From positions 24,293 to 88,292 of IMG/VR virus record IMGVR_UViG_3300045988_164842: a stretch of 64,000 nt of DNA. The stretch is one strand, 5' to 3'. Source of the DNA: a virus. Within the stretch, counting starts at the first letter, position 1; every line of letters begins with the position of its first letter. The position numbers and the translations under genes are program-made. A model generated the notes under the pieces. That model was not told the origin of the DNA. It searched no databases and saw nothing but the letters and a program-made list of their open reading frames with translations. Shown one piece after another: positions 1 through 64,000 of the stretch.

Positions 1-923
1 TCATTAAAGTGTTTATGTACCATGTTTTCAATGTCAAAAGCGTTACTGCACACGATTGACTTATATACAAGGTCAAGTTTTGTACCTGCACCAGTTTCAA
101 GAACGTGAAGTCTTTTTTCAACATTGTTTGAAACACCGACTTTAACTCTGTCGTTTTCAGGATTTCTAATGACATAGACAAACTGTCTGCTTCTGCTGTC
201 CTGTGGTAACACGCTTTCAACCACTCTTGCCTTAAACATATCCATGATGGCTTGCTTCATTTTTGCAAAACTGATAATAAACCTCGCTCTGTATTCTGTA
301 GAGTATTTAAGCATTAACTGCATAGTAGCCATTTCGCCAAGGTCATATTCTTTGTAAGTCTGCCCGTTGCTTGCGAGGTAATCAACTTCCTTGAAATCGT
401 TAATGATAAGCTGAATGTCACTGTCCAGATTTGGACAGTGGATTTTCTGAAGCTTGTCAAGTTCATCACGAATATCTCTAAGAATATGCCTATGGTCTTT
501 ACCTGTAACTTCCGCAATTTTTCTTGATGTTGTTATCGGAATACCGTTTTTACTGAACACAAGCCCAGCTATATTGCCTTTGAATGTGATGGTTTCAAGC
601 TTTGTTGTCATCTTACGGATTGACGGGAGAACTTCAGAAGTAACCCAACGCTTGAACTTTTTTGCATTGGACATCTTGCTTGAGAGGATTAAACTGTAAA
701 GACCAGACTCGTTGATTAATATCGCTTCTCGATTTTGACCTGACAGAACGATTCGTTCTGTCAGCTTATCTTCATCATCAACATGGTCTCTTATTGCCTT
801 TGCTGTGTTTGTGTATTCAAGAATATCTGCAATATCTTTTCCGACAAACCACGGCTCTCCGTTGATTTCCATTGTTCTGATTGTTCCAAATTCCGCTTTT
901 TCAAAAATTCTGATTTCGTTCAT
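1..923 (-). CDS. Bro-N / Rha / T5orf172-type multidomain phage regulatory protein (3' end runs off window)
   Basis: ATG at 923 follows an AAAGGGGA SD. My translation gives MNEIRIFEKAEFGTIRTMEINGEPWFVGKDIADIL (Bro-N), ITTSRKIAEVTGKDHRHILRDIRD (Rha-like) and FVYVIRNPENDRVKVGVSNNVEKRLHVLETG (T5orf172/GIY-YIG-like). The frame stays open to position 1, so it is absent from the ORF track. Confidence 0.75.
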   Translation of the reverse strand, partial: MNEIRIFEKAEFGTIRTMEINGEPWFVGKDIADILEYTNTAKAIRDHVDDEDKLTERIVLSGQNREAILINESGLYSLILSSKMSNAKKFKRWVTSEVLPSIRKMTTKLETITFKGNIAGLVFSKNGIPITTSRKIAEVTGKDHRHILRDIRDELDKLQKIHCPNLDSDIQLIINDFKEVDYLASNGQTYKEYDLGEMATMQLMLKYSTEYRARFIISFAKMKQAIMDMFKARVVESVLPQDSRSRQFVYVIRNPENDRVKVGVSNNVEKRLHVLETGAGTKLDLVYKSIVCSNAFDIENMVHKHFN

Positions 924-939
924 GTGTTGTCCCCTTTCA

Positions 940-1143
940 TTAACCGCCGATAAGTTCAAGTTCTTCAAGCCCTTTGTCATAGTAAGTATCTGCATAACCA
1001 ACAGGCATAGGTTCTGTGATAAAGTTTTCATATTCATCTTTGTAAATATCCTGCATATGTATTTTTGAGATTTTGCCCGACACCCAAAGACCAAAGATAT
1101 ATCCCATAAGATTTTGCCACTGAGTAAATGCTTTATTTTTCAT
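940..1143 (-). CDS. hypothetical protein (67 aa)
   Basis: ATG at 1143 with GGGAGG SD 8 nt upstream; packed between dut and the Bro gene. Confidence 0.6.
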   Translation of the reverse strand: MKNKAFTQWQNLMGYIFGLWVSGKISKIHMQDIYKDEYENFITEPMPVGYADTYYDKGLEELELIGG

Positions 1144-1145
1144 AT

Positions 1146-1583
1146 TTAAAACCTCCCTGAGTGACCAAAGCCACCATCTTTTCTTTCTGATACGGACAAT
1201 TCTTCTGTTGTTTCAAAGTCTGCTACAGCATATGGGACAATTACAAGTTGTGCAATTCGTTCTTTCGGTTCAACAAGCTGTGTTTTGTCGCTATCATTGT
1301 ACAGTGCTACCATGTATTCCCCTCTGTAGTCTTCATCGCAAACACCTACACAGTTGCTTGGACGTAACCCTCTTTTAGTAGCAAGTCCCGACCTTGCAAA
1401 AATCGCCCCGAATGTGTAATGTGGAAGTTCAATTGCAACGCCTGTGGGAATAACTTTGGTTTCATGCGGTTTGATTTCAAGAGTTTCATCTATGCAGGCG
1501 AACAAGTCATATCCGGCAGACTTTGTTGTTGCTCTTTTCGGTATTATAGCATTCTCTCTAAGTTTTTTTATACTGACTTTCAT
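1146..1583 (-). CDS. dut: dUTP diphosphatase
   Basis: dUTPase motifs AGYDL, RSGLA, GVCDEDYRGE, RIAQLV, RKDGGFGHSG. I prefer ATG 1583 (AAGGTG SD) over the track GTG at 1595, which lies in the SD. Confidence 0.9.
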   Translation of the reverse strand: MKVSIKKLRENAIIPKRATTKSAGYDLFACIDETLEIKPHETKVIPTGVAIELPHYTFGAIFARSGLATKRGLRPSNCVGVCDEDYRGEYMVALYNDSDKTQLVEPKERIAQLVIVPYAVADFETTEELSVSERKDGGFGHSGRF

Positions 1584-1641
1584 TTTTTTCGACACCTTTC
1601 GCTATTGACAACACATTCAATTTGTGATACTATAAGTTTGT

Positions 1642-1833
1642 TTAAGATATTTCTTTTTTAAGAAATCTTCGGCAATGACAATACCCCGATTTCATCTGAC
1701 GAAACTCCAAGCATGGACACCTTGTTGTTTCGTTGCGTTCAGTCATACATGGGCAGTAACCGTCATTGTCTTTGACAGCTTGTGTTATCGTGTCATATTC
1801 ATTGATATTAGGATTTCTCTCAATTTTAATCAT
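1642..1833 (-). CDS. small Cys-rich protein resembling ferredoxin:thioredoxin reductase catalytic subunit
   Basis: 63 aa with CPC-x9-CPC-x10-CHC spacing; GGAGGA SD; overlaps the nrdG stop. Confidence 0.6.
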   Translation of the reverse strand: MIKIERNPNINEYDTITQAVKDNDGYCPCMTERNETTRCPCLEFRQMKSGYCHCRRFLKKEIS

Positions 1834-2308
1834 GGGTTTTCCTCCAAAACTTATACGTTATATCTTCTATATGGTCTGCGGTTATCTTGTAAAAATGCTG
1901 ATTTGTTTCTCTACAAGCTAATCCTCCAAAAGTTTTGTTGTAGTGACCTACTTTGACATAATCCAGTAAAGACATAAGACTATCAGATGGGAATATATCA
2001 CTTCCGCTATACAAACAGAATTTCATATTGTTCTCGTGAGCTTTGACAGCAATCTTTTTCAATTCATCTTCATTCCAGTCTCCGCCCATCACACAAAGAC
2101 AACTCGCCGTATCTTTGTACTGAGCGACAACATCATCAATAATATCCATCAAAAGTTCACTGTCATCATCATTCCAGAGGTAAGAACTGTGGCAACCCTC
2201 ACACTTGTAAGGGCAACCACACACGGAAAAGACCAAAGTTATTTCATCAGGAACTTCCGCAAAAGTAATATTCCAGCCTTTATACCTTAAAGGTTTCTGT
2301 TCCGGCAT
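1826..2308 (-). CDS. nrdG: anaerobic ribonucleotide reductase activating protein (radical SAM)
   Basis: CX3CX2C cluster motif (CPYKCEGC); 160 aa; overlaps the nrdD 3' end. Confidence 0.88.
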   Translation of the reverse strand: MPEQKPLRYKGWNITFAEVPDEITLVFSVCGCPYKCEGCHSSYLWNDDDSELLMDIIDDVVAQYKDTASCLCVMGGDWNEDELKKIAVKAHENNMKFCLYSGSDIFPSDSLMSLLDYVKVGHYNKTFGGLACRETNQHFYKITADHIEDITYKFWRKTHD

Positions 2309-4142
2309 AGTATCTGTTCCTTTCTTCTTCTTGCCTTGTTTCCGAGAACTTCGAGATTCTTTTTAAATACCCGATAATTCTTGTAAGGTAGTCAAGGTCA
2401 TGACTTCCGCAAGCCTCGCAAGTACCTGTATATCGCTTGCTGATATGACCACATTCGTTGCAGATTGTATTTGGGACATTCACTGTTGCGTATGAACAAC
2501 CTGTTTTTATCATTACAAGCAAAAGTTTCTTGTACTGTTCGTAGCTCAAATGTTCATCGAGATTGATATGTACTGCACTTCCGCCGTCAAGATACTTTGT
2601 TACTCTTTCTCCGTGGAGCATAAGCTTATCAATCGGATTTGTGTGTGAGTCCTCTACAACATAAAAATACGAATTGTAACAATCTCTCGGTGCAAAATAA
2701 CCATCTTCTTTATCCCATTTTGCAAACTTCACGCCGAGGTTTTCAGCAGGGACAAGCTCTGTGTTGAACATGGTTTCATCAGTTTTATCCTTGACGTTTT
2801 CAGTATGGATAGGTTTCAGAATGCTTTCGATATACTCATAATACTTTTCGTTGAATGGGTCAATCTTTATTCCAAGATACTCAGCTCCCTCGACTAAGCC
2901 GTTAATACCAACAGTCAGATACTGCTTTTCGGGAAGAATAAATTCAGCGTCATAAATACCAATAAGCCCTGCATTTTTTAGGTCAGAAAGAATGCTGTTG
3001 TAAGCTGTAAGATATTTATGAACCCTCTGAGTTACTTCCTGTACCTTATTTGAAATTGTTTTGTAGTCAGTTTTCTCTCCTGACTGACTACTTGCAATTT
3101 GGACAATGCGGTTAATGTTGAGAGTGATAACACATTTACTACCTGTACATACTCCTCCTGCACCTAAAGTATATGAGAAGTCATTGCTTTGAATAGCGTT
3201 TCTGAGCCTACAGCAACTTGCCAGACTATCAACACTGTCACTTGTGTAGGTGAAGAAAGAATGTCCCTCTGAGTACATTTCTGCCGTGAAGTCTGCCCAT
3301 TCGCTATCGACAAAATCTTCTCCGTCGTTGAGTAGGTTCATAGTTTCGACAGGGAAAGTGAGTTCTTTTTTCAGTCTTTCTTTGTTAAACCACTTCATGA
3401 AAAGCTTCTGTAACCAGCTAACACTTGTCCAACAAGGCTTAGTACCATCAGGGAAAAAGAAGTTTTCAAAGATACCGTCAAAGTATGGTTTATCAAAATA
3501 AGCAATATTCCAGAAAACAGACTGAAAGTTTCTGGCACTGGCAGGGGTATTGATACTATAGATAACTTGCTGGAACTTGTCTGTAATTACTTCTTTAATA
3601 GATTTGTGGATTACGCCATTAACAACAACCTTATCAGCATTTTTATAGTAGTCCTGACCATAGTCTTTGCGAATAAAGTAGTCAAGATATGTAAGAAACT
3701 CAGGTGTAGAAACAGCTCCTGCAAGCTGAGAAGATACAGCATATACAAGATTGATAAAACCACCACAAAAACTATCAAGGTTCTTTGGCGGTTTCGATAC
3801 TCCGCCTAAAGTTTCAAGTCCGTGAATAAGGAACGGATACATAGTAATACTGGCACAATAAGGGTATAAAGGCTTTGTTTCGTCATGCTTGTAAATCAGG
3901 TGGTTTTCAAGATCTGATATGTAGTTAGTTGCTATATCTTCGCCGTAGATTTCTTTCAGCTTGTCATACATAAGCATACGAGAAATCATGATAGCATCTT
4001 TATTGAACAATTCTCCGTGCAGTGTTGTAATGTTTTTAAAGCTGACGTTTGCGTTGGAGTCATATTTACTTCCTGTGCTTGCGTTGACAGCGGTCTTGTA
4101 GCTTTCTATGAAGTCTTCATAGTGCCTGTATTCATCAAACAT
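2280..4142 (-). CDS. nrdD: anaerobic (class III) ribonucleoside-triphosphate reductase
   Basis: 620 aa; C-terminal CNECGH..CEACGS zinc ribbon followed by glycyl-radical motif RIIGYL. Confidence 0.92.
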   Translation of the reverse strand: MFDEYRHYEDFIESYKTAVNASTGSKYDSNANVSFKNITTLHGELFNKDAIMISRMLMYDKLKEIYGEDIATNYISDLENHLIYKHDETKPLYPYCASITMYPFLIHGLETLGGVSKPPKNLDSFCGGFINLVYAVSSQLAGAVSTPEFLTYLDYFIRKDYGQDYYKNADKVVVNGVIHKSIKEVITDKFQQVIYSINTPASARNFQSVFWNIAYFDKPYFDGIFENFFFPDGTKPCWTSVSWLQKLFMKWFNKERLKKELTFPVETMNLLNDGEDFVDSEWADFTAEMYSEGHSFFTYTSDSVDSLASCCRLRNAIQSNDFSYTLGAGGVCTGSKCVITLNINRIVQIASSQSGEKTDYKTISNKVQEVTQRVHKYLTAYNSILSDLKNAGLIGIYDAEFILPEKQYLTVGINGLVEGAEYLGIKIDPFNEKYYEYIESILKPIHTENVKDKTDETMFNTELVPAENLGVKFAKWDKEDGYFAPRDCYNSYFYVVEDSHTNPIDKLMLHGERVTKYLDGGSAVHINLDEHLSYEQYKKLLLVMIKTGCSYATVNVPNTICNECGHISKRYTGTCEACGSHDLDYLTRIIGYLKRISKFSETRQEEERNRYYAGTETFKV

Positions 4143-4341
4143 TTTTTACTCCTTTCAGGTATTCGAGAGCTTCACCATAATTCAGTTTGTTTCCGTCAAC
4201 TTCGAGAACGGGAACGTGCTTAATACCTTCTGCGACCATAACATCTTTATTGGAGATAATCTCATAAGAGAGATTTTTCTGGTTAAGCTTTGTCTTCAGC
4301 ACAGAGCAAAGAGGACAGTTCGTAGTGTAAAGTTTTATCAT
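4135..4341 (-). CDS. glutaredoxin/NrdH-like redoxin
   Basis: 68 aa; CPLC active-site motif near the N-terminus; VPVLEVDG; overlaps the nrdD start and thyX stop. Confidence 0.75.
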   Translation of the reverse strand: MIKLYTTNCPLCSVLKTKLNQKNLSYEIISNKDVMVAEGIKHVPVLEVDGNKLNYGEALEYLKGVKNV

Positions 4342-5270
4342 TCTTCATCATTCCTTTCAAGTTCTTTGAGTTTCGTCATATACCATTCAGCTTTCTTTAT
4401 ATCTTCTTCACCGTTCTTCTGCGTTGCTCTAAAACGATATTTGTAAGTGTTACAGCGACAGAAAGATTTAACAGCTTCAACGCCGAAGAGGGAAATCATT
4501 TCGTCAATACATTCATATTTCCCCTGATAATGCTGAGGGTGGTTGACATTATCTTTTACAGGTTGTGAGTTTGTTTCTTTATTGTCTGGCTTCTGAGAAC
4601 AAACTTCCGAAATAATATCCTGAACTTTCTGAGAAAAAAGGTCTTCAAAAAAGCAAGGGAAGCTTTCATCGAATAAGGACAGTATCTTTGTGGATAAACG
4701 TTGCATATCCGGGTGCGGTTTGCCTGTAACTCCAATGGCTCTTAATTTGAAAAAATTTCGCCAACTTCTGATATTCATTGTCATTACAAGCTTAGTAGCA
4801 GTAGCATTCGGCAGAACACCTCTTGCATCTTGAGCAGACATACCACTTCTCACAAATTTGAGGTATTGTTTTTCAGCGGTTGTAAGGAAATTTATATACT
4901 CATAGTATGTGTCTTCATCTGCGGTATCAAGCCAGTATGGCTTAACAAAGGAGATTTCAGAACCAAATTTTTCTTTTGAGTAGTTGCAATATCTTTGGCT
5001 CTGCTGTGAGTAACTCGCTATCCTGTGTCGAACAAGCTCGTGAGAAACTGCACGGTCAGTCACAATTTCCACTGTTATGTTGACGTGTTCAAGAGGACTT
5101 TCATGTCCTGTTGCTATCATTCGCTTGATAAAATTTTCGCAATCTTCTCTTGTAGCAGAGAGCTGTGAGTTGTAGCAAACTCTATACGCTTGTTCAATTG
5201 TGTCAAGCATTGAGACATAGCTTTCAGACGTAGGTGCGATAAGGTTTACGCTTGGTGAAATAAGCTGCAT
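4338..5270 (-). CDS. thyX: FAD-dependent thymidylate synthase ThyX with C-terminal DUF3310-like extension
   Basis: ThyX signature RHRIASYSQQSQRY. The C-terminal 70 aa (NHPQHYQGKYECIDEM..YKYRFRATQKNGEEDIKKAEWY) look like the DUF3310 family. Confidence 0.88.
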   Translation of the reverse strand: MQLISPSVNLIAPTSESYVSMLDTIEQAYRVCYNSQLSATREDCENFIKRMIATGHESPLEHVNITVEIVTDRAVSHELVRHRIASYSQQSQRYCNYSKEKFGSEISFVKPYWLDTADEDTYYEYINFLTTAEKQYLKFVRSGMSAQDARGVLPNATATKLVMTMNIRSWRNFFKLRAIGVTGKPHPDMQRLSTKILSLFDESFPCFFEDLFSQKVQDIISEVCSQKPDNKETNSQPVKDNVNHPQHYQGKYECIDEMISLFGVEAVKSFCRCNTYKYRFRATQKNGEEDIKKAEWYMTKLKELERNDEE

Positions 5271-5355
5271 ATCTCTACCCCTTTCATTTTCTTTATACTT
5301 ATATTTTTCGCTTGAAGAAGGTTTATCAGATATACAAAGTGTGAACTTTTAGTAA

Positions 5356-5391
5356 ATAAAAAAAGCACTACCCGATTTCTCAGATAGTGCT
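5356..5391 (-). terminator. rho-independent terminator after the antirepressor gene
   Basis: Stem AGCACTA (5364-5370) / TAGTGCT (5385-5391), followed on the minus strand by T7. Confidence 0.6.
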
Positions 5392-5398
5392 TATGTAG

Positions 5399-6175
5399 TT
5401 AAGCAGTTGCTTCATGTTCCATCAATGGAAGTATTCCGTCATTTTTCAGCATTTTGTAAATAAACAAACGCCCTTTTTGTGACCAGCAAAGAAATTCTCT
5501 AACATGAGGAACTCCACTAGTGTCAGTAACAAGATTTGTCTTGGTGCTTGCATAACCTTTATCAGAATACTTCTGGTATAAGAGCCAGATGTTTCCCTGA
5601 CGGTACTGGATTTTCTTTTCACGAAGATAACGGTTAAGCCATATTGCTGACTTGCCGTAATCTTTTGCGATAACTGAAATCGGTACGAGGTCTTTGCAGT
5701 TAAGAACAAGGTCGTAGTAGCTTGCTTTCGGTTTCATGACTTCAATTTCTGCTGAAAGTTCTTTGTTTTTATTCTGTTCTGACTGGAGTGTTTGAAGCAG
5801 AGTGATGAGGTTCTCCGGTGTGCTGAGTGCCTGAGTAAGTGCCTGAGGTGTCATGTATGCACCGTGTTTACGAATTGACGGAATTACTTCGGAGGTAATC
5901 CATTTTCTGAATGGTTTAGCTTGTGGCTTATCAGAACGAAGGATAACAGCGTAAAGCCCTGACTCGTTGATTACCGTCATCTCTCTCTTCTGTCTACCTG
6001 ATGTCAATTTGACTGACATCAGCTCGTCTTTATCCAATCTGCTGGCAACCATTCTTGAATTGCCTATTTCAAGCACTTTACAGACATCAGCCAGAACCCA
6101 CCATGGCTCATTGTTAATTTCCGTCACTCTGATTTTGCCGAAGGTTTCATTTTCAAAAATTCTGATTTCGTTCAT
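5399..6175 (-). CDS. Bro-N + KilAC-domain phage antirepressor
   Basis: MNEIRIFENETFGKIRVTEINNEPWWVLADVCKVL (Bro-N); C-terminal ASYYDLVLNCKDLVPISVIAKDYGKSAIWLNRYL (KilAC/ANT). ATG 6175 preferred over track start 6235. Confidence 0.8.
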   Translation of the reverse strand: MNEIRIFENETFGKIRVTEINNEPWWVLADVCKVLEIGNSRMVASRLDKDELMSVKLTSGRQKREMTVINESGLYAVILRSDKPQAKPFRKWITSEVIPSIRKHGAYMTPQALTQALSTPENLITLLQTLQSEQNKNKELSAEIEVMKPKASYYDLVLNCKDLVPISVIAKDYGKSAIWLNRYLREKKIQYRQGNIWLLYQKYSDKGYASTKTNLVTDTSGVPHVREFLCWSQKGRLFIYKMLKNDGILPLMEHEATA

Positions 6176-6176
6176 G

Positions 6177-7001
6177 TTAAAAATCCTTTCTATACTTATT
6201 GCTTTTGCGTGTTGATTTTTTTCTGACCTGTACAAGCTTTCCTTTCTTAGGCATATTTTTAGCTGTGTTCGCCTTAATAGACATCTTCATCTTTTCAAAA
6301 CTGACAATGATTTTCGCCCAATACTCTTTAAAATATCCGGGTATTAGCCACATAGCAGCCATTTCGCCGAGTTCGTATTCCGAACACTTTTCATAGTCTT
6401 CATTAAGGTAGTAGCTTTTTCTGAAATCGTTTATTATAATCCGGAGGTCAAGACTATCGCAAGGTTCATTATACAAGTAGTTAATTTCCTCGTCGATAGC
6501 ACAACAGATTTCAAGGTTGCTTTTTCCTACGAGTTTCGCTATTGCTCTTGAAGTAGTTACAGGAATTCCATTTTTATTGAACACAAGATAGTCCACATTA
6601 TCTTCATAGGTAAGCATTTCAGTTTCTTCATTGTTTGAGCGGAAGAACGGCAGAATTTCAGTGTCTATCCACTTCCTAAAGTACCCTACTTCAAAACATT
6701 GAGCATTCTTAATAATGGTGTCCACACCATGTTTGTTAATCGCAAATTCGCCTGATGACAAAGTGACTTTATCGACTTCGTCTATCATGTCTTTAGAAGG
6801 CGTAACTTTCATCATGTTAGCGACTTCCTTTTCATTAAACCAAGGTTCTCCATCAATCTTCGCAACTTTGAGTGAGCCGAAAAAGTCATTCCAGAAAACC
6901 GAAAAATCATTGCTGACAATATTTGATACACTACGCATAGATTCTTTCCTTTCTTTAATAGTTAGCGGAGTTTTGTTTTCCGCTACTCGAATTATGTCCA
7001 T
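6177..7001 (-). CDS. Bro-N-like / Rha-like regulatory protein
   Basis: FGSLKVAKIDGEPWFNEKEVANMM (degenerate Bro-N) and IPVTTSRAIAKLVGKSNLEI (Rha-like). The start is only weakly supported by an SD. Confidence 0.6.
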   Translation of the reverse strand: MDIIRVAENKTPLTIKERKESMRSVSNIVSNDFSVFWNDFFGSLKVAKIDGEPWFNEKEVANMMKVTPSKDMIDEVDKVTLSSGEFAINKHGVDTIIKNAQCFEVGYFRKWIDTEILPFFRSNNEETEMLTYEDNVDYLVFNKNGIPVTTSRAIAKLVGKSNLEICCAIDEEINYLYNEPCDSLDLRIIINDFRKSYYLNEDYEKCSEYELGEMAAMWLIPGYFKEYWAKIIVSFEKMKMSIKANTAKNMPKKGKLVQVRKKSTRKSNKYRKDF

Positions 7002-7010
7002 CCGCTATGA

Positions 7011-8114
7011 TTATTCATTTCTTAAGAATATTGGCATTAACACACCTGTGAAGCTTGGTCTTTCATCTGCCGTAAAAATAATTACATTACGGCAATCTTT
7101 GAATGATAACGTTACCTTGTTCGTTTTCATGTGCTTAACAAAATCGAGAAGCGAATCTGCAGCCATACCGATTTTGATTTCACCACCCGAGATATCCGCT
7201 TCGATTTTCTTTTCACAAAGACCTTTTCCTGTTTCATAGCTGAACGTCATCACATTGTCCTCAATAGTACAAATAACCGGAACTTTACTTTCTGCTTTGA
7301 ACAGTTTGGTGAGGTCAACGTATTCCTTAATATCATCTGATTTCACGGTTGAAATAATTTTAACTTCTGATGGAATCCATGCCTCATAGTTAGGGAAATT
7401 TCCTTCTATTAACTTTGAAGACACCTTATAGTTATCACCTGTAAAACAAACCAACTCTCCTGCAAGAGATACTTTGCAAACTCCATCACCGAGAACATTC
7501 AGTAACTGCTTGAGTGCATTCGCCGGCACTATAAATCGACTATCAACCGCTTGCTGTACGGTTGTAGTTTCGAGAGCCATTCTGTATTCGCAACAAGAGA
7601 TGATTGAAAACGTGTTGTTCTCAACTTCAAAGCATTCACCTGTGAGAATACTCTTCAAAGTATCAACTCTTATAGCAAAAAGAGTTGCTTCAAGCATATC
7701 TCTTAATTTCTTTTCTGAAATTTCAAGAACAGGCTTAAAGTTTTCGTAACACGGTTTCTCAATATCGGATACATCAACTGTTTTCATTCCGCAAGTTGTT
7801 TTACCGCCAGTAATAAGAACGTTACCCGTATCGTCAATTGTCAATTCGATAGTTGGTGATTTCAGCTTCTTGAGTATGCCCGTCAAGAGTTTTGCATCGA
7901 GATATACCATATCAAATTTTTCCGAGTTAGGTATGGCAATTTGCATATCTGTTCCAATACAGTCGTCAAAAAGGTCTTTGCCAAAAATGTGAAGCATTTT
8001 GCCGTCTGATTCAATGCCGAGAAAGCCATCACTGTTTTTCGATGGCTTGATTGCTGTCTTTGATACGATTGTTGCGATGTTTGCGAGTTCTTTTCTTTTG
8101 ATTGTGATTTTCAT
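7011..8114 (-). CDS. dnaN: DNA polymerase III beta sliding clamp homolog
   Basis: 367 aa, typical clamp length. Landmarks: MKITIKRKEL start, GNFPNYEAWIP, C-terminal GVLMPIFL. Confidence 0.82.
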   Translation of the reverse strand: MKITIKRKELANIATIVSKTAIKPSKNSDGFLGIESDGKMLHIFGKDLFDDCIGTDMQIAIPNSEKFDMVYLDAKLLTGILKKLKSPTIELTIDDTGNVLITGGKTTCGMKTVDVSDIEKPCYENFKPVLEISEKKLRDMLEATLFAIRVDTLKSILTGECFEVENNTFSIISCCEYRMALETTTVQQAVDSRFIVPANALKQLLNVLGDGVCKVSLAGELVCFTGDNYKVSSKLIEGNFPNYEAWIPSEVKIISTVKSDDIKEYVDLTKLFKAESKVPVICTIEDNVMTFSYETGKGLCEKKIEADISGGEIKIGMAADSLLDFVKHMKTNKVTLSFKDCRNVIIFTADERPSFTGVLMPIFLRNE

Positions 8115-8193
8115 GATTTTGATTTCCTTTCAGTTCTTTATATTTATAAAGTATTCGTTTTTAACACAATTACGAGATAGACAAAATGTGAAT

Positions 8194-9102
8194 TTATTTT
8201 TTACTTTTTTGGACATTTGAAAGAGGTGAATTGAACATAGCTTCTTTCTTTTGGTTGTCGCTAATATGCGTATAAATCCTTGTTGTGTTCAGATTTTCAT
8301 GTCCGAGAATTTCACAAAGTGTGAGCAAGTCAACACCACCTTGGTACATCATTGTAGCGGCACTGTGTCTAAGTTTGTGTGTAGAAAGTCCTTTATCTTC
8401 AAGTCCTGCCGCCTTCAATGATTTCTTTACAAGCTCCTGTGTTGCCCTAACACTTATTCTTTCTTTCTTCTGAGAAACAAACAACGCTTCGTTTTCATCT
8501 TCCTTTACATAAAGGTATTCTTCCAGAGCTTTTATACAAGCCTTGTTGAGAAAGAGCAGGCGTTCTTTATTTCCTTTGCCGAGAATTTTCATAGTACATT
8601 CCGAGAAATCGATGTCTGACACGTTGAGATTTACAAGCTCACTTACACGCAAACCACAATTAAGGAACAGTACGAGAATACAGTAATCTCTTTCCGGGTG
8701 ACGACTAAAGTCACTGACATGATTAAGAATTTCCGTAGCTTCATCAAGCGTTGCATATTTTGGCAACGCTTTTTTTATCTTTGGTCGTTCAACAAATTCC
8801 GCAGGGTTTTTGTCAATAAGATGAAGCCTTTTCCTTGCGTATTCAAAGAACGATTTGAGAGCGGAAATAGCTCTTGCACGGGTGTTGGTACACACGTTGT
8901 TGTCTGCAAGATGATTAAGGTAATCGTAGATGTTTTCCGGTGTGACTTTCGCTACATCATCAAGAGTAACATTCTCTTTCAGAATGTATGAGAAAAACGA
9001 TTCAGCTTCCCTTGTGTATATAAGAATTGTCTGAGGGGAATTTGCTTTGATGACTTTCAGGTATTCAGCGTATTCATTGATAATTTTTTCTTTGTATTCC
9101 AT
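8194..9102 (-). CDS. tyrosine recombinase (XerC/XerD-type integrase)
   Basis: 302 aa; HKLRHSAATMMYQ..LGHENLNTTRIYTH catalytic box (R..H-R-Y); N-terminal SAM-like domain. Confidence 0.9.
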   Translation of the reverse strand: MEYKEKIINEYAEYLKVIKANSPQTILIYTREAESFFSYILKENVTLDDVAKVTPENIYDYLNHLADNNVCTNTRARAISALKSFFEYARKRLHLIDKNPAEFVERPKIKKALPKYATLDEATEILNHVSDFSRHPERDYCILVLFLNCGLRVSELVNLNVSDIDFSECTMKILGKGNKERLLFLNKACIKALEEYLYVKEDENEALFVSQKKERISVRATQELVKKSLKAAGLEDKGLSTHKLRHSAATMMYQGGVDLLTLCEILGHENLNTTRIYTHISDNQKKEAMFNSPLSNVQKSKK

Positions 9103-9120
9103 GATTTTCTCCTTTCGGCA

Positions 9121-9161
9121 TAAACAAAAGTGATGTAGAATTTTGGCGTTTCTACATCACT
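9121..9161 (-). terminator. rho-independent terminator closing the accessory operon
   Basis: 12-bp perfect stem AGTGATGTAGAA (9129-9140) / TTCTACATCACT (9150-9161), then TTTTGTTT on the minus strand. Confidence 0.65.
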
Positions 9162-9364
9162 GTTTTACATATTCAGTTATTTTTTACTGTCTGGTTTTGT
9201 CATTACACCAAATCAAATTTTCACGCAATTAAATTTTTGTTTTGTAACTGCTTTGTAATTTGTTAGATTTTCTGCGTGTGATAGCTACAGATAATTAAGT
9301 TCGGATTTGGAAATAACTTGTTCCTGAGAACGAAAAGATTACAGGTGTAACCGATTTGTAATAA

Positions 9365-10516
9365 TTAAGTTATTTCAAGGTTATTTTCCTTTATAAAGTT
9401 TAAAATACCGCTTTCAGTGTCTGTTGCATTAAATATAAGTGCTTGCGTAAGTATTTTTGATATTTGTCTTTTTCTTTCTTCAGCTTCTTGTTCTGGGCTT
9501 TTATCCCTAAGAATTTCCTCATCGCTCCTTATGCTGATTAGCATAGAGATGAATCGTGTCAGAACGACGTCTGCTTTTTCAGTTGTATCTAACTTTTCTG
9601 TAACTGAAACATTTATAAGCCAATCTAAATCACCTTGTAAAACCTTTACACCTAATTTAAATTTCTGCAAAACCTGAAGAAGATATTGTGGAAGTTTTTC
9701 AGCGTTAATTGACGTTTTGTATTTAGACAAAATCATCACCTTATCTCTTAAATTTATCCACTCTTTAAAAGGCTTCCAGAAAGTCGTGCAAGAAAAAAAC
9801 ACAGGTACTTTTATGAGCTTAATTTTTGATTCGTCCATATAAAAATCATACTGAAAAGACATACAAGAAGAAAATAATTGGAGATACGCTTTCCTTACAT
9901 GTATATTATTAGGTATATCGTATTCAATATTTTTCTTTATAGCAAAATTAATTAAGCCAACAAACCACGATATCAATGACTTTGAAGAATTTATTAACTC
10001 ACTTTTTTGAAGTTTTTCTGCTATATAAGAAATTTTCTCATAAGATATCTGAGTGAGATGTGTACAGAGAGATTTTGTTTCATCTTCTGTAAGTGAACAA
10101 GTGTAAGGGAAATTTGTTATATCTCCTTTAAGTCCGTCCTTGTATTTTAAGATTAGCAGAGATAATTCATCATCTTTTCCTATAGTCGATACAAAACTAT
10201 ATATTATTGGATACTTTACTCTTTCTTCTTTTTCAATTTCATTTTTGATATAACTCTCTACGGAGTTTACAAGGGGAACAGTTTTGTTAATCTCGTAAAT
10301 TAAAGATTGGTAAGAATCTTCTATGGCTATATTCGTTATGAAGTTCTCTATAGATTTTTTTATGGAAATCAATTTCTTTTTTATATCAGAAACATTCATA
10401 TTGTCATACTTGAAATAAGGGAAAGCAGAGATTCTTTTCAAAATCCAATTCAATGTGTCGATATAGTTTTGAATAGCTTTTTTATATTCTGGGTTTTTAA
10501 ATTTTATTTTATCCAC
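9365..10516 (-). CDS. hypothetical protein (383 aa), accessory operon
   Basis: GTG start 5 nt after GGGAGGTG SD; Lys/Ile/Asn/Ser-rich, apparently helical; no motif recognised. Confidence 0.7.
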   Translation of the reverse strand: MDKIKFKNPEYKKAIQNYIDTLNWILKRISAFPYFKYDNMNVSDIKKKLISIKKSIENFITNIAIEDSYQSLIYEINKTVPLVNSVESYIKNEIEKEERVKYPIIYSFVSTIGKDDELSLLILKYKDGLKGDITNFPYTCSLTEDETKSLCTHLTQISYEKISYIAEKLQKSELINSSKSLISWFVGLINFAIKKNIEYDIPNNIHVRKAYLQLFSSCMSFQYDFYMDESKIKLIKVPVFFSCTTFWKPFKEWINLRDKVMILSKYKTSINAEKLPQYLLQVLQKFKLGVKVLQGDLDWLINVSVTEKLDTTEKADVVLTRFISMLISIRSDEEILRDKSPEQEAEERKRQISKILTQALIFNATDTESGILNFIKENNLEIT

Positions 10517-10531
10517 GTTATCACCTCCCTT

Positions 10532-11575
10532 TTATTTCACATATCTTTCTTTTTCTTCGCCTTTATATCCGTTGACCAGTATTGGAGCAAGCCATTTCAA
10601 TATGAGTTTTTTCTTCCCTGCGATATTGTCATTTACCCAATAATGATGGAAGTGTGCTTTTCTCATATGTGGTTTTCGGGTTTTGTTCTCTCCATCAACG
10701 TCATAAGATTGATATTGAATTGCTTTGATTGTTCCTTGTAAATCATATCCTGTTTTTGTTCCAACGTACTTAACGATTTCTTTATCGTATTCCTTTTGAT
10801 AATCGGGAACAGTTTGGGAATAAGGTTTTTCTGTTATTTCAGCATTGACAGATGAGACATATAGAACTAAAGCAATTATATTTTCTATAAAACCAATGTA
10901 TTCACGTCTTTTCTTTTCTGCTAATTCAAACGATTGTTCTTCAGAAAAACCGTAAATATCCTTACAAGCTTTATAAAAGTCTTTGACTTCTTCCTGAATG
11001 AAAGCGTCAAACAAAATATTTAAGTAAGAGTTTTCTGTATCTGTAACACTAACATTAACTACGATGGTTTCGTCAATGGTTTTCATTGAAAGATTTCCTA
11101 ACTCGTATTCAAAACACGCCTCTGTCTGATTTGTTTTTATACGAAATTTATAAAACGGGATAGTATCAAGTATTTCTGTTGGAATATTTGTTTCTTTCAA
11201 TGAAAACCCTGAGCATATAAAATCAGCTATAGTTTTATCAAAAACAAACACCTGTGGGTACTGCTTTTTAAGTTCATATTCCGCTGAATGATTTTTTCTT
11301 ATCCCAGCCTTTATTTCTCGAATGATTTTATAGTCTTCTTCATAATCCTCGAAGTTGTACCAGTAATCATTAGGGTAGAAAAAATTTTTCATAGCTCCGA
11401 TTTTGTATTTTTCGCAAAATGAATAATCATCAAAATGCCCAATATATCGTGCAATTTTAATCGGTTTCTTCCTGTCATCACACAAAATAAGATTGTATCC
11501 CGGAATGGCGTAATAAAAAGCTAAGTCCTCGTCATCAATCTGAACATATTCTCTTGGCTTATATTGAATATACAT
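10532..11575 (-). CDS. hypothetical protein (347 aa), accessory operon
   Basis: ATG with GTGGTGA SD. The N-terminal about 50 aa are paralogous to the upstream small ORF. C-terminal basic/His motif RKPHMRKAHFHHYWV. Confidence 0.7.
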   Translation of the reverse strand: MYIQYKPREYVQIDDEDLAFYYAIPGYNLILCDDRKKPIKIARYIGHFDDYSFCEKYKIGAMKNFFYPNDYWYNFEDYEEDYKIIREIKAGIRKNHSAEYELKKQYPQVFVFDKTIADFICSGFSLKETNIPTEILDTIPFYKFRIKTNQTEACFEYELGNLSMKTIDETIVVNVSVTDTENSYLNILFDAFIQEEVKDFYKACKDIYGFSEEQSFELAEKKRREYIGFIENIIALVLYVSSVNAEITEKPYSQTVPDYQKEYDKEIVKYVGTKTGYDLQGTIKAIQYQSYDVDGENKTRKPHMRKAHFHHYWVNDNIAGKKKLILKWLAPILVNGYKGEEKERYVK

Positions 11576-11586
11576 TTTATCACCAC

Positions 11587-11883
11587 TTATTCTTGGATTT
11601 TTACCATACGCTTATAGATACCTTTGTAGTAAAGTCCATCGCTTAATCCAGCAGAAGAACATAAGACGTCCGATGGAAAAGGGAAGCGAGGACAATCGCC
11701 TTGTATGAATTTATAGACACCAATTCTTTTCTTATTGTTGTCACATAAGTATAAATCGTAACCAACTTCTAAAAGATTTGCGATATGTTCGTCTATGTAT
11801 TCTTTTGCATCTTGTTCATCCATGTCGTCGCTGCCACGAATTTTTTTGTATCTGCATGGCTTCCATTCTACATAATATGCCAT
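11587..11883 (-). CDS. hypothetical protein (about 98 aa), paralog of the N-terminus of the 347-aa protein
   Basis: MAYYVEWKPCRY..GYDLYLCDNNKKRIGVYKFI aligns with YIQYKPREY..GYNLILCDDRKKPIKIARYI. Start is uncertain (ATG 11883 preferred; ATG 11907 and TTG 11919 possible). Confidence 0.6.
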   Translation of the reverse strand: MAYYVEWKPCRYKKIRGSDDMDEQDAKEYIDEHIANLLEVGYDLYLCDNNKKRIGVYKFIQGDCPRFPFPSDVLCSSAGLSDGLYYKGIYKRMVKIQE

Positions 11884-11924
11884 ATTAGCACGTCCTTTCT
11901 GTTTCATATAAAAGCTCAACCTTA

Positions 11925-12725
11925 TCAGTCAACCTTTATCCCAGTTGTTCTGAAAAAGATTTCGCTATCAAAGTTCGGGAGACTTTTAATTTCCTCTTTA
12001 TCGCATGGAGAGAGGTTGTTCCATTTGTTTTGTTTATCTTCGGATTCTATAAGAGTAATCATGATTTTTCTTGCTGGTGAAGACATCCAATCTTCATAAG
12101 TCCAATCCGACATTTTATCGAACATACGAATACATTCCTTTTTGTAGGACTTTTCATTGAAACAGCCATAAACGTATGCTCCTGAATTGCAATCACCATA
12201 ATTATAGTTACCTGAATTGCAATCACCATAATTATAGTTACCTGAATTGTAGTAACCGTAATTACGAGTACCTGAGTTAAAGCTTCCGCAATTTTCTTCA
12301 CCTGAATTGCAATCGCCATAATTATAAACTCCGTCATTATTGCTACCATAGTTATTCCAACCAAGATTATTATTTCCGTAATTGAAGTTACCCTCGTTGT
12401 CATTACCGTAATTATAGTTGCCTGAATTCAAAACTCCCGCATTGTCTTCCCCGGAATTCATTTCAGCAAGAAAATCTTCCATGTGATATACTTTAATCAC
12501 TCTAAAATCTTTAGCAGTGAAAAATTCGTTTTCAAAAGGAGTTCCTTTATCCGACATTTCTATTTCTCCAAGAGCCTCCAATTGAACAATAACACCGAAA
12601 GTGTAGGAATAATCTAAAAGATTAACGCCTTTTTTCATAAACCTAAGCCCTTCTTTATCATGGATGACATCAGAGAGAGAAAAATTGCGAAATTCATCAG
12701 GTGTAAGATGTATATATCCTTCCAT
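11925..12725 (-). CDS. pentapeptide-repeat protein
   Basis: About 18 consecutive 5-residue units (NSGNY NYGND NEGNF NYGNN ...) flanked by unique N- and C-terminal domains; GAAAGGA SD. Confidence 0.8.
   Translation of the reverse strand: MEGYIHLTPDEFRNFSLSDVIHDKEGLRFMKKGVNLLDYSYTFGVIVQLEALGEIEMSDKGTPFENEFFTAKDFRVIKVYHMEDFLAEMNSGEDNAGVLNSGNYNYGNDNEGNFNYGNNNLGWNNYGSNNDGVYNYGDCNSGEENCGSFNSGTRNYGYYNSGNYNYGDCNSGNYNYGDCNSGAYVYGCFNEKSYKKECIRMFDKMSDWTYEDWMSSPARKIMITLIESEDKQNKWNNLSPCDKEEIKSLPNFDSEIFFRTTGIKVD
12181..12240. repeat. perfect 2 x 30-bp tandem duplication inside the pentapeptide-repeat gene
   Basis: cctgaattgcaatcaccataattatagtta occurs twice back to back; degenerate copies continue to about 12340. 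Confidence 0.95.
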
Positions 12726-12750
12726 TTTAATATTCCTTTCGTGTATAAAG

Positions 12751-12993
12751 TTATTTTGTATACCCTAAAAGCCACATTTCTGACTTGTCCAGTGCTACAG
12801 CCAGTAATGTGAGCTTTTCTTTTTTAGGGCAACAGTAAGCGTGCCTATATCGTGATATATCAGATGTTGTTATCTTAGCTTCTACTCCTATTTCTTTAGC
12901 TACAACGTCACAAGCTTTCCTTAATTCCTGTGGAGTAATGCCTTTTTCGGAAATAGCTTGTTCTATTCGGAGTGCAAATACTTGTTTCTTCAT
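12751..12993 (-). CDS. XRE-family helix-turn-helix regulator
   Basis: 80 aa; ISEKGITPQELRKACDV..ITTSDISRY HTH. ATG 12993 lies 6 nt after GAGGTG (the track GTG 13002 is inside the SD). Confidence 0.7.
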   Translation of the reverse strand: MKKQVFALRIEQAISEKGITPQELRKACDVVAKEIGVEAKITTSDISRYRHAYCCPKKEKLTLLAVALDKSEMWLLGYTK

Positions 12994-13036
12994 CGTTATC
13001 ACCTCAAATAGTATTTCAATCTTGAAACCCTATTTT

Positions 13037-13065
13037 AGTATATCACAATACAGTTTTTTCGTCAA
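13037..13065 (-). promoter_or_regulatory. sigma-70-type promoter of the accessory operon
   Basis: TTGACG (13065-13060), 17 nt, TGATATACT extended -10 (13045-13037), read on the minus strand. Confidence 0.6.
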
Positions 13066-13202
13066 GGTTTTTTGTTATTCCATTCATCAAGTTTTCTGAA
13101 AAGCTCATCAACTCTCTTTTTGTTTTTTAAGAAAAAGAACCAGCCGTCAATGTACTCAGTTACTATTTGAATAACAAGTAAAACAACTGCCAAGAATGCC
13201 AT
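13062..13202 (-). CDS. small membrane protein candidate (46 aa)
   Basis: Below the ORF-track cutoff. ATG 13202 follows AAAGGAGGTG. MAFLAVVLLVIQIVTEYIDGWFFFLKNKKRVDELFRKLDEWNNKKP has a hydrophobic N-terminus and charged tail. Confidence 0.5.
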   Translation of the reverse strand: MAFLAVVLLVIQIVTEYIDGWFFFLKNKKRVDELFRKLDEWNNKKP

Positions 13203-13229
13203 ATTTTTCACCTCCTTTCTTTTAGGAAG

Positions 13230-13252
13230 CCCCGTGTAGCCGATAGGTCAGC
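13230..13252 (-). promoter_or_regulatory. conserved leader box, copy a
   Basis: Minus-strand GCTGACCTATCGGCTACACGGGG, about 25 nt upstream of the SD of the 46-aa ORF. Near-identical to the boxes at 18602-18625 and 20305-20327. Confidence 0.55.
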
Positions 13253-13258
13253 GCAACA

Positions 13259-14689
13259 TCATATGGCTTTATCCGTTCTTAAACGCACAAACATCCTGTC
13301 AAATTCTGCGTTAATTTTTTTACGTTCTTCTCCCTCTGGTTTCACAGTAAATTCCGCATGACCGCAAAGATAATCAGATTGCATTCCGATATCCTCAAGC
13401 CTATCCTTGACATAGCAAGCAAACGCTCTTGCGAGCATTTCTTCATCAGAAGCCCAGTAACCATGTGCTTCCTTGCTGTAACTTCTATCAGCTTCTTGCG
13501 ATTTTTTGAAGTAGTTTGACACATTGCGACCTTTATCATGTTTCATAGTATCGGTAACGTCATGTAGGTACTTTTTTATTCCTTTTACTTTCAGGTAGCG
13601 AGAGAGAGCATGAAACCATTCGTGAGCAAGAGAACCTGCACCTTTCATCTTTGTCAGGCTTATAACGTTTCTCTCAGGTTCGTAATGAGCAACTGAACCT
13701 GCACGTCCTCTTGAACCGTAAGCAATTGCTAACTGACCTCCAAGAGAAATCTGTTCAGGTGCGAAACCGATTGCGATAGCTAAATCTCTTAACGCGTCAT
13801 ATGACATATCAAGATTTGCTTGCCTGTCTTGCTGAGTTTGCCAGTTGCCGAACTCACCGCCACGGAATTTAAACGTCTGCAATATTTCATCTGTAGTAAC
13901 AGGTACGCCGTTTCTGTAGTTTATGCCTGTTCTGGTAATGTGTACTAACTGTGGTGGTACAGCTTTCTTTTTGCGAGGTTTCTTTTCAGCAACAGGCTTT
14001 TCAGTGTTCTTGACTGTTCGTAAGATGATTTCTTTTGCTGTTTCTTCGCTTTCTACGCCACAACAAATAGCCTTGCGAGTAGGTCTACTGATGATTACAT
14101 AGCCGTATCCTGTAAAAGCTTCTTTATCGAAAAGAGGTTTGTAAAAAGAAGCACCGTATATATCTTTAACCTTAACATACCCTTCCTCGATAGAGCAGTC
14201 AGAGCCTTTAACTATTCGATAATCCGCAAGTATTTTTTCATCTTCCGTGTAAAGGAATTTCTTTTCTTTGATGAAAACCTTTACAGCATGAAGGTCTGTT
14301 TCCACTGCCGATTCCACTTTGGAGAAATCATAGTGAAACCAACACTCTGTATACTGTGCCAAGTAAGTCGAAAGTTTTCCGAAATCTTCAAACTTTCGAA
14401 CTTCATCTGTTGTCTTCTTAATAAAAACGGTTATGTCGTAGTATGTTTGCGGAGTTACGAAGGTTGGTCTTGTAGGGATTGCATCTCTTATCATTTTTAT
14501 CTTCGCTACAATCTCAATCGGAAGCCCATTGTCTTTCATTTTCTGATAATTCGGTTTCTTCCAGATATTATCCCTTATCACCAATTGCCTCTGTTCATCT
14601 GCTGTCCAATCGCCTATATCTGCTGTTCCTTTTGAGAGCAAATCCTTTCTTGCTCCACCGATTTTCTGCCCAAAGTCTTTGATATCCAT
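13259..14689 (-). CDS. large protein with zincin-like HExxH motif (polyvalent-protein-type domains?)
   Basis: ATG 14689 follows GGAGGA. N-terminus MDIKDFGQKIGGARKDL; HEWFH motif plus downstream WASDEEMLARAFACYV. The family call is from memory of polyvalent-protein LPD/MPTase domains. Confidence 0.55.
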   Translation of the reverse strand: MDIKDFGQKIGGARKDLLSKGTADIGDWTADEQRQLVIRDNIWKKPNYQKMKDNGLPIEIVAKIKMIRDAIPTRPTFVTPQTYYDITVFIKKTTDEVRKFEDFGKLSTYLAQYTECWFHYDFSKVESAVETDLHAVKVFIKEKKFLYTEDEKILADYRIVKGSDCSIEEGYVKVKDIYGASFYKPLFDKEAFTGYGYVIISRPTRKAICCGVESEETAKEIILRTVKNTEKPVAEKKPRKKKAVPPQLVHITRTGINYRNGVPVTTDEILQTFKFRGGEFGNWQTQQDRQANLDMSYDALRDLAIAIGFAPEQISLGGQLAIAYGSRGRAGSVAHYEPERNVISLTKMKGAGSLAHEWFHALSRYLKVKGIKKYLHDVTDTMKHDKGRNVSNYFKKSQEADRSYSKEAHGYWASDEEMLARAFACYVKDRLEDIGMQSDYLCGHAEFTVKPEGEERKKINAEFDRMFVRLRTDKAI

Positions 14690-14702
14690 TATTTTTTCCT
14701 CC

Positions 14703-15689
14703 TTATTTCTTCTTAATAGTTGTGCTGTGTTCCTCGAATACCACACAGTCACCTTTCTTCATATACCAACATGAGCCGTTGTTCGCCATAGCACAAGCTG
14801 AACACGAACCGGGACAGCGAAACGCTTTTGCAGGTATCATCGTCTGTTTGTTCTTAAATTCAATCCACGCTGTCGGCAAGTTGTGTGGATTGTCGCAAAG
14901 CCAATCACCCCAGTTTGAAAAGAGGATAATAAGATTTGCAGGTTTCCTGTGATTTTCAAGCCAGTTGTTCACCAACTCATACTTCTTCGTAAAGCAAAGG
15001 AAGCGTGTTCCTTTTATCTTGCGAGCTACCTTTGCCATGCCGTCAAGGTAATCCATATCCGGAATATCGCCTGTGCTGTGCCATCTGAAAAAGTTGTAGG
15101 TGACAAGTCCGCTGTTTATCTGAGCTACAATGCTGTCAAAGTAGAATTGTGGATTTGCATAATAAGCTTTCAGATTTATCACTCTGTCCACCCTACGGTT
15201 TAGGTAGACATAGTGACTACGACAAGCGTAGCATTCGTTCATGCAAGGAGCGTCATGCCTGCAAGTAGTTATAGGAGGCAAGTCAAGGGTTGGTATCACT
15301 CCGAACTTACTGTTACTTACCGAAAGTTTTGGAGCTTCCATAAATAAACTATTAGCCGGAAAATTAACCTGAACGCTTTCACTAAAAGAACTCGCTGATA
15401 CTTTTATGATTGTTTCAGGTAAATCAACTTCTTCTACCGCCGTGTTCATAAAAGCCTCCGCTCCTATAATTTCCGCCCCTAAGAGTGTGACTTTCTTGAG
15501 GTTCGTGCAATCCTTGAATACTTCTGCTTCGATTATGCGAGTATTCAAAGGGATTACAACCTCCTCGATGTCTGTGTTCCCTGCAAATGCTCCACGCCTT
15601 ATGACAAACGTGGATTTCGGAATTTCCACAATTTCTTCGTTTCCTGTGTACGCCGTGAGGGTTCTGCCCTCGATTATAAAGTCTTTCAT
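14703..15689 (-). CDS. BspA-type leucine-rich-repeat N-domain fused to a Cys-rich GP88-like C-domain
   Basis: N-terminus: FAGNTDIEEVVIPLNTRIIEAEVFKDCTNLKKVTL repeats. C-terminus: CRHDAPCMNECYAC..FRWHSTGDI..CPGSCSACAM..CWY. The domain name is a low-confidence recollection. Confidence 0.5.
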   Translation of the reverse strand: MKDFIIEGRTLTAYTGNEEIVEIPKSTFVIRRGAFAGNTDIEEVVIPLNTRIIEAEVFKDCTNLKKVTLLGAEIIGAEAFMNTAVEEVDLPETIIKVSASSFSESVQVNFPANSLFMEAPKLSVSNSKFGVIPTLDLPPITTCRHDAPCMNECYACRSHYVYLNRRVDRVINLKAYYANPQFYFDSIVAQINSGLVTYNFFRWHSTGDIPDMDYLDGMAKVARKIKGTRFLCFTKKYELVNNWLENHRKPANLIILFSNWGDWLCDNPHNLPTAWIEFKNKQTMIPAKAFRCPGSCSACAMANNGSCWYMKKGDCVVFEEHSTTIKKK

Positions 15690-15706
15690 TTTTTTATTTA
15701 TCCTTT

Positions 15707-16225
15707 CTATTTATATCTTCTCAAAGGTGTTAATCCTGCGTTTTCACACATCTGATACACTTCAGTATCGTCCATTATACGAGTAACACGAATTTCGCCT
15801 GCAATAATCCATGTTCCGTACATATTTGGCGATGTTTTATAGCGATAGTAACCGCCGACCGGAATTTTTCTGAGATATGCATTACGCCTGATTACGACAC
15901 CACACTTGTTCATTCCTGTAATATCTGCTTCCTCCTGATAAGAACGCTCGTTGTACTCAACTTCTGCCCATACACAGCAATCTTTCAGTGTTTTTATGCC
16001 ATTATGCACACTGTAGATATGCTGGACGTATGGAAGCTCTTCGTTGATGTGCCAGCCTGGTCTATAAGCAAGTTTCCCGAGCCGAGATTTTACTTTTCCG
16101 TCTGGTGTTCTTTCGCCCTCTTTGGCGGATAACCATACACCAACAGGGATTGTTTCAGTTGCCTCCACATAAAGAGGGTGTAAGTTTCCGTTTTTGTCCT
16201 GTCTGAATAATTTGTAGCCTTTCAT
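15707..16225 (-). CDS. hypothetical protein (172 aa)
   Basis: ATG with AAAGGAG SD; no motif recognised. Confidence 0.7.
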   Translation of the reverse strand: MKGYKLFRQDKNGNLHPLYVEATETIPVGVWLSAKEGERTPDGKVKSRLGKLAYRPGWHINEELPYVQHIYSVHNGIKTLKDCCVWAEVEYNERSYQEEADITGMNKCGVVIRRNAYLRKIPVGGYYRYKTSPNMYGTWIIAGEIRVTRIMDDTEVYQMCENAGLTPLRRYK

Positions 16226-16243
16226 AGATAACTCCTTTCTGCG

Positions 16244-16282
16244 ATAAAAAGTAAGAGCAACACTTTTATCGGCGTTGCTCTT
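16244..16282 (-). terminator. hairpin + T-run (terminator or attenuator) just upstream of the 172-aa gene
   Basis: 9-bp stem AAGAGCAAC (16253-16261) / GTTGCTCTT (16274-16282), then ACTTTTTAT on the minus strand. Confidence 0.5.
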
Positions 16283-16289
16283 TGTGCAT

Positions 16290-16323
16290 AGAAAAGGACT
16301 AACGCTTTCGACGGCATTAGTCC
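16290..16323 (-). terminator. rho-independent terminator after the 83-aa acidic gene
   Basis: Stem GGACTAA (16296-16302) / TTAGTCC (16317-16323) with inner pairs, then TTTTCT on the minus strand. Confidence 0.5.
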
Positions 16324-16348
16324 CTATTAAGTATTTAATTGTTTTGCC

Positions 16349-16600
16349 TTAGAATTCTACTACCTCTTCAAAATCTGGGTCGTTCGGGTCAAAGTCGATG
16401 ACATTTTCTTCACGGTTGAAATTTACTGCAAGCTCCTCAACTGTGTCAAGGTCTTCAATGCCGCTGTAGTCGCCATTTTGGGCGACTTCGAGCGTCAGCG
16501 GTTCGTCATACAAACCCTCGTAGAACATATAACCTTTGCCGCTTCCGTCAGCAAAGACTACGCAATTATAAGCGTTTGTTTTCACGAAATATCTTCTCAT
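16349..16600 (-). CDS. small acidic protein (83 aa)
   Basis: ATG 16600 follows AAAGGAGAAAA; C-terminal half rich in D/E (DLDTVEELAVNFNREENVIDFDPNDPDFEEVVEF). Confidence 0.65.
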   Translation of the reverse strand: MRRYFVKTNAYNCVVFADGSGKGYMFYEGLYDEPLTLEVAQNGDYSGIEDLDTVEELAVNFNREENVIDFDPNDPDFEEVVEF

Positions 16601-16681
16601 TATTTTCTCCTTTTCTGCAAAACCTTGAATGAGGGGGCTTTGCATTCCCTCTTTTTCACATCTCTCCGTGCAGGCAATATA

Positions 16682-17272
16682 TTAACCAAAGCAGTCATCT
16701 ATGAGACTGTCGAGAGCAACGCCGATATCACCCCAGCACACAGCCAGTTTGGGAAAACCCCAGGTTTGAGCTGTTTCACAAAACTTATCATAAAGTCGTT
16801 CTGTAGCGTACTCAATGAGGTCATCTCTTAAACGACTTCTGACCTCGTTAAGTACTTCATTATTGCTTTCGTCATCCTCGTCATCTTCACTGCCGTAACC
16901 CAGTTCCCTGCGAACTTCTTCGTCCGTGCTGTCGTATCCGTCCATCAGCTTGACATCAAAGAGTGCCTCTACGTCAGGCGTACAAACAAACGTCCAAGGG
17001 CTGTTTTCATTTTTATTCCTTGGCAGATTTCCATCCTCGTCTACAAAGCAAACATGAACGCTTTCGTACAGCCTGTTGTCTACATACATTCCGTCCCAAC
17101 TTACTTCTGGGTACAGAAGTTTCCTGATTATTTGAATTCCGTCAATCGGAATTTCTTCCTTTGTCGACAAGTCTATGACTTTATCTTTGTGAACCTCGTA
17201 TTTGTTTCCGTCTGCATCAATACCGAGATTATTTTTTTGGTCGTATATAAAAATGTATTCAATATAGCTCAT
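16682..17272 (-). CDS. acidic protein (196 aa)
   Basis: ATG 17272 follows an AAGGCGG SD; contains the run GYGSEDDEDDESNNEV. Confidence 0.65.
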   Translation of the reverse strand: MSYIEYIFIYDQKNNLGIDADGNKYEVHKDKVIDLSTKEEIPIDGIQIIRKLLYPEVSWDGMYVDNRLYESVHVCFVDEDGNLPRNKNENSPWTFVCTPDVEALFDVKLMDGYDSTDEEVRRELGYGSEDDEDDESNNEVLNEVRSRLRDDLIEYATERLYDKFCETAQTWGFPKLAVCWGDIGVALDSLIDDCFG

Positions 17273-17334
17273 AATTGAACCGCCTTTCTTTCTGGTTAAA
17301 ATGTATGAGCGGATTTTGCGTCCGCTCACCGATG

Positions 17335-17363
17335 ATTATGTCAAAAGATATGTATTACGTCAA
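17335..17363 (-). promoter_or_regulatory. sigma-70-type promoter for the 196-aa acidic gene
   Basis: TTGACG (17363-17358), 17 nt, CATAAT (17340-17335). The predicted leader starts with hairpin 17307-17327. Confidence 0.5.
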
Positions 17364-17372
17364 CAATCTCCG

Positions 17373-17732
17373 TCAGTCTTCCTGTAATGCCTCATAATCC
17401 GGGCAATCAATGTTGAAAACGAGAGCCATCATCGTCTCAGGGTACTCGTTTTCCCAGCAGTAAATGTAACAAGCTTTCTTAAACTGTGCTTGGTCTACAA
17501 ATCTCATAAGAGCTGACAGTTCCGGTTTGCTTTCAAGCTCTTCTATAGCACCTTGTCTGGTTTTTGCTTCGACCCAGACTTCGATGTAAGCCATGTCTTC
17601 GCCGTAAGCACATACGCCATAAGGCATACGGTTAACATGGTAATCTCCATCGTTTGTCCACTCGACACAGTTGTCGTCTGAGTCGAAACATAAATCAACA
17701 ACAATTTTTTCGTATTTTTCTGTATTGTTCAT
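17373..17732 (-). CDS. small acidic Cys-containing protein (119 aa)
   Basis: ATG 17732 follows AAGGAGAAAAT; D/E/C/W/Y-rich. Confidence 0.65.
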   Translation of the reverse strand: MNNTEKYEKIVVDLCFDSDDNCVEWTNDGDYHVNRMPYGVCAYGEDMAYIEVWVEAKTRQGAIEELESKPELSALMRFVDQAQFKKACYIYCWENEYPETMMALVFNIDCPDYEALQED

Positions 17733-17828
17733 ATTTTCTCCTTCTGCTTTTAACGTGGTCGCATCACATTTCACTATAGTTGCGGAGTTCTGACGTTCCG
17801 CCCGTATGAGTTATGTCAAGATTATATC

Positions 17829-18584
17829 TTAGAGCGTACACTCGTAGAGGAAACATTCCGTACTATAATGCTCTTTCAAGCGTTTCTGTACAGCTTCCGG
17901 GAAATAGTCCTCAAGCCAGTAAAGAAATGCCCAGAGGGTTTCCGCCTGTCTTCCGTAATAGTCCTCTGCAACGTCCGGATTTTCCTCACGGAAAGCTTCA
18001 TACGCTTCCGTTGACTCCATTACGGAGTGATGGAACATAAACGGACTCACAAAGCCGTGTATTGTTCCGCTTGCGAGAGCCGAATTGAAGTCATCGTAGG
18101 TCACCTCCCACCACTCCAGTACGTCAGAGGCTTTGTAGGAAAGTTTTCCGTTTCTTTTCGCCTCGGCTGTCTGAGGGCTGTAAGGTCTACTGTAAACCCA
18201 GTTGTCCTCGTCCGCCTGCATATCAGCAATCGCATAATACGAGCCGATATAGCATTGAAATTCCCTGTAGCCGTACTCGTACCTGCTGTAGGGATAGATA
18301 TCCATCAGCAGGCTTTTTCTGACACGTCCCTGTACGCCGAGACGCTTCCATTTCGAGAAAGCGAACTCTTCTGCTTCTTTTCTGTTTGTGGCGTTCAAGC
18401 GGATACGCCACTGGTGTGTTTCCGTTGCCGTGCCGTTCCAGTGGTGGCTTTCGATGTACACCTCGTATGCCGAAAGCTTTTCAAGATGTACCCTGTAAGG
18501 GCGGCGGATTCTTACAGTTGTTTCTGTAGTTGTAGCGGTTGTTGCGGTAGTTGTTGTTTCTGTAGTTGTTGCTATTTTTTTCAT
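17829..18584 (-). CDS. hypothetical protein with Thr-rich N-terminus (251 aa)
   Basis: ATG 18584 follows GGAGGAAAC; N-terminus MKKIATTTETTTTATTATTTETT. Confidence 0.7.
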   Translation of the reverse strand: MKKIATTTETTTTATTATTTETTVRIRRPYRVHLEKLSAYEVYIESHHWNGTATETHQWRIRLNATNRKEAEEFAFSKWKRLGVQGRVRKSLLMDIYPYSRYEYGYREFQCYIGSYYAIADMQADEDNWVYSRPYSPQTAEAKRNGKLSYKASDVLEWWEVTYDDFNSALASGTIHGFVSPFMFHHSVMESTEAYEAFREENPDVAEDYYGRQAETLWAFLYWLEDYFPEAVQKRLKEHYSTECFLYECTL

Positions 18585-18601
18585 AGTTTCCTCCATTTTC
18601 T

Positions 18602-18625
18602 CCCCGTAATGCCAGATAGGTCAGC
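18602..18625 (-). promoter_or_regulatory. conserved leader box, copy b
   Basis: Minus-strand GCTGACCTATCTGGCATTACGGGG. It starts about 10 nt downstream of the TAGAAT -10, so it is predicted to be the mRNA 5' end. Confidence 0.55.
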
Positions 18626-18635
18626 CTTTTATTTT

Positions 18636-18664
18636 ATTCTATTGACTTTTTAGGTATTTGTCAA
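18636..18664 (-). promoter_or_regulatory. sigma-70 consensus promoter
   Basis: TTGACA (18664-18659), 17 nt, TAGAAT (18641-18636) on the minus strand. Confidence 0.65.
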
Positions 18665-18742
18665 TAGTTTCTGCGGAGTTTTGTTTTCCGCACTTATGAA
18701 TTTTGTCCTATAAGAGCAAGCACTTTCGACGGTGCAAGCCCC

Positions 18743-18775
18743 TAAAAAAGCCAACTGAACAAAAACAGTTGGCTT
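18743..18775 (-). terminator. rho-independent terminator
   Basis: 10-bp perfect stem AAGCCAACTG (18748-18757) / CAGTTGGCTT (18766-18775), then T-run on the minus strand. Confidence 0.65.
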
Positions 18776-18917
18776 AAAGTTTGCTATTCATTTTTTTCCT
18801 CTCTTTTTCTATCGGGCGGTTTAGGGAAAATCCCCGTTAAGAGATTTCCCTAAAAGCAATGTTGAGTATGCACGATATATACACGCATGTAGCAAGCGCA
18901 CGCACGCACGCGCACAC

Positions 18918-18945
18918 GAAAAAAGGGTTCCGCCCTTGCGGGCGG
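18918..18945 (-). terminator. GC-rich hairpin + T6 after the 441-aa gene
   Basis: CCGCCC (18930-18935) / GGGCGG (18940-18945). The minus-strand T6 (18919-18924) lies 5 nt after the stem. Confidence 0.5.
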
Positions 18946-18961
18946 TCGCCTGTTGTTTTTT

Positions 18962-20287
18962 TTACTGGAGCGACTCCGATTTAAAACGCTCAAAGCCGTG
19001 CTCTTTGTCTAAGACGTGGAACACCAACGCCTTAGTCAGGAACAGCCCCGCATTTTTTTTCAGTTTTACCTGAATGTCATTTGCGGTTGCCGTCGGCGTT
19101 TGAGTGCATAAAGCCGTGATGACTTTGAACGCGCTCATATAAAGCACACGATTGAAGCCGTATGCCTTATAAAACGCCTCACTCTCTTTTTTGAGTTCCC
19201 TCGTAGAGAGTCCCGCATCCGGAACATTTTCCGCCCCTGAAAATGCCGCCGTATTTAATGCTTCAATGCGGGCGTCAATCGCATCAAGCATTTTATTGTA
19301 TCCCTCAGGGGGCGTTGTTACATCGCCGAGGGAGACGATGTAATTTTTGGAAGTAACGGTACCTGAGATAATACCGTCCTTTTCTTTGTTCCATTTTGTT
19401 TTAAGGGCTGGAACTTGACCCCAACAACTGAGGAAACATTTCCCTTTTTCCTCAGTTGTTTCCGCCCCTGAAAACGCCTCTTTGATTTTCAAGGCTTTGA
19501 GGGCTTTTATGTAGTCACTCATTTCCAATAAAAAGAGGAATACCTCCATTTTGTCGGCTGAGTGGTTACACTCAAGGGCGGTTTCCTGCACCTTTGCGAG
19601 TGTTGCCCCGAAAAGTTCAGGGTCAACGTCAACGCAAAGATACAGAAATTTTTTCTGTATAGCAGTCAGTGACGTAACTGCTGTTTTCTGTTTCCCTGCA
19701 AAATATGCAACGTATGCAGGAAAACGGGTTGAAATTGCCGAGTCTTTTACGTCATACGACGCAACAATTTCTTCAAGGCGTGGGAAATTGTCGTCCCATC
19801 CTTTTCCTACGCCCGAAATTTCTGTTACGTCAGCCGGTTTTATTTCGGCTGACTTTTCCGTAACTGTAGGGGCTGCAACCGCCTGCTTTTCCTGCTCCGC
19901 TTCAAGCAGGAATTCATTGTATTCAGCCCCTACACTGAATACAACCTCTTTTCCTTCCAGCTTTGCAAAGCTGGAAAAGCTTGCAAGAGGGCGGAATATG
20001 TTGGACTGTTCCATTACATGGAATTTGTCCAACATTGAAGGCTTTCTTGCCGTAAAAGTCGGGTGTGTGAACCTGACTTCAACCCCCTCGCCTTCTTCCA
20101 ATATTATAACCCTTCCTTCGCCGTGAAGGGTTATAATATCCCCGTCGCCGTCTTCTATTCTGTCAGCGTTTCCCATGCTGACAGCCTTAGAGGCGGCTGT
20201 TACCACAGCGTCAAGGGCTGTATAAAATGCTCTTGTTTCTGCTGTAACAGTTGTGGCGGTTGTTTCTGTAGCTATTGCGTTTTTCAT
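18962..20287 (-). CDS. hypothetical protein with Thr/Ala-rich N-terminus (441 aa)
   Basis: ATG 20287 follows GGAGGAAATT. N-terminus MKNAIATETTATTVTAETR; internal duplicated AFSGAE motif. Visibly more GC-rich than its neighbours. Confidence 0.7.
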   Translation of the reverse strand: MKNAIATETTATTVTAETRAFYTALDAVVTAASKAVSMGNADRIEDGDGDIITLHGEGRVIILEEGEGVEVRFTHPTFTARKPSMLDKFHVMEQSNIFRPLASFSSFAKLEGKEVVFSVGAEYNEFLLEAEQEKQAVAAPTVTEKSAEIKPADVTEISGVGKGWDDNFPRLEEIVASYDVKDSAISTRFPAYVAYFAGKQKTAVTSLTAIQKKFLYLCVDVDPELFGATLAKVQETALECNHSADKMEVFLFLLEMSDYIKALKALKIKEAFSGAETTEEKGKCFLSCWGQVPALKTKWNKEKDGIISGTVTSKNYIVSLGDVTTPPEGYNKMLDAIDARIEALNTAAFSGAENVPDAGLSTRELKKESEAFYKAYGFNRVLYMSAFKVITALCTQTPTATANDIQVKLKKNAGLFLTKALVFHVLDKEHGFERFKSESLQ

Positions 20288-20304
20288 AATTTCCTCCGAT
20301 TTCT

Positions 20305-20327
20305 CCCCGTAATGCCGATAGGTCAGC
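20305..20327 (-). promoter_or_regulatory. conserved leader box, copy c
   Basis: Minus-strand GCTGACCTATCGGCATTACGGGG directly upstream of the SD of the 441-aa gene. Confidence 0.55.
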
Positions 20328-20801
20328 TTAAAATGTTCGTTATTTTTTAGGGATATTTCACCCTTAGCGCAACGCACCTATATAGATACGCTCCGTTAAG
20401 GAAGAAATTAGAATACAACCAGCGTATTCTAAAGTCCCTTAACGCCGTGGAATTTTGTCAGCCCCACAGCAGAAAACAGAAACTTTTTTCGCCATATATT
20501 TAAATAGTCTCTATATAATCCGCCAACGTTGCTAAACTTCAAAGGGATTTTAGCAGTTTCTAACAGCAACAAAAATATTGCTGAAAATCCCCATCAACGC
20601 CGAAACACGTCAACTTTTTATATAAATCTATTCATTTTTCAAGTTGCTTTATGGAATTTTCATCCAATAGTGAGTTTCACACTATAAATTAACATTCAAA
20701 ATTAAGTGTTCCAAAAACGCCGTTTTAAATCGCTTTTTCAGAACGTTCCAAAAACGTTCTGACGATTTTTTGAATTATTAAATTATCTTTTCTATGCTTT
20801 T

Positions 20802-20830
20802 ATTATAGCATAGAATTTTATGTTTGTCAA
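20802..20830 (-). promoter_or_regulatory. perfect sigma-70 consensus promoter firing leftward inside the noncoding hub
   Basis: TTGACA (20830-20825), 17 nt, TATAAT (20807-20802) on the minus strand. No ORF lies within about 500 nt downstream. Confidence 0.65.
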
Positions 20831-21093
20831 CCCTTTTTGAAAAATTTTTTTGATTTTTTCAGGGCGTTTGACTCTCCCCATAGCCGCCCGGGTTTTTTGT
20901 TTTCCCTGACTGTGGTTATAGTATACCACGCCCCCACCCTGATTTATACCACTTTAAAATAACATTCTATGAACTTTATATTAATATACAACACTTAGCC
21001 CGTAAAGTGTTAATTATCTATACAGTTGAACGGCTAACCGTTGAATAATACCATATTAATTGCTAATAAAAGTAAAAGCAAGGGTGTTCTTGT

Positions 21094-21122
21094 ATTATAT
21101 CAGAAATAACAATAAATGTAAT
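21094..21122 (-). promoter_or_regulatory. extended -10 promoter firing leftward
   Basis: ATTACA (21122-21117), 17 nt, TGATATAAT (21102-21094) on the minus strand. Confidence 0.45.
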
Positions 21123-21628
21123 TGCTATTTTTTTTGTAATAGGAGGTGAACAAGTGTTAACATTTTCCCAGAGCTGGATTGTACTACTCTAACTAATACA
21201 GTTTATGAACAATTTATGAATTAGTTAAGTTTCAACGATATTTACAATAATAGTAAAATAGATAACTTGTTAATATCTGTAAGACTTGCATAAGGAAAAT
21301 AATAGAAACAACGTGTAATACATATTACACGCGGTTTTAGGCGTATATGGGGCGTGTATTGAAATAACTGTAAAAATAAAGCAGCTTAGAGAACGATACA
21401 GGTATTCAAAAACTCATGTCTTATTTCTCAAATTGAAATCTCTACAAGTACTTCAAAATTTCCACAAATCAAATAAGATTTTTGAGATTATAAGAATAAA
21501 AAATCAGTCTGATACATTTAGGATTTAGGAGTAATCAGTATTGTAAAATGCGTAAAATAAATGATAACTCCGATGGCTTATGGGAAATATTGAATATATA
21601 ATCTTGTTATTATGTTGGCTCGTAAAGA

Positions 21629-21818
21629 GTAATGATTGCAGAGGTATTCAGGAAGTGAGATTAAGAACTATCAGTCTCAAAGGTCTTCCAGAATTGCAGG
21701 TAATATTTTTTTTAAAAAAATACAAATTGGACGTAACGAATTGCAGGAGACTAATAAAAGAGCAGGTCATATATTTCAAAAAATATCACACAAGAAAAGA
21801 AAGTAAGGATTGCAGAAG
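21629..21818. repeat. iteron-like dispersed repeats (4 copies of ATTGCAG core)
   Basis: GTAATGATTGCAGAGG (21629-21644), CCAGAATTGCAGGTAA (core 21693-21699), GTAACGAATTGCAGGAG (21733-21749), GTAAGGATTGCAGAAG (21803-21818). Confidence 0.6.
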
Positions 21819-22057
21819 TCTTTGGAGATTCAGTTCTTACAGGCTTATAAGCTGTGTGTTTGTGTTCTATCGGGAAGTTTTCTGTATCTTGTTTCTGCTT
21901 GGGATTTTTTCTTATGAAAAAATTTTTTCTTGCTTTTTCGGGAGGTTTGCAACATCGAGAGGTAAATTGTAAACTTTCTGTTAAGTATATTGACGTGATA
22001 AACCACGCATTTACGGGCTTTGTGAGCATACAAAAAGTTCCTTAATAATTTGGAAAC

Positions 22058-22086
22058 TTGAGTTTTTGTCAGTTTTGTGATATAAT
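22058..22086 (+). promoter_or_regulatory. strong extended -10 promoter for the rightward arm
   Basis: TTGAGT (22058-22063), 17 nt, TGATATAAT (22078-22086), about 190 nt upstream of the helicase ATG. Confidence 0.65.
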
Positions 22087-22282
22087 AAAAACAGACGAAG
22101 AGAAGAAGCTGACGGAATAGCAACAGAAGTTAGAGAGCTTCTTTTCTTACTTAATGGTTCGTAGGAGTAGAATATAAGGTATAGGTGTTTCCGGCACAAA
22201 AACCTCTACAACCAACGTATCTATGGGCTTTATGAGCATTTTTTTTAAAAACCCTCAGTGTCACATTTGAAAGGAGCATAAA

Positions 22283-23761
22283 ATGACCTATATTTCGCAA
22301 TTAAACTTCAAAAACAACATTGTTCCTCACAAACTCAATTTGCTTTATGCAGGTTGCGGAACAGGAAAGACAGAATGGGCAACAAGAAAAGTGTTTCAGG
22401 ATTTCCCTGACATCAAACCTTGCGAAACACTTCTCGTTGTTCCTAAAACGTGGATTGCAAAACAACAGGCTGAGAAAAGGAATGTCTACAGGTATGTCAG
22501 CTCAGAAAGAGCGATGTCAGATGAAAATAAGAAATGGCGTGACTACTGGAATGGTGTTTCTGATGAAGTTGACAACGAGAATGTTGTCAATGTTTTGACT
22601 TATGCAACCCTTATCAATATTCTTCGCAATCCAGAAAGCAACGGACGTTTACCTTTTGAGAGGATAAAGCTTGTAATCATTGACGAATGTCATTCTCTTT
22701 TTACTGAAACTTACATGACTGATTTGAATGTTATGAATCTTTGGCTTAACATGGCTATCAAAACAACAGATACTTTATTTATCGGTATGAGTGCAACTCC
22801 TATGCTTATAAAAGAGTATGCAGAAAAAGTAATTTGTAGTCCGGTAAATCAGGTCAACAAGGAAGTTATAATGAACTATACAGCAGAAAATCTTATTATA
22901 ACCGACAAAGAAACCATCCCGTATATGCTTCATAGCGGTTTTCTTACAGGCAGAACGCTAATAATGTGCAATTCCCTTGAAGAATGTAAATGTCTTTCGT
23001 ATGTTCTCAGTGACTCTGCTTATATTGTTAGTGAGTACAACAATGAATACGCACCAGACATGGCTGAGATTACAGATTATATTTTAAAGAACAACAGCAT
23101 TCCTGATACATTTAAAGGCAAGAAACTTAAAGTTCTTCTCTCTACGGCTGTCCTTAGAGAGGGGATTACTTTCAAAAAAGATTGTGGTATTGAAAATATA
23201 ATCTGTATGTCGGGTTGTGATGTAAACATTATTCAGATTGCTGGAAGATGCCGCTACAACATCAAAAATCTTATTGTCGTAAAGCCATTGACTATATCGT
23301 CTAATACAATTGATTACGTCAAAAAGAAGGAAATGCAGTTCAGGGATTTTTGTAAAGGCAGGTACACAGATAATGGTTGGTTCGATGGTATAAAACACAT
23401 TCTTTCTTTTAACGATATCAAGAAAATTCAGTATAAAACAAAGGAAGACTTCTTTTGTGGAGATACATATAACATACCAAAAAACAGCAAGGCATTATTA
23501 AAAAAATCAGTTGCTGAAAAATTAAATGCGTACATCGAAAGAAATTTAAAAGGGAAATTCGTAACAGAAAAAGAAAGAAAAGAAGCTGTCAAATTCATGT
23601 GTGAAAACTCAATTCTTTCTGGCGACCCTGACAAAATAACACCACAAGCCTTTTATAAATTCATTGAAACAAATACCCCATACACCTTAGAACCAGAACG
23701 AAAAAGAGTTGATGGCAGATTAAAACGTGGTTGCTCTTTTCGCAAGAAAAGGAGTAAATAA
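22283..23761 (+). CDS. SF2 (DEAD/DEAH-box type) helicase
   Basis: Walker A GCGTGKTEW, DEAH-like box VIIDECHSL; AAAGGAG SD. Confidence 0.8.
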   Translation: MTYISQLNFKNNIVPHKLNLLYAGCGTGKTEWATRKVFQDFPDIKPCETLLVVPKTWIAKQQAEKRNVYRYVSSERAMSDENKKWRDYWNGVSDEVDNENVVNVLTYATLINILRNPESNGRLPFERIKLVIIDECHSLFTETYMTDLNVMNLWLNMAIKTTDTLFIGMSATPMLIKEYAEKVICSPVNQVNKEVIMNYTAENLIITDKETIPYMLHSGFLTGRTLIMCNSLEECKCLSYVLSDSAYIVSEYNNEYAPDMAEITDYILKNNSIPDTFKGKKLKVLLSTAVLREGITFKKDCGIENIICMSGCDVNIIQIAGRCRYNIKNLIVVKPLTISSNTIDYVKKKEMQFRDFCKGRYTDNGWFDGIKHILSFNDIKKIQYKTKEDFFCGDTYNIPKNSKALLKKSVAEKLNAYIERNLKGKFVTEKERKEAVKFMCENSILSGDPDKITPQAFYKFIETNTPYTLEPERKRVDGRLKRGCSFRKKRSK

Positions 23762-24234
23762 TGACTGCGGTACGATTATTTCAGGAAAATGAAGGTCTTG
23801 TTCACTATGTGCTCAATCACTACACACTGAAGCCTTTTTCTTATAAGCTCGGTTATACCTATGAAGACTGGACTTCCGTAGGACGTGAAGGGCTGTGGAA
23901 AGCTTCTAAAGAGTACGTGAGCAAAGATACGACATATGCATTCAGCACAATAGCTTGTAACCACATTCAGAACAACATACGGCAAGAACTAAGAAAGAAA
24001 AGAATTGCCTTGTGTCCTTTAGAAGAAAACATGATAATCCCAAAAGATAGCTTTGACGAAACACTCTTTTCAGTCAAAGAGATTGTAGGCGAAAAAGAGT
24101 ACAATATTTTACTGGACTACTACGGTCATAAATACACTTTCGAGTATTTGAGTGAGAAATACGACATGACAAACGCTCAACTCAAAAAACTTTTGAACAC
24201 ACTTCCGAGAAAAATCAGAAAGGAGTTCTCTTGA
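23761..24234 (+). CDS. sigma-70-family sigma factor (regions 2 and 4 only)
   Basis: ENEGLVHYVLNHY..EDWTSVGREGLWKASKEY..YAFSTIACNHIQNNIRQELRK (region 2) and a C-terminal HTH (region 4). The start overlaps the helicase stop (TAATG). Confidence 0.75.
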   Translation: MTAVRLFQENEGLVHYVLNHYTLKPFSYKLGYTYEDWTSVGREGLWKASKEYVSKDTTYAFSTIACNHIQNNIRQELRKKRIALCPLEENMIIPKDSFDETLFSVKEIVGEKEYNILLDYYGHKYTFEYLSEKYDMTNAQLKKLLNTLPRKIRKEFS

Positions 24235-26928
24235 ATGACTAATAGGAATATCATGGTCTACAAATTTGAAAGTCAGTTTCTCAAAGAGCATAACTATAAG
24301 CTCAATCTTTCCTTTGATGAAGCTGAGAGTTGCGGTCAGATTATCAAGATTGCCGATAATCAGTTTCTAAGAACTATCCGCAGGTTTACACTTCATACTA
24401 TCAATTTTCAGAGAGTTGAAAGACTGTATCACGAAAGAGATATCTTATCCAAGAAAAATTGCGATGAAGAAAGAAGACTGACTGTTACAAGCCGTATTAA
24501 TCGCAGTTTGTTTGTTCCTGAATACATGGAAGTCTCCATGACGACAAATTCTCAGTACAAAGAAATCATCAAAAAGAGAATTACTCTTAATGGCAAAGTG
24601 TATAGAAGACTTTCATGTTCCGCAGGACAAGCAAGGAACGAAACTGTTATCTTTTGTTCTGAAGAAATTATTTCCGATGTGAAGAAAGCTATTGACAATG
24701 ACAGAAAACCTATTCCCGTTGCTCCGTCAAAGTACAACGCCTATTTTGGTTTAGCAGGTTCCGCAACTCAGATTGTCAGTGAGCCAAGGTTCATTGTGGT
24801 GAAAGACTTTGAGAACGAAACATCTTTTAAATGTCATTGGGTGGAAGAAGCAGGCGACAATGAAGACGATATTATTTCCGAAAAGGTGATAACCCAAAAG
24901 ATGAATCGAACAGACGGCATGGGGCTTATATCTCCCAGGCTTGCTAAAAAGTGGGCGAAAGAATTAGACCTTGACTATGTTCCAAGTCAGTTCGGAATAA
25001 GACAAGCTTTTCTCAAAGGTATGTTATGCGTGTTCGATATTCACACTTTCTGTAAAGAAAAGAACCATGGTAACTACATGATAGAAACCGTATATGGCGA
25101 AAAGGTAGACATACGAAATTACGATATTATCTTTTCTGAATCTCAGTTCAAGTTGTGGAATGCGTATGATAATGAAAAAGACTATGCGGATAAATGTCGG
25201 AAGAATAAGCTTTACTGGGGTGTTCCACAATACGCTCCGAAAGAGTGCAAGAACACGCTGAAAATGAATTATCAATTCCTGCAAACGCTTAATATCAAAG
25301 ATGAAGACATTCCTCTCATATGTAATCAAACAGTTGAGTGGATAAGAGGGGTTTCATATGCGAACCCTGCATACATATTTCTGTTTTTCTTAGGGGCAAA
25401 CATAACCGAGCAGAAAATAAAAACGTTTTTGCAGTACCAAGGAAACTGGTGGCTGAAAGCGTTAATAGCAAATCCAGACCTTATGGTTCAGGATAAATAT
25501 ATCCAAAGTCAGATTAAGAGGCTTATAAAGAAAAAAATCCATGACACATACATAGGCGAAATTTTTCTTGAAGGTAATTTCCAGATACTTGTGTCAGACC
25601 CTTATGCATTCATGCAATCAGTGTGTGGTATTACACCTACTGGCTTACTGAAAGAAAATGAATACTACTCAAACTACTGGAATGAACGTGGCGTATCTCT
25701 TGTTGATGGTATGCGTTCCCCTCTCACATTTCGTTCTGAACACGTTTTAATGAATCTTATAAAGAATGATGAAACTGAAAAATGGTACAAACATTGCAAG
25801 ACTGGCGTCATTCTGAACTGGCATGGTCATGATTGCGTAAACTTCGCAGGAAGCGACTTTGACCTTGACATTCTCGCAACCACCTGTAATGATGTTGTTC
25901 TCAGGTCTACATACAAAAACGAGCTTCCTGTAGGGTATGATGTAAGCAAACCTGTAAAGATACTTCCTACGGAAGAAGACCTTATAAAAGCTGACTTCTT
26001 TTCTTTTGGTTCTATCATAGGCAGTATTACAAACAAGAGCAGTAACGCCTATGCATTGCTCGCAAATTTAGAAAGAAACCCTGAAAAGAATAAAGAACAG
26101 ATTCAGATTGTGTATAGCAGGCTTATTCAATGCTGTAAGGCTCAAGGAAAACAAATCGACAAAGCGAAAATAGGTCAAAAGGTTAAAGGTATCCCAAACA
26201 TCTGGATAAAGTATATTCCACATGATGACAGGGATACTGATGAAATTACTCAACAAAAAGACCTTATAAATACTTGCTTACTTGACAAACCTCCTTATTT
26301 TTTTATTTATCGTTATCCTGATTATTACACTAAGTATAGAAAATATATTAAAAATGCTGACGGATATTGCAAAAAGAAGTACCATGCAAGTTTGAATACG
26401 GTTTCTCAGAACCCTGATACAGCGGATAAGAAGAAATTCATTAATAGTTTTTACAAGAAAATGCCTGTGGTCGATAGCCCAAGTTCAATGAATAAGATTT
26501 GCCACTATCTCGAAAACACTGTAATGGATATTCAGAGTGAAACCACCATTAATCCAGATATAAGCAAATATCTTAGAGATAATACCGTGTTTGTATCAAA
26601 GGAGAGGGAAGACGAAATAATTTCAGCCTTTGTTGTCTTTCTTAGCGAAATCAGTACAACTTTAGGAAACAAGCACTCTGATTCGGATATTGTAAAAGTG
26701 TTCCGTGAAATCTACAGAAACTATTGTATGTCTGATGTTGTGAATGTTCTTGTCGATAATTTTTACAACAGCAAAGCTTCAGTCTTGTGGATAGTTATCG
26801 GTAAAAATCTTCTTCATAATCTTTGTGTTAATACAGTTGGAGAGGAAAATGTAATGATACCTTTTCCAGACGAACAAGGTGAAATCGAGTACATGAACAA
26901 AAGATACGGTTGGAGGGTCGTGGAATGA
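24235..26928 (+). CDS. single-subunit two-barrel RNA polymerase candidate (YonO / cellular RdRP-like)
   Basis: 897 aa; ordered motifs GIRQAFLKGMLCVFDI, VDGMRSPLTFRSEHV, NFAGSDFDLDIL (Asp triad codons 25855-25869). Confidence 0.65.
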   Translation: MTNRNIMVYKFESQFLKEHNYKLNLSFDEAESCGQIIKIADNQFLRTIRRFTLHTINFQRVERLYHERDILSKKNCDEERRLTVTSRINRSLFVPEYMEVSMTTNSQYKEIIKKRITLNGKVYRRLSCSAGQARNETVIFCSEEIISDVKKAIDNDRKPIPVAPSKYNAYFGLAGSATQIVSEPRFIVVKDFENETSFKCHWVEEAGDNEDDIISEKVITQKMNRTDGMGLISPRLAKKWAKELDLDYVPSQFGIRQAFLKGMLCVFDIHTFCKEKNHGNYMIETVYGEKVDIRNYDIIFSESQFKLWNAYDNEKDYADKCRKNKLYWGVPQYAPKECKNTLKMNYQFLQTLNIKDEDIPLICNQTVEWIRGVSYANPAYIFLFFLGANITEQKIKTFLQYQGNWWLKALIANPDLMVQDKYIQSQIKRLIKKKIHDTYIGEIFLEGNFQILVSDPYAFMQSVCGITPTGLLKENEYYSNYWNERGVSLVDGMRSPLTFRSEHVLMNLIKNDETEKWYKHCKTGVILNWHGHDCVNFAGSDFDLDILATTCNDVVLRSTYKNELPVGYDVSKPVKILPTEEDLIKADFFSFGSIIGSITNKSSNAYALLANLERNPEKNKEQIQIVYSRLIQCCKAQGKQIDKAKIGQKVKGIPNIWIKYIPHDDRDTDEITQQKDLINTCLLDKPPYFFIYRYPDYYTKYRKYIKNADGYCKKKYHASLNTVSQNPDTADKKKFINSFYKKMPVVDSPSSMNKICHYLENTVMDIQSETTINPDISKYLRDNTVFVSKEREDEIISAFVVFLSEISTTLGNKHSDSDIVKVFREIYRNYCMSDVVNVLVDNFYNSKASVLWIVIGKNLLHNLCVNTVGEENVMIPFPDEQGEIEYMNKRYGWRVVE

Positions 26929-27692
26929 TAGACTTTAAGTATGACGAATACGCATACGCTGAACATATAATCGAGAGTGGCTTTACTTCTCAGCTTTCAA
27001 ACGAGTTAAGAATTGTCGCCACATACTATCGCAGGATTTTCGATTACAAGCAAGTCGAGGTTAAAGCAAAGCTTACAGACTTATGCCGTAAACATATCAA
27101 TTCTTTTCATGTCGGGAACTACTACAAAGCAATCAATAAAGCTATTTCTGTTGCTTTCAAGGACAACGCAAGACTCGTAAAGATAAGAGAGATTCCGATT
27201 TTTCAAAAAGAACTTGACTATATAAACCAACCTGATTTATCCACAAATGAAAAAAGAGTTCTGTTTACGTTGCTTGTAATGCATAAAATCAAAAAAGAAA
27301 GATACCGTCAAATCTACCAAAAGGAAAGTCAAAGCAATGTTTATTTTGCTAAGAACGGTCGCTTCACTGAAATCAAGAAACTTAGCAATATTCCGCAAAG
27401 TCTTGATATCGACCTTGATGTGTTTTACTCTCTTACTTTGAAAGGTTATATCAATCCACTGTATAACGGAAATATTCAACTTCTTTTCCTTGACAAATGT
27501 ATTTCTTCTGAAGCTCCTGTTGCTATGATTTCAGATTTCCGAAACCTCGGCTATAGGTTTGAAATTCTTACAGGCAACAACAAATACATTGTTTGTCAGC
27601 ATTGCGGAATACCTTGCTTGAAAAGGAATAATTCTGCTATCTACTGTTCTGAAAGCTGTTGCTTACAAGCGAAGCAAGGTCAATGTTGTTAA
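26925..27692 (+). CDS. hypothetical protein with C-terminal zinc ribbon (255 aa)
   Basis: ATG 26925 lies 7 nt after GGAGGG and overlaps the RNAP stop (ATGA). C-terminus CQHCGIPC..YCSESCC. Confidence 0.7.
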   Translation: MIDFKYDEYAYAEHIIESGFTSQLSNELRIVATYYRRIFDYKQVEVKAKLTDLCRKHINSFHVGNYYKAINKAISVAFKDNARLVKIREIPIFQKELDYINQPDLSTNEKRVLFTLLVMHKIKKERYRQIYQKESQSNVYFAKNGRFTEIKKLSNIPQSLDIDLDVFYSLTLKGYINPLYNGNIQLLFLDKCISSEAPVAMISDFRNLGYRFEILTGNNKYIVCQHCGIPCLKRNNSAIYCSESCCLQAKQGQCC

Positions 27693-27825
27693 TTGTTTCT
27701 AAATTGTGAACAAATCCAGAAAACTGAAACTGCCTTATAATATCCTCTTTTCTGCTGTATTTAGACGATTATGTATTCAATACATATCTATGATAGACTA
27801 AAAATAGCAGGAAGTGGGTGTTAAA

Positions 27826-28104
27826 ATGGCTCAGTATGCGTGCATATATGGTGTTGGTGAATGCGTTGGTTGTGGTGAATGTTCGAGTAGCTTGAAATGC
27901 TCTGAATGTGGAAAGCCTATAACTAACGAAAGCCAACACCTTTGTTTTAATTGCTGGCAAAGTAATAAGATGAGGGATATGAGGTTTCTTGAAGATTTTG
28001 CAGATTACTGTGATGTTGAATACACCTTACCTGAATGTGTGGAAGTCTTTCAGGATGAATTTGAAGAATTTTGTAGAGAGGGCTATCATGAAGGTGTTGA
28101 ATGA
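27826..28104 (+). CDS. small Cys-rich (zinc-ribbon-like) acidic protein (92 aa)
   Basis: CVGCGEC..CSECGKPI..CFNCW; ATG 27826 preferred over the track GTG 27814. Confidence 0.6.
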   Translation: MAQYACIYGVGECVGCGECSSSLKCSECGKPITNESQHLCFNCWQSNKMRDMRFLEDFADYCDVEYTLPECVEVFQDEFEEFCREGYHEGVE

Positions 28105-28209
28105 TTGGGGGTGTGGACTTGAGTGTTGTAAGTATGATACCCGGCGTTATGTCTGTGATATTGTTTGTCGCAGGGTGTATCTATTTGTTTAAAGATGAAG
28201 ATTAACAAA

Positions 28210-28291
28210 GCTACCATGGTGAAATAGGAAGACACAGCGGACTTTAAGTTCGTTGAGGAAACTCATGTCGGTTCAAGTCCGACTGGTGGTT
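28210..28291 (+). tRNA. class II (long variable arm) tRNA with anticodon UUA - ochre (UAA) suppressor type
   Basis: Hand-folded. Acceptor GCTACCA/TGGTGGT (2 G-U pairs); U8, A14, G18G19; D stem GTG/CAC. Anticodon stem GCGGA/TTCGT with loop CTTTAAG (TTA at 28244-28246). Variable arm TGAG-GAAA-CTCA; T arm GTCGG-TTCAAGT-CCGAC. No encoded CCA. Confidence 0.65.
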
Positions 28292-28319
28292 CTTAGATTT
28301 AAGAAAGGAAGTTCGTGTT

Positions 28320-28481
28320 ATGAGTGGAATATCGGTCAGCAAACTTCTTGCTGAAATCTACAATAAAAACCCAGAAAAATTTGAGATAACTCTTGTAAGA
28401 GATAAATACGTCGTTGATGTTACGATGTTCTTGTCGAAGGAAGAATTATCTGAGATGCTGGATGAAAAATTTAAAGTGTAA
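28320..28481 (+). CDS. hypothetical protein (53 aa)
   Basis: Below the track cutoff; ATG follows AAAGGAAG; MSGISVSKLLAEIYNKNPEKFEITLVRDKYVVDVTMFLSKEELSEMLDEKFKV. Confidence 0.5.
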   Translation: MSGISVSKLLAEIYNKNPEKFEITLVRDKYVVDVTMFLSKEELSEMLDEKFKV

Positions 28482-28495
28482 AGGAAGTGTAATAA

Positions 28496-28810
28496 ATGAC
28501 CCAGAAAGAATTTGTAGAAGCTGTTCAGGAAACACTCAAGAGAGAAAACTATAAAGTTTCTCAGGTTTCCTTAAACGCTCTTGTAAATGCAATAGGAGAA
28601 ACAATAGTACATTGTATCGCAAATGGAGAGAACGTTCGTATACCTTATGTAGGCAACTTCTCCGCCAAGAAAAGAAAAGGTTCAAAAACTGTCTGCCATT
28701 TTGGCGAAAACATTGGCAAGGTTTTTGAAGTTCCTGCAAAGATGAAGCCTAACTTTTCTCCGGCAAAAGCATACACAGATGTATGTAATGAAATGAAGTG
28801 TGAGGAATAA
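28496..28810 (+). CDS. HU/IHF-family DNA-binding protein
   Basis: MTQKEFVEAVQETL..SLNALVNAIGETI..GENVRIPYVGNFSAKKR..PAKMKPNFSPAKA, the typical HU pattern. Confidence 0.8.
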   Translation: MTQKEFVEAVQETLKRENYKVSQVSLNALVNAIGETIVHCIANGENVRIPYVGNFSAKKRKGSKTVCHFGENIGKVFEVPAKMKPNFSPAKAYTDVCNEMKCEE

Positions 28811-29955
28811 TGGCTACTCAGGCGTTGATTGGTGGTAATCGAAAAAGAGTGGTATCGAGCAAGTGTAGTATGTGTGGAAAGTCTTATACAAACCAAGAAG
28901 ATAATTTCCCGTATACTGCTTCTGTTCTTTACAAGCACAATAACTACCGTGCAACTATCTGCTACAATTGCCTTGCGAATGAATTGTATCCATACTACTT
29001 CAAAGAATTTGGTAACGCAAATGAAACTATGCGTAGGATATGTATGCATATTGACGTTTATTATAGTGATACTATCGTAAACACATCGGCTGTAGCAAAG
29101 AAAAGCAAACCTATAGAAAAAATAAAGGCTTACATCTCTCATGCAAACCTTGTTTCTTATAAAGGGAAAACTTTCGACACAACAATTGACGAAGAAGAGG
29201 GTTACACATATGATAAAGATGATGTTCGTACATCTCTTACACTTGTAAACAAAAGAAAGATGGCAACTCAGATTACATCACTAACTTCTGAAAATGATAA
29301 TCTCAAAGCTGAAATCACTTCCCTTAAAGATGAAGTTGACACTTTGAGAAAATCTGCCGAGTTGAAAAACCTTGATTCAGATGAAGCTCAGAACTTCAAG
29401 AATTGGGGTGAGGGGTTATCACCCTCGGATTATAAGGTTCTCAATGTTCAATACCAAGAGTGGATAGAGAAAAACATTGTGGAAGATAAAACAAGAGAAG
29501 TGCTTGTAAGGAAAATTTGTATCCTTTCTTTACTTAGCGATAAAGCTTTGAAAGAGGGTAATTTTAAAGAATACAACGATATTAATAAATGCTTTGTAGA
29601 AGCTTTAAAACTTGCTTGTCTTTCACCACAACAGATGGACGATATGAAAACAAGTGAGGGTGTGACTTACGGCACACTGATTAAAAGGTTTGAACAAGAT
29701 GAACCGTTACCTGAAATCTCTGATAAGTTCAAAGATGTGGACGGCATTGTGAGATATACCACTGTTTATTTTATCGGACATTTATGTGCTATGCTCGGAA
29801 TAAAGAACCGTTTCTCTGATGATTACCATAAAGAAATGGAAAAGTACAAAACCATGCTTGACGGTTTTGAGAATTCCACATCAGAGGAAGTTTTTGACTA
29901 TTTATCTGAGAAGGGTTTTCCGACCGAGATAGGTGGTGAGGACAATTCTCAGTAA
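28810..29955 (+). CDS. hypothetical protein, possible small terminase / packaging factor
   Basis: 381 aa; N-terminal CSMCGK..CYNC zinc finger and a central coiled coil. The call rests only on position directly upstream of terL. Confidence 0.4.
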   Translation: MATQALIGGNRKRVVSSKCSMCGKSYTNQEDNFPYTASVLYKHNNYRATICYNCLANELYPYYFKEFGNANETMRRICMHIDVYYSDTIVNTSAVAKKSKPIEKIKAYISHANLVSYKGKTFDTTIDEEEGYTYDKDDVRTSLTLVNKRKMATQITSLTSENDNLKAEITSLKDEVDTLRKSAELKNLDSDEAQNFKNWGEGLSPSDYKVLNVQYQEWIEKNIVEDKTREVLVRKICILSLLSDKALKEGNFKEYNDINKCFVEALKLACLSPQQMDDMKTSEGVTYGTLIKRFEQDEPLPEISDKFKDVDGIVRYTTVYFIGHLCAMLGIKNRFSDDYHKEMEKYKTMLDGFENSTSEEVFDYLSEKGFPTEIGGEDNSQ

Positions 29956-31672
29956 TCTCGATATTGTATATTTGAAATGCAAAAAAGGTCTCGGTAAATG
30001 GACGAAATTCTACAGACATAACCCACATAGGCTTGCTTTAGAATACTTTGGTATGAAGTGGCTTACACCTATGCAGTGTATTCTAATTGACATTGTTCTG
30101 AAATTTCCGTATCTGATAATGATAGCTTCACGAGGCATGGGCAAGACAATTCTTCTTGCCGTATGTATCTGTATAAAAGCTGTTCTCTATCCGGGAATAA
30201 AAATTGTTATATCGGCAGGTAAACGCCGACAGAGTCTTGAAATTATTTTGAAAATTCAGAGTTTCTGTATGGATAGTGAAAATCTCAGGCGTGAAATCGA
30301 AGATATAAAGGTTGGTCTTGCTGATGGTGGTATTGTATTCAAGAATGGTTCAAGTGTAACAATCGCTACTGCTTCTGAAAATGCTCGTGCAATAAGAGCG
30401 AACTGGATTATTTATGATGAGTTTGTCAAGATACCAAAGATAATCATAGACACTGTTATAAGAAAATTCAAAGCCGGAGTTCGTGTACCTGTCTTTAAAA
30501 CAAAACCTGAATATAAAAATTACCCAGATGAAGAAAACTGTGAAACTTATATTTCGTCTGCTACATATAAACATCATTGGGCGTGGTTAAAGTTCAAAGA
30601 CTTTTTTAATCTCATGGTTCAAGGAAAAGACTATGCGGTCTTAGGTTTTCCATGGCAATTTGCGGTTGCTCAGGGTTACTATCCTTTAAAGCAAGTTATA
30701 GACGAAATGAATGAAGCAAGCTTTAATAGTGTTTCATGGTCTATGGAAATGGATAGTCTGTTCTATGGTGAAAGCGAAAACGCTTTCTTTTCATTCAACG
30801 AGTTCAGCAAGAATAGGGAAATCGTTTTGCCTGTATATCCAAAAGAATGTTATAAAGACCTAAGAGATAGTAAGTTTCGATATATCGAAAAGCAAGATGG
30901 TGAAATCCGCCTACTTGTAATGGACGTAGCTACGCAAGGTGGCGACAAAAACGACAACTCGGCTTATGTTCTGTATAGGCTTATCCCCGATGAGAACAAC
31001 CAGTATACCCGTTATATTTCCTATATAGAAGCTGTAAATGGAGGACACTCCCTTGACCAAGCTTTGAGGTTCAAATATCTTTACTATAATCTCGATGTTG
31101 ACTATGTAGGTATTGATGCTTTAGGTGTCGGTACTGGTGTATTCGACAATCTCGTTATCGAAATCAGAGATGAAGAAAAGGATATTGTGTATCCTGCATG
31201 GAACACGGTTGATGATGATAAAATGTCAGGGCGTTGTAAGATTAATGACGCTCCCAAAATTATCTATTCAATCAAAGCAAGTCAAATATTTAATAGTGAA
31301 TGTGCTGTTCGCCTTAAAGATGATTTGCGTAGAGGAAAAGTCAAATTGCTCATAGGAGAGGAATCAGGTTCTGAAGAACTTGAAAAGATAAAAGGATTTG
31401 AAGAACTTTCTATTGAAACACAAACTCTTTTCAGGCTTCCCTATATTCAGACAACCGCTCTGGTGAATGAAGCCGTCAATCTTTCTTATGAAGTTCAGAA
31501 TAACAACATCAAAGTAAAAGAGGCTTCGGGTATGAGGAAGGATAGATATTCTGCGTGTTCATACGGAAATCAACTTGCTTCTGAAATTGAAAAAAATTTA
31601 TACTTACCAAACGAAGCAACAAGTCTTAGTTCGCTTATAAGAATGAGGACACCTGTGTACGAAAGGCGGTGA
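29933..31672 (+). CDS. terL: terminase large subunit
   Basis: Walker A-like ASRGMGKT, Walker B WIIYDEF, C-terminal nuclease-size domain. Start uncertain (GTG 29933 or TTG 29972). Confidence 0.8.
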   Translation: MVRTILSNLDIVYLKCKKGLGKWTKFYRHNPHRLALEYFGMKWLTPMQCILIDIVLKFPYLIMIASRGMGKTILLAVCICIKAVLYPGIKIVISAGKRRQSLEIILKIQSFCMDSENLRREIEDIKVGLADGGIVFKNGSSVTIATASENARAIRANWIIYDEFVKIPKIIIDTVIRKFKAGVRVPVFKTKPEYKNYPDEENCETYISSATYKHHWAWLKFKDFFNLMVQGKDYAVLGFPWQFAVAQGYYPLKQVIDEMNEASFNSVSWSMEMDSLFYGESENAFFSFNEFSKNREIVLPVYPKECYKDLRDSKFRYIEKQDGEIRLLVMDVATQGGDKNDNSAYVLYRLIPDENNQYTRYISYIEAVNGGHSLDQALRFKYLYYNLDVDYVGIDALGVGTGVFDNLVIEIRDEEKDIVYPAWNTVDDDKMSGRCKINDAPKIIYSIKASQIFNSECAVRLKDDLRRGKVKLLIGEESGSEELEKIKGFEELSIETQTLFRLPYIQTTALVNEAVNLSYEVQNNNIKVKEASGMRKDRYSACSYGNQLASEIEKNLYLPNEATSLSSLIRMRTPVYERR

Positions 31673-33168
31673 GATGTATAGCAAAGAAAATAAAAAAGAA
31701 TAATGACGTAGACAACCTTGAAAATGGGTTGCCTTTTTCTGTTTATGAGAAACTGCAAAAGTTAAATATTCAGGACGCAAATAGCGGCTACACCCCTTTT
31801 GAACATCATCGTTGCGGTTTCTTCCCTATGAAAAGAGATAAGCTTTTCAGATTACTGAAAAATCCATACGTCAATTTCAAGGCTCTTATTAATCTGAGCA
31901 TTGATTTGTATTACGGAAATATCATGTATCGGCGGCTTTGTGACACTTTAGCTGATATGATGTTGTATTCATATACAATCGCACCTACAGGAAATGCTTA
32001 TGAAAGAACGCCTGCGAATATAGCAAAGTGGCAAAAGGCTTATGCTACAGTCACAAAGAAACTCGAAGCTATGAATATCCAGCACAATGCAAATACAATA
32101 GCAAGAGTGGTGGTTCGTGAGGGTTGTTATTATGGTGTAAGCATAAGTAGTAAAATAAGTAACTTTATGCTGTACAGGTTTCCACATGAGTATTGCAAGA
32201 TAACTTCTTTCGAGGACGGTGTTCCTTTATACGCCTTAGATTTAACGTATTTTTCAGACAAAGAAATTCTGATTAATTCTATAGGTGGAGAACTTCTTGA
32301 AGCTTATACAGCTTTCAAAACAAATCAAAGAGAGAGATGGTATGAAATCAGCTCAAAGATTTCTGTCTGTATACTTGCTGATAACAGCACCCTCAGACCT
32401 TTGCCATTGTTTTGTGGTATTTTCCCAGACCTTTATTATCTCGATGATTATAAAGACCTTGCGAAGAACAAGAGAGAGATTGACCTCTATAAGTTAATTT
32501 CTATGAAAATTCCTCTTGACTCTAAAGGAAATCTTATACTGCAAAATAAGTTTCTTACAGATTGCTACGACCAGACGGCAAACCAACTTCCCTCACAGGT
32601 AGGGTTGTCTATGTCACCTTGCAGTATTGACACAGTAGATTTCGATTCCTCGAACTCTACGACTGAGGACGTTACAGACAAAGCTACGAGGGATTTATAT
32701 AGTACCGCTGGTATATCCTCTTTTCTTTTTAATAATGAGAATGCGAGTAGTAGTGCGTTACTTCAAAGTGTGAAAAACATGATGTCTTTTGTCAGACCCA
32801 TTATGAAGAATATTGAAAACTGGATTAATCGTTGTTTGAAACTGCAAGCAGGGGTAAACTTCAAGGTAGTCTTTCAGTATGTTTCTATCTATACAAGAGA
32901 AACATATATTGCCGAACTAAGAAAAGATATGCAATATGGTTTACCTGTAAAGAGTGCTTTAGCTACATTGGAAGATATTCCGGCAACAGACCTGACAGGC
33001 ATGATGTTTCTTGAAAATAACGTGCTTGACATTCGCAGTCAACTTACGCCACCTGCAACGTCAGCTACTACCACTGTTGATGATATACAATCAGGTCGCC
33101 CTGAAAGCGATATGCTGTCCGATAGTGGTGAGCAAACAAGAGAAAGCGAGAGTAATGCCGAAAGATGA
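31669..33168 (+). CDS. portal protein candidate
   Basis: 499 aa immediately after terL; acidic/Ser-rich C-terminal tail. The start (GTG) is poorly supported. Confidence 0.6.
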   Translation: MRCIAKKIKKNNDVDNLENGLPFSVYEKLQKLNIQDANSGYTPFEHHRCGFFPMKRDKLFRLLKNPYVNFKALINLSIDLYYGNIMYRRLCDTLADMMLYSYTIAPTGNAYERTPANIAKWQKAYATVTKKLEAMNIQHNANTIARVVVREGCYYGVSISSKISNFMLYRFPHEYCKITSFEDGVPLYALDLTYFSDKEILINSIGGELLEAYTAFKTNQRERWYEISSKISVCILADNSTLRPLPLFCGIFPDLYYLDDYKDLAKNKREIDLYKLISMKIPLDSKGNLILQNKFLTDCYDQTANQLPSQVGLSMSPCSIDTVDFDSSNSTTEDVTDKATRDLYSTAGISSFLFNNENASSSALLQSVKNMMSFVRPIMKNIENWINRCLKLQAGVNFKVVFQYVSIYTRETYIAELRKDMQYGLPVKSALATLEDIPATDLTGMMFLENNVLDIRSQLTPPATSATTTVDDIQSGRPESDMLSDSGEQTRESESNAER

Positions 33169-33371
33169 TAAAGGTAATATCTGAAGAACTCAACAAGAAG
33201 CTACAAGCTAAAGGCTTTGTTCCTCTTTGTGTAGAAAGGTATACAAACGGAAACGGATATGTATACCAGAACAATTCTGAAATTATTGACTTTTTAAAGT
33301 TTAACAACTTTAAAGGTCAATTTTTTTTCTGCCAAAAACTCAAATTTGAGAAAGGTGGTGAGAAAGAATGA
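33165..33371 (+). CDS. hypothetical protein (68 aa)
   Basis: ATG overlaps the portal stop; coupled to the next gene. Confidence 0.55.
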   Translation: MIKVISEELNKKLQAKGFVPLCVERYTNGNGYVYQNNSEIIDFLKFNNFKGQFFFCQKLKFEKGGEKE

Positions 33372-34546
33372 AAAAAGCGAACCTGAAATTTCAGGCCACC
33401 TTAACGCCTGTAAAAGCGATTAATCCTGAACTTACTTTGTGTGAGTGCTTGGTTCAGTCTATAGGAAAAAACAACAACTACACGAATTTCAGCTATGACA
33501 ATGTACTCAAAGCGTTGCCTACGCTTGATGGTATTCCTGTCATCGGACACGTCATGCAGAAACCTGACGGTACGCCGTATGTTGGCGGACATGATGAAAG
33601 TGTTGTCGTAGATGATGATGGTAACGTCAACGTGCAGGCTGTAACCGTTCCATATGGTTTTGTATACCCTGAAACTTCTCAGATTGTAAAAATCGTAGAG
33701 AACGGTGAGGTTAAAAATTACGTCAAGTGTGATGTTGTTCTCTGGACTGGACGATATCCTGAAATTGTTGAAGCAGGCTACAATAACTCAATTGACTACT
33801 GGCAGAGTATGGAGATTGAGTATTCAAATGCTGTTGATTTACAGGAAGATAAAAGATATCTGGATATTGTTGATTACTGGTATCAGGCTTTATGTCTTCT
33901 TGGAAAATCAGATACAGCAGATTACAACACAGAGCCTTGCTTTCCGTCTGCGAGCGTAAAGGCTTATAGTCTTTTGACAGACGAAACCTTTAAGAAAGAA
34001 TTTGAAAAATTCAAGCAGATTGTTAGCAAGAGTTACAAGAAAGAACCAGAGGTGAAAAACATGAGCGATATAAATACACTTGTAGCAGAGCCGTCTACAG
34101 AAACAGACACAAACAAAGGCTATTCTGACCTCGAAAGTGTTTACAAAGCAAAAATTGAATTGCTTGAACAGCAGTACAAGGCACTTTCAAAGGAGTTTGA
34201 AACTTACAAATCAGAGTACACAACCCCGGATTCCGAAGTGCAGGAACTTAGAGATTACAAAGCAACAAAGGAATTTGAAGAACACAAGGCGGAAATGGAA
34301 GCTGTCTTTGCGGACTTTGAAGACCTTAAATGCTTTACAGAATTTAAAGCTCTCATGGCTGATTATTCGGCTTATGAAACGGCAGACGCACTCAGAAATG
34401 CTTGCTATGTAATTAGGGGGAAGAACGCCCAGACGGTTACATATTCAAAGCAGGTACAGACGCAGAAAGTTCCTGTTTATGACAATCCGCCAAAGGACAC
34501 TGACGATGACCCTTACGGTGGAGAATTTAAGGAATATTTTGAGTAA
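33368..34546 (+). CDS. scaffolding protein candidate
   Basis: 392 aa; long C-terminal coiled-coil segment (KAKIELLEQQYKALSKEFETYKSEY..); positioned between portal and capsid. Confidence 0.55.
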   Translation: MKKANLKFQATLTPVKAINPELTLCECLVQSIGKNNNYTNFSYDNVLKALPTLDGIPVIGHVMQKPDGTPYVGGHDESVVVDDDGNVNVQAVTVPYGFVYPETSQIVKIVENGEVKNYVKCDVVLWTGRYPEIVEAGYNNSIDYWQSMEIEYSNAVDLQEDKRYLDIVDYWYQALCLLGKSDTADYNTEPCFPSASVKAYSLLTDETFKKEFEKFKQIVSKSYKKEPEVKNMSDINTLVAEPSTETDTNKGYSDLESVYKAKIELLEQQYKALSKEFETYKSEYTTPDSEVQELRDYKATKEFEEHKAEMEAVFADFEDLKCFTEFKALMADYSAYETADALRNACYVIRGKNAQTVTYSKQVQTQKVPVYDNPPKDTDDDPYGGEFKEYFE

Positions 34547-34558
34547 AGGAGAAGATAT

Positions 34559-35065
34559 ATGGCAAATAAGCACATTGTTTGTATAACTGACGCTATGTCA
34601 GGTACAGATGTTCGTACGGATATTCAGTGTGGTAAGTATTTCTATAATGACCTTACATTCATGGATATTGACAATGGAAGATTTCTCAAGATTGATAAGC
34701 TTATAAACAGAAATATGTACAAGCTTGTTCCTGCGGAAGATACAACGCCTATTGACCAGTTGGCTCTTGTTGCTTCACCTGAATTTCTTCCAGACCCACG
34801 TTATCAGTGTCTTGATGATTTCTACAACCCGGCAGGTGAAGCTATTCGTTTCTACAGACTGAAACCGCATGACAAATTCAGCCTTAGCAAACTCGGCTTT
34901 CTTACTACACCAAAGGTTGGCGATAAGGCGTTTCTCAGCAAAGGTTCTCCGTCAAGCCTTTCCACTGCAACGACAACATCAAGTGATACAACTGCAATCG
35001 GGGAAATCATTGACGCATTCATTCTCGGCGGTATTCAGTTTTATACTGTCGAAGTCGGAAAGTGA
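34559..35065 (+). CDS. head-module protein (168 aa), function unknown
   Basis: Strong AAAGGAG SD; lies between the scaffold and capsid genes. Confidence 0.6.
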   Translation: MANKHIVCITDAMSGTDVRTDIQCGKYFYNDLTFMDIDNGRFLKIDKLINRNMYKLVPAEDTTPIDQLALVASPEFLPDPRYQCLDDFYNPAGEAIRFYRLKPHDKFSLSKLGFLTTPKVGDKAFLSKGSPSSLSTATTTSSDTTAIGEIIDAFILGGIQFYTVEVGK

Positions 35066-35076
35066 GAGGTGATAAT

Positions 35077-36102
35077 ATGACACCAGAAGAAAGAAGAAAT
35101 AAAAAAGCGAACATTATTTCATACATAATGGACGTTATCCACGGAAAAGCAAAGAAGTACGGAAACGAAGATAAAAAGAAGCAGAATGAAATTATCCGCA
35201 AAAAGCTTATCGAGTGTAATGACGGTGCAATTCCTCATTCTTTCCGTGACATAAATAAGAAAAGTCTTGCTTTTGAAATTATAGAAGAAGTTATCACTAT
35301 AACTTCAAGAGAGGGTCTTTCTGAAAATGATTTTTACAACAACTACGTTGAAGAAAAGACTGTCGGATATGGTGATATCTGTTCATTTAAGATTAAAAGA
35401 GAGTGGGACTACGTAATGGCGGAAGCTTCGAGAGGTCTTCGTGAAGTTCGTCGTCAGCGTATTAACATGGGGGAAACCCTGACACTCACTCCAAAAATCC
35501 ATGAAATCACTGTGTATGATGAATACATTCGTGTTCTTTCAGGTCAGACAACTATTTCCGAAATGATTGAAGCTGTAACTAAAGCAAAGAAGAATGCAAT
35601 CTTTCAGGACATTTACACAGCTTTTCTCGGCGTTGGTTCAAAAGACCTTGGTACAAGATTTGCCCCGGTAGCAGGTACATATTCAGAGGACGCACTGCTT
35701 GACCTTGTTACAGCAGTTCAGGCGGCTAATAACGGTGGAAATGTCGTTATCCTCGCAACGCTTAAGGGAGCAAGAAAAATTCGTGCTACAGACGGTTCTG
35801 AAACAGGCAAGCAGAACATTTACGACTACGGCTATGAACTTAAATGGAATGGTATCCCTGTTGAAATTATTCCGCAGAAGTTCAAAGCAGGTACGGATGA
35901 GTTTATCTTTGACGACAATATTATTTATGTCATGCCTCTTTTAGGCGAAAAACCTATCAAGGTTTGTCATTTTGGTAGCGATTATCTCCGTGTTGGCGAG
36001 CCTACCGACAATCACGATATGACGATTGACACAACTCTTATTTCTTTGTGGAACATCGCTGTTTTGGTTGGTAGAGAATGGGGCGTTTATAAGATGACCT
36101 GA
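35077..36102 (+). CDS. major capsid protein candidate
   Basis: 341 aa; GAGAGGTG SD; followed by a strong terminator; correct position and size for an HK97-fold capsid protein. Confidence 0.65.
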   Translation: MTPEERRNKKANIISYIMDVIHGKAKKYGNEDKKKQNEIIRKKLIECNDGAIPHSFRDINKKSLAFEIIEEVITITSREGLSENDFYNNYVEEKTVGYGDICSFKIKREWDYVMAEASRGLREVRRQRINMGETLTLTPKIHEITVYDEYIRVLSGQTTISEMIEAVTKAKKNAIFQDIYTAFLGVGSKDLGTRFAPVAGTYSEDALLDLVTAVQAANNGGNVVILATLKGARKIRATDGSETGKQNIYDYGYELKWNGIPVEIIPQKFKAGTDEFIFDDNIIYVMPLLGEKPIKVCHFGSDYLRVGEPTDNHDMTIDTTLISLWNIAVLVGREWGVYKMT

Positions 36103-36116
36103 TAGGGTCTATATAC

Positions 36117-36147
36117 AGGGCATGGGCGACTATGCCCTTATTTTTTT
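36117..36147 (+). terminator. rho-independent terminator after the capsid gene
   Basis: AGGGCAT (36117-36123) / ATGCCCT (36132-36138), then TTATTTTTTT. Confidence 0.75.
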
Positions 36148-36166
36148 AAGAAAGCGAGGGAGAAAT

Positions 36167-36655
36167 TTGGCTGTAAAAACAAAAAAGGAAACACCTGTAG
36201 AAGAAACAAAGAAAGAAAAGCCTGAGTTTGACCGCAATCAAGAAGTTGCCGTCATTAACGGATTTGACGGAAAGATTGTTTACACATCAAAAAACGGCAT
36301 ATATTCTTTTGAGATGAATAGTTTTGGTGACAAAGAATATATCCCTGTCAGTGAACTTATTGTCATGAAGAATACAGCTTCATCTTTTTTCAAGAACAAC
36401 TGGCTTTTGTTTGAGGATAAAAAAGTAATTGACTATCTGGGCGTTTCAAAGTTCTATCAGGGGACTTTGAGTGTAGAAGAAATTGACGCTCTTTTCGATT
36501 TGCCAACTGATAAAATGGTAGAAACAATTGCTCATATGCCTGAATGTCAGAAACGAAATATCCGTTTTAGAGCGGTTCAGGTTGTTTCAAATGGTTCAAT
36601 CGACAGCAACAAAAAGATTTCAGCCATCAAAGGTGCTTTCGGAATAGGTGATTAA
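36167..36655 (+). CDS. virion-module hypothetical protein
   Basis: TTG 36167 lies 5 nt after GAGGGAG. The track ATG 36122 lies inside the terminator stem. Confidence 0.6.
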   Translation: MAVKTKKETPVEETKKEKPEFDRNQEVAVINGFDGKIVYTSKNGIYSFEMNSFGDKEYIPVSELIVMKNTASSFFKNNWLLFEDKKVIDYLGVSKFYQGTLSVEEIDALFDLPTDKMVETIAHMPECQKRNIRFRAVQVVSNGSIDSNKKISAIKGAFGIGD

Positions 36656-36656
36656 T

Positions 36657-37121
36657 ATGACTTCATACGAAGAAATCTTTCAAATGTTTTTGCGTAGAGT
36701 ACAAGACCATGAAATCTTGAAATACAATTCGGCTATCCGTGAAGACTTACTTGAAAATATGCTCATTTCAGCCTGTAGTGAAATCTCCATTTTGGCAGGT
36801 GATAAAGATGGATTACCCGAGCTACAGCGAAATGACGATGGAAAAGAGTTTGCAAGCGACCTTAGTTATCAACTGAAAGATGTTATCGTTATGGGTATGG
36901 TTTATCTATGGTGTGAACGCTGCCTTAACGATACGGATAACTTTGTAAATGTATTGTCTGTCAATGGCTTGTCACAGTATTCACCTGCGAATCTTCTCTC
37001 TCAGCTTTTATCTATACGAGATAACAGCAAATATAACTTTGAAGTCAGGGCTATTCAGTGTGGTAATCAACTCGTAGGTTTCGGAAATCTCAGACCGCCG
37101 AAATTAGAAAGGACGAGCTGA
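36657..37121 (+). CDS. head-tail joining protein candidate (154 aa)
   Basis: ATG follows AGGTGA; position only. Confidence 0.5.
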   Translation: MTSYEEIFQMFLRRVQDHEILKYNSAIREDLLENMLISACSEISILAGDKDGLPELQRNDDGKEFASDLSYQLKDVIVMGMVYLWCERCLNDTDNFVNVLSVNGLSQYSPANLLSQLLSIRDNSKYNFEVRAIQCGNQLVGFGNLRPPKLERTS

Positions 37122-38071
37122 TGGACTGGACTATATACGAAAACCTTGTTTCTGTTTGCGGTTCTGACAAAAGAGAAAGAATTCTTAATCACTCTAAAGA
37201 GATTATCAGAAAAAGAGATTTGGAATTTGTAGGCTGTAAAGATGTTATCATAGGCGGTCAAAATCAAAAGCTTGTAATAAGCAATGGAACAAGTGACTCC
37301 GAAAAGAAAATCAAATCACTTCCCGATGAAACATTTTATCTTGGTGATTATGTTCAATTCCGTGAAGCTTTCTGGCTTGTAACATCTGTAAATTTAGACG
37401 ATGAAGTTTTCCGTTCAGGAACTATGACACTCTGTAACTTTGAAATTAGGTGGCAAAGAAAATCTGATAACGAAATAATTTCACGATGGTGTGTAGCTGA
37501 AAGTTCTGAAAAAGCAAGTGTAGATACTCAAAAGGTTCTCCGGTCGGCGAACGAGGAATTTGTTATTAAAGTTCCTTGTGATGAGGAAACGTCACAAATA
37601 GACATTAATAGGCTTCTGATGATTTGCTATAAAGGTGGTAAACAAAAGACGTATCGGGTTACAAACACAAATCCTATTGATAACGCTGTTCCATCTGAAA
37701 ACAAAGGCTACATTGTATGGAATGTGCGTCAAACGGCTTATTCAGATGAAAAGGATAATTCCGAATTACTTATTGCTGACTATGATGAAACAAAACCTAC
37801 AGAACCTGTAAGGATAACGTATTCCGGACTACCTGAGATTCGTATTGGTAACAGGGGGAAAACCTTTACCGCTGAAACCGATAAGCAAGTTACGTGGAGA
37901 TATGTTTCACTTCCTGCCGATACTATGAAAATCTCGGCAAAACAAGATGATAATAAGTATGTAGTAAAAGTTGACAATGATTTTTCTCTTATAGGCAAAA
38001 CTATTAAACTGGTATGTTCTGTAGACGGAACAGAGTCTGTTTTGCTTATAAGTATTATAGGGGGTGTGTAA
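37121..38071 (+). CDS. virion-module hypothetical protein (316 aa)
   Basis: Start overlaps the upstream stop (TGATG); position only. Confidence 0.6.
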   Translation: MDWTIYENLVSVCGSDKRERILNHSKEIIRKRDLEFVGCKDVIIGGQNQKLVISNGTSDSEKKIKSLPDETFYLGDYVQFREAFWLVTSVNLDDEVFRSGTMTLCNFEIRWQRKSDNEIISRWCVAESSEKASVDTQKVLRSANEEFVIKVPCDEETSQIDINRLLMICYKGGKQKTYRVTNTNPIDNAVPSENKGYIVWNVRQTAYSDEKDNSELLIADYDETKPTEPVRITYSGLPEIRIGNRGKTFTAETDKQVTWRYVSLPADTMKISAKQDDNKYVVKVDNDFSLIGKTIKLVCSVDGTESVLLISIIGGV

Positions 38072-38554
38072 ATGGCGAACTCAACGTGTATTTCCGAGTG
38101 GAAAAACAAAATACTTTCGGAGATTGAAAATGACGACCTGATTATTAAAGTTCTTGATGTTTCTGATGAAGAACTCGAAGGTGATTTGAGATATACGAGA
38201 TTATTTCCATACGACTTCATTCCCGAAGTAGAAGATGAAGTAAAAACCTTTATCACTGTTTCTATATCTGTTACACGAATTTCAGACGATGGTAAGTGGT
38301 GCTTTCCGAAAATTTTCATGAGAGTAATTGGTCATCAACGCCATATGCAACTCAAACTTCCTACAATCTCAAAAACCCGAATGGATTATCTTGCTGAATT
38401 ACTCGACAAAAAATTCAACGGCAGACGTGACTTTGGTTATTCAGGACTTGTTCTCCAGTCGAATATTGAGGATAATCTCAATGACCGCTTCAAATATAGA
38501 CAACTTATCTTTGAAGCCACAGATTTAAATGATAGTGTGTGTGATACAACATGA
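38072..38554 (+). CDS. virion-module hypothetical protein (160 aa)
   Basis: ATG directly abuts the upstream TAA. Confidence 0.6.
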   Translation: MANSTCISEWKNKILSEIENDDLIIKVLDVSDEELEGDLRYTRLFPYDFIPEVEDEVKTFITVSISVTRISDDGKWCFPKIFMRVIGHQRHMQLKLPTISKTRMDYLAELLDKKFNGRRDFGYSGLVLQSNIEDNLNDRFKYRQLIFEATDLNDSVCDTT

Positions 38555-39285
38555 GTTGCTATAATCACAATTTGTCAGCTATTTATTTTGGTGAAGACAT
38601 TGAGATTAATAACAAAATTTCAATTCATCAGCCGACATTAAGAGAGATTGCGTTGTTTGGTGAGGAAGATTATTTCTCTCTTGTGAATTTGCTTACTGCA
38701 ACGCCATTTGACCTTATCGCTCAACTTGACGACATAGGTATTGACTTCACTGAAATATCTTGCTTTGATTTATTTTGTATTATCGCTTCATCTTTATCTG
38801 TAGAAAAAACAAAAATATTGTTTGGTGATAATATTGACTTCACACGCATGAGGGTATGTAAGAACACGGCAGATGATGAGATTTGTCTTAGCGACCCTAC
38901 AAAAAAAATCATCATCAATCAGTACACACAAATACTGCTTGCAAACGCAATTAGGCAAGTGCATGGATTAAAAAAGAACCAATTTACAAGAGTAAAAGAC
39001 GAATTCACAAGAAAAGCAATGATACGCAATGCACGAGAGAAACTTATGATTCAAAAAATGAAGCCACAAGAAAGCGTGTTACAACCTTTAATCTCCTTTT
39101 GTGTGAATGCAGGAGGCTTAGGTTGTGATTTTTTTTCTATTCAGCAAGTTCCTATAGGTGCTTTCATGGATAGCATAAAAAGGCTTCAAATAATTAAATC
39201 CATTGATAATATGTTTAGTTATTCAGGTGCTGTAGATTTAAGCAAAGTAAAAACAAAAGACTTGGATTATTTAAGAATAATTTAA
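38551..39285 (+). CDS. virion-module hypothetical protein (244 aa)
   Basis: ATGA overlap with the upstream gene. Confidence 0.6.
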   Translation: MSCYNHNLSAIYFGEDIEINNKISIHQPTLREIALFGEEDYFSLVNLLTATPFDLIAQLDDIGIDFTEISCFDLFCIIASSLSVEKTKILFGDNIDFTRMRVCKNTADDEICLSDPTKKIIINQYTQILLANAIRQVHGLKKNQFTRVKDEFTRKAMIRNAREKLMIQKMKPQESVLQPLISFCVNAGGLGCDFFSIQQVPIGAFMDSIKRLQIIKSIDNMFSYSGAVDLSKVKTKDLDYLRII

Positions 39286-39301
39286 AAGAAAGGAAATTAA
39301 T

Positions 39302-40120
39302 ATGGCGATGAAAACAGATATTAACAACCTCATCATCAAGAGTGTTGACCGTGGTTATGGTATTTACAGAGCAGACGGTTCTACCAACTGGTATCTTTCA
39401 CAGATAAGTAACCTTGACATCAAAACTGAGGGAGAAAAAGTCACAAAGAATGACGCACAGGAAATACCTGTAGCCACTTTCTGGAAATCAAAAAATGTTA
39501 CTGTTACTGGAAACACTTCTTTTTTCAGTCTTGACTTTACTGCGGCACAGTGGGGGACAAAAAAAAGACTTGCTACCTCCACTGATAAGATTGAAACGCC
39601 GTACAGCGAGGATTTTAAAACTGTAGCTTCTCAGACTACATATACTCTTAAACACACACCTTGTGGCGTAAAAGGTGCTGAAATAAAGAGTATTATGTCG
39701 ATATCAAGAGACGATGCTATCACAAAGATATATAAACTCGGCACAGGTACTGCTACAGAGACAACATTTTTACTCGATGCTGACAAAAAGCAAATTACAC
39801 TTCCTACAGGTATTGAAGCTGGTACACGTTTCTTTATTCCATATACATATCTTTCATCAAGCTCTGTTGTGGTAGTCAACTCTGCAAAAGAATTTCCTCG
39901 GGCTGAAAAGATTGTATTTGAAGTTACAGGATACACCACTTGTGACACAGAAACTTCTATTGGTTTCTATATTGTAATGGAAAATGGTACTCTTTCTGTA
40001 AACTCTGAAATTCCTTTGGGTACAACTGATGAAATTCCATTTGAAATCAGCGCCGCACAGGATTACTGTTCTGACGATAAAGACCTTATTAAAATTATCG
40101 TTCCGGGCGATGCAGAATAA
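39302..40120 (+). CDS. major tail protein candidate
   Basis: 272 aa; strong AAAGGAAA SD; beta-rich T/S/V composition; upstream of the chaperone-like and tape measure genes. Confidence 0.55.
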   Translation: MAMKTDINNLIIKSVDRGYGIYRADGSTNWYLSQISNLDIKTEGEKVTKNDAQEIPVATFWKSKNVTVTGNTSFFSLDFTAAQWGTKKRLATSTDKIETPYSEDFKTVASQTTYTLKHTPCGVKGAEIKSIMSISRDDAITKIYKLGTGTATETTFLLDADKKQITLPTGIEAGTRFFIPYTYLSSSSVVVVNSAKEFPRAEKIVFEVTGYTTCDTETSIGFYIVMENGTLSVNSEIPLGTTDEIPFEISAAQDYCSDDKDLIKIIVPGDAE

Positions 40121-40131
40121 AGGTGTTTGCG

Positions 40132-40428
40132 ATGCCGGAAATGTATAACCATGAATGTATCATCTGTGGCAAGAAGTATAAGTATTGTGATAAATGTAAG
40201 CAATACGGTAACTGGCGTACTATCGCTGATGTCCCTGAACACTATCAGCTTCATTTACTCATTCAGGAACATCGAAACGATATAATCTCAGACGATGAAT
40301 TTATTGAAGCTATCGCACGTCACGATATAACTTCTCCATCTGACTATAAAGACTTTCTCCCAGAAGTTTCAAAGTATATAGATGATGTGTTCACAAAAAC
40401 AAAGAAAAATAAGAATAAAGGGAGATAA
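40132..40428 (+). CDS. small zinc-ribbon protein (98 aa)
   Basis: CIICGKKYKYCDKC; ATG 40132 follows AAAGGTG. Confidence 0.55.
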   Translation: MPEMYNHECIICGKKYKYCDKCKQYGNWRTIADVPEHYQLHLLIQEHRNDIISDDEFIEAIARHDITSPSDYKDFLPEVSKYIDDVFTKTKKNKNKGR

Positions 40429-40433
40429 TTGAA

Positions 40434-40463
40434 AAGGGGGAGAAAATCCCCCTTATTTTTTTT
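40434..40463 (+). terminator. rho-independent terminator
   Basis: AAGGGGG (40434-40440) / CCCCCTT (40448-40454), then T-run to 40463. Confidence 0.75.
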
Positions 40464-40466
40464 ACT

Positions 40467-40943
40467 ATGAGGTATTTAGGATTAGACCAAGCTACTAAAG
40501 TCACAGGGTATGCCGTGTTTGACGATAGCAAGCTTGTAGAAAGCGGAATACTCGAAATTCCGAACGCTGAAAGGTTTGACATAAGTCAACGTTTTTATAT
40601 TATGAGCAAAAAAATTTCTACACTTGTAGAAAAAGTGAAACCTGATTTAGTCGCTATAGAAGACGTTCAGTTCCAGAGAAACTTCCTGACATATCAGAAA
40701 CTTGCAAATTTTCAGGGGATAGTTTTTCAAATACTCTTTGAACGTGACATTCCATACACTATAGTTGAACCGTCAAAATGGAAATCTTTCCTGAACGTCA
40801 GAGGTAAAAAGCGTGAGGAACAAAAACAAGATACCATAAAAAAGATACATCAAAAATTCGGAGTATCAGCAAAAGAAGATGAAAGTGATGCTATTGGAAT
40901 TGCGTGGTGGACTATCAGTAATTGTAAAGGTGGAAAAATATGA
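40467..40943 (+). CDS. ruvC: RuvC-like Holliday junction resolvase
   Basis: YLGLDQATKVTGYAVF (first catalytic Asp), LVAIEDVQFQ, ESDAIGIAWW. Confidence 0.8.
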   Translation: MRYLGLDQATKVTGYAVFDDSKLVESGILEIPNAERFDISQRFYIMSKKISTLVEKVKPDLVAIEDVQFQRNFLTYQKLANFQGIVFQILFERDIPYTIVEPSKWKSFLNVRGKKREEQKQDTIKKIHQKFGVSAKEDESDAIGIAWWTISNCKGGKI

Positions 40944-41392
40944 ACATTAAAAGAAATATTGACTTCTCAAAGGAACTTGACTTCGTAGACTATGTAGTTG
41001 ACAAGACTTTCCCTGTAGACGAGAAAGGAAGATACTATGTAGCAGGAGCAAAAGATTTTTGGTTCAAAGTTGCCATTGTAGAATTTTTTACTGACGAAGA
41101 TATTATCGGCGAATGTGAAGCTGACATAAATAAGATTGCCGACAAGCTGTATGAGCCGAATTTTATCAACGATATCATTAAGGTAATAGACAAAAGCCAA
41201 ATGAAGCGTATCAAGGCGAATGTCGATGAAATGATTACTTTCCATAAAGAAAAGCTTATACACGATATAGGTGTAAAAGAGTTTCTTAAAGTCTTTTCAG
41301 CGACACTTGAAAATGCGACAAAAGGCGTGGAAAATGCATTCTCGGAAATGCTTCCCATAAAGGAAAGTGATGTAGTTGTCGAACCTGAATGA
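40940..41392 (+). CDS. hypothetical protein (150 aa), tail assembly chaperone position
   Basis: Acidic; immediately upstream region of the tape measure; position only. Confidence 0.5.
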   Translation: MNIKRNIDFSKELDFVDYVVDKTFPVDEKGRYYVAGAKDFWFKVAIVEFFTDEDIIGECEADINKIADKLYEPNFINDIIKVIDKSQMKRIKANVDEMITFHKEKLIHDIGVKEFLKVFSATLENATKGVENAFSEMLPIKESDVVVEPE

Positions 41393-41858
41393 GAAAGTTC
41401 GTGCTTATCTAAGAAAAAGCGGTAGAAAAAGTATTGTTAATAATAATGCTGGTGAAATTGGTTCATACCTGCAAAAATGTATTCAGGAACAAATTGACAC
41501 GTACTATATGAGTTACACTCCTATTCAGTATACGAGAACAAATCGTTTTAGTCACTCTTTGAATGATTATGAACTTGTTCAGTTTCCTGATGGATTTAAT
41601 ATAAAACTCTCATTTAATAGCAACGGTGTTCATGTGTCTAACGATAGAAGAACTGTGTTTGTTCCTAACTTGCTTGATTTAGGTTGGCAACACTCCAGTT
41701 GTTCATCACGATGTAGTAAATCTTATTATTATCATAACTTTAATGGTTTTAATTTCATTGAAAAAGGTATTCAGGTTTTTAAAGCCAGGTATCCATACAT
41801 ACAAGTAACTGTAAAAAGAACTGACCAGTGGCATGGTTATTCCGAAAATTCATACTAA
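41376..41858 (+). CDS. hypothetical protein (160 aa)
   Basis: Only a TTG start is available. Overlaps the previous ORF by 17 nt in the +1 frame. Confidence 0.5.
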   Translation: MSNLNEKVRAYLRKSGRKSIVNNNAGEIGSYLQKCIQEQIDTYYMSYTPIQYTRTNRFSHSLNDYELVQFPDGFNIKLSFNSNGVHVSNDRRTVFVPNLLDLGWQHSSCSSRCSKSYYYHNFNGFNFIEKGIQVFKARYPYIQVTVKRTDQWHGYSENSY

Positions 41859-41873
41859 AGGTGGTGGTTTAAG

Positions 41874-44800
41874 ATGGCAAAAACTCCGAATACTTCTGAA
41901 ATGGAAATTGTAGTAGGTGTTGATACTCCTGTCACAACGGATTTAATGCAAGAACAACTTAATGAAATTGCTAAAAAAATAAAAATAAAAGTCAACGCTG
42001 AACTTTCTCAAAACGCTTTAAAGGGCATTCAAGAGAGTGTTTCAAAAGCGACTAAAAATGTTCAGGTAAGTATAACCCCTACAACAAATCAGCAGACAAT
42101 AACGAGAAATATTCAGCAGGCTGTTTCTACTGCTTCAAAAACTATAGCAAGTAATCCTATCACTGTTCCTGTTAAGGGAACGCTTATTTCTTCATCGAGT
42201 ACTTTTCTACAAGGAGAACTTTCAAGCCAGGATTTGAAATATATCAACAGTAAGACCCAAACAACCACTACTGATATGTATAGGCTTGATGATGTAGGGA
42301 AGCTTTATCTTTCAGGTCAAAAAGTTGTAGAAAACTACAAACAGCAACAAAAAGCTGTTGAAACTCTCAGCCAGAAAATTGACACATATACCAAAAAGAT
42401 TGAAGAACTTAAATCAAAAAACGCTTCACTAATCGCAGGAAGCAGAGAACTACAGCAGATTGTTTCCAAGCTAAACACTTACCCTGCACAGCTTCAGTCA
42501 GAAGAAGGGCTTGCTTTACGAGTTAAGAGATATGAGGAGTTACAGCGTGGTATTGCTAAGATTAAGAATACACAGGCGAATAACTCAAATATCGCAAATC
42601 AAGAAAAAGCTATTACTCAACTTACTTCAAAATATGCTACGTTACAGCAAACTCTTCAATCAACGACTAAAGTTTCAGTAACAAGAGGAGAACAATCCGC
42701 TGTAGATAAGCTGAATGCGAAAATACAAGCTATCGGAAAGTCTTTAGCGGTAGTCGAATCGGAAACAAAGAACAGACATCTTGTCGATATAAGTACACTA
42801 AAATCGGATATTGAAATTGCCGAAAGAGAAATCACCAGATATAAAACTTTAGTAGAACAAATCAATAGTACCGTCACGCCTGTAGCTTTAGGGCTTAATG
42901 CAACAGGAAAAAAAGTATTAGAGAGCAATCCAAATCTGAAAGCAAGTTTCGATAGTGCGTTCAAACGTTATCAGAATCTTACAAGCAATCCTACTGCCTC
43001 CTTTGCGACTACCGATATTCAGAAACTTATTTCCGACTTTCAGAAACTGAAAACTTCTTTGCAAGGCGGTTATGATGATATCTTTAATTCAAAAGATATC
43101 GGAAGTATTTCATCAGTTTATGATAAACTGGAAGAAGCTATGAAAAAGTATTCTTCCGCAAAACAAAATCAGTTATCTCTTTCTGCAAAAAATAAAGCGT
43201 CTATCGACTCTGAAATTCAAAAGTATGACACGCTTATTCAGACTTATGAAAGAGTTATTCAGACACAGGGACAAATCCCTGCAAGAGAAGAACGATTATC
43301 TTCTCTCAGACAAACTTTAACTGCGAATAGAGATGAAGCTGTTAATCGCAATAGAAACAATGCTCTCAGTGTTATTTCTCAAATGTCAAGGGGAACGTCT
43401 ATGTTTCTCAACGACAAAGCTGTTAATAAGTATTCCACGCTTCCAGAAGTTCAGCAATTAAAACAGCAATTTTCTGATATCCGGGTAGAATATGAAAACC
43501 TCAGAAATCAGCTTCAAAGTGGTTCTTTATCGGCTGATGGTCTTATACAAATCAACAATCAACTCTTACAGCTAAGGGAGCGTTTTCTTTCAGTTTCGTC
43601 AGCAGGAGAAACTCTCAAAACAAAGCTGAGAGCGAGTTCCGAAACTTTCATTGACCTACAGTATAAAATTCAGCAGGCGCAGTTTGCTATTCAAAAGCTT
43701 GAGCAAAACACAAATTGGGGTTTTGTAAAAGAGTATGGTTCAAGAATTTCTCAACTGAAAACACAGCTTTCCTTAATGTCGCCTGAAACGTCAAGCCTTG
43801 CTGAAATTGAACAACTTCAAAGAAACATCAAAATCCTTACAAAAGAAGCTCAGCTCGCAGGTGTTACTGGTGAAGGGACGATAACAAAGATTAAGAACGC
43901 CCTCAGTAAATTCACTCGATGGTTCGGCGTTTCTTGGGTTGTTACGACCATAGTATCACAGGTAAGAGAAGCTATTGTTCAGCTTAAAGAAGTTGACACA
44001 CTTCTCACTGAAATCTCAAAGACATCTGAACGTAGTGCTGAAAGCTTGCTTGAACTCGGAAAGAAGTCATTTTCGGAAGCAAATAAGTACGGTGCTACTA
44101 TCACGGGTTATCTTGAAGGTGTCCGTGAAATGTCCCGTGCAGGTTTCGGCGAAGGACAATCAGAAGAACTTGGTCGTTTAAGTTTGCTTGCTCAGAGTGC
44201 AGGCGACATGACCGCAGACCTCGCAAACCAGTATCTTATAGCTACAAACTTTGCTTATGGTCTTGGTGGTTCAGTGGAAAAGCTCAACGCTATACTGGAC
44301 GCACAGAACCAGATTACAAACCGCAATGCTGTAAACATGACGGAATTTGCGGAAGCTACTAAAATCGCAGGAAATCAGCTCGCAAACTCAAATATCGACA
44401 TTCAGCAATCATCTGCTCTCCTTGCTACTGGTCTTATCACTACACAGCAAGGCGGACAGGAAGTCGGTAGGGCTATCAAAGGTATCATCATGAACCTTCA
44501 ATCTGTTTCAGGTGAAACCGGAGATGGAGATGTTCTCAACGAAGAGAGCTTTGCAAAAGCTGAAAAACGTCTTGCTTCCGTAGGCGTTGCTATGGAAACT
44601 GTGGAGAATGGAGCAACACATCTCCGAAGTGCTATTTCTATTCTCAAAGACCTTGCAGAAGTTTACAACTCACTCCCAGAGGATAGTCCTGAAAGAGCCG
44701 GAATTATTGAAGACCTCGGCGGTAAATTCCGTGGTAACGTGCTTTCATCTATTCTCTCAAACTGGGATACATATGAAAAAGTCCTCAAAGACTATGAAAA

Positions 44801-47800
44801 TGCAAACGGTTCAGCACAAACCGAAGCAGATAAGACTGCAAATTCTTGGCAAGGTGTTCTCAATCAGCTTTCAAATACATGGATTGAATTTATCAATAAT
44901 TTTGTAACTGCTAAGGGAATGACAACATTTATTAAGAATTTACAATCAGCCTTAGATACTGTAAATGGTCTCGTAGATGGTTTCGGGAAAATTCCATCTC
45001 TTATAGCAACAATAGGTGCTGTCAATACTTTCGGAGGTAAAGGTGTCTTCGGCTACAATAAGGATACCGGATTTAAAACACTTTTTGGCATTGACGCAGA
45101 AAATGGTTATCGTGGTATATTTAAAGATATTAAATCTCTCTTTTCATCTCAAGCAGTTTCACAAGTTGACATTCTCGGAGAAAGTCAAGTATTACCTATA
45201 CTTTCACGATATACTGACGAGGGAAGACAAGCTTCTCAAAACTTTCTTAACTCTCTTAATGATGATACTCTCAGGCGATACATACAAAGCCTGGATGGTG
45301 CAAATGCAAGTTATCAGGATTATACGGTATTCGCTCAACAAGCACAAGCACAACAGGCGCAACTCAACAACGTTCTATCGGCAGGTAGAGCAAGACTTAC
45401 GGCTATACGCAACTCAATAGGCTCAACTATTCTTAATATGGGCGTGACCGCGGCTATTTCTCTTGCGGTATTTTGGATACAGCAACTTATCACACTGCAA
45501 GAAAGAGAACGGAAGCAAACACTTGAATTAGCACAAGCAACCAGAGATAAAGGTGAAGCATACGAAACCGAGATTGAAAAGATAAGAGAACTCCAGTCAG
45601 AGTATCAGAAACTCAATTCTATATCTATAGGGGCGGAAGCTCTCAAGACCAAGCTTGACGAATTACAGTCAAGTTTCGCAGAGGAAGGAATTTCTGACCC
45701 TGAAATTAATTCTATCCTCGATAAAATTGACCTTGAAAACGGTTTGTATTCCGAGCAAATCAGCTTAATTAATCAACTTATCCAGAAAAAATCTGAATTG
45801 TATACCAACGAAAACAAAGTTACATACAACAAGGCGCAAGAAAAACTTCTGAATGATAGGCAGACAAATGTTGGTTGGTCTGCTATGTCGGGTGTAATCA
45901 ATTCAAAAGCTCAAAAGGCTATAAATGAATATATTCAAAAAAATAACAATGGCGAGATTTTCTATAAATATTACAACACAGCAAACGCGTCAGGTCGTCA
46001 GCTTAAATCGTATGGTAGTCTTGAAAAAAGAATAGCTGATTTCAAAGAGTATTTGAAGATTATTGACGAATACGACCCTGACGCTGTAGATAAACGCTTT
46101 TATAAGAAAATTCAAGAAGAACTTTCCTCTATGGAGGAAGAATTTAGTCTGTTCTCTACCGTAGTAGACAAATACAAGTCTGCACTCAGTGAAATTCAGA
46201 ATATGGATTTCTATTCAGATTACGAGCAAGATGTTCAGAGATTTGCTGATATTACTTCTCAGCTTGAAAATGAAACCGACACTGATAAAATCAAGGCTTA
46301 TGTTCAGCAACTCCAAGAGTTGAAAAAAGCAATGCTTAACAGCGTTGCCACGGATAACCTTGATGTTTCGGCAATTAAATCTCAGGCTGACAACATTGAT
46401 GAAATGTTCAGCAATATTCTTGATAAGTACAAGGTCAATGTAAAAACTTTCAGCGAAGCTGTAGCTTCCGTAAAGCTTATACCAGATGACTACCAAGACG
46501 ATATAAGCAATTATGAAAAGTCTATCAAAACCCTTTCGTCTGCTTATGATGAAATGGCAAAAGATAAAGTTCTTTCGAGTTCGACAATGAAAGACCTTAT
46601 CAGTGACGGTTTTGCTGGAGCGATTGATTTTGATAGTCAGTTACAAGGTTATACCCTCATAACTGACAAAGCAAAAGAACTACTTAAAACCAAGTACGAA
46701 ACCGTTCAGGCGAATATGTCAGCGAGAGAAAGCACTCTTGCCGATACCTATAACGCTGAAATAAAAGCTATAGATAAAGAGATTTCCAAAGCAAAAGAAC
46801 TCAATGACCTTAATAAAGTCGCTGACCTTAATAAGCAAAAGTCGTCTCTTACGAGCGAATACCAAGAAGCTTTACGCTACGCAAATTCTTTCTCTGCTCT
46901 GAATACCGACCTTAATACGAGTATTTCAAAGTATCTGAATAACGAGAATACGGAAATTATTGATAGTACGGAGCTTTTGAAAACAGCTTTTGAAAATCTT
47001 GAAAGTGCTTACTCTTTACTGGATACGGCTCAAACTGAAATCGCAAGCGGAACATCTCTTTCTCCTTCTACTCTGAAAAGCATTGTAGAAACGTTCCCTA
47101 ACCTTTCAGGTGAAGTTGCAAAATATCAGTCTGGAAATCTCTCTGAAAATATCCTTGTAGATAAACTCAAATCAGCGTATCTTTCGAGTGTTGATGTTTA
47201 TAGACAATCGCTTTCTTTGAAATATGAAAGTGATACAAATTTCTATCAGGAATTGCTTGCTAATAACGCCGAATACGTTTCACTTCTTTCAGATAGGTAC
47301 AATATCGACCTCACAAACTATCGAACTGTAGCGGAAGCCAAGCTTGCTATTGAAAAGAATATTATAGCACAAACAAAATCAGCATGGCAAGATTATTATA
47401 GTGTTGATATAGACCAATCTACAGGGCGTGCAAAGGTCAATACTAAAGGAAATCTTTCTATTAATAGTGCCGAGGACTATAAGAATTTTAGTGGCTCTTT
47501 AAGAGAACAAGCCTACAATTCAGCTTTACAGGCTGTCGATGACATCAATAAGATTTTCGAGAAAGCAAAAGTCAACGTCAAGATTTCTCCTGACTTGTTT
47601 GATATTGACAACAACTCTCTTGAAACTTATAACGCTATCAAAGCAAGATATGAGAAAGACCTTTCAGCTCTTGAACACAGCTATTCTCTCGGTGAAATCA
47701 ATGTTGAAGCTTACTACGCAAGATTAGCAGAACTCAACAATAAATATCTGAAAGGCAATACTCAATTTATTGAAGATTACAACAGCAATATTGAAAAGCT

Positions 47801-48551
47801 TCATTCAGGTATTTCTGAAATTTTTGAAGATAAGAGAAAAGACCTTGACCATCAGCTTGCTATGGATTACATTTCGGAGGATACCTACTATGAAAGGCTG
47901 ATGGCTCTCGCAAATGAATACTATGGCGGTAAGGTTGAATGGCTGAGAGAATATCAAAGTGTAGAAGAAGAATACTATAAGCATAGTATTCAAAGTCAAG
48001 AGGATTATTACAAGAAGCAAATTGACGCTCTGGAAGAAATAAATAATCAGCAACAGTCACTCATTGACCTCATGAAAGCCCGTATTGCCCTTGAAAATGC
48101 TTACCGTAACAAGACGGTAAATACTTATTCAAGTGAACGTGGCTGGAACTATGAATCCGACCAGTCGGCTATACAAGACGCTCTCAGCGATTATCAGAGT
48201 AAATACATTTCCTTTACAAAGTCACAACTTGAAATTGCTGAAAAAGCAAAAGACCCGGATAGCAATATTGACCTTATTCCGTTGTCGGATAGTCAACTTG
48301 AAGCTATGTGGGGAGCGAGCATGGATATGATTAAAAACTCCATGCTGACCTCATGGACACAAAGCATGAATGACTTCAATACATCTTACGGAAATAATAA
48401 TTATTACAATACAAATTCCACAAACAATCCTGTATTCAATCTTTCTATTGGTACGGTGATGGCTAATAATCCTGAAGACTTTGCAAGCAACTTTGACACA
48501 TACCTGAACAACTTTTTAGCACAGGCAAATTTACTTAGCAGGAATAGATAA
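41874..48551 (+). CDS. tail tape measure protein
   Basis: 2225 aa; coiled-coil-rich with central hydrophobic segments (WFGVSWVVTTIVSQV; MGVTAAISLAVFWIQQLI). Confidence 0.85.
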   Translation: MAKTPNTSEMEIVVGVDTPVTTDLMQEQLNEIAKKIKIKVNAELSQNALKGIQESVSKATKNVQVSITPTTNQQTITRNIQQAVSTASKTIASNPITVPVKGTLISSSSTFLQGELSSQDLKYINSKTQTTTTDMYRLDDVGKLYLSGQKVVENYKQQQKAVETLSQKIDTYTKKIEELKSKNASLIAGSRELQQIVSKLNTYPAQLQSEEGLALRVKRYEELQRGIAKIKNTQANNSNIANQEKAITQLTSKYATLQQTLQSTTKVSVTRGEQSAVDKLNAKIQAIGKSLAVVESETKNRHLVDISTLKSDIEIAEREITRYKTLVEQINSTVTPVALGLNATGKKVLESNPNLKASFDSAFKRYQNLTSNPTASFATTDIQKLISDFQKLKTSLQGGYDDIFNSKDIGSISSVYDKLEEAMKKYSSAKQNQLSLSAKNKASIDSEIQKYDTLIQTYERVIQTQGQIPAREERLSSLRQTLTANRDEAVNRNRNNALSVISQMSRGTSMFLNDKAVNKYSTLPEVQQLKQQFSDIRVEYENLRNQLQSGSLSADGLIQINNQLLQLRERFLSVSSAGETLKTKLRASSETFIDLQYKIQQAQFAIQKLEQNTNWGFVKEYGSRISQLKTQLSLMSPETSSLAEIEQLQRNIKILTKEAQLAGVTGEGTITKIKNALSKFTRWFGVSWVVTTIVSQVREAIVQLKEVDTLLTEISKTSERSAESLLELGKKSFSEANKYGATITGYLEGVREMSRAGFGEGQSEELGRLSLLAQSAGDMTADLANQYLIATNFAYGLGGSVEKLNAILDAQNQITNRNAVNMTEFAEATKIAGNQLANSNIDIQQSSALLATGLITTQQGGQEVGRAIKGIIMNLQSVSGETGDGDVLNEESFAKAEKRLASVGVAMETVENGATHLRSAISILKDLAEVYNSLPEDSPERAGIIEDLGGKFRGNVLSSILSNWDTYEKVLKDYENANGSAQTEADKTANSWQGVLNQLSNTWIEFINNFVTAKGMTTFIKNLQSALDTVNGLVDGFGKIPSLIATIGAVNTFGGKGVFGYNKDTGFKTLFGIDAENGYRGIFKDIKSLFSSQAVSQVDILGESQVLPILSRYTDEGRQASQNFLNSLNDDTLRRYIQSLDGANASYQDYTVFAQQAQAQQAQLNNVLSAGRARLTAIRNSIGSTILNMGVTAAISLAVFWIQQLITLQERERKQTLELAQATRDKGEAYETEIEKIRELQSEYQKLNSISIGAEALKTKLDELQSSFAEEGISDPEINSILDKIDLENGLYSEQISLINQLIQKKSELYTNENKVTYNKAQEKLLNDRQTNVGWSAMSGVINSKAQKAINEYIQKNNNGEIFYKYYNTANASGRQLKSYGSLEKRIADFKEYLKIIDEYDPDAVDKRFYKKIQEELSSMEEEFSLFSTVVDKYKSALSEIQNMDFYSDYEQDVQRFADITSQLENETDTDKIKAYVQQLQELKKAMLNSVATDNLDVSAIKSQADNIDEMFSNILDKYKVNVKTFSEAVASVKLIPDDYQDDISNYEKSIKTLSSAYDEMAKDKVLSSSTMKDLISDGFAGAIDFDSQLQGYTLITDKAKELLKTKYETVQANMSARESTLADTYNAEIKAIDKEISKAKELNDLNKVADLNKQKSSLTSEYQEALRYANSFSALNTDLNTSISKYLNNENTEIIDSTELLKTAFENLESAYSLLDTAQTEIASGTSLSPSTLKSIVETFPNLSGEVAKYQSGNLSENILVDKLKSAYLSSVDVYRQSLSLKYESDTNFYQELLANNAEYVSLLSDRYNIDLTNYRTVAEAKLAIEKNIIAQTKSAWQDYYSVDIDQSTGRAKVNTKGNLSINSAEDYKNFSGSLREQAYNSALQAVDDINKIFEKAKVNVKISPDLFDIDNNSLETYNAIKARYEKDLSALEHSYSLGEINVEAYYARLAELNNKYLKGNTQFIEDYNSNIEKLHSGISEIFEDKRKDLDHQLAMDYISEDTYYERLMALANEYYGGKVEWLREYQSVEEEYYKHSIQSQEDYYKKQIDALEEINNQQQSLIDLMKARIALENAYRNKTVNTYSSERGWNYESDQSAIQDALSDYQSKYISFTKSQLEIAEKAKDPDSNIDLIPLSDSQLEAMWGASMDMIKNSMLTSWTQSMNDFNTSYGNNNYYNTNSTNNPVFNLSIGTVMANNPEDFASNFDTYLNNFLAQANLLSRNR

Positions 48552-48554
48552 TGA

Positions 48555-48591
48555 ATGCTCACTGGCTTATAGGTTAGTGAGCATATTTTAT
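48555..48591 (+). terminator. hairpin + weak T-run after the tape measure gene
   Basis: 9-bp stem ATGCTCACT (48555-48563) / AGTGAGCAT (48576-48584), then ATTTTAT. Confidence 0.5.
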
Positions 48592-48610
48592 AGAGAATGG
48601 AAGTGATAAA

Positions 48611-50587
48611 ATGATTTATAAACCAACTTGCGTTTTTCCAAATGGAAATACTTGTGATATGAACTATAATAATCCTAACTTCTGGCATTTTCAGTTTAAT
48701 GGTGATGAACTGAAATATATCAGTACAAAGGTATATAATGCAAATACGAATGAATATATCACGGATACATACTTTGTAAAGCTCAGTGTGTATAATGGTG
48801 AAACTGTTTATTGGGGACATAATGCGGGAGATGGTATTTTCTATAATGGTAATAATTATAAATACAACATAAACCTGTATCAAGAGAAATTCAATATTTT
48901 TGTTTTACAAGGTCGAGTCCGAAAAGTCGTCGATAATGTAGTATATCTCAACTGGGGGATAACAGCCATTCAACCGCCTATTTATTTTTCTCTTGATAAT
49001 GTAGAAACATTGTTTGGTGCGATGTATATTGAAATCGGAAATCAGCGTAGGTTCATAGCGGACGTGGATTTCTCTCAGCAAACTATTGACGATAATGGCT
49101 ATGTAATGGCTTTGGTTATCAGTGAAAACTTTGACGGTGATATACTGGACGGCTCTCAGTATCGCATATATTCAAACTATGTGACTTCGGCTGAATATCT
49201 TTTAAAAGCAAGAACCACCCCTGCTATATCCATCAACGCTGAATACAATACGGCTGACGCAACCATTTCCTGTACCGGAACGTATAGTCAACTTGAAAAC
49301 GTAGGAGTAAAAGCTTACAAATGGTCTATTTATAAACAAGTTAAAGGTGAAAAAGATACTATCACTTCTACAATTCCTGATTACAATAATCTTTCAGACG
49401 ACCTTAAAAAGATACTTTCTCCTTATCTTATTTATATCGGAAGTGGGTTTCTTATTCCTCCAAACAACATTTTAACCATAGGCACATCTATGTATCATAT
49501 CACAAAATATGACCAGACAACAGGACTTGCTACTCTGAACGAACCTGTTCCGTATCTTCCTGCCGTGAATACTGAATTTACAATTGATGATATACTTGAA
49601 GAACTTGTAGAAGAAAGCGACATTATCTACAATGGTAGGCTTCTATATACTTTTGTAGAAATACCGGACAATACTTACTACCGACTTACTTTTAAGGTCT
49701 GGACACAGGACGATGTTACGGTAGAAACTTCGGTAGTAAAGAACTTCAATCGTATAGGTGATACAGAGTTAATCAAAACTTCCATGGTCTGGAACTATCG
49801 TGTGCGTAATCGTGTCGGTTGGTGGTACTATGACAACGTCACAAACATGGATAGAATAAATGTGTATCGTGAAGAAATTGGGAAAGAGAAAGTCGCTTTA
49901 GTATATGATGTAAAAAATATCAGTAACTTCGTAGATGATTTTCTTGTAGGTTGTAACAAAAGTTATCGTTATCATCTTATCCCTATTATGCAAGATGGAC
50001 AAATAGGGAAAATCCATATTACTGACACTATAACAAAAAGTCAAGATGGTTGGTCTATAATGGCAATAAAGAAGATGGCTGATAAATACTATAACCGCAA
50101 ACATTATGAAACCTTGACATCTGACGCTTATGACGAAACTGGAAATGATATTATCCGTGGCGTATGGTATTTTGATTTATCAGCTGAATGTGGTGATATC
50201 ACTCAGAACATAAATCCAGTTACTCACACTGGTGGCACTGGTTCTTTTCCTGTGGTTACGACATACAACAATCGTTATGTTAGTGGTTCTCTTACTGTTG
50301 ACCTTGCTACCGTTGAATGCCCTACTCAGACTTTCAAAGACGATATCGAGAGGGTTGAAGCATGGAGGAAATTCATTGCTCAAGAAAGTTTGTTTGTTTT
50401 AAAATCTCCAAAAGGTGACGTATGGATTGTCGCTATTAATGAAAATCCTACGACAAAGTACGATTACACTTCAAACCATCTTTTCACATCTGCCACGATT
50501 AACTATGTTCAGGTAGAAGATAATGATAATGTAATTATCACACCATCTACGAGAAGCGATGTAACGAGGACTTCTGCATATGATTGA
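48611..50587 (+). CDS. tail component (distal tail protein position, 658 aa)
   Basis: First gene after the tape measure; position only. Confidence 0.55.
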   Translation: MIYKPTCVFPNGNTCDMNYNNPNFWHFQFNGDELKYISTKVYNANTNEYITDTYFVKLSVYNGETVYWGHNAGDGIFYNGNNYKYNINLYQEKFNIFVLQGRVRKVVDNVVYLNWGITAIQPPIYFSLDNVETLFGAMYIEIGNQRRFIADVDFSQQTIDDNGYVMALVISENFDGDILDGSQYRIYSNYVTSAEYLLKARTTPAISINAEYNTADATISCTGTYSQLENVGVKAYKWSIYKQVKGEKDTITSTIPDYNNLSDDLKKILSPYLIYIGSGFLIPPNNILTIGTSMYHITKYDQTTGLATLNEPVPYLPAVNTEFTIDDILEELVEESDIIYNGRLLYTFVEIPDNTYYRLTFKVWTQDDVTVETSVVKNFNRIGDTELIKTSMVWNYRVRNRVGWWYYDNVTNMDRINVYREEIGKEKVALVYDVKNISNFVDDFLVGCNKSYRYHLIPIMQDGQIGKIHITDTITKSQDGWSIMAIKKMADKYYNRKHYETLTSDAYDETGNDIIRGVWYFDLSAECGDITQNINPVTHTGGTGSFPVVTTYNNRYVSGSLTVDLATVECPTQTFKDDIERVEAWRKFIAQESLFVLKSPKGDVWIVAINENPTTKYDYTSNHLFTSATINYVQVEDNDNVIITPSTRSDVTRTSAYD

Positions 50588-51755
50588 GAAATATGATACC
50601 TATGACGAAAGATATGTTGACATTATAAGTCAACCGATAATACACTATCGTGTAAAAATTGAAGCTTTAGACCACTACGAGAATACACTTGGTGAGTTTC
50701 AGCAAGATATTGATATTCAAAACGCAGGAAGTATTTCGTGTACATATAATCAAGGTGTTCGCCGTACTTGTACTATCACTCTCAGAAATATATTTGGAAA
50801 CTATCTTCCGAACGAGGATAGTCCTTTTTTTATTAACCGGAAATTTCGATTACTGATAGGCGTAAAAAGTGATATTGATGAAGTCTACTGGTGGTCACAG
50901 GGCATATTCATCACGACAGAGGTTTCAGCCCAAGACGGCAATGTTACTATTTCAGGTATTGACAAGTTCGGATATTTCACGTCTGACTTAAAACAATACG
51001 TTCTACAGACCGCTCACGTCATACCAGCAGGAACAAGCGTATATGACTGCATACGGGACACAATAACGCTTGACATGGGGGATAATAGACCTATTGACCC
51101 TATCGAACCTATTATCGAGGAAGTCTTCACAAAAGAAACATTTCCGTATGAAATTAAAAAAGATGCAGGGACAACACTTGGTGACATACTTGAAGAAATG
51201 GCAACAGCCTTAAATGCTGATATTTACTATGACCGTCAAGGCAGGCTGAATGTTCGCAAACTGAAAACCGATGACTATCAGAGAATTTCTCCGAGCTGGA
51301 CTTTTAACAACATAAAACTTTCTGTCAACTATGCGGTCAAAGAAGCTGTTAATCAGGTTATGGTTATGGGGAACAATACTTCTATGCCTATATATAGCTA
51401 CACTGCGAAAAACACAAATCTGCAATCGCCATTTAGACAATCGCTTATAGGCGTAAAAGCCAAAGAGCCAGTAGAAACGCCGATGGGGTATTGCGTTGAA
51501 AGATGTAAAGACTACGCCGAATACCTCATAAACAAAGCAAGTATGATAGGAATGTCGGTTTCTTTTTCTACGCCTGTAATTCCTCATATAAGCGAGAATG
51601 ACATTATTTGGATTACGAGCAAAGAGTATTCCCTTGAAAATGCCCCATTTGTGGTCAATGAAATAAGTCAGCCTATCGGTGCAGGGGAAACACAATATTC
51701 AGTGACAAACGTACAGTACCTACCATTTCAAGATGAAAGCAGGGTGATATTTTGA
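50580..51755 (+). CDS. tail-associated (Tal / tail-endopeptidase-family position) protein, 391 aa
   Basis: Second gene after the tape measure; overlapping start; position only. Confidence 0.5.
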   Translation: MIEKYDTYDERYVDIISQPIIHYRVKIEALDHYENTLGEFQQDIDIQNAGSISCTYNQGVRRTCTITLRNIFGNYLPNEDSPFFINRKFRLLIGVKSDIDEVYWWSQGIFITTEVSAQDGNVTISGIDKFGYFTSDLKQYVLQTAHVIPAGTSVYDCIRDTITLDMGDNRPIDPIEPIIEEVFTKETFPYEIKKDAGTTLGDILEEMATALNADIYYDRQGRLNVRKLKTDDYQRISPSWTFNNIKLSVNYAVKEAVNQVMVMGNNTSMPIYSYTAKNTNLQSPFRQSLIGVKAKEPVETPMGYCVERCKDYAEYLINKASMIGMSVSFSTPVIPHISENDIIWITSKEYSLENAPFVVNEISQPIGAGETQYSVTNVQYLPFQDESRVIF

Positions 51756-52132
51756 GCATACAAGCCATCAACAATTTTCTCAGCACTATAAGAGAAAATA
51801 GTAGTAATAATGGATTATGCCGTATTTCGGGCAAGGTTGTAAAGGTTGATGAAGACTGCCAGAATATCAAGGTTATTCTCACAGGTGATGAAACCGACAC
51901 TATGATGTCTTTTCCTAATAAAAGTGCAGGGCGTGTAGACGTGGGTGACTATGTATTTATCGAATACTGGCACAACAATCTAACGTCTGGATATGTAGCT
52001 GTGAAATGTGGTGATTTCAAGCCTTTCCCTCAAATAGTCGTTCTCACTCAGGAAGCATATGACGCACTCACCATAGAACAAAAAAAATCGAAACTTTACG
52101 GGATAATTCAGGAGGACGAAGGCAATGTCTAA
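51752..52132 (+). CDS. hypothetical tail-module protein (126 aa)
   Basis: TTG start overlapping the upstream stop. Confidence 0.5.
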   Translation: MSIQAINNFLSTIRENSSNNGLCRISGKVVKVDEDCQNIKVILTGDETDTMMSFPNKSAGRVDVGDYVFIEYWHNNLTSGYVAVKCGDFKPFPQIVVLTQEAYDALTIEQKKSKLYGIIQEDEGNV

Positions 52133-53408
52133 CATTTCAACCTGTAGTAACCTTTACTACACTGACGAAAGCGGCAAAGAGCATTCGCTCCTGAAACTGT
52201 ACGCCTACGGTAAATGCGTGTGGAAAAAAGAAACCGTGAAAGATATGTGGCAATATACAGTATCTGTTACAGCAGGGCAGGAAATCAGTTTGAGCGTTTC
52301 GACACAAGGTCTGAATGATACATTTGACTGGGGCGACGGTTCAACCTCGATTGGTTATGTAAACTCTCACACATATGAAAAAGCAGGCACTTATACGATT
52401 TCTTTTACTGATATAGGAAAATCAAATCTTTACTATGGCAGTTCTATTTCTCCGTCAACTGCTGTCAAGAAAATCATACACCCATCATATTGTACAAAGT
52501 TATATATTTCATTAGCAGAAAACCTTGAAGAAATTGACTTCGTTTTGCCAACGTCAATCACATACGTTGAACATATGGGAGGAATTTCATGTGGTATACC
52601 AAGAGTAAAAATTCCTAAAGGTGTTGTGAAACTGAACAATCAGTCTTTTTCGTATCTTTCAAAACTAAAATCCGTACAACTTCCTGATACTTTAAACACC
52701 ATAGGAGATGATACTTTCAGAAAGTGTGAAAAGCTTGAAAAGATAACTATTCCAGATAGTGTAACATCTATCGGAAATGAAACTTTTGGCTACTGCACCG
52801 CCTTGAAAGAAATAAAATTTTCAGAAAACATTACAACGATTCCACAATACTGTTGTAGAGATAGTGGAATAGAGGATATTATTATTCCGCCAAAGGTGAC
52901 AAAAATTGATAACTATGCATTCTTTCAGTGTAGCAACATAAAATCAATCCAGTTAAACAGCGGTTTAAAAGAAATTGGAGAACAAGCATTTAAGCTGATA
53001 ACCACAAATACAGCAGTAACAGAAATTATTTTACCCGATACACTGGAAACCATAAGAGCAAATGCTTTTAATGGGTGGGGCGATGAATATAAAGGCTACT
53101 GCAATGTAACAAGTCTAAATATCCCAGATAGTGTGATAGCTGTGTATGCGTATGCTTTCACCTATATGACAAGTCTTGCGAAAGTCACTGTAGGGGCAGG
53201 CATTCAATATATTGGGCAAGGAGCTTTTAACTATAATGATAGCTTAAAGGCGATTACGGTAAAAGGTACACCGCAAAGGGTTGAAGAATATGCTTTCGGT
53301 TATGATACGAACGGCAAAAAGATTGACGGATTTACGGTATACGGCGTAGCAGGAAGCAACACTGAAACCTACGCAAAAAACAATGGCTTTGATTTTGTAG
53401 CAATATAG
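52125..53408 (+). CDS. PKD-like + BspA-type leucine-rich-repeat protein (receptor-binding candidate)
   Basis: FDWGDGSTSIGYVNSHTYEKAGTYTISF (PKD signature), followed by repeated IPDSVTSIGNETF / LPDTLETIRANAF LRR units. Confidence 0.7.
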   Translation: MSNISTCSNLYYTDESGKEHSLLKLYAYGKCVWKKETVKDMWQYTVSVTAGQEISLSVSTQGLNDTFDWGDGSTSIGYVNSHTYEKAGTYTISFTDIGKSNLYYGSSISPSTAVKKIIHPSYCTKLYISLAENLEEIDFVLPTSITYVEHMGGISCGIPRVKIPKGVVKLNNQSFSYLSKLKSVQLPDTLNTIGDDTFRKCEKLEKITIPDSVTSIGNETFGYCTALKEIKFSENITTIPQYCCRDSGIEDIIIPPKVTKIDNYAFFQCSNIKSIQLNSGLKEIGEQAFKLITTNTAVTEIILPDTLETIRANAFNGWGDEYKGYCNVTSLNIPDSVIAVYAYAFTYMTSLAKVTVGAGIQYIGQGAFNYNDSLKAITVKGTPQRVEEYAFGYDTNGKKIDGFTVYGVAGSNTETYAKNNGFDFVAI

Positions 53409-53486
53409 GAGGAAATGCAAAACCACTGACCGCCATAGAACAAGGTGAAAAATAAAGAACGAAACTATGAAAGAGGTGATGATGAC

Positions 53487-54491
53487 ATGACAGATTATGA
53501 AATGCATATCACGCAGGCTAAGAAACGAATAACAGACTTGTGCTATAAAACCGTAGGTGATGTGTATGTAAGTTTTTCGGGAGGCAAGGATAGCACAATT
53601 ATCCTTGAACTGCTGAAACAGTGCGGTCTTGAAAATCAGGTGAAAGCGGTATTTTGTGACACAGGCATTGAACTGAAAGCGACAAAAGATTTCGTTCACT
53701 GGGTATCTGAAAACTGGTATAAAAATGTGGAAATAATTAAGCCCGAAATTTCTTTTGCTGAAGCTATAAAGGATTATGGTAAACCTGCACTAAGCAAATT
53801 GAAATCAAAAGTTTTAAGAGCCTACCAAAAAGACCCAACCTGTAAAACATCACGTTTACTGTTTGATGAAAAACGAAGGTCTTTCGTTATATCAAATAAA
53901 AATTTTCATTTCACACACCCTGACTTTAACATCAAAATTTCAGAACATTGCTGTAGGGAAATGAAGAAAAAGCCGTTTGCTACATATGCGAAAGAGCATG
54001 GTATATCGGGTTATTTTACAGGCATACGAATGGCGGAAGGTGGAGCAAGAGGGTTTTCGTATGCTCGTAAGGAAAGAAATGGAAATGTTTGCACAACTAT
54101 AAAAGAAGGCGGATTGGTTGAAAAATCACCAATTATAGACTGGTCTGATGAAATGTGTGACCAGTTCATAAAGGAATTTGCTGTGCCGTTATCGAAAGCT
54201 TATACAGATTATGGGTTTAGTCGTACTGGCTGTTTTCTTTGCCCTTATAATCGCAACTTGAAGCAAGACCTTGAAACTTTGAAAGTCTTTGAACCATCTG
54301 CCTATAAAGCATCTATTTATTGGTTGAAAGACGTGTACATCGCTCAGGGAATTCAGCTTGACGACCCTGAGTATATGGCGGAATACAACGAACAGTGGGC
54401 GAAATATGATACTATGAGGTACGAGATGTTGAAAAAATACCGCCCAGACTGTAGGATTGTAAAAAAATACGAAAAGGAAGTGATGACATGA
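53487..54491 (+). CDS. PAPS-reductase / PP-loop ATP-pyrophosphatase family protein
   Basis: PP-loop VSFSGGKDST. ATG 53487 follows AGAGGTGA (the track start 53445 is a GTG). Confidence 0.75.
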   Translation: MTDYEMHITQAKKRITDLCYKTVGDVYVSFSGGKDSTIILELLKQCGLENQVKAVFCDTGIELKATKDFVHWVSENWYKNVEIIKPEISFAEAIKDYGKPALSKLKSKVLRAYQKDPTCKTSRLLFDEKRRSFVISNKNFHFTHPDFNIKISEHCCREMKKKPFATYAKEHGISGYFTGIRMAEGGARGFSYARKERNGNVCTTIKEGGLVEKSPIIDWSDEMCDQFIKEFAVPLSKAYTDYGFSRTGCFLCPYNRNLKQDLETLKVFEPSAYKASIYWLKDVYIAQGIQLDDPEYMAEYNEQWAKYDTMRYEMLKKYRPDCRIVKKYEKEVMT

Positions 54492-54754
54492 AACTAATTA
54501 GAAAACAAGTAGTCGCAGGTGAAGAAACCGCTTTCACTTTTGACCGACACGGATATTCTTTCCTTATCAAAAATTTTACGGCAGGAAGCATTTTCGTGTC
54601 TGACACTCACGGGGCAACTGAAACCGCTCGTATTGAAAGCAAGCACGGTCAGGAATTTTCAGTAAATGAGTTTAAGAATGAAAGCATTGACACTGTATAC
54701 ATAACCGCTGAAATTGACGGTGAGGTTGAAGTTCAGTGTACTGCGTATCTTTAA
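54488..54754 (+). CDS. hypothetical protein (88 aa)
   Basis: ATGA overlap with the PAPS-reductase-like gene. Confidence 0.55.
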   Translation: MKLIRKQVVAGEETAFTFDRHGYSFLIKNFTAGSIFVSDTHGATETARIESKHGQEFSVNEFKNESIDTVYITAEIDGEVEVQCTAYL

Positions 54755-54767
54755 GAGGTGAATTATT

Positions 54768-56216
54768 ATGAAATACTTTAAACTTGCGGATAGCCCACAG
54801 TATGACGATACCAGTGTAAAAGCGGATATTTCAGCCTTGCAGACCGGAAAAGTAGATAAAGCTGATGGCATGAGCCTGATTGAAGATGCCGAAAAGCAAA
54901 GACTTTCTACTGTCGCAAATTATGACGATACAGAAATCAAGGCTGACATTGCAAAATGTGCCACAAAAGATGTTGCGACTACCACAAAAAACGGGTTGAT
55001 GTCAGCGACCGACAAAAAGAAACTTAACGGTCTTGCGACTGTAGCAACCACAGGAAGCTATAACGATTTGAAAGATAAACCGAATACGTCCGACTACACG
55101 GTTTTCATGCAGGAAACACAGCCAACTCAAGACGGACTGTGGATAAAGGGGAGCAAAAAAGATTTCAGATTTACACAATGTGATTTAAGAGTACCCAATA
55201 ATCCTATATTATTATCAACCCCTGAAGTTTTAAGCGGGACAGGATATTGTTCTTCTATCTCGTTTGATAAATATATATATTTTTTTGGAAAATCTCTTTC
55301 TAGTAATACTAACGAAATATCAGGCATTGCTAAATTTGACACTACTACAAATACAGGTGAAATTCTTTCTACTAAGTTACCTCATTCAATTATATACCCA
55401 GTAACTGCGATATCTGGTGGGTATATATATATATTTGGCGGTCGAGAAGAATATGGCGATTATTCTTCAGGTACGAATACTATTTTCAGATTCGACCCTG
55501 TTACAGAAAGTTGTATACAACTTTCTGTAACATGCCCCATTTCTTTTTCATGCGGATGTGCTTTTACAATCAATGGTATTATATACATATGTCCTGGACT
55601 ACGTAAATTAAACACACCTTGTAGAGTGATTTGGAAATTTAATCCCAAAGCAAATACTTGTGTAGCTTTGGAATCTCCTCCTTCCTCATTTTCATATGAC
55701 GGAAATGCCTGTGTTGTTGATGGTAAAGGATACGTTTTTTGGGATGATGGTAAAATTATCGAATTTGACCCTGATACAGAAACAAGTAGAACTCTTAATA
55801 GTACTGTTCGTTCTTCCTCAACAATAGCCGCTATAAATGATGTGGTTTATATTTTTGGTGGTAATCCATCTTCATCCAATTTAGAAATTTATTATTTCAA
55901 ACCTAACGAAGATGTCTTGAAAAAACTCACAAACACCATGCCTACATTACCTACCGGTTCTTATTATTCATATCTTTCAAGCCTCACTGTAGGTAAAGAT
56001 ATTTATATATTTAAAGGTAATGTATTTGTAAAAATGCTCCCTCTTGTATACGAACAGTTTAACGGATATTATATAAAGCTTTCTTCATCTGGGAAAATGA
56101 CTAAAATTTCAGACAACTTTATTGCTCAAGTTGAAGGTGTGCATTCTGGTGTAAACTGTGATGACAAAATCGAAGCATATTCTATAATTGATGGCGTGGC
56201 AACAAAAATCGAATAG
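54768..56216 (+). CDS. tail fibre with Kelch-like beta-propeller C-domain
   Basis: N-terminal fibre repeats (DDTSVKADISALQTGKVDK; DDTEIKADIAK; GLMSATDKKKLNGL). C-terminal repeated YIYIFGG / VVYIFGG / IYIFKG blades. Confidence 0.7.
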   Translation: MKYFKLADSPQYDDTSVKADISALQTGKVDKADGMSLIEDAEKQRLSTVANYDDTEIKADIAKCATKDVATTTKNGLMSATDKKKLNGLATVATTGSYNDLKDKPNTSDYTVFMQETQPTQDGLWIKGSKKDFRFTQCDLRVPNNPILLSTPEVLSGTGYCSSISFDKYIYFFGKSLSSNTNEISGIAKFDTTTNTGEILSTKLPHSIIYPVTAISGGYIYIFGGREEYGDYSSGTNTIFRFDPVTESCIQLSVTCPISFSCGCAFTINGIIYICPGLRKLNTPCRVIWKFNPKANTCVALESPPSSFSYDGNACVVDGKGYVFWDDGKIIEFDPDTETSRTLNSTVRSSSTIAAINDVVYIFGGNPSSSNLEIYYFKPNEDVLKKLTNTMPTLPTGSYYSYLSSLTVGKDIYIFKGNVFVKMLPLVYEQFNGYYIKLSSSGKMTKISDNFIAQVEGVHSGVNCDDKIEAYSIIDGVATKIE

Positions 56217-56226
56217 AGGTGGCAAA

Positions 56227-56622
56227 ATGAACAAAGATATACAGTTTTTCTCAGCATTACTCGGGGCAATCATCGGATTTCTTTTCGGGAAGATTGACGG
56301 CTTGCTTATAGCCTTACTGGTCGTGATAGTCCTCGACTACATTACGGGTCTGGTTCACGCAAAAATCAACAAGTCCCTTTCCTCAGCTGTGGGCTTCAAG
56401 GGGCTTGCGAAAAAAGGTTTCATTCTCGCAATCGTCATAGTCGGGAACATCGTAGACACTCAAATTCTCGGTAGTGGTTCAGTCTTCCGTAGTGCTGTAA
56501 TCTGCTTCTATCTCGCAAATGAAAGCATTTCCATTCTGGAAAACGCAGGGAATATAGGAGTACCGCTACCGAAAAAACTTAAAGATATATTAATTCAACT
56601 CAGAGAGGAGAACGATAAATGA
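56227..56622 (+). CDS. holin (phage_holin_4_1 / TcdE-like family)
   Basis: Three hydrophobic segments; LDYITGL..KGLAKKGFIL..ANESISILENAG signature. ATG 56227 follows AGAGGTGG. Confidence 0.8.
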   Translation: MNKDIQFFSALLGAIIGFLFGKIDGLLIALLVVIVLDYITGLVHAKINKSLSSAVGFKGLAKKGFILAIVIVGNIVDTQILGSGSVFRSAVICFYLANESISILENAGNIGVPLPKKLKDILIQLREENDK

Positions 56623-57347
56623 AGAAAGGAATTGACGTTTCAGTACATCAGGGTATTATCGACTGGTCAAAAGTAAAAGGCCAAGTTGATTTCGCCATTA
56701 TCCGTGCAGGTATGGGCAATACCGCAAGTCAGAGGGATAAGCAGTTTCTCAACAACATCAATGGCTGTATTAAATACGGTATACCGTATGGTTTCTATTG
56801 GTTCTCTTACGCACACACGGAAGCAGAAGCAATCAAGGAAGCTAAAGCGTTCCTGGAAGTTATCAAGCCGTACAAGCCTGAATACCCTCTTGCTTTCGAT
56901 TTCGAGTACGAGAGTTACGACTATGTAAAGAGGGTTCATAACATCACTCTCAGCAAGGAACAACTCACAAAGAACGCAAAAGCTTTCCTGAAAACACTTG
57001 AACAGGCAGGATATTACACGATTAACTACTCGAACCTTGACTACCTCAACAACCGCTTTACGCCTGAAATTACTTCACGGTTCGACCTGTGGTATGCACG
57101 TCCAAACGTTTCTCAGCCTGATAAAAAGTGTGGCATATGGCAGTATTCATGGGCAGGAAAAGTCGCAGGCATAAGTACGGACGTTGACATGAACTACGCC
57201 TATAAAGATTACCCGGCAATCATTAAGTCAGCAGGGCTTAACGGCTTCGCAAAGACTACCACACCTAAGCCTGAAACAAAGAAAACCGCCACTGTAACTG
57301 TGACGGTTGATGGAAAAACGTATAAAGGAAATGTTCAGGAAATCTGA
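56619..57347 (+). CDS. GH25 muramidase endolysin
   Basis: KGIDVSVHQGIIDWSKVK..VDFAIIRAG, the typical GH25 N-terminus; overlaps the holin stop. Confidence 0.88.
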   Translation: MKKGIDVSVHQGIIDWSKVKGQVDFAIIRAGMGNTASQRDKQFLNNINGCIKYGIPYGFYWFSYAHTEAEAIKEAKAFLEVIKPYKPEYPLAFDFEYESYDYVKRVHNITLSKEQLTKNAKAFLKTLEQAGYYTINYSNLDYLNNRFTPEITSRFDLWYARPNVSQPDKKCGIWQYSWAGKVAGISTDVDMNYAYKDYPAIIKSAGLNGFAKTTTPKPETKKTATVTVTVDGKTYKGNVQEI

Positions 57348-58088
57348 TTAGCTTAAAAGCGATTTGAGTTTGTCAATGCCTTCGTCAAAATAACGGAAAG
57401 TGTCAACTTCTTTAGAACAGTATTTTGCTTTATCGTGATACCAAATTCCGTATTCTTCCGTTTTCAGATTGTAAAGGTTCGCAAGTTTGCCGATTTTCAT
57501 AGCTGATACGCCAAGGATTTTTCCTACTTCCGTTGCTGAGTACGTCTTACGTTCGACTTTCGGAAGTGGAAGAACAGGTTCGCCTGCAAGAGCTTCGGCG
57601 GACTTTGCGACAAGTATGTTCTTGTATTCAGGTGAAAGCGTTTCGATGTTTGAAAGCTTGAGAAACATTTTCGCCATTTTGGTTCTTGCCTTTATAAGCT
57701 TGACCTCATCTGAGTTGTTTTCCGATGGCTGAATTTGTTTCTGGACTTCGGCAATTTCTTTTGTTTTGAAGTAACTGTTGACGAGTTCACGCTGAACTTT
57801 CCATGCAAGATTATCCGTGAATGACTTTACGAGCATGAGATAACCGCTTTCGGTAAGTAAGACTAAACCATTTGGAGCGATTGCGTTAAATTCGTTTTTG
57901 GCTTCGTACGAATTTCGTACGAAGTAATCTTCGCCTTCAATGAAACGTTCTTTGTTTGCGTTGAACGTTCTTCTTGCCGTTCCATCTGGTCTTCCGTGTG
58001 CAGTGTCGATGTCTTTAAAGGTTACAACTCTCTGATTGTTGTAAACCTTAATTGTGAGTTCGTGTTCGTTGATTGTGATTGTGTTCAT
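57348..58088 (-). CDS. ORF6N-domain antirepressor-like protein
   Basis: ITINEHELTIKVYNNQRVVTFKDIDTAHGRPDGTARRTFNANKERFIEGEDYF (ORF6N/KilA-N-like); GAAAGGA SD. Confidence 0.75.
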   Translation of the reverse strand: MNTITINEHELTIKVYNNQRVVTFKDIDTAHGRPDGTARRTFNANKERFIEGEDYFVRNSYEAKNEFNAIAPNGLVLLTESGYLMLVKSFTDNLAWKVQRELVNSYFKTKEIAEVQKQIQPSENNSDEVKLIKARTKMAKMFLKLSNIETLSPEYKNILVAKSAEALAGEPVLPLPKVERKTYSATEVGKILGVSAMKIGKLANLYNLKTEEYGIWYHDKAKYCSKEVDTFRYFDEGIDKLKSLLS

Positions 58089-58107
58089 TCTTTTCGTTCC
58101 TTTCGTC

Positions 58108-58136
58108 TTGACTTTTCCGAAAGGTTTTGCTATAAT
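58108..58136 (+). promoter_or_regulatory. perfect consensus promoter of antisense RNA 1
   Basis: TTGACT (58108-58113), 17 nt, TATAAT (58131-58136). The -35 lies 4 nt from the SD of the opposite-strand ORF6N gene. Confidence 0.7.
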
Positions 58137-58142
58137 GGATTT

Positions 58143-58211
58143 GTAAATTCCTTTCGGATTACGTTTATGAGTTTGCTATGACCGACCAAAGTTAAGCAAA
58201 CTCATTTTTTT
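58143..58211 (+). ncRNA. about 69-nt cis-antisense RNA candidate (sar-like)
   Basis: Predicted TSS about 7 nt after the -10. 11-bp perfect terminator stem ATGAGTTTGCT (58167-58177) / AGCAAACTCAT (58195-58205) followed by T7. The 3' arm covers the RHH stop codon. Confidence 0.6.
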
Positions 58212-58378
58212 AATTCAGAATACAATTTATCTATGCCACGTCTTATTGTTTGAACTCTTGTTTCTGAATTGTTCTCGGCAACCTTATCCAATTTTTGAAG
58301 CATTTCCTTATCAAGTCTTACAGCAAGCTGAGTAGACTTAGGGTTTTTAGATTTCGGTCTGCCAATCTGTGCATTCAT
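58202..58378 (-). CDS. ribbon-helix-helix (Arc/CopG-like) repressor
   Basis: 58 aa; MNAQIGRPKSKNPKSTQLAVRLDKEMLQKLDKVAE; ATG 58378 follows GAGAGGTG. Confidence 0.7.
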   Translation of the reverse strand: MNAQIGRPKSKNPKSTQLAVRLDKEMLQKLDKVAENNSETRVQTIRRGIDKLYSELKK

Positions 58379-58391
58379 TGTATCACCTCTC

Positions 58392-58441
58392 TTTTTGAAT
58401 ACCACTAAGTGTATTATATATCATGGTATTCAAAAAGTCAA
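58392..58441 (-). promoter_or_regulatory. RHH gene promoter embedded in a 13-bp perfect inverted repeat (operator)
   Basis: Minus-strand TTGACT (58441-58436), 17 nt, TATAAT (58418-58413). IR TTTTTGAATACCA (58392-58404) / TGGTATTCAAAAA (58424-58436). Confidence 0.7.
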
Positions 58442-58630
58442 TATCTTTTGCAAGAAAAATGCAATAAAAAAAAGCAAAGCTGATTTTGTGCATAATGTTA
58501 TAAGCTGTCACCTCACAAAATAAATAGTTGAACGCTACAATGCTTTTTATTTCGCCGTACAGCCACGTTGTTAAGCTTTATAGGTTTTTTCGCAAAACTA
58601 TACCCTTAGACTTTAATGGCTCGTACAATT

Positions 58631-58672
58631 AAAAATAAGAGCATTTACGATTATTACACAGTAAATCGTGCT
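58631..58672 (-). terminator. bulged hairpin + T-run after the 171-aa gene
   Basis: AGCATTTAC (58640-58648) pairs with GTAAAT-CG-TGCT (58661-72), followed on the minus strand by CTTATTTTT. Confidence 0.45.
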
Positions 58673-58724
58673 TCACTTTGGAAAGCTTAAATTTGAGTTC
58701 TCCTATTTCTACCGCAAGGTTGTG

Positions 58725-59240
58725 TTACTTTAACCAAGTTTGTATCAGTTTATCTATGAACAATGCTTTTTGTATTCCATTCTCTGAGTTGACAATACGA
58801 CTTCTCAGAATTACGGATTTTGGCAATGGCTTTTGAGCTTTATATGATGTGCCGATAAAAAGTTTTTCTGCGTATCTATAGAAGTATTCAGCAGAACATT
58901 TTTGTAAGAGTTCTTCAAGTGTGCTATTCTCGCAATCGACCTTAGAAGCTATGTACCTTGCAACGTCTTCTTTGGTTAAGTCCTTGTCAGCTTTCACCAT
59001 TTCAATAAAGTCCTCTGGTGTATCTACAAGCCTTATGCCGTTAAAGTATGGGTCGTATTCGCATACTTTAAGCCATGTATCTCCGTTTGTAGGAAACATA
59101 TGTGTTGAAAAGTTTACGCCTGAATTGTGAAGTTTGACAACGCACCCTCTTATCTTTTCTATAGTTCCGTTGCAGAACCAAAGACCAATACGGCTTTTAT
59201 GAGCATAAGAGCTTCCGATAATAACTACGTTTTCATTCAA
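58725..59240 (-). CDS. hypothetical protein (171 aa)
   Basis: TTG 59240 lies 6 nt after GAGGTG (the track GTG 59249 is inside the SD); no motif recognised. Confidence 0.6.
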   Translation of the reverse strand: MNENVVIIGSSYAHKSRIGLWFCNGTIEKIRGCVVKLHNSGVNFSTHMFPTNGDTWLKVCEYDPYFNGIRLVDTPEDFIEMVKADKDLTKEDVARYIASKVDCENSTLEELLQKCSAEYFYRYAEKLFIGTSYKAQKPLPKSVILRSRIVNSENGIQKALFIDKLIQTWLK

Positions 59241-59254
59241 AAAAATCACCTCGC

Positions 59255-59283
59255 TTGACTTATTGGTTTGCTTATGGTATAAT
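59255..59283 (+). promoter_or_regulatory. perfect consensus promoter of antisense RNA 2
   Basis: TTGACT (59255-59260), 17 nt, TATAAT (59278-59283). The -35 lies 2 nt from the SD of the opposite-strand 171-aa gene. Confidence 0.7.
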
Positions 59284-59289
59284 ATTTAT

Positions 59290-59358
59290 GAATTGCGGGA
59301 GGCGACTTCGGTCAACCCCTAAGCGTACGGCATGAGTGTTGTACGCTTTATTTTTTTT
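59290..59358 (+). ncRNA. about 69-nt cis-antisense RNA candidate 2
   Basis: 5' hairpin with UUCG loop (GAC-TTCG-GTC). Terminator AAGCGTAC (59321-59328) / GTACGCTT (59341-59348) followed by T-run. Overlaps the last codons and stop of the 191-aa gene. Confidence 0.6.
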
Positions 59359-59894
59359 ACTTCGCAATTAATCTCTATGAATTTATCTTCGTTGTATGTG
59401 TAGTCTTGCTTTTCAAGGTTATAGACTGAAAGATAAATCTTTTTGAAGCAGGTATCGTAAATTTCTTCAAGGAGTTTTTTATCTATGGGATTCCATTGAG
59501 AATTTTCAATTACTTTCTCAAATAGGTCGAATTCTTCTTCTGTGACGAAAACAAACAGCTCTATGTTTTTGCGTTTATGCTTTTCATGTTTTCTCTTAAT
59601 AACTTTTGAGATGTTCTGAACGCTATATTCTATTGTAGACAAAAGACTTCCAAACTCGCTTCCGAACGTCTGAGTGTCTTTGTTCCAGCCATAAGCTTCC
59701 CTTAAAATCTTTTCATCTGATGAACGTGAATGTCCGCAACCATCTGGATAATCATTTGTTTTATGTCTTCTATAAGCTCCTAAGTCAAGCTTATCCAAAA
59801 TTTCTTGTCTTTTCATTTCTTTTTTATAAGCCTTTTCGGTATCTTCATCATCACAGAACAAACCATTATTGTGGTTCGTCTGAGTTATTTCCAC
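59319..59894 (-). CDS. hypothetical protein (191 aa)
   Basis: GTG start 6 nt after GGAGGA; Lys/Glu-rich; no motif recognised. Confidence 0.6.
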   Translation of the reverse strand: MEITQTNHNNGLFCDDEDTEKAYKKEMKRQEILDKLDLGAYRRHKTNDYPDGCGHSRSSDEKILREAYGWNKDTQTFGSEFGSLLSTIEYSVQNISKVIKRKHEKHKRKNIELFVFVTEEEFDLFEKVIENSQWNPIDKKLLEEIYDTCFKKIYLSVYNLEKQDYTYNEDKFIEINCEVKKIKRTTLMPYA

Positions 59895-59986
59895 AAATCC
59901 TCCGTTGGCATGTTATAAGAAATATTAAAAATATGAAACAATGTTCAAAGTTTTTATAAAATATTCTTTTTATTGTTCAATGTAAT

Positions 59987-61219
59987 TTACGCTACATTTA
60001 CTACAAACGGATGTAACACGCACCCTCTATCCCATTTTATTGGGACTACTTTCTTTAAAATCTGATAAGCACCATTCAAGTCAGCGTTTATTGTAATGCC
60101 TGAATTGGAAACAAACAACCCTCTGTGAACACGTCTTGATTTATTGTAATTCTCTTTTACAGGTTCTTCATTGTCAATGAAACTCGTACCGCTTGTATAG
60201 CTTTCTTCGGTTGTAACAACTGCTATACCATATTCTTCTGCTTTGTACTCTATCATCTCAATAAGTCTTGCAAAAGGTATCTGAACAAAATGCTGATTTA
60301 TTCTCTTTGAAAGGTTTACATTTTGTTTCCATTCTTTATTTTTGCCAATAATGATTGTGCAAATATCGTGTTTCAAACAGTAGTCAATGATGTATTTGCT
60401 TGCTTTATGTAAATAATCATCAATCTTAGAATTTCTCTTTTCCGTCAATCTGTCCATTCTTTTTGAATATTCACTGTTGTTCATTCTTTTAGCGATTTCT
60501 CTATAGTGACTGATTTTCTTATTGTAATGTTGATTGATAGATTTTAAGGGCTTTCCATTGATTATAAAAGCTTTTTCGCCTGCATTATTGCACACTGTTG
60601 CAAGATTATCTACACCGATATCAATGCCTATATATCTTTGATTATCTGATTTCTTTTCCGGAACATTGATGTTATATACCAACTCTGCAATAATTCTGTT
60701 CCTTTTTGGAATAAATCTGATTTGTTGAAAGGAAGCAAAGTTTTCTTTCTTTATAAATCTTGGTATAAGTGTAAAACCTTTAAATGTTTTAGGAAAATGA
60801 AGACTACCGTTTCTTAATTTGCAGTTCTGGTTAGTTAAGATTAGAAGAAAGTTTCCGTTTTTCTTTAAATATTTAGGAAGCTTTGGTCTTCCTAAATATT
60901 TATCTTTGTTCTTACTCCAGTCTTTGATACTTGCAAAGAACGCTTTCCAGTTACTATCAAGCACTCTCAATATCTGTTGAGCCGACTGTGCTGTAGGCAT
61001 TTCTTTGTAGTCGGGATATTCTTCATCGGCTTTTAGAAGCTTGTCAAGTTCCGCATAACGTATCCATTTACTATTATCTTGACTTGTGAAAGCCTGCCTG
61101 ACAAGATAGTTCGCATGATTGTACAGGTTTTTAGATTTGTGGCAAAAATCAATCAGCATAGAAAAGAAAGCATTTGAAGATTTAATTATATGCTTTTCAA
61201 CTCTTGTCTGAATCGACAT
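59987..61219 (-). CDS. tnpB: TnpB (IS200/IS605-IS607 OrfB, RuvC-like RNA-guided nuclease family)
   Basis: 410 aa; RuvC motifs IGIDIGVDNLA (D), VVTTEESYTS (E), INADLNGAYQI (D). The usual CxxC..CxxC zinc finger between E and D is absent. Confidence 0.85.
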   Translation of the reverse strand: MSIQTRVEKHIIKSSNAFFSMLIDFCHKSKNLYNHANYLVRQAFTSQDNSKWIRYAELDKLLKADEEYPDYKEMPTAQSAQQILRVLDSNWKAFFASIKDWSKNKDKYLGRPKLPKYLKKNGNFLLILTNQNCKLRNGSLHFPKTFKGFTLIPRFIKKENFASFQQIRFIPKRNRIIAELVYNINVPEKKSDNQRYIGIDIGVDNLATVCNNAGEKAFIINGKPLKSINQHYNKKISHYREIAKRMNNSEYSKRMDRLTEKRNSKIDDYLHKASKYIIDYCLKHDICTIIIGKNKEWKQNVNLSKRINQHFVQIPFARLIEMIEYKAEEYGIAVVTTEESYTSGTSFIDNEEPVKENYNKSRRVHRGLFVSNSGITINADLNGAYQILKKVVPIKWDRGCVLHPFVVNVA

Positions 61220-61802
61220 CTTGTAACACCTCTTTTATTTTTTGAATTTTTCTTTTGCTGTACAGTTTTATAGAATAACAGTGCAACAGAGAAACAATTT
61301 CCTCGAAAATTTCTTGACTATCAAGTTTTTCCGAACCAACCTCACTCATAACAATAATTTCGCAATTGTATTTTTTAAACAAATGATAAAACAAATCAAA
61401 ACCAACTCTCGAAAGTCTGTCTTTATAGGTAATTACAATGCGTTCTACTTTGTTATCAATAATGTCGTCAAGCATTTCAAAGAAACTATTTCTTTTTTCA
61501 AAATTTATTCCGCTTGCTACATCTGAGTAAACTCCTGAAATCTTATATCCATTTGTAAAGCAAAACTGTTTGAGTAGTTCTATTTGATTTTCAAGGTCGT
61601 GTTTTTGCTTAGATGTCGAAACTCTTGCATAAATGTATGTTTTTCTTTTCAAATCCTTATTTAAGAATAAATACACGCTGTTTTCATCATAATCATATCT
61701 GCCATTCGGAAGTAATTCAACTTTTATTATTTCGTCTTTTACATATTTCGTAAGTGTTTGTCGTGAAATTCTAAGCAATTTTAAAACTTCATTTGCTTTC
61801 AT
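61197..61802 (-). CDS. tnpA: IS607-type serine recombinase transposase
   Basis: N-terminal MerR-like HTH (LLRISRQTLTKYVK), catalytic YARVSTSKQKHDLENQ, 201 aa. Confidence 0.85.
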   Translation of the reverse strand: MKANEVLKLLRISRQTLTKYVKDEIIKVELLPNGRYDYDENSVYLFLNKDLKRKTYIYARVSTSKQKHDLENQIELLKQFCFTNGYKISGVYSDVASGINFEKRNSFFEMLDDIIDNKVERIVITYKDRLSRVGFDLFYHLFKKYNCEIIVMSEVGSEKLDSQEIFEEIVSLLHCYSIKLYSKRKIQKIKEVLQDVDSDKS

Positions 61803-61819
61803 ATTCTCACCTCACACTA

Positions 61820-61848
61820 ATTATATCATATATTTAATATAAAATCAA
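61820..61848 (-). promoter_or_regulatory. tnpA promoter
   Basis: Minus-strand TTGATT (61848-61843), 17 nt, TGATATAAT (61828-61820). Confidence 0.55.
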
Positions 61849-61913
61849 TATGTTTTTGAATGTTTTTAATATTATCTTACTCTATACGTTTTGTTTTACT
61901 AATCGTCAAGCTT

Positions 61914-63716
61914 TTAATAATTATCCCACCATTTCTTCAAGGCTTCGTTTTCTACCGAAGTCTGCGGTACTGGGTGTGTTTGCATGGCTTCCCACAGCTT
62001 GTAAAATACTGCATCACCGCCCATTACGGATGATTGAACATTCTTTATGTTTATAGTCTGATACGCTCCAGAAAGTTCAGTCTTCATAGATTCAAGAGAT
62101 ACTCCTGCGTTTTCATAGTAGTCGCAGATTTTGTCAACCTGTTCGTCTGTAAGTCTCCAGTACAGGTCAAGAGGTATCTGTGTCACCATGTCAGCCACAG
62201 AAACTTTAGAACGCCTCTTTGCTTCTTTGCTGTACCTTATTCTTTCAGCTTCAGTACAGCAAGTGTCGGGGGCATCGTAGTCAAATAAATCTGTATCGAA
62301 ATTTGACTCCCAGTCAAGGAAACCTTTCTTTCTTACCACTGGGGGGGTCGCATATTCCACTTTGCGTGGATATTTTGATACAGTCGCAGTGGTGTTTACA
62401 GCATTTGTAGCAGTATCACCTGTAGCAAAGATATTCGGCATATCAACCCCTATCTTAGTCAACAGGTTTCTGACCACGCCTGCAAGGTAGTTAGCCGGGG
62501 CTTTTACTTCGTCTTTGGAAGCACAGAACACGCCCCATGCCTGTTTGAGAATGTCTTCTCTAAGATACTCAAACACGCCTCTGACATCAAAGACGTTAAG
62601 AACCTTTGCTATTTCTTTACTCGTAAGGGCTTTTCTATATGTTTCAGGGACATAAGCAGGTATGTCTGATGATGTACTTGTCGGTACAGGTGTAGAAATC
62701 GCCGTAGATTCAGGCTTGATAGGCGTTGTCATTACTGGTACTGGGGTAGGAGTAGCTACTGCCATCACAGGCTCCGGAGTAATTGGCGGTAAAACATCAG
62801 CAACTTTTTGCACTGTTTCTGCTACAGGGTTTATAATTTTTTCTTCAAGCCACTCACCGAGTTTAAAAGTCAGGCTCGCAGTCGCTCCGTTGTTTGTCGG
62901 TATCGGGAAATCAGACATCTGTTCTTCTACTTTCTTAGCTATCTCTTCTTGTTGTTTAAGTACGGAAGCGGAAGCAAAGAACATAATCTTTTCCTCTCTC
63001 TTGGTTCTTTTGCGGTCATATTCCCCGGCTTCATATGCAAGAGCTTTCTTTGTAGGGATAAGCTCAAAATCATTTTTATGCATATGGATTGATATACTTG
63101 TAAATTTTTTTCTGTCATAGTTTCTTTGAATATCAATCGAGAACCTTCCTTGTTGTGCTATTTCTCTACAGGCTTTACTCAGACAGACTACAAAAAATAC
63201 CCGAGGGATTTTGTAATTTACACCTAAAATGTCTTGAAGCTGATTGACACTATAGGTTTTTTCGCCTTTCTTCGCCCACTGAGTAAGGATTTCATAAAGG
63301 CGTATAGCTGGCAGTGAAGTATACCATCTGATTTCTTCCAGAGGGTATTTCACATAACCGCCTTTAAGGTCTGTAATATGTGTCAATATTTCATCAGAAA
63401 ACTGTGCTTTAATGTAATCACCATCAAAACTTATCGCTTTCCACACTTTTATTTTTTGTCCGTCCTGTAATGTGAAACACTGGTTGCGACTGTTCTCAAC
63501 CGCTGTCAAAAGATATCCATTTCCTCTGTCTTTGGTCGGGAAAATCTTTTTGAACTCGTCCGTATTGATGTAGATTTCTCCTTTTGTTTTTTCTATGTTC
63601 ATAGGATTGATTTTCGCTAAAACGTACAGGAACAGCCTGTATTCAGTCAAGCTCATGCTTTGACTTGCTTGCGTTAAAGCAACACTTTTCGATACTGTCA
63701 GTTTCTTTTCTTTCAT
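61914..63716 (-). CDS. Rep_3-type replication initiator with Pro/Thr linker and DnaD-like C-terminal region
   Basis: N-terminus KSVALTQASQSMSLTEYRLFLYVLAKINP (Rep_3 hallmark). Linker VATPTPVPVMTTPIKPESTAISTPVPTSTSS. C-terminal APANYLAGVVRNLL resembles the DnaD/DnaB_2 motif. GGAGG SD. Confidence 0.75.
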   Translation of the reverse strand: MKEKKLTVSKSVALTQASQSMSLTEYRLFLYVLAKINPMNIEKTKGEIYINTDEFKKIFPTKDRGNGYLLTAVENSRNQCFTLQDGQKIKVWKAISFDGDYIKAQFSDEILTHITDLKGGYVKYPLEEIRWYTSLPAIRLYEILTQWAKKGEKTYSVNQLQDILGVNYKIPRVFFVVCLSKACREIAQQGRFSIDIQRNYDRKKFTSISIHMHKNDFELIPTKKALAYEAGEYDRKRTKREEKIMFFASASVLKQQEEIAKKVEEQMSDFPIPTNNGATASLTFKLGEWLEEKIINPVAETVQKVADVLPPITPEPVMAVATPTPVPVMTTPIKPESTAISTPVPTSTSSDIPAYVPETYRKALTSKEIAKVLNVFDVRGVFEYLREDILKQAWGVFCASKDEVKAPANYLAGVVRNLLTKIGVDMPNIFATGDTATNAVNTTATVSKYPRKVEYATPPVVRKKGFLDWESNFDTDLFDYDAPDTCCTEAERIRYSKEAKRRSKVSVADMVTQIPLDLYWRLTDEQVDKICDYYENAGVSLESMKTELSGAYQTINIKNVQSSVMGGDAVFYKLWEAMQTHPVPQTSVENEALKKWWDNY

Positions 63717-63735
63717 CAGTTAAACCTCCTATAAT

Positions 63736-63769
63736 GAAAAAAACCATGTTGTGTTCCCTTCACAACATG
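63736..63769 (-). terminator. intrinsic terminator/attenuator 8 nt upstream of the rep SD
   Basis: 9-bp perfect stem CATGTTGTG (63745-63753) / CACAACATG (63761-63769), followed on the minus strand by G + T7. Confidence 0.6.
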
Positions 63770-63799
63770 ATTTATTAACGAAGTTTTAACTTTTTTGTC

Positions 63800-63829
63800 T
63801 TGCATTTTTTCTACCGTTCGTGGTACAAT
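63800..63829 (+). promoter_or_regulatory. candidate antisense promoter within the rep leader
   Basis: TTGCAT (63800-63805), 18 nt, TGGTACAAT (63821-63829), reading away from rep through its leader. Confidence 0.4.
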
Positions 63830-64000
63830 AGACTCAGGACATATGAAAAAAGCTGTTCTGGCTTCGATATGTTGTATGGGAACATATTTTAAGTATCTAT
63901 CAAAGAGGTGGAAGCCTTTGATAGATTGCAGGACGGTTTTTTTCATGTGTTCTGCTTTTTATGTTCGTATTTGCATTATATCACATAATGAAAAAAAAAG

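What the first reader, a model, noticed from the sequence alone, without database searches (positions are those of the whole stretch)
28210..28291. Class II tRNA with anticodon UUA: an ochre (UAA) suppressor in a genome that uses UAA as a normal stop
The hand fold has all canonical landmarks, and the D arm and long variable arm resemble bacterial tRNA-Leu. However, the 7-nt loop CTTTAAG places TTA at positions 34-36, so it would read UAA. The discriminator is U and no CCA is encoded. Many genes here end in TAA, including HU, the tape measure and the major tail candidate, and all large ORFs are intact under code 11. The tRNA is therefore not explained by genome-wide recoding. It may promote partial readthrough of phage or host genes. 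TAA-reading suppressors seem much rarer than TAG or TGA ones in phage reports I recall.
Basis: partly seen in the sequence, partly recalled or inferred. Interest (0 to 1): 0.7.

Follow-up and report, generated by a model that had tools for sequence, protein, structure and literature searches.

The report
Phage tRNA-Leu turned ochre suppressor
A gut phage that uses the standard genetic code carries a well-folded tRNA whose anticodon reads the stop codon UAA; it descends from an ordinary leucine tRNA still present in the sister phage, has been kept intact across many samples, and probably causes only weak stop-codon readthrough whose purpose is unknown.

Summary
Window 28210-28291 (+) is a class II tRNA with anticodon UUA. 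ARAGORN calls it tRNA-Stop and Rfam tRNA scores it 43.4 bits. It is the only tRNA found in about 74 kb of this roughly 88-kb circular SPbeta-like phage of gut Firmicutes.

The genome uses code 11. Coding density is 92.8%, TAA ends 40 of 70 genes, and no gene has an in-frame TAA.

New here: at least 13 contigs (93-100% identical) from about a dozen samples carry the same UUA anticodon. The sister lineage (RNAP 82% identical) has tRNA-Leu(UAA) at the same place. The suppressor differs from it, and from three other tRNA-Leu(UAA) genes compared, by A35U, A38G and A73U. All stem changes keep pairing, including G1-C72 to G1.U72 to A1-U72. The cloverleaf is therefore under selection and this is not an assembly error.

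G38 breaks the A36A37A38 MiaA motif, and U73 removes the usual Leu discriminator. TAA is not avoided in the suppressor lineage. I therefore predict a weak, late-expressed UAA (and UAG) suppressor.

Charging, the inserted amino acid and any target are untested. One candidate is the YomX-YomW junction, which is in frame only in the suppressor lineage. This is a new, well-documented member of a known but uncharacterised kind.

The parts
28210..28291 (+). tRNA-Sup(UUA): a class II (Leu-derived) tRNA of 82 nt, with no encoded CCA
   Evidence: ARAGORN tRNA-Stop (tta). Rfam RF00005 43.4 bits. The cloverleaf is the MFE fold apart from extra closure of the anticodon loop. The same gene occurs in 13 other loci, from at least 12 further contigs, of the lineage.
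28244..28246 (+). Anticodon TTA (U34 U35 A36), inside the loop CTTTAAG (28242-28248)
   Evidence: It is invariant in all suppressor-lineage copies. The sister lineage and three other tRNA-Leu(UAA) genes have CTTAAAA, so A35U and A38G are derived.
28291..28291 (+). Discriminator U73 (derived from A73), next to the G1.U72 pair (28210 with 28290)
   Evidence: Alignments. All four tRNA-Leu(UAA) compared have A73. All suppressor copies have U73 and U72. Four contigs restore a Watson-Crick pair with A1.
28101..28205 (+). Small hydrophobic-peptide ORF (34 aa) whose TAA stop lies 4 nt before the tRNA 5' end. With the next part, it shows that the tRNA is embedded in a polycistronic unit.
   Evidence: Translation. 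The core peptide is conserved in the sister lineage. The gene is called in L006-L008 and L051.
28320..28810 (+). Downstream 53-aa ORF and HU-like gene, co-oriented with the tRNA and starting 28 nt after it. They are followed by YonG, the large terminase subunit and the portal (the late module).
   Evidence: No terminator-like site lies between 27500 and 29000.
24235..26928 (+). YonO-like single-subunit RNA polymerase, 1.3 kb upstream. In SPbeta the homologue transcribes the late operon. This is context for when the tRNA is expressed.
   Evidence: PF05183 and phrog_8308. Homology to SPBc2 yonO. Forrest et al. 2017, PMC5467207.
38069..38074 (+). Candidate readthrough site: the YomX stop TAA is directly followed, in frame, by the YomW ATG
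   Evidence: The junction is in frame with zero spacer in the suppressor-lineage contigs (the window's own 88-kb contig and two diverged ones). It is out of frame, with a 1-nt spacer, in the tRNA-Leu lineage. This is one evolutionary event and only suggestive.

Best explanation
This is a genuine, selectively maintained phage tRNA gene. It arose from a phage-borne tRNA-Leu(UAA) by the anticodon change A35U, so it now pairs with UAA and, by U34 wobble, with UAG. It sits inside the plus-strand operon between the YonO-like RNA polymerase and the packaging and structural genes. I infer that it is cut out of that transcript by RNase P and RNase Z and then receives CCA. I also infer that it acts during middle or late infection as a low-efficiency ochre suppressor. 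Low efficiency is predicted for three reasons. G38 destroys the A36A37A38 motif needed for i6A37 and can pair with C32. U35 removes the A35 determinant for 2'-O-methylation of U34, as defined for the E. coli enzyme TrmL. U73 with a weak 1-72 pair replaces the canonical Leu determinants. The inserted amino acid is unknown. Leucine is the default guess, because bacterial LeuRS ignores the anticodon and the tertiary core and A20a are retained. Shown here: the fold, the anticodon, descent from tRNA-Leu(UAA), persistence across samples, pair-preserving evolution, and the absence of recoding. Inferred only: expression, charging, weak readthrough, and any benefit to the phage.
For: Two predictors agree on the tRNA and its anticodon. 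At least 13 contigs from about a dozen samples, 93-100% identical to the window in DNA, all carry TTA. The syntenic gene in the sister lineage (RNAP 82% identical in protein) is tRNA-Leu(TAA), with A73, a perfect acceptor stem and the loop CTTAAAA. The nearest database tRNAs are also Leu(TAA). Within the suppressor lineage all 6 polymorphic sites are transitions in stems and all keep pairing. These include G1.U72 to A1-U72 and U3.G70 to U3-A70, and no loop position varies. In a simulation using the flanking transition/transversion ratio, all six mutations fall in stems without breaking a pair with P = 0.0003. All 5 stem differences from the Leu orthologue also keep or gain pairing, and there are no indels. 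The genome is standard code: 92.8% coding, no split genes, and no in-frame TAA in any credible gene of any relative. No terminator lies around the tRNA, and the flanks 28143-28209 and 28292-28319 are invariant. MiaA strictly needs A36A37A38, and A35U blocks TrmL (PMC4615657). Loss of i6A lowers UAA suppression in yeast (PMC5699536). A73U is tolerated by at least one bacterial LeuRS (PMC6614811).
Against: There is no direct evidence of transcription, processing, charging or readthrough. The Rfam score falls from 55.6 bits (Leu orthologue) to 39.7-44.2 bits. The predicted MFE fold closes the anticodon loop to 3 nt. A73 is a major LeuRS determinant in E. coli and Aquifex (PMC9976931), so the tRNA may be poorly charged or uncharged. 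TAA use is the same in both lineages, 12 of 24 versus 11 of 24 orthologous genes. Extensions after TAA have the length expected by chance. The genome therefore shows no footprint of living with a suppressor. Conservation of the anticodon itself cannot be told apart from recent common ancestry, because divergence within the lineage is at most 7%.
Confidence: 0.55

Rival explanations
1. It is a tRNA-shaped RNA that no longer decodes. After losing its Leu identity (A73U, weak 1-72 pair) the gene is kept only because its cloverleaf is an RNase P / RNase Z cleavage module. That cleavage separates the upstream (RNAP, small ORFs) part of the polycistronic transcript from the downstream (HU, packaging, late) part. 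The anticodon is then free to drift, and UUA is an accident.
For: The tRNA is wedged between ORFs, 4 nt after one stop and 28 nt before the next start, with no terminator. The identity and modification determinants are exactly the ones lost. There is no TAA avoidance and no TAA-dependent gene. The anticodon stem has accumulated 2-3 G.U pairs. This reading explains how a UUA anticodon is tolerated where 57% of stops are TAA.
Against: RNase P and RNase Z mainly need the acceptor/T-arm minihelix. Yet the D arm, variable arm, anticodon stem and every loop nucleotide are also conserved within the lineage: 0 of 36 unpaired positions vary, while flanking sequence shows 5-12% segregating sites. U33, purine 37 and the 7-nt loop remain canonical.
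Confidence: 0.22
2. It is a dedicated trans-acting recoding factor. The late-expressed suppressor drives programmed readthrough of particular TAA stops, producing minor fusion or extended virion proteins. The best candidate is YomX-X-YomW at 38069-38074. Others are the 41376-41858 ORF running into the tape measure, and YonD-like running into the 168-aa ORF.
For: YomX TAA and YomW ATG abut in frame in the suppressor-lineage contigs (the window's own 88-kb contig and two diverged ones). The tRNA-Leu lineage has a 1-nt spacer that puts YomW out of frame. The tRNA lies at the head of the late module.
Against: This rests on a single indel event, with a 1 in 3 chance of being in frame. The other two in-frame junctions are identical in the tRNA-Leu lineage, so they do not depend on a suppressor. 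TAA-ATG adjacency is ordinary translational coupling. No fused YomX-YomW homologue was seen.
Confidence: 0.1
3. It is a recently inactivated tRNA-Leu pseudogene with no function, on its way to loss.
For: The covariance score is lower and more pairs are G.U. A73 and the MiaA motif are lost. TTA makes up a smaller share of Leu codons in the suppressor lineage (61 of 361 versus 90 of 358), as if the Leu(UAA) supply were gone.
Against: Eleven of eleven stem substitutions preserve pairing. There are no indels, although the flanking intergenic DNA is unalignable or full of indels between the lineages. One change (A1) restores a Watson-Crick pair. The gene is retained in every sampled genome across up to 7% divergence.
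Confidence: 0.1
4. It is an artefact, or marks genome-wide recoding: either a sequencing or assembly error in a tRNA-Leu(UAA) gene, or a phage that reads TAA as sense.
For: None beyond the unusual anticodon.
Against: The identical anticodon loop is found in at least 13 contigs from different studies and assemblers. Coding density is 92.8% under code 11, treating TAA as sense only fuses neighbouring genes, and no orthologue has an in-frame TAA.
Confidence: 0.02

Closest known systems
tRNA-Leu(UAA) of the sister phage lineage (L003/L004/L005/L054, Logan SRR22974099 and others), and phage tRNA-Leu(UAA) genes in general (S-SSM4, Zobellviridae KZY1)
   Same: Same locus, between the 96-aa ORF plus small peptide ORF and the 53-aa ORF plus HU. 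70 of 82 nucleotides are identical. Same class II architecture, T arm, variable arm and D stem, and neither encodes CCA.
   Different: The anticodon is UUA instead of UAA. G38 replaces A38, U73 replaces A73, and G1.U72 or A1-U72 replaces G1-C72. There are extra G.U pairs in the anticodon stem, and the Rfam score is 12 bits lower.
Classical ochre suppressors made by one anticodon change (E. coli supC/supG/supB, B. subtilis sup-3, phage T4 psu tRNAs). This comparison is from memory of the genetics literature (Eggertsson and Soll 1988, cited in PMC8386662).
   Same: A single-base anticodon change turns a sense tRNA into a UAA/UAG reader. These suppressors are typically weak. One class (the T4 psu tRNAs) is phage-encoded.
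   Different: Those were selected in the laboratory to rescue nonsense mutants, and they keep the parent's identity elements and the A37/A38 context. This one is natural and fixed in a wild lineage. It carries additional changes at identity and modification sites, and no nonsense mutation is visible for it to rescue.
Suppressor tRNAs of stop-codon-recoded phages (crAss-like, Lak, Jade/Agate and others; Borges et al., 10.1101/2021.08.26.457843; PMC9523058; PMC12386605)
   Same: A phage-encoded tRNA that reads a stop codon, in a gut phage, placed so that it could act on late genes.
   Different: Those read TAG or TGA and accompany many in-frame stops in late genes. Here the codon is TAA, which is the genome's commonest stop, and there are no in-frame stops. 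No TAA recoding was found in a large jumbo-phage survey (PMC13037316).
Uncharacterised tRNA-Sup(UUA/TTA) annotations in phages that are not described as recoded: Klebsiella phage phiKp24 (PMC8386662) and Bacillus megaphage G (PMC12484599)
   Same: A predicted UAA-reading tRNA in a cultured phage that is not described as recoded. Its function is unknown.
   Different: Those are single annotations among many tRNAs in jumbo phages. phiKp24's is said to have an Arg-type body. Here it is the only tRNA detected in the approximately 74 kb of the genome that I scanned. Its parent is identified, and its population variation shows structural selection.

Membership tests
tRNA (Rfam RF00005) | Covariance-model score at or above the gathering threshold over the full model | tested here: met
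   43.4 bits against a threshold of 29, model positions 1-71. The other lineage copies score 39.7-44.2 bits.
tRNA (Rfam RF00005) | Cloverleaf with a 7-bp acceptor stem, a 5-bp anticodon stem, a 5-bp T stem, a 7-nt anticodon loop with U33 and purine 37, and U8, A14, G18G19 and T54-T55-C56...A58 | tested here: met
   Read directly from the sequence. 99.1% of pair cells across 5 haplotypes are standard pairs, against 27-55% when the partners are slid.
tRNA (Rfam RF00005) | Expressed, end-processed, CCA-tailed and aminoacylated | not testable with these tools
   No expression data were available. Only operon context is known.
Bacterial class II tRNA-Leu | Long variable arm, 3-bp D stem, D-loop with A14, A15, G18G19 and A20a | tested here: met
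   Identity elements are as listed in PMC9976931.
Bacterial class II tRNA-Leu | Discriminator A73 | tested here: not met
   U73 in all suppressor copies. A73 in all four tRNA-Leu(UAA) compared.
Bacterial class II tRNA-Leu | A Leu anticodon (NAG or YAA, with A35) | tested here: not met
   The anticodon is UUA, with U35.
Bacterial class II tRNA-Leu | Common descent with tRNA-Leu genes | tested here: met
   The syntenic orthologue in the sister lineage is tRNA-Leu(UAA) and is 85% identical.
Nonsense (ochre) suppressor tRNA | Anticodon complementary to UAA in a canonical 7-nt loop | tested here: met
Nonsense (ochre) suppressor tRNA | Inserts an amino acid at UAA in vivo (measurable readthrough) | not testable with these tools
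   This needs a reporter assay or proteomics.
Nonsense (ochre) suppressor tRNA | Anticodon-loop context that supports efficient decoding (A37 modifiable to i6A through A36A37A38; no 32-38 Watson-Crick pair) | tested here: not met
   The loop is CUUUAAG. G38 breaks the motif (PMC4615657), and C32-G38 pairs in the MFE fold. This lowers the expected efficiency but does not disprove activity.
Stop-codon-recoded phage (alternative genetic code with a cognate suppressor tRNA) | Many in-frame copies of the reassigned stop in genes, and higher coding density under the alternative code | tested here: not met
   92.8% coding under code 11. Treating TAA as sense only joins neighbouring genes. There are no in-frame TAA in orthologue alignments apart from one doubtful ORF. 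Gene calls are normal on the rest of the 88-kb genome.
Stop-codon-recoded phage (alternative genetic code with a cognate suppressor tRNA) | Depletion of the reassigned codon as a terminator | tested here: not met
   TAA is the commonest stop, 40 of 70. Its use is unchanged relative to the tRNA-Leu lineage, 12 of 24 versus 11 of 24.

The most novel reading that the evidence does not exclude
The phage supplies its own weak ochre suppressor at the onset of late transcription in order to set a fixed low ratio of readthrough products from ordinary TAA stops. The leading candidate is a YomX-YomW fusion at 38069-38074, which is in frame only in the suppressor lineage. This would be a trans-acting, virus-encoded equivalent of programmed frameshifting or readthrough, operating inside a standard-code genome. 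The co-evolved changes at 38, 72 and 73 would then be tuning of efficiency and identity rather than decay.
Probability: 0.1. Interest if true: 0.8.

Novelty: new member of a known kind. Interest (0 to 1): 0.5.

Why it matters
Phage suppressor tRNAs are currently understood almost entirely through TAG and TGA recoding. UAA readers in standard-code phages are annotated now and then but never explained. This locus offers a clean natural comparison. Two sister phages differ at one tRNA gene: one has tRNA-Leu(UAA) and the other has a UUA derivative with remodelled identity and modification sites.

The population data show that the fold is being maintained. That makes three questions directly testable with a handful of constructs:
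- Can a phage tolerate or exploit suppression of its own main stop codon?
- What do positions 38 and 73 do to suppressor strength and identity?
- Is a tRNA body ever retained only as an RNA-processing signal?

If the tRNA is functional and orthogonal-like, with U73 and an unusual 1-72 pair, it could also interest genetic-code engineering. If it is inert in translation, it is a caution against reading every tRNA-Sup annotation as recoding.

Tried and rejected
- **Close relatives in annotated phage collections:** megablast of 24 kb against INPHARED found nothing. IMG/VR pattern and protein scans found nothing. Relatives came only from Logan, ENA and JGI assemblies, reached through protein look-ups.
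- **Genome-wide or local TAA recoding:** rejected.
- **Genes split by TAA:** the in-frame neighbours 10532-11575 / 9365-10516 and 16682-17329 / 16349-16645 / 15707-16225 are separate genes. PHROG profiles end or begin at the ORF boundaries.
- **TAA avoidance or tandem stops as a footprint of a suppressor:** not seen.
- **A suppressor tRNA as a general feature of SPbeta-like or YonO-bearing prophages:** rejected. Across 29 GTDB loci there is an assortment of sense tRNAs, or none, and no suppressor.
- **A phage-encoded aaRS, release factor or tRNA-modification enzyme to go with the tRNA:** none appears in the Pfam annotations of about 74 of the 88 kb.
- **The SPbeta 'unannotated ncRNA' at the start of the late operon as a tRNA relic:** no. 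It matches the DUF3800-VIII RNA motif.
- **An own sigma-70 promoter or terminator for the tRNA:** one weak promoter-like site, fewer than in shuffles, and no terminator.
- **Assigning the amino acid from identity rules:** inconclusive. U73 fits bacterial Cys, Gly and some Arg tRNAs, none of which matches the body or the anticodon. The U35-reading enzymes (Tyr, Lys) want A73.

Full report
**1. The observation**

Window 28210-28291 (+) is a tRNA gene. ARAGORN finds exactly one tRNA in the 64 kb, at 28210-28292, and calls it tRNA-Stop with anticodon tta. Rfam's tRNA model matches 28210-28291 end to end at 43.4 bits, against a gathering score of 29.

Read directly from the sequence, the parts are:
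- acceptor stem GCTACCA / TGGTGGT, with G1.U72 and U3.G70;
- U8;
- a 3-bp D stem with loop AAATAGGAAGA, containing G18 G19;
- anticodon stem GCGGA / TTCGT;
- loop C32-U33-U34-U35-A36-A37-G38;
- a long variable arm (GAG-GAAA-CTC);
- T arm GTCGG-TTCAAGT-CCGAC;
- discriminator U73, with no encoded CCA.

**2. The genome around it**

The window is an SPbeta-like phage. It has:
- a YonO-type single-subunit RNA polymerase (24235-26928; PF05183, phrog_8308), preceded by a sigma-like gene;
- an HU-like gene (28496-28810);
- YonG, the large terminase subunit, the portal, YonD, YonB, YomX, YomW and a YomU-like tube protein;
- a 2225-aa tape measure, a holin and a GH25 endolysin.

Look-ups of window proteins land on a single 88,292-bp contig (ena:ERZ27260692:k99_114274). 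Its two ends join across the window, so the genome is circular or terminally redundant and about 88.2 kb long.

The nearest cultured relatives by RNAP are Bacillus phage BUCT082 (43%), Enterocloster and Thomasclavelia phages, and C. botulinum phage c-st. The nearest genomes are Bacilli, Oscillospiraceae and Lachnospiraceae MAGs. An NrdD/NrdG pair points to an anaerobic host.

The code is standard. A simple non-overlapping gene set covers 92.8% of the window. Stops are TAA 40, TGA 26 and TAG 4. Opening TAA merely concatenates neighbouring genes. No further tRNA was found in the roughly 74 kb of the genome that I scanned. The Pfam annotations returned for the same stretch list no aaRS or release factor.

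**3. Relatives: the key result**

The RNAP has two close clusters in the protein database, one at 97% identity and one at 82%. Contigs of the 97% group, together with contigs found through the 53-aa ORF, the HU gene and a 22-nt tRNA pattern, give at least 13 contigs from about a dozen different samples and several studies. They are 93.3-100% identical to the window in DNA. Every one carries tRNA-Stop(tta) at the same place.

Contigs of the 82% group carry tRNA-Leu(taa) at exactly the same place, between the 96-aa ORF and the 53-aa ORF plus HU. The two genes align without gaps and match at 70 of 82 positions.

The Leu form has a perfect acceptor stem GCTACCA / TGGTAGC, A73 and the loop CTTAAAA. 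The same loop and A73 are found in three unrelated tRNA-Leu(UAA) genes. These are cyanophage S-SSM4, a Zobellviridae phage (the two best INPHARED hits to the window tRNA), and a Clostridia prophage.

So A35U, A38G, A73U and C72U are derived in the window's lineage. The suppressor is a mutated descendant of a phage tRNA-Leu(UAA). An assembly error is excluded.

**4. Is it still under selection?**

Among eight haplotypes compared there are four suppressor variants. Their six variable sites are positions 1, 28, 31, 40, 41 and 70. All six are transitions, all lie in stems and all keep a standard pair:
- G1.U72 becomes A1-U72 in four contigs. This completes a G-C to G.U to A-U series relative to the Leu form.
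- U3.G70 becomes U3-A70.
- The anticodon stem changes are C28-G42 to U.G, A31-U39 to G.U, G30.U40 to G-C, and G29-C41 to G.U.

None of the 36 unpaired positions varies. By comparison, the flanking ORFs have 12% segregating sites and the intergenic DNA about 5%.

I simulated six random mutations using the flanking transition/transversion ratio of 49:9. No pair is broken in 13% of trials. All six fall in stems without breaking a pair in 0.03% of trials. This is a post-hoc pattern, but it is the textbook pattern for a functional tRNA.

The five stem differences from the Leu orthologue likewise keep or improve pairing. There are no indels, although the DNA just downstream cannot be aligned between the lineages.

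I conclude that the cloverleaf is maintained by selection. Whether the anticodon itself is under selection cannot be decided at 7% divergence or less.

**5. What the derived changes predict**

- **G38.** The parent's A36-A37-A38 is the motif that MiaA 'strictly' requires for i6A37. A35 is a key determinant for TrmL 2'-O-methylation of U34, which also depends on i6A37 (PMC4615657). Loss of i6A lowers the efficiency of a UAA suppressor in yeast (PMC5699536). G38 can also pair with C32. The MFE fold closes the loop down to the three anticodon bases in all suppressor haplotypes but not in the Leu form.
- **U73 and the weakened 1-72 pair.** A73 is the main bacterial Leu determinant in E. coli and Aquifex (PMC9976931). 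It is dispensable for Streptomyces coelicolor LeuRS, where A73U keeps 88% activity (PMC6614811). Leucylation is therefore possible but uncertain. U73 otherwise belongs to bacterial Cys, Gly and some Arg tRNAs, none of which matches the rest of the molecule.
- **Rfam score.** It drops 12 bits relative to the Leu orthologue.

Together these changes predict a poorly modified, perhaps poorly charged, and hence weak suppressor.

**6. Does the genome show that it lives with a suppressor?**

It does not.
- In 24 orthologous genes the suppressor lineage ends 12 in TAA and the Leu lineage ends 11 in TAA.
- In-frame extensions after TAA have the length expected by chance, with a median of about 9 codons.
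- tblastn of all window proteins against every related contig finds in-frame stops only in ORF 21580-21972. That ORF lies in the divergent control region and is probably not a gene.
- One anecdote: the two TAA-to-TGA switches in the suppressor lineage are in the likely major capsid gene (YonB-like) and the 168-aa gene before it. The three TGA-to-TAA switches are in the helicase, a 260-aa gene and YonG. The numbers are too small to weigh.

**7. Expression context**

The tRNA lies 4 nt after the TAA of a conserved small hydrophobic-peptide ORF (28101-28205) and 28 nt before the 53-aa ORF. It has the same orientation as both, and there is no terminator-like site nearby. The 67 nt upstream and 28 nt downstream are invariant among eight haplotypes.

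[quoted passage not shown] The tRNA occupies the comparable RNAP-to-late-gene interval here. I therefore infer middle or late expression from a polycistronic precursor, excision by RNase P and RNase Z, and CCA addition. None of this has been shown.

**8. Candidate targets**

Three late-gene TAA stops are in frame with the next gene:
- YonD-like (33368-34546) into the 168-aa ORF;
- YomX (37121-38071) into YomW (38072-38554);
- the 41376-41858 ORF into the tape measure.

The first and third have the same in-frame arrangement, the same spacer length and the same TAA stop in the tRNA-Leu lineage, so they owe nothing to a suppressor.

The second differs. The suppressor-lineage contigs (the window's own 88-kb contig and two diverged ones) read GTG TAA ATG, which is in frame. 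The Leu lineage reads GTG TAA G ATG, which is out of frame. This is one indel on one branch, with a 1 in 3 prior of being in frame. It is a concrete thing to test and nothing more.

**9. Verdict on mechanism**

| Reading | Confidence |
|---|---|
| Real tRNA acting as a weak, late-expressed UAA/UAG suppressor derived from tRNA-Leu(UAA), amino acid unknown (Leu by default) | about 0.55 |
| tRNA body retained as an RNA-processing module with an irrelevant anticodon | about 0.22 |
| Dedicated programmed-readthrough factor | about 0.10 |
| Drifting pseudogene | about 0.10 |
| Artefact or recoding | about 0.02 |

**10. Comparison with what is known, and novelty**

It works like a classical ochre suppressor, in that one anticodon change turns a sense tRNA into a stop reader. 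It is not a member of the recoded-phage systems, because it fails their defining tests. It is no longer a canonical tRNA-Leu, because A73 and the anticodon are not met.

tRNA-Sup(UUA) has been annotated in phiKp24 (PMC8386662) and in phage G (PMC12484599), and was counted by Borges et al.. None of these has been characterised, and a large jumbo-phage survey found no TAA recoding (PMC13037316).

I file this as a new member of a known but unexplained kind. What sets it apart is an identified parent gene, a sister-lineage control and population evidence for structural selection. Interest is moderate, at 0.5.

Noticed in passing
L003 7838-8104 (also L004, L005, L054); absent from the window between 28292 and 28319: In the tRNA-Leu sister lineage an 88-aa Tad2-like (PF11195, anti-Thoeris family) gene sits directly after the tRNA. 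The window lineage lacks it. The interval between the RNAP and the late genes therefore looks like an accessory or anti-defence hot spot.
   Followed up: partly
window 28101-28205 (+): A small hydrophobic-peptide ORF (MIGGVDLSVVSMIPGVMSVILFVAGCIYLFKDED*) overlaps the stop of the 96-aa ORF (ATGA) and ends 4 nt before the tRNA. Its core is conserved in the sister lineage (MSVIPAIVSVILFVVGCVYLFANED**), where it ends in a tandem TAA TAA. In L002 an indel shifts the N-terminal part.
   Followed up: partly
window 28143-28209 and 28292-28319: The 67 nt upstream and 28 nt downstream of the tRNA have no SNP among eight haplotypes, although neighbouring ORFs show about 12% segregating sites. Part of the upstream block is the peptide ORF. 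It could also hold a promoter or processing signals.
   Followed up: no
window 59987-61802 (-): An IS607-like pair sits inside the phage, next to the replication initiator gene. It consists of a serine resolvase (201 aa, PF00239) overlapping a TnpB / OrfB_IS605 / Cas12f-like protein (410 aa).
   Followed up: no
window 61914-63716 (-), 8194-9102 (-); contig ena:ERZ27260692:k99_114274: The genome closes into a circle of about 88.2 kb. It encodes a Rep3_N plasmid-type initiator as well as a tyrosine integrase, and its RNAP is related to that of the C. botulinum plasmid-prophage c-st. It may be a phage-plasmid.
   Followed up: partly
L049 10105-10170 (SPBc2 NC_001884, between yonN and yonK): Rfam DUF3800-VIII RNA (RF03075, 47.5 bits, above gathering) lies just upstream of yonK. 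It is probably the 'unannotated non-coding RNA' that Forrest et al. 2017 mention at the start of the YonO late operon. There is no counterpart in the window.
   Followed up: partly
window 21580-21972 (+) and the 20378-22282 region: ORF 21580-21972 carries in-frame TAG and TAA in L001 and L043 and is only 49-65% identical there, so it is probably not a gene. It lies in the divergent region between the minus-strand and plus-strand modules, which includes an 892-nt stretch (20688-21579) in which I called no gene.
   Followed up: partly
window 22283-36655 versus L003 1796-16408: In 15 orthologous genes TTA makes up 61 of 361 Leu codons in the suppressor lineage and 90 of 358 in the tRNA-Leu lineage. 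Fisher's test on TTA plus TTG against the CTN Leu codons gives p = 0.05. GC content also differs (37.4% versus 35.6%), so the difference may reflect loss of the Leu(UAA) supply or just base composition.
   Followed up: partly
window 40940-41392, 41376-41858, 41874-48551 (+): Two overlapping ORFs precede the tape measure in the usual chaperone position, but the second is in the +1 frame rather than the -1 frame relative to the first. Its TAA is in frame with the tape-measure ATG 15 nt later. The TAA stop, the 15-nt spacer and the in-frame tape-measure start are conserved in the sister lineage.
   Followed up: partly
window 40467-40943 (+), 53445-54491 (+), 10532-11575 (-): There are oddly placed accessory genes. 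A RuvC-like resolvase sits inside the tail module. A PAPS-reductase-family gene lies between the LRR/PKD and Kelch-repeat tail-fibre-like genes. There is an AcrVA2-like gene here, with a second copy just beyond the window's right end.
   Followed up: no

Follow-up and report, generated by a model that had tools for sequence, protein, structure and literature searches.

Introduction

In the immI region of phage P22, the gene for a ribbon-helix-helix (RHH) repressor stands first in an operon and its product represses its own promoter, the antirepressor gene ant lies downstream on the same mRNA, and where the two genes meet a promoter directs the synthesis of sar, a short convergent antisense RNA. 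The sar RNA, which Liao et al. are said to have put at 68-69 nt in 1987, covers the ribosome-binding site of ant, and by base-pairing with the ant mRNA it prevents translation. A small RNA also controls the antirepressor in the immI unit (c4 - icd - ant) of P1/P7, a phage able to live as a plasmid; there, c4 and its target come from one transcript, from which the c4 RNA is released by processing to act on upstream sites, and the unit contains no RHH repressor. The P22-type cassette has been described as an add-on ('ant moron') within or beside the late genes (PMC2629481). Among plasmids, pMV158 carries the copG-RNAII-repB unit, in which RNAII, which is 48 nt long and consists of a single-stranded 5' tail plus one hairpin, pairs directly ahead of the initiation signals of repB and inhibits translation (PMC4485353). 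In attenuation of the pT181/pIP501/pAMbeta1 type, the leader can form mutually exclusive hairpins, and pairing of the RNA with the upstream arm lets the downstream hairpin form.

The window analyzed in this study, a 64,000-nt stretch of the IMG/VR virus record IMGVR_UViG_3300045988_164842 (positions 24,293 to 88,292), carries a locus with the three elements of P22 immI, that is, an RHH gene that is first in its operon and is predicted to repress its own promoter, an antirepressor-type gene downstream on the same mRNA, and a predicted short convergent antisense RNA (asRNA) whose promoter lies at the two-gene junction. A sequence-only reading of this DNA had proposed that the locus follows the logic of immI (a self-repressed RHH gene, a convergent small RNA and an antirepressor-type gene) but is built from parts unrelated to those of P22. 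The proposed logic is supported by about 20 recurring cassettes, by their cargo and by the RHH model, all described below. The parts also proved to be unrelated, with no sequence similarity to Arc, no Rfam match apart from a weak one to PK-repBA, and an Ant of the ORF6N type; in Pfam, PDB sequence and Rfam searches there was no similarity to P22 immI at the family level. The two loci differ further in that P22 immI includes mnt, whereas no second, Mnt-like repressor was seen here, and in that the host here is a Gram-positive-type gut Firmicute. As in P22, where the cassette is an add-on among late genes, relatives of the present cassette are located among tail genes.

Unlike sar, which reaches the ribosome-binding site, the predicted asRNA (58143-58211) does not overlap the Shine-Dalgarno sequence (SD) of ant (58097-58105) and ends 45 nt upstream of it. 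Since the asRNA stops short of the SD, the copG-RNAII-repB unit of pMV158 is closer in geometry than P22 sar. Common to pMV158 and, as predicted, to this locus are an RHH autorepressor gene followed by a regulated gene on the same mRNA, an intergenic countertranscript with its own intrinsic terminator, and an RNA that is complementary to the region just upstream of the initiation signals of the downstream gene and not to the signals themselves. However, the regulated gene of pMV158 encodes a replication initiator (Rep) whereas here it is an ORF6N/antirepressor-type gene, and the RNA predicted here is longer (~69 nt), has a terminator hairpin preceded by one at the 5' end, and shows no sequence or Rfam similarity to RNAII. 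A search of the literature brought up no account of a cassette combining RHH, antisense RNA and antirepressor in Gram-positive phages.

Results

The RHH gene, its predicted operator and the downstream gene

The predicted RHH repressor gene (58202..58378, minus strand) encodes a protein of 58 aa and is preceded by the SD GAGGTGA (58389-58383). The protein models as a ribbon-helix-helix fold. In the AlphaFold model (pLDDT 83), an extended segment (residues 17-23) is followed by two helices (residues 24-36 and 41-57), matching the RHH layout of an N-terminal beta-strand and then two helices. The top Foldseek matches to this model were RHH proteins, namely the PutA DNA-binding domain, MatP, Arc, CopG, ParG, TacA and AmrZ, with an rmsd of 1.1-2.3 A over ~39 residues and a target-normalised TM-score of 0.6-0.8; P22 Arc is thus among the best structural matches and CopG of pMV158 is among them too. 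The E-values of these matches were weak (0.4-2) because the protein is small. At the sequence level, the protein matched PHROG 876 'transcriptional repressor' (6e-14) and PHROG 7325 'CopG-like' only at E = 0.004, while Pfam gave no match above cut-off and a PDB sequence profile search returned nothing relevant. Alignment with CopG by hhalign was in the correct register at a probability of 2.9%, which is not significant. The RHH family comprises 2,956 clusters at 90% identity. A role of the RHH protein as an antitoxin was rejected, as no toxin partner was present in any context examined, though NCBI names one relative 'BrnA antitoxin'.

The RHH-ant operon promoter (58413..58441, minus strand) consists of a -35 TTGACT (58441-58436), a 17-nt spacer and a -10 TATAAT (58418-58413), an 11/12 consensus match, and it is kept in the related cassettes L006-L022. 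Around it we found a perfect inverted repeat, CTTTTTGAATACCA / TGGTATTCAAAAAG (58391..58437), which brackets the -10, overlaps the -35 and is the predicted operator. The repeat had been read from the sequence as perfect and 13 bp long; its presence and its perfection hold, but the arms (58391-58404 and 58424-58437), separated by 19 nt and 100% complementary, measure 14 bp. One arm lies over the -35 and the promoter spacer, and the other over the transcription start and the leader. Among relatives that share the STQLAVRLD recognition strand (72-79% protein identity) the arms are identical while the bases between them vary, and in RHH variants with another recognition strand a different repeat occupies this position. 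A second copy of the half-site was not present anywhere in the 88-kb genome. From the repeat being kept together with the protein and differing in recognition-strand variants, we infer that the RHH protein binds this repeated operator overlapping its own promoter.

The ORF6N antirepressor-like gene, here called ant, encodes 246 aa (57348..58088, minus strand) and has its SD at about 58097-58105. Its product matched Pfam ORF6N (2.7e-14) and PHROG 1726 'anti-repressor' (2.8e-65), and 'anti-repressor Ant' PHROG 63 only at 2.5e-6. The spacer between the RHH gene and ant (58089..58201, 113 nt) has no sense-strand promoter (best score 7/12) and no sense-strand terminator, and in the predicted operon ant is co-transcribed with the RHH gene. 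The cargo of related cassettes is nearly always of the antirepressor type (ORF6N, Bro-N, KilAC, AntA or Rha); the 'antirepressor' role of ORF6N and Bro-N proteins is only an annotation. Four HTH_3 genes, at genome positions 3526-3936, 4013-4603, 21898-22335 and 22784-22945, are possible targets of Ant, and no S24 peptidase domain was found in the genome.

A predicted antisense RNA in the spacer

The sequence-only reading had placed, within a 113-nt spacer followed by an ORF6N antirepressor-type gene, an opposite-strand promoter TTGACT-17-TATAAT, a terminator (an 11-bp stem plus T7) over the RHH stop codon, and an RNA of ~69 nt that does not reach the antirepressor SD. Spacer, gene, promoter and terminator were all recovered, and the predicted RNA does end short of the SD. 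The antisense promoter, Pas (58108..58136, plus strand), has its -35 TTGACT at 58108-58113 and, after 17 nt, its -10 at 58131-58136; it additionally carries an extended -10 (TGcTATAAT, with the TG at 58128-58129) that had not been noticed before. An 11/12 promoter on the plus strand of the spacer arises in ~0.3% of shuffles, and the exact Pas pattern gave 0 matches in IMG/VR. With a putative start site at 58143, the predicted RNA (58143..58211, plus strand) would begin with a 5' hairpin (58143-58162), joined by a 4-nt linker to a terminator hairpin (58167-58205) that leads into a U7 tail. A 70-nt RNA from 58143 folds at -20.2 kcal/mol (z = -4.3 vs dinucleotide shuffles). In the intrinsic terminator (58167..58211, plus strand), an 11-bp stem (58167-58177/58195-58205) encloses a 17-nt loop and is followed by T7 (58205-58211). 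The RHH stop codon TGA (complement of 58202-58204) lies within the 3' arm of the terminator, which also overlaps the two C-terminal Lys codons. Since the same region lacks a U-tract on the minus strand, it would form an mRNA hairpin, designated H1 (-13.6 kcal/mol), and not a terminator. A peptide product of the small RNA was rejected, the sole ATG opening a 4-codon frame. In a permissive Rfam scan of 56500-60000, no ctRNA or other antisense family, such as ctRNA_pT181, ctRNA_pND324, ctRNA_pGA1 or sar, was found at E <= 1; the sole match, PK-repBA, covers exactly the spacer and was taken as chance because its score of 22 bits (E = 0.097) is far below the gathering score of 45. As promoter, terminator and fold are all conserved in about 20 diverged cassettes, we infer that the ~69-nt RNA exists.

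Recurrence in related cassettes

A blastn search (distant mode) of the 1.2-kb locus against phage GenBank returned only three short, irrelevant matches. The geometry of promoter-operator, antisense promoter and terminator recurs in about 20 independent cassettes of differing sequence. An antisense promoter scoring at least 10/12 was present at the equivalent site in 19 of 23 distinct spacers, compared to 2/23 for the sense strand, and all 19 had a shuffle p <= 0.05. The distance from the antisense -10 to the RHH stop codon ranges from 60 to 79 nt across cassettes, and all of the predicted asRNAs (22/22; 63-82 nt) form two hairpins, one at the 5' end and one as the terminator. From cassette to cassette the terminator stems co-vary completely, with the T-run always adjoining. 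Alignment of all asRNAs by MAFFT gave 41% column identity, too poor for a family-wide consensus structure, and therefore anchor-based sub-alignments and per-sequence statistics were used. The recurrence among relatives indicates that the cassette of the window is not a product of chance, and the three-part cassette, as predicted from these sequences, is common to many phages of gut Firmicutes and is unannotated.

Predicted alternative hairpins in the ant leader

Between the RHH gene and ant, the mRNA can form two further hairpins. In H2 (58116..58158, minus strand), arm A, UCCGAAAGG (58158-58150), is part of the asRNA target and pairs with arm B, CCUUUCGGA (58124-58116), and the two arms bracket the -10 of Pas (-11.6 kcal/mol, z = -6.8). 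An H2-equivalent repeat around the antisense -10 is significant in 20/20 cassettes, with a mean z of -5.0. Compared to its closest spacer homologues L082/L086b, the window shows 3 compensatory pair changes in H2, and within a 12-sequence subfamily compensatory changes were found at 7 pairs (13 cells), a level reached by 1/500 shuffles. In the alternative hairpin H3 (58097..58124, minus strand; -8.9 kcal/mol), arm B (58124-58118) pairs instead with C, CGAAAGG (58105-58099), which is the ant SD, and the loop holds the complement of the Pas -35. A and C belong to a direct repeat of 9 nt (58097-58105 and 58148-58156), through which the asRNA might pair directly with the ant SD, but such pairing was no better than shuffles (p = 0.085) and was rejected. 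A test for G-U strand bias in the repeat flanking the -10, which would separate an RNA from a DNA role, showed none (11 vs 9), so that a role at the DNA level is possible.

Folding of the window placed A:B (-11.6 kcal/mol) as the minimum-energy structure of the nascent transcript, with B:C taking over only after C is made; the full-length minimum-energy fold has B:C. When the asRNA target was blocked in folding calculations across cassettes, the accessibility of the SD was never raised and its mean fell from 0.34 to 0.20 (Wilcoxon p = 0.003), with large drops in L009, L010, L032, L033, L056b, L068/69 and L086b. Equilibrium folding of the window predicted the same accessibility of the SD with the asRNA as without it (0.56 vs 0.53), indicating that a switch would operate here only if A:B is trapped during co-transcriptional folding. 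In L004 and L082, the closest spacer homologues, B and C are not complementary, and occlusion of the SD by arm B is therefore not universal. Mutually exclusive leader hairpins, in which pairing of the upstream arm lets the downstream hairpin form, are shared with the pT181/pIP501/pAMbeta1 type of attenuation. In L006, L009, L010, L021 and L033, the SD is part of the downstream hairpin, after which comes a U-run directly ahead of the start codon. In contrast to attenuation, B:C of the window is followed by an A-rich stretch, and the 9 nt ahead of the ATG contain no T; since no U-run follows, any effect here would be on translation and not on termination.

Discussion

Overall, we interpret the locus as a self-contained control cassette for an antirepressor-type gene, with two negative regulators acting at different levels, the second of them an asRNA that would lower Ant synthesis, a reading to which we assign a probability of about 0.68. 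A strong promoter would give a single mRNA of the RHH gene and the ORF6N gene, and an RHH dimer bound to the 14-bp inverted repeat would silence its own operon, as suggested by the fold, by the geometry of the operator and by the way operator and protein co-vary. The convergent promoter in the spacer would produce the ~69-nt RNA, complementary over its whole length to a stretch of the mRNA that begins in the last RHH codons and stops 45 nt short of the ant SD. Pairing of this RNA with the mRNA would lower Ant synthesis, in our preferred reading by refolding of the leader: with H1 and the 5' arm of H2 (A) taken by the asRNA, B would be freed to pair with the SD (C), blocking ribosome entry. The ~65-bp duplex would probably also be a target of a double-strand RNase, and the cut would part the ant cistron from the 5' portion. 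On entry of the phage DNA into a naive cell, Ant would be made in a short burst and then be tightly silenced, and this silencing would also act in trans against incoming phages with the same cassette.

Three other explanations bear on the same features. In Firmicutes, duplexes of sense and antisense RNA, such as those of type I toxin-antitoxin pairs, are substrates of RNase III, and cleavage of the ~65-bp duplex could deprive ant of a stabilizing 5' part and expose it to 5'-3' exonucleolytic decay, leaving refolding secondary. The full complementarity of ~65 nt, which takes in the RHH stop codon, suits such decay, and so does the equilibrium fold of the window, in which about half of the SD is hidden with or without the asRNA, so that a further step is needed to explain regulation. 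However, we found no sequence feature specific to an RNA-decay mechanism, and decay leaves the conserved alternative hairpins H2/H3, downstream of the duplex, unexplained; it is compatible with refolding and, as the principal route, we regard it as unlikely. Transcriptional interference, which the sequence-only reading had named as a likely mechanism along with processing, would shift the weight from the RNA to its promoter, with a polymerase at Pas, or firing from it, blocking or hitting polymerases from the RHH promoter, so that the RHH gene is transcribed in full, ant is under-transcribed and the RNA matters little. The near-consensus sequence of Pas and its extended -10 fit this explanation, as do its location within the operon, 45 nt ahead of the ant start codon, the conservation of its place just upstream of the SD of the downstream gene, and the fact that the asRNA stops before the SD. 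Interference alone nevertheless leaves unexplained why a two-hairpin fold is kept in 22/22 sequence-diverged cassettes, as well as the efficient terminator at a fixed place and the compensatory changes in the leader hairpins, and pMV158, which has the same geometry and has been studied experimentally, acts through an RNA in trans (PMC4485353). We consider interference as the main mechanism quite improbable, and the conserved alternative leader hairpins, as predicted, point to SD-hiding refolding at least as strongly as to interference or processing.

The third explanation dispenses with the RNA gene, taking the repeat flanking the -10 as a DNA operator at which a different phage regulator would stop read-through into ant, and the stem and T-run as a by-product of the Lys-Lys-stop codons. 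The lack of G-U strand bias in that repeat agrees with this, as does the difference of the repeat sequence between cassettes, which is expected of phage-specific operators, and the T-run does double as the codons AAA AAA. Against it, the hexamers, their 17-18-nt spacing and mostly the TG are kept amid divergence, and only the antisense strand scores (19/23 vs 2/23). Arms of 9-17 bp with bulges and loops of 9-25 nt are what RNA hairpins, but not protein operators, typically show, and terminator stems that co-vary completely yet always abut the T-run are hard to reconcile with a coding by-product. We give this explanation very little credence, and retain leader refolding by an asRNA as the preferred mechanism.

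More tentatively, and at somewhat less than even odds, the RHH gene and its structured countertranscript of ~65-80 nt may form a 'front end' for the gating of antirepressor genes, portable, so far uncatalogued and very widespread among phages of gut Firmicutes. The fast-diversifying operator and recognition strand, asRNA and H1-H3 would then define immunity-specificity groups, comparable to plasmid incompatibility groups, and the RNA would flip a three-hairpin leader switch with the ribosome site left uncovered. A hairpin with the conserved loop motif YUUUGGUNGG would occur on either strand, in the mRNA here and in L010 and in the asRNA elsewhere.

Antirepressors decide between a silent temperate phage and killing of the host, and gut Firmicutes are full of prophages with unknown switches. 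The cassette is a control unit of ~400 bp that is experimentally tractable and has thousands of variants (2,956 RHH clusters, with the RNA gene in 19/23 sampled spacers), and neither Rfam nor genome annotation includes it. If it is confirmed, the cassette would represent a new antisense-RNA family and provide natural orthogonal repressor/antisense pairs for Gram-positive synthetic biology. It would also explain how many phages limit antirepressor synthesis to the moment of entry, with the logic of phage immI and that of plasmid copy control converging on one design.

Organization of the cassette

The RHH-ant promoter (TTGACT-17-TATAAT; 58441..58413, minus strand), located by sequence reading and scanning, is enclosed by a perfect inverted repeat, the operator, whose arms a repeat scan placed at 58391-58404 and 58424-58437. 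The sequence-only reading had correctly put the promoter inside such a repeat, although its arms are 14 bp long and not 13 bp as then stated. Downstream lie a 58-aa ORF (58378..58202, minus strand; GAGGTGA and then ATG), a 113-nt spacer and an ORF6N-type antirepressor gene, ant, of 246 aa (58088..57348, minus strand; ORF6N, 2.7e-14; PHROG 1726 'anti-repressor', 2.8e-65). A promoter scan of the opposite strand found the antisense promoter Pas (TTGACT-17-TATAAT with an extended -10 TG; 58108-58136, plus strand), and an 11-bp stem followed by T7 (58167-58177 / 58195-58205, plus strand), with the small-ORF stop codon in its 3' arm, would terminate the predicted antisense RNA (asRNA, ~69 nt, 58143-58211). 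The 70-nt RNA from 58143 has a folding energy of -20.2 kcal/mol (z = -4.3). Since the terminator hairpin read on the minus strand has no U-tract and no sense-strand promoter was found in the spacer (best score 7/12), the RHH and ORF6N genes form one operon. Operon structure, operator, convergent promoter and terminator are all evident in the sequence itself, and every element listed in the earlier reading was recovered.

The source record is 88,292 bp long with direct terminal repeats, its final 64 kb forming the window, and the cassette is the end of a minus-strand gene block pointing toward the plus-strand structural and lysis genes, which close with a holin gene (56188-56622, plus strand) and, last, a GH25 endolysin gene (56619-57347, plus strand). 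The stop codons of the endolysin gene (57345-57347, plus strand) and the ORF6N gene (57348-57350, minus strand) abut with 0 intergenic bases, and the sole terminator-like hairpin for the minus strand (57308-57284) sits within the endolysin gene, so that antisense read-through into ant by late transcripts is possible. An IS-type element (59987-61802, minus strand; a TnpB-like 410-aa ORF and a 201-aa ORF) lies between the cassette region and a 600-aa ORF (61914-63716). The part of the record upstream of the window has five or more additional antirepressor-like genes of Bro-N or Rha type (C1:4834-8185, 21229-21888, 23424-24164); the record also holds four HTH_3 (XRE/CI-like) genes (C1:3526-3936, 4013-4603, 21898-22335, 22784-22945), and no S24 peptidase domain occurs anywhere in the genome.

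The small protein and its operator

The 58-aa protein had no sequence match in Pfam or PDB. Modelled by AlphaFold with 28 relatives (pLDDT 83), it is predicted to have an extended segment and, after this, two helices; with few exceptions the top Foldseek matches to the model were RHH proteins, P22 Arc and pMV158 CopG among them. Profile searching with the RHH protein gave 2,956 clusters (threshold E <= 1e-5), the majority from gut metagenomes and Lachnospiraceae / Oscillospiraceae MAGs. Relatives 72-79% identical in protein keep the promoter as well as the two operator arms (TTTTTGAATACCA / TGGTATTCAAAAA), with variable bases between the arms, and loci with another recognition strand carry at the equivalent position a different repeat (TTTTTGTCAC / GTGACAAAAA in L004) or direct TGGGCTACA repeats (L086b). 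The operator half-site is unique in the 88-kb genome. Operator conservation, this co-change of repeat and recognition strand and half-site uniqueness are the sequence signature that a dedicated autorepressor would be expected to leave. In tandem arrangements (L040:1501-1950, L046:1501-2000, L086:1201-1850), an RHH cassette is directly followed by a second promoter, operator and RHH gene of other specificity; two of these loci, L040 and L046, no longer have an antisense promoter in the first spacer.

An antirepressor-type gene (ORF6N, Bro-N, Bro-N+KilAC(ANT), Bro-N+ORF6C, AntA+ANT or Rha) nearly always lies downstream, either as the next gene or with one or two small ORFs in between, and the cassettes are located among tail genes, beside integrases or at prophage ends.

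The predicted antisense RNA in related cassettes

Cassettes were gathered by three routes: RHH protein, operator pattern and exact-protein look-ups. An opposite-strand promoter scoring >=10/12, mostly with TGn, was present in 19 of the 23 distinct downstream spacers, against only two with a sense-strand promoter of that score, both tandem-RHH arrangements. The distance between the RHH stop codon and the antisense -10 is 60-79 nt. All 22 predicted transcripts (63-82 nt) fold into a 5' hairpin that a short linker joins to a long terminator hairpin, and the T-run directly beside the latter overlaps the RHH gene end. Their sequences are largely unalignable between cassettes, and the feature also accompanies far more divergent RHH proteins (L001, L004, L021b, L056b, L086b). 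Such recurrence argues strongly that the asRNA is made and is selected for its two-hairpin fold. Around Pas, homology between the window and L004, L082 and L086b is plain to see; in L004 this region is followed by an ORF6N homologue, in the other two by small ORFs and then ORF6N- or Bro-N-type genes. Since the RHH genes differ, modules recombine within the spacer.

A loop motif, YUUUGGUNGG (e.g. AACUUUGGUCGGU), is conserved in the asRNA terminator-hairpin loop of most cassettes; in the window (loop 58178-58194) and L010/L041 the mRNA strand carries it, which has the look of a flipped hairpin. Because the motif holds a YUNR-type U-turn sequence, it is plausible that pairing begins there by a kissing loop. 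In several loci (L039:1715-1987, L012:4322-4630 and similar), gene callers place ORF starts in the spacer, in frame with the small downstream gene into which the ORFs continue; in L039 the start is an ATG, preceded by GGAGGA, in the loop of leader hairpin H1. Such calls may be spurious; alternatively, they may reflect true N-terminal extensions, in which case translation would pass through the asRNA target.

The window holds a second convergent unit (59255-59358, plus strand) between the minus-strand ORFs 59894..59319 and 59249..58725, with a promoter (TTGACT-17-TGgTATAAT; 59255-59283, plus strand) and a terminator (12-bp stem and T-run; 59321-59358, plus strand) that overlaps the 191-aa ORF at its stop codon. 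The RNA predicted from this unit, ~69 nt long, has a folding energy of -23.8 kcal/mol (z = -3.2). Since the gene upstream is of another type than RHH and the -10 lacks a surrounding H2-type repeat (see below; dG -2.3, p = 0.87), the unit does not just duplicate the first one.

Folding of the ant leader

In every cassette an inverted repeat flanks the antisense -10, with one arm within the -35/-10 spacer and the other just past the asRNA start. As a hairpin of the sense mRNA (H2), this repeat is significant in 20/20 cassettes (mean z = -5.0). Between the window and L082/L086b, 3 of 9 pairs are changed on both sides with pairing kept; in a 12-sequence subfamily, 72% of cells are paired compared to 40-57% with partners slid, and double changes occur at 7 pairs (13 cells), a level reached by 1/500 shuffles. 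These patterns strongly suggest that H2 is under selection. Farther downstream lies H3, another hairpin, which contains the ant SD and extends across the complement of the -35; several relatives have a U-run between H3 and the start codon. When the asRNA target was constrained as unavailable, predicted SD accessibility never rose; its mean fell from 0.34 to 0.20 (p = 0.003), and around half of the cassettes showed a strong decrease.

In the window, H2 pairs arm A (58158-58150) with B (58124-58116; -11.6 kcal/mol) and H3 pairs B with C, the SD (58105-58099; -8.9 kcal/mol), A and C being a 9-nt direct repeat. As the transcript grows, A:B is the minimum-energy fold until C is made, after which a local A hairpin plus B:C beats the alternative (-30.0 vs -26.7 kcal/mol). 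Because the latter fold wins at equilibrium, SD accessibility there hardly changes with the asRNA (0.56 to 0.53), and a switch in the window would have to be kinetic. Transcription attenuation is unlikely here, since no U-run follows H3.

Comparison with known systems and proposed role

The cassette had no Rfam family match. A weak match to PK-repBA (58109-58211, minus strand; 22 bits vs a gathering score of 45, E = 0.097) covers exactly the spacer; PK-repBA is the pseudoknot in the IncB-plasmid repBA leader, which is under antisense control, and the match is probably due to chance.

The logic is that of P22 immI, with arc, sar and ant (PMC2629481; PMC13397905), but the parts are not homologous and the asRNA of the cassette does not cover the SD. 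In the latter respect the layout is like that of pMV158, where the 48-nt RNAII, encoded between copG and repB, is a translation inhibitor whose pairing site adjoins the repB initiation signals on their upstream side (PMC4485353). By this analogy and by folding, the asRNA would lower Ant synthesis: its pairing would refold the leader and hide the ant SD, probably aided by cleavage of the ~65-bp sense/asRNA duplex, with polymerase interference possibly contributing. These results support the earlier proposal of an immI-like three-part switch, in which the existence of the RNA and its mode of action are predictions.

Our literature search found no published description of this cassette in Gram-positive phages. 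We regard it as a widespread and novel version of a circuit type already known, with a predicted asRNA. With autorepression and asRNA action combined, Ant would be made in a burst as the phage enters a naive cell and would then be silenced; the silencing would also act in trans against incoming phages with the same cassette.
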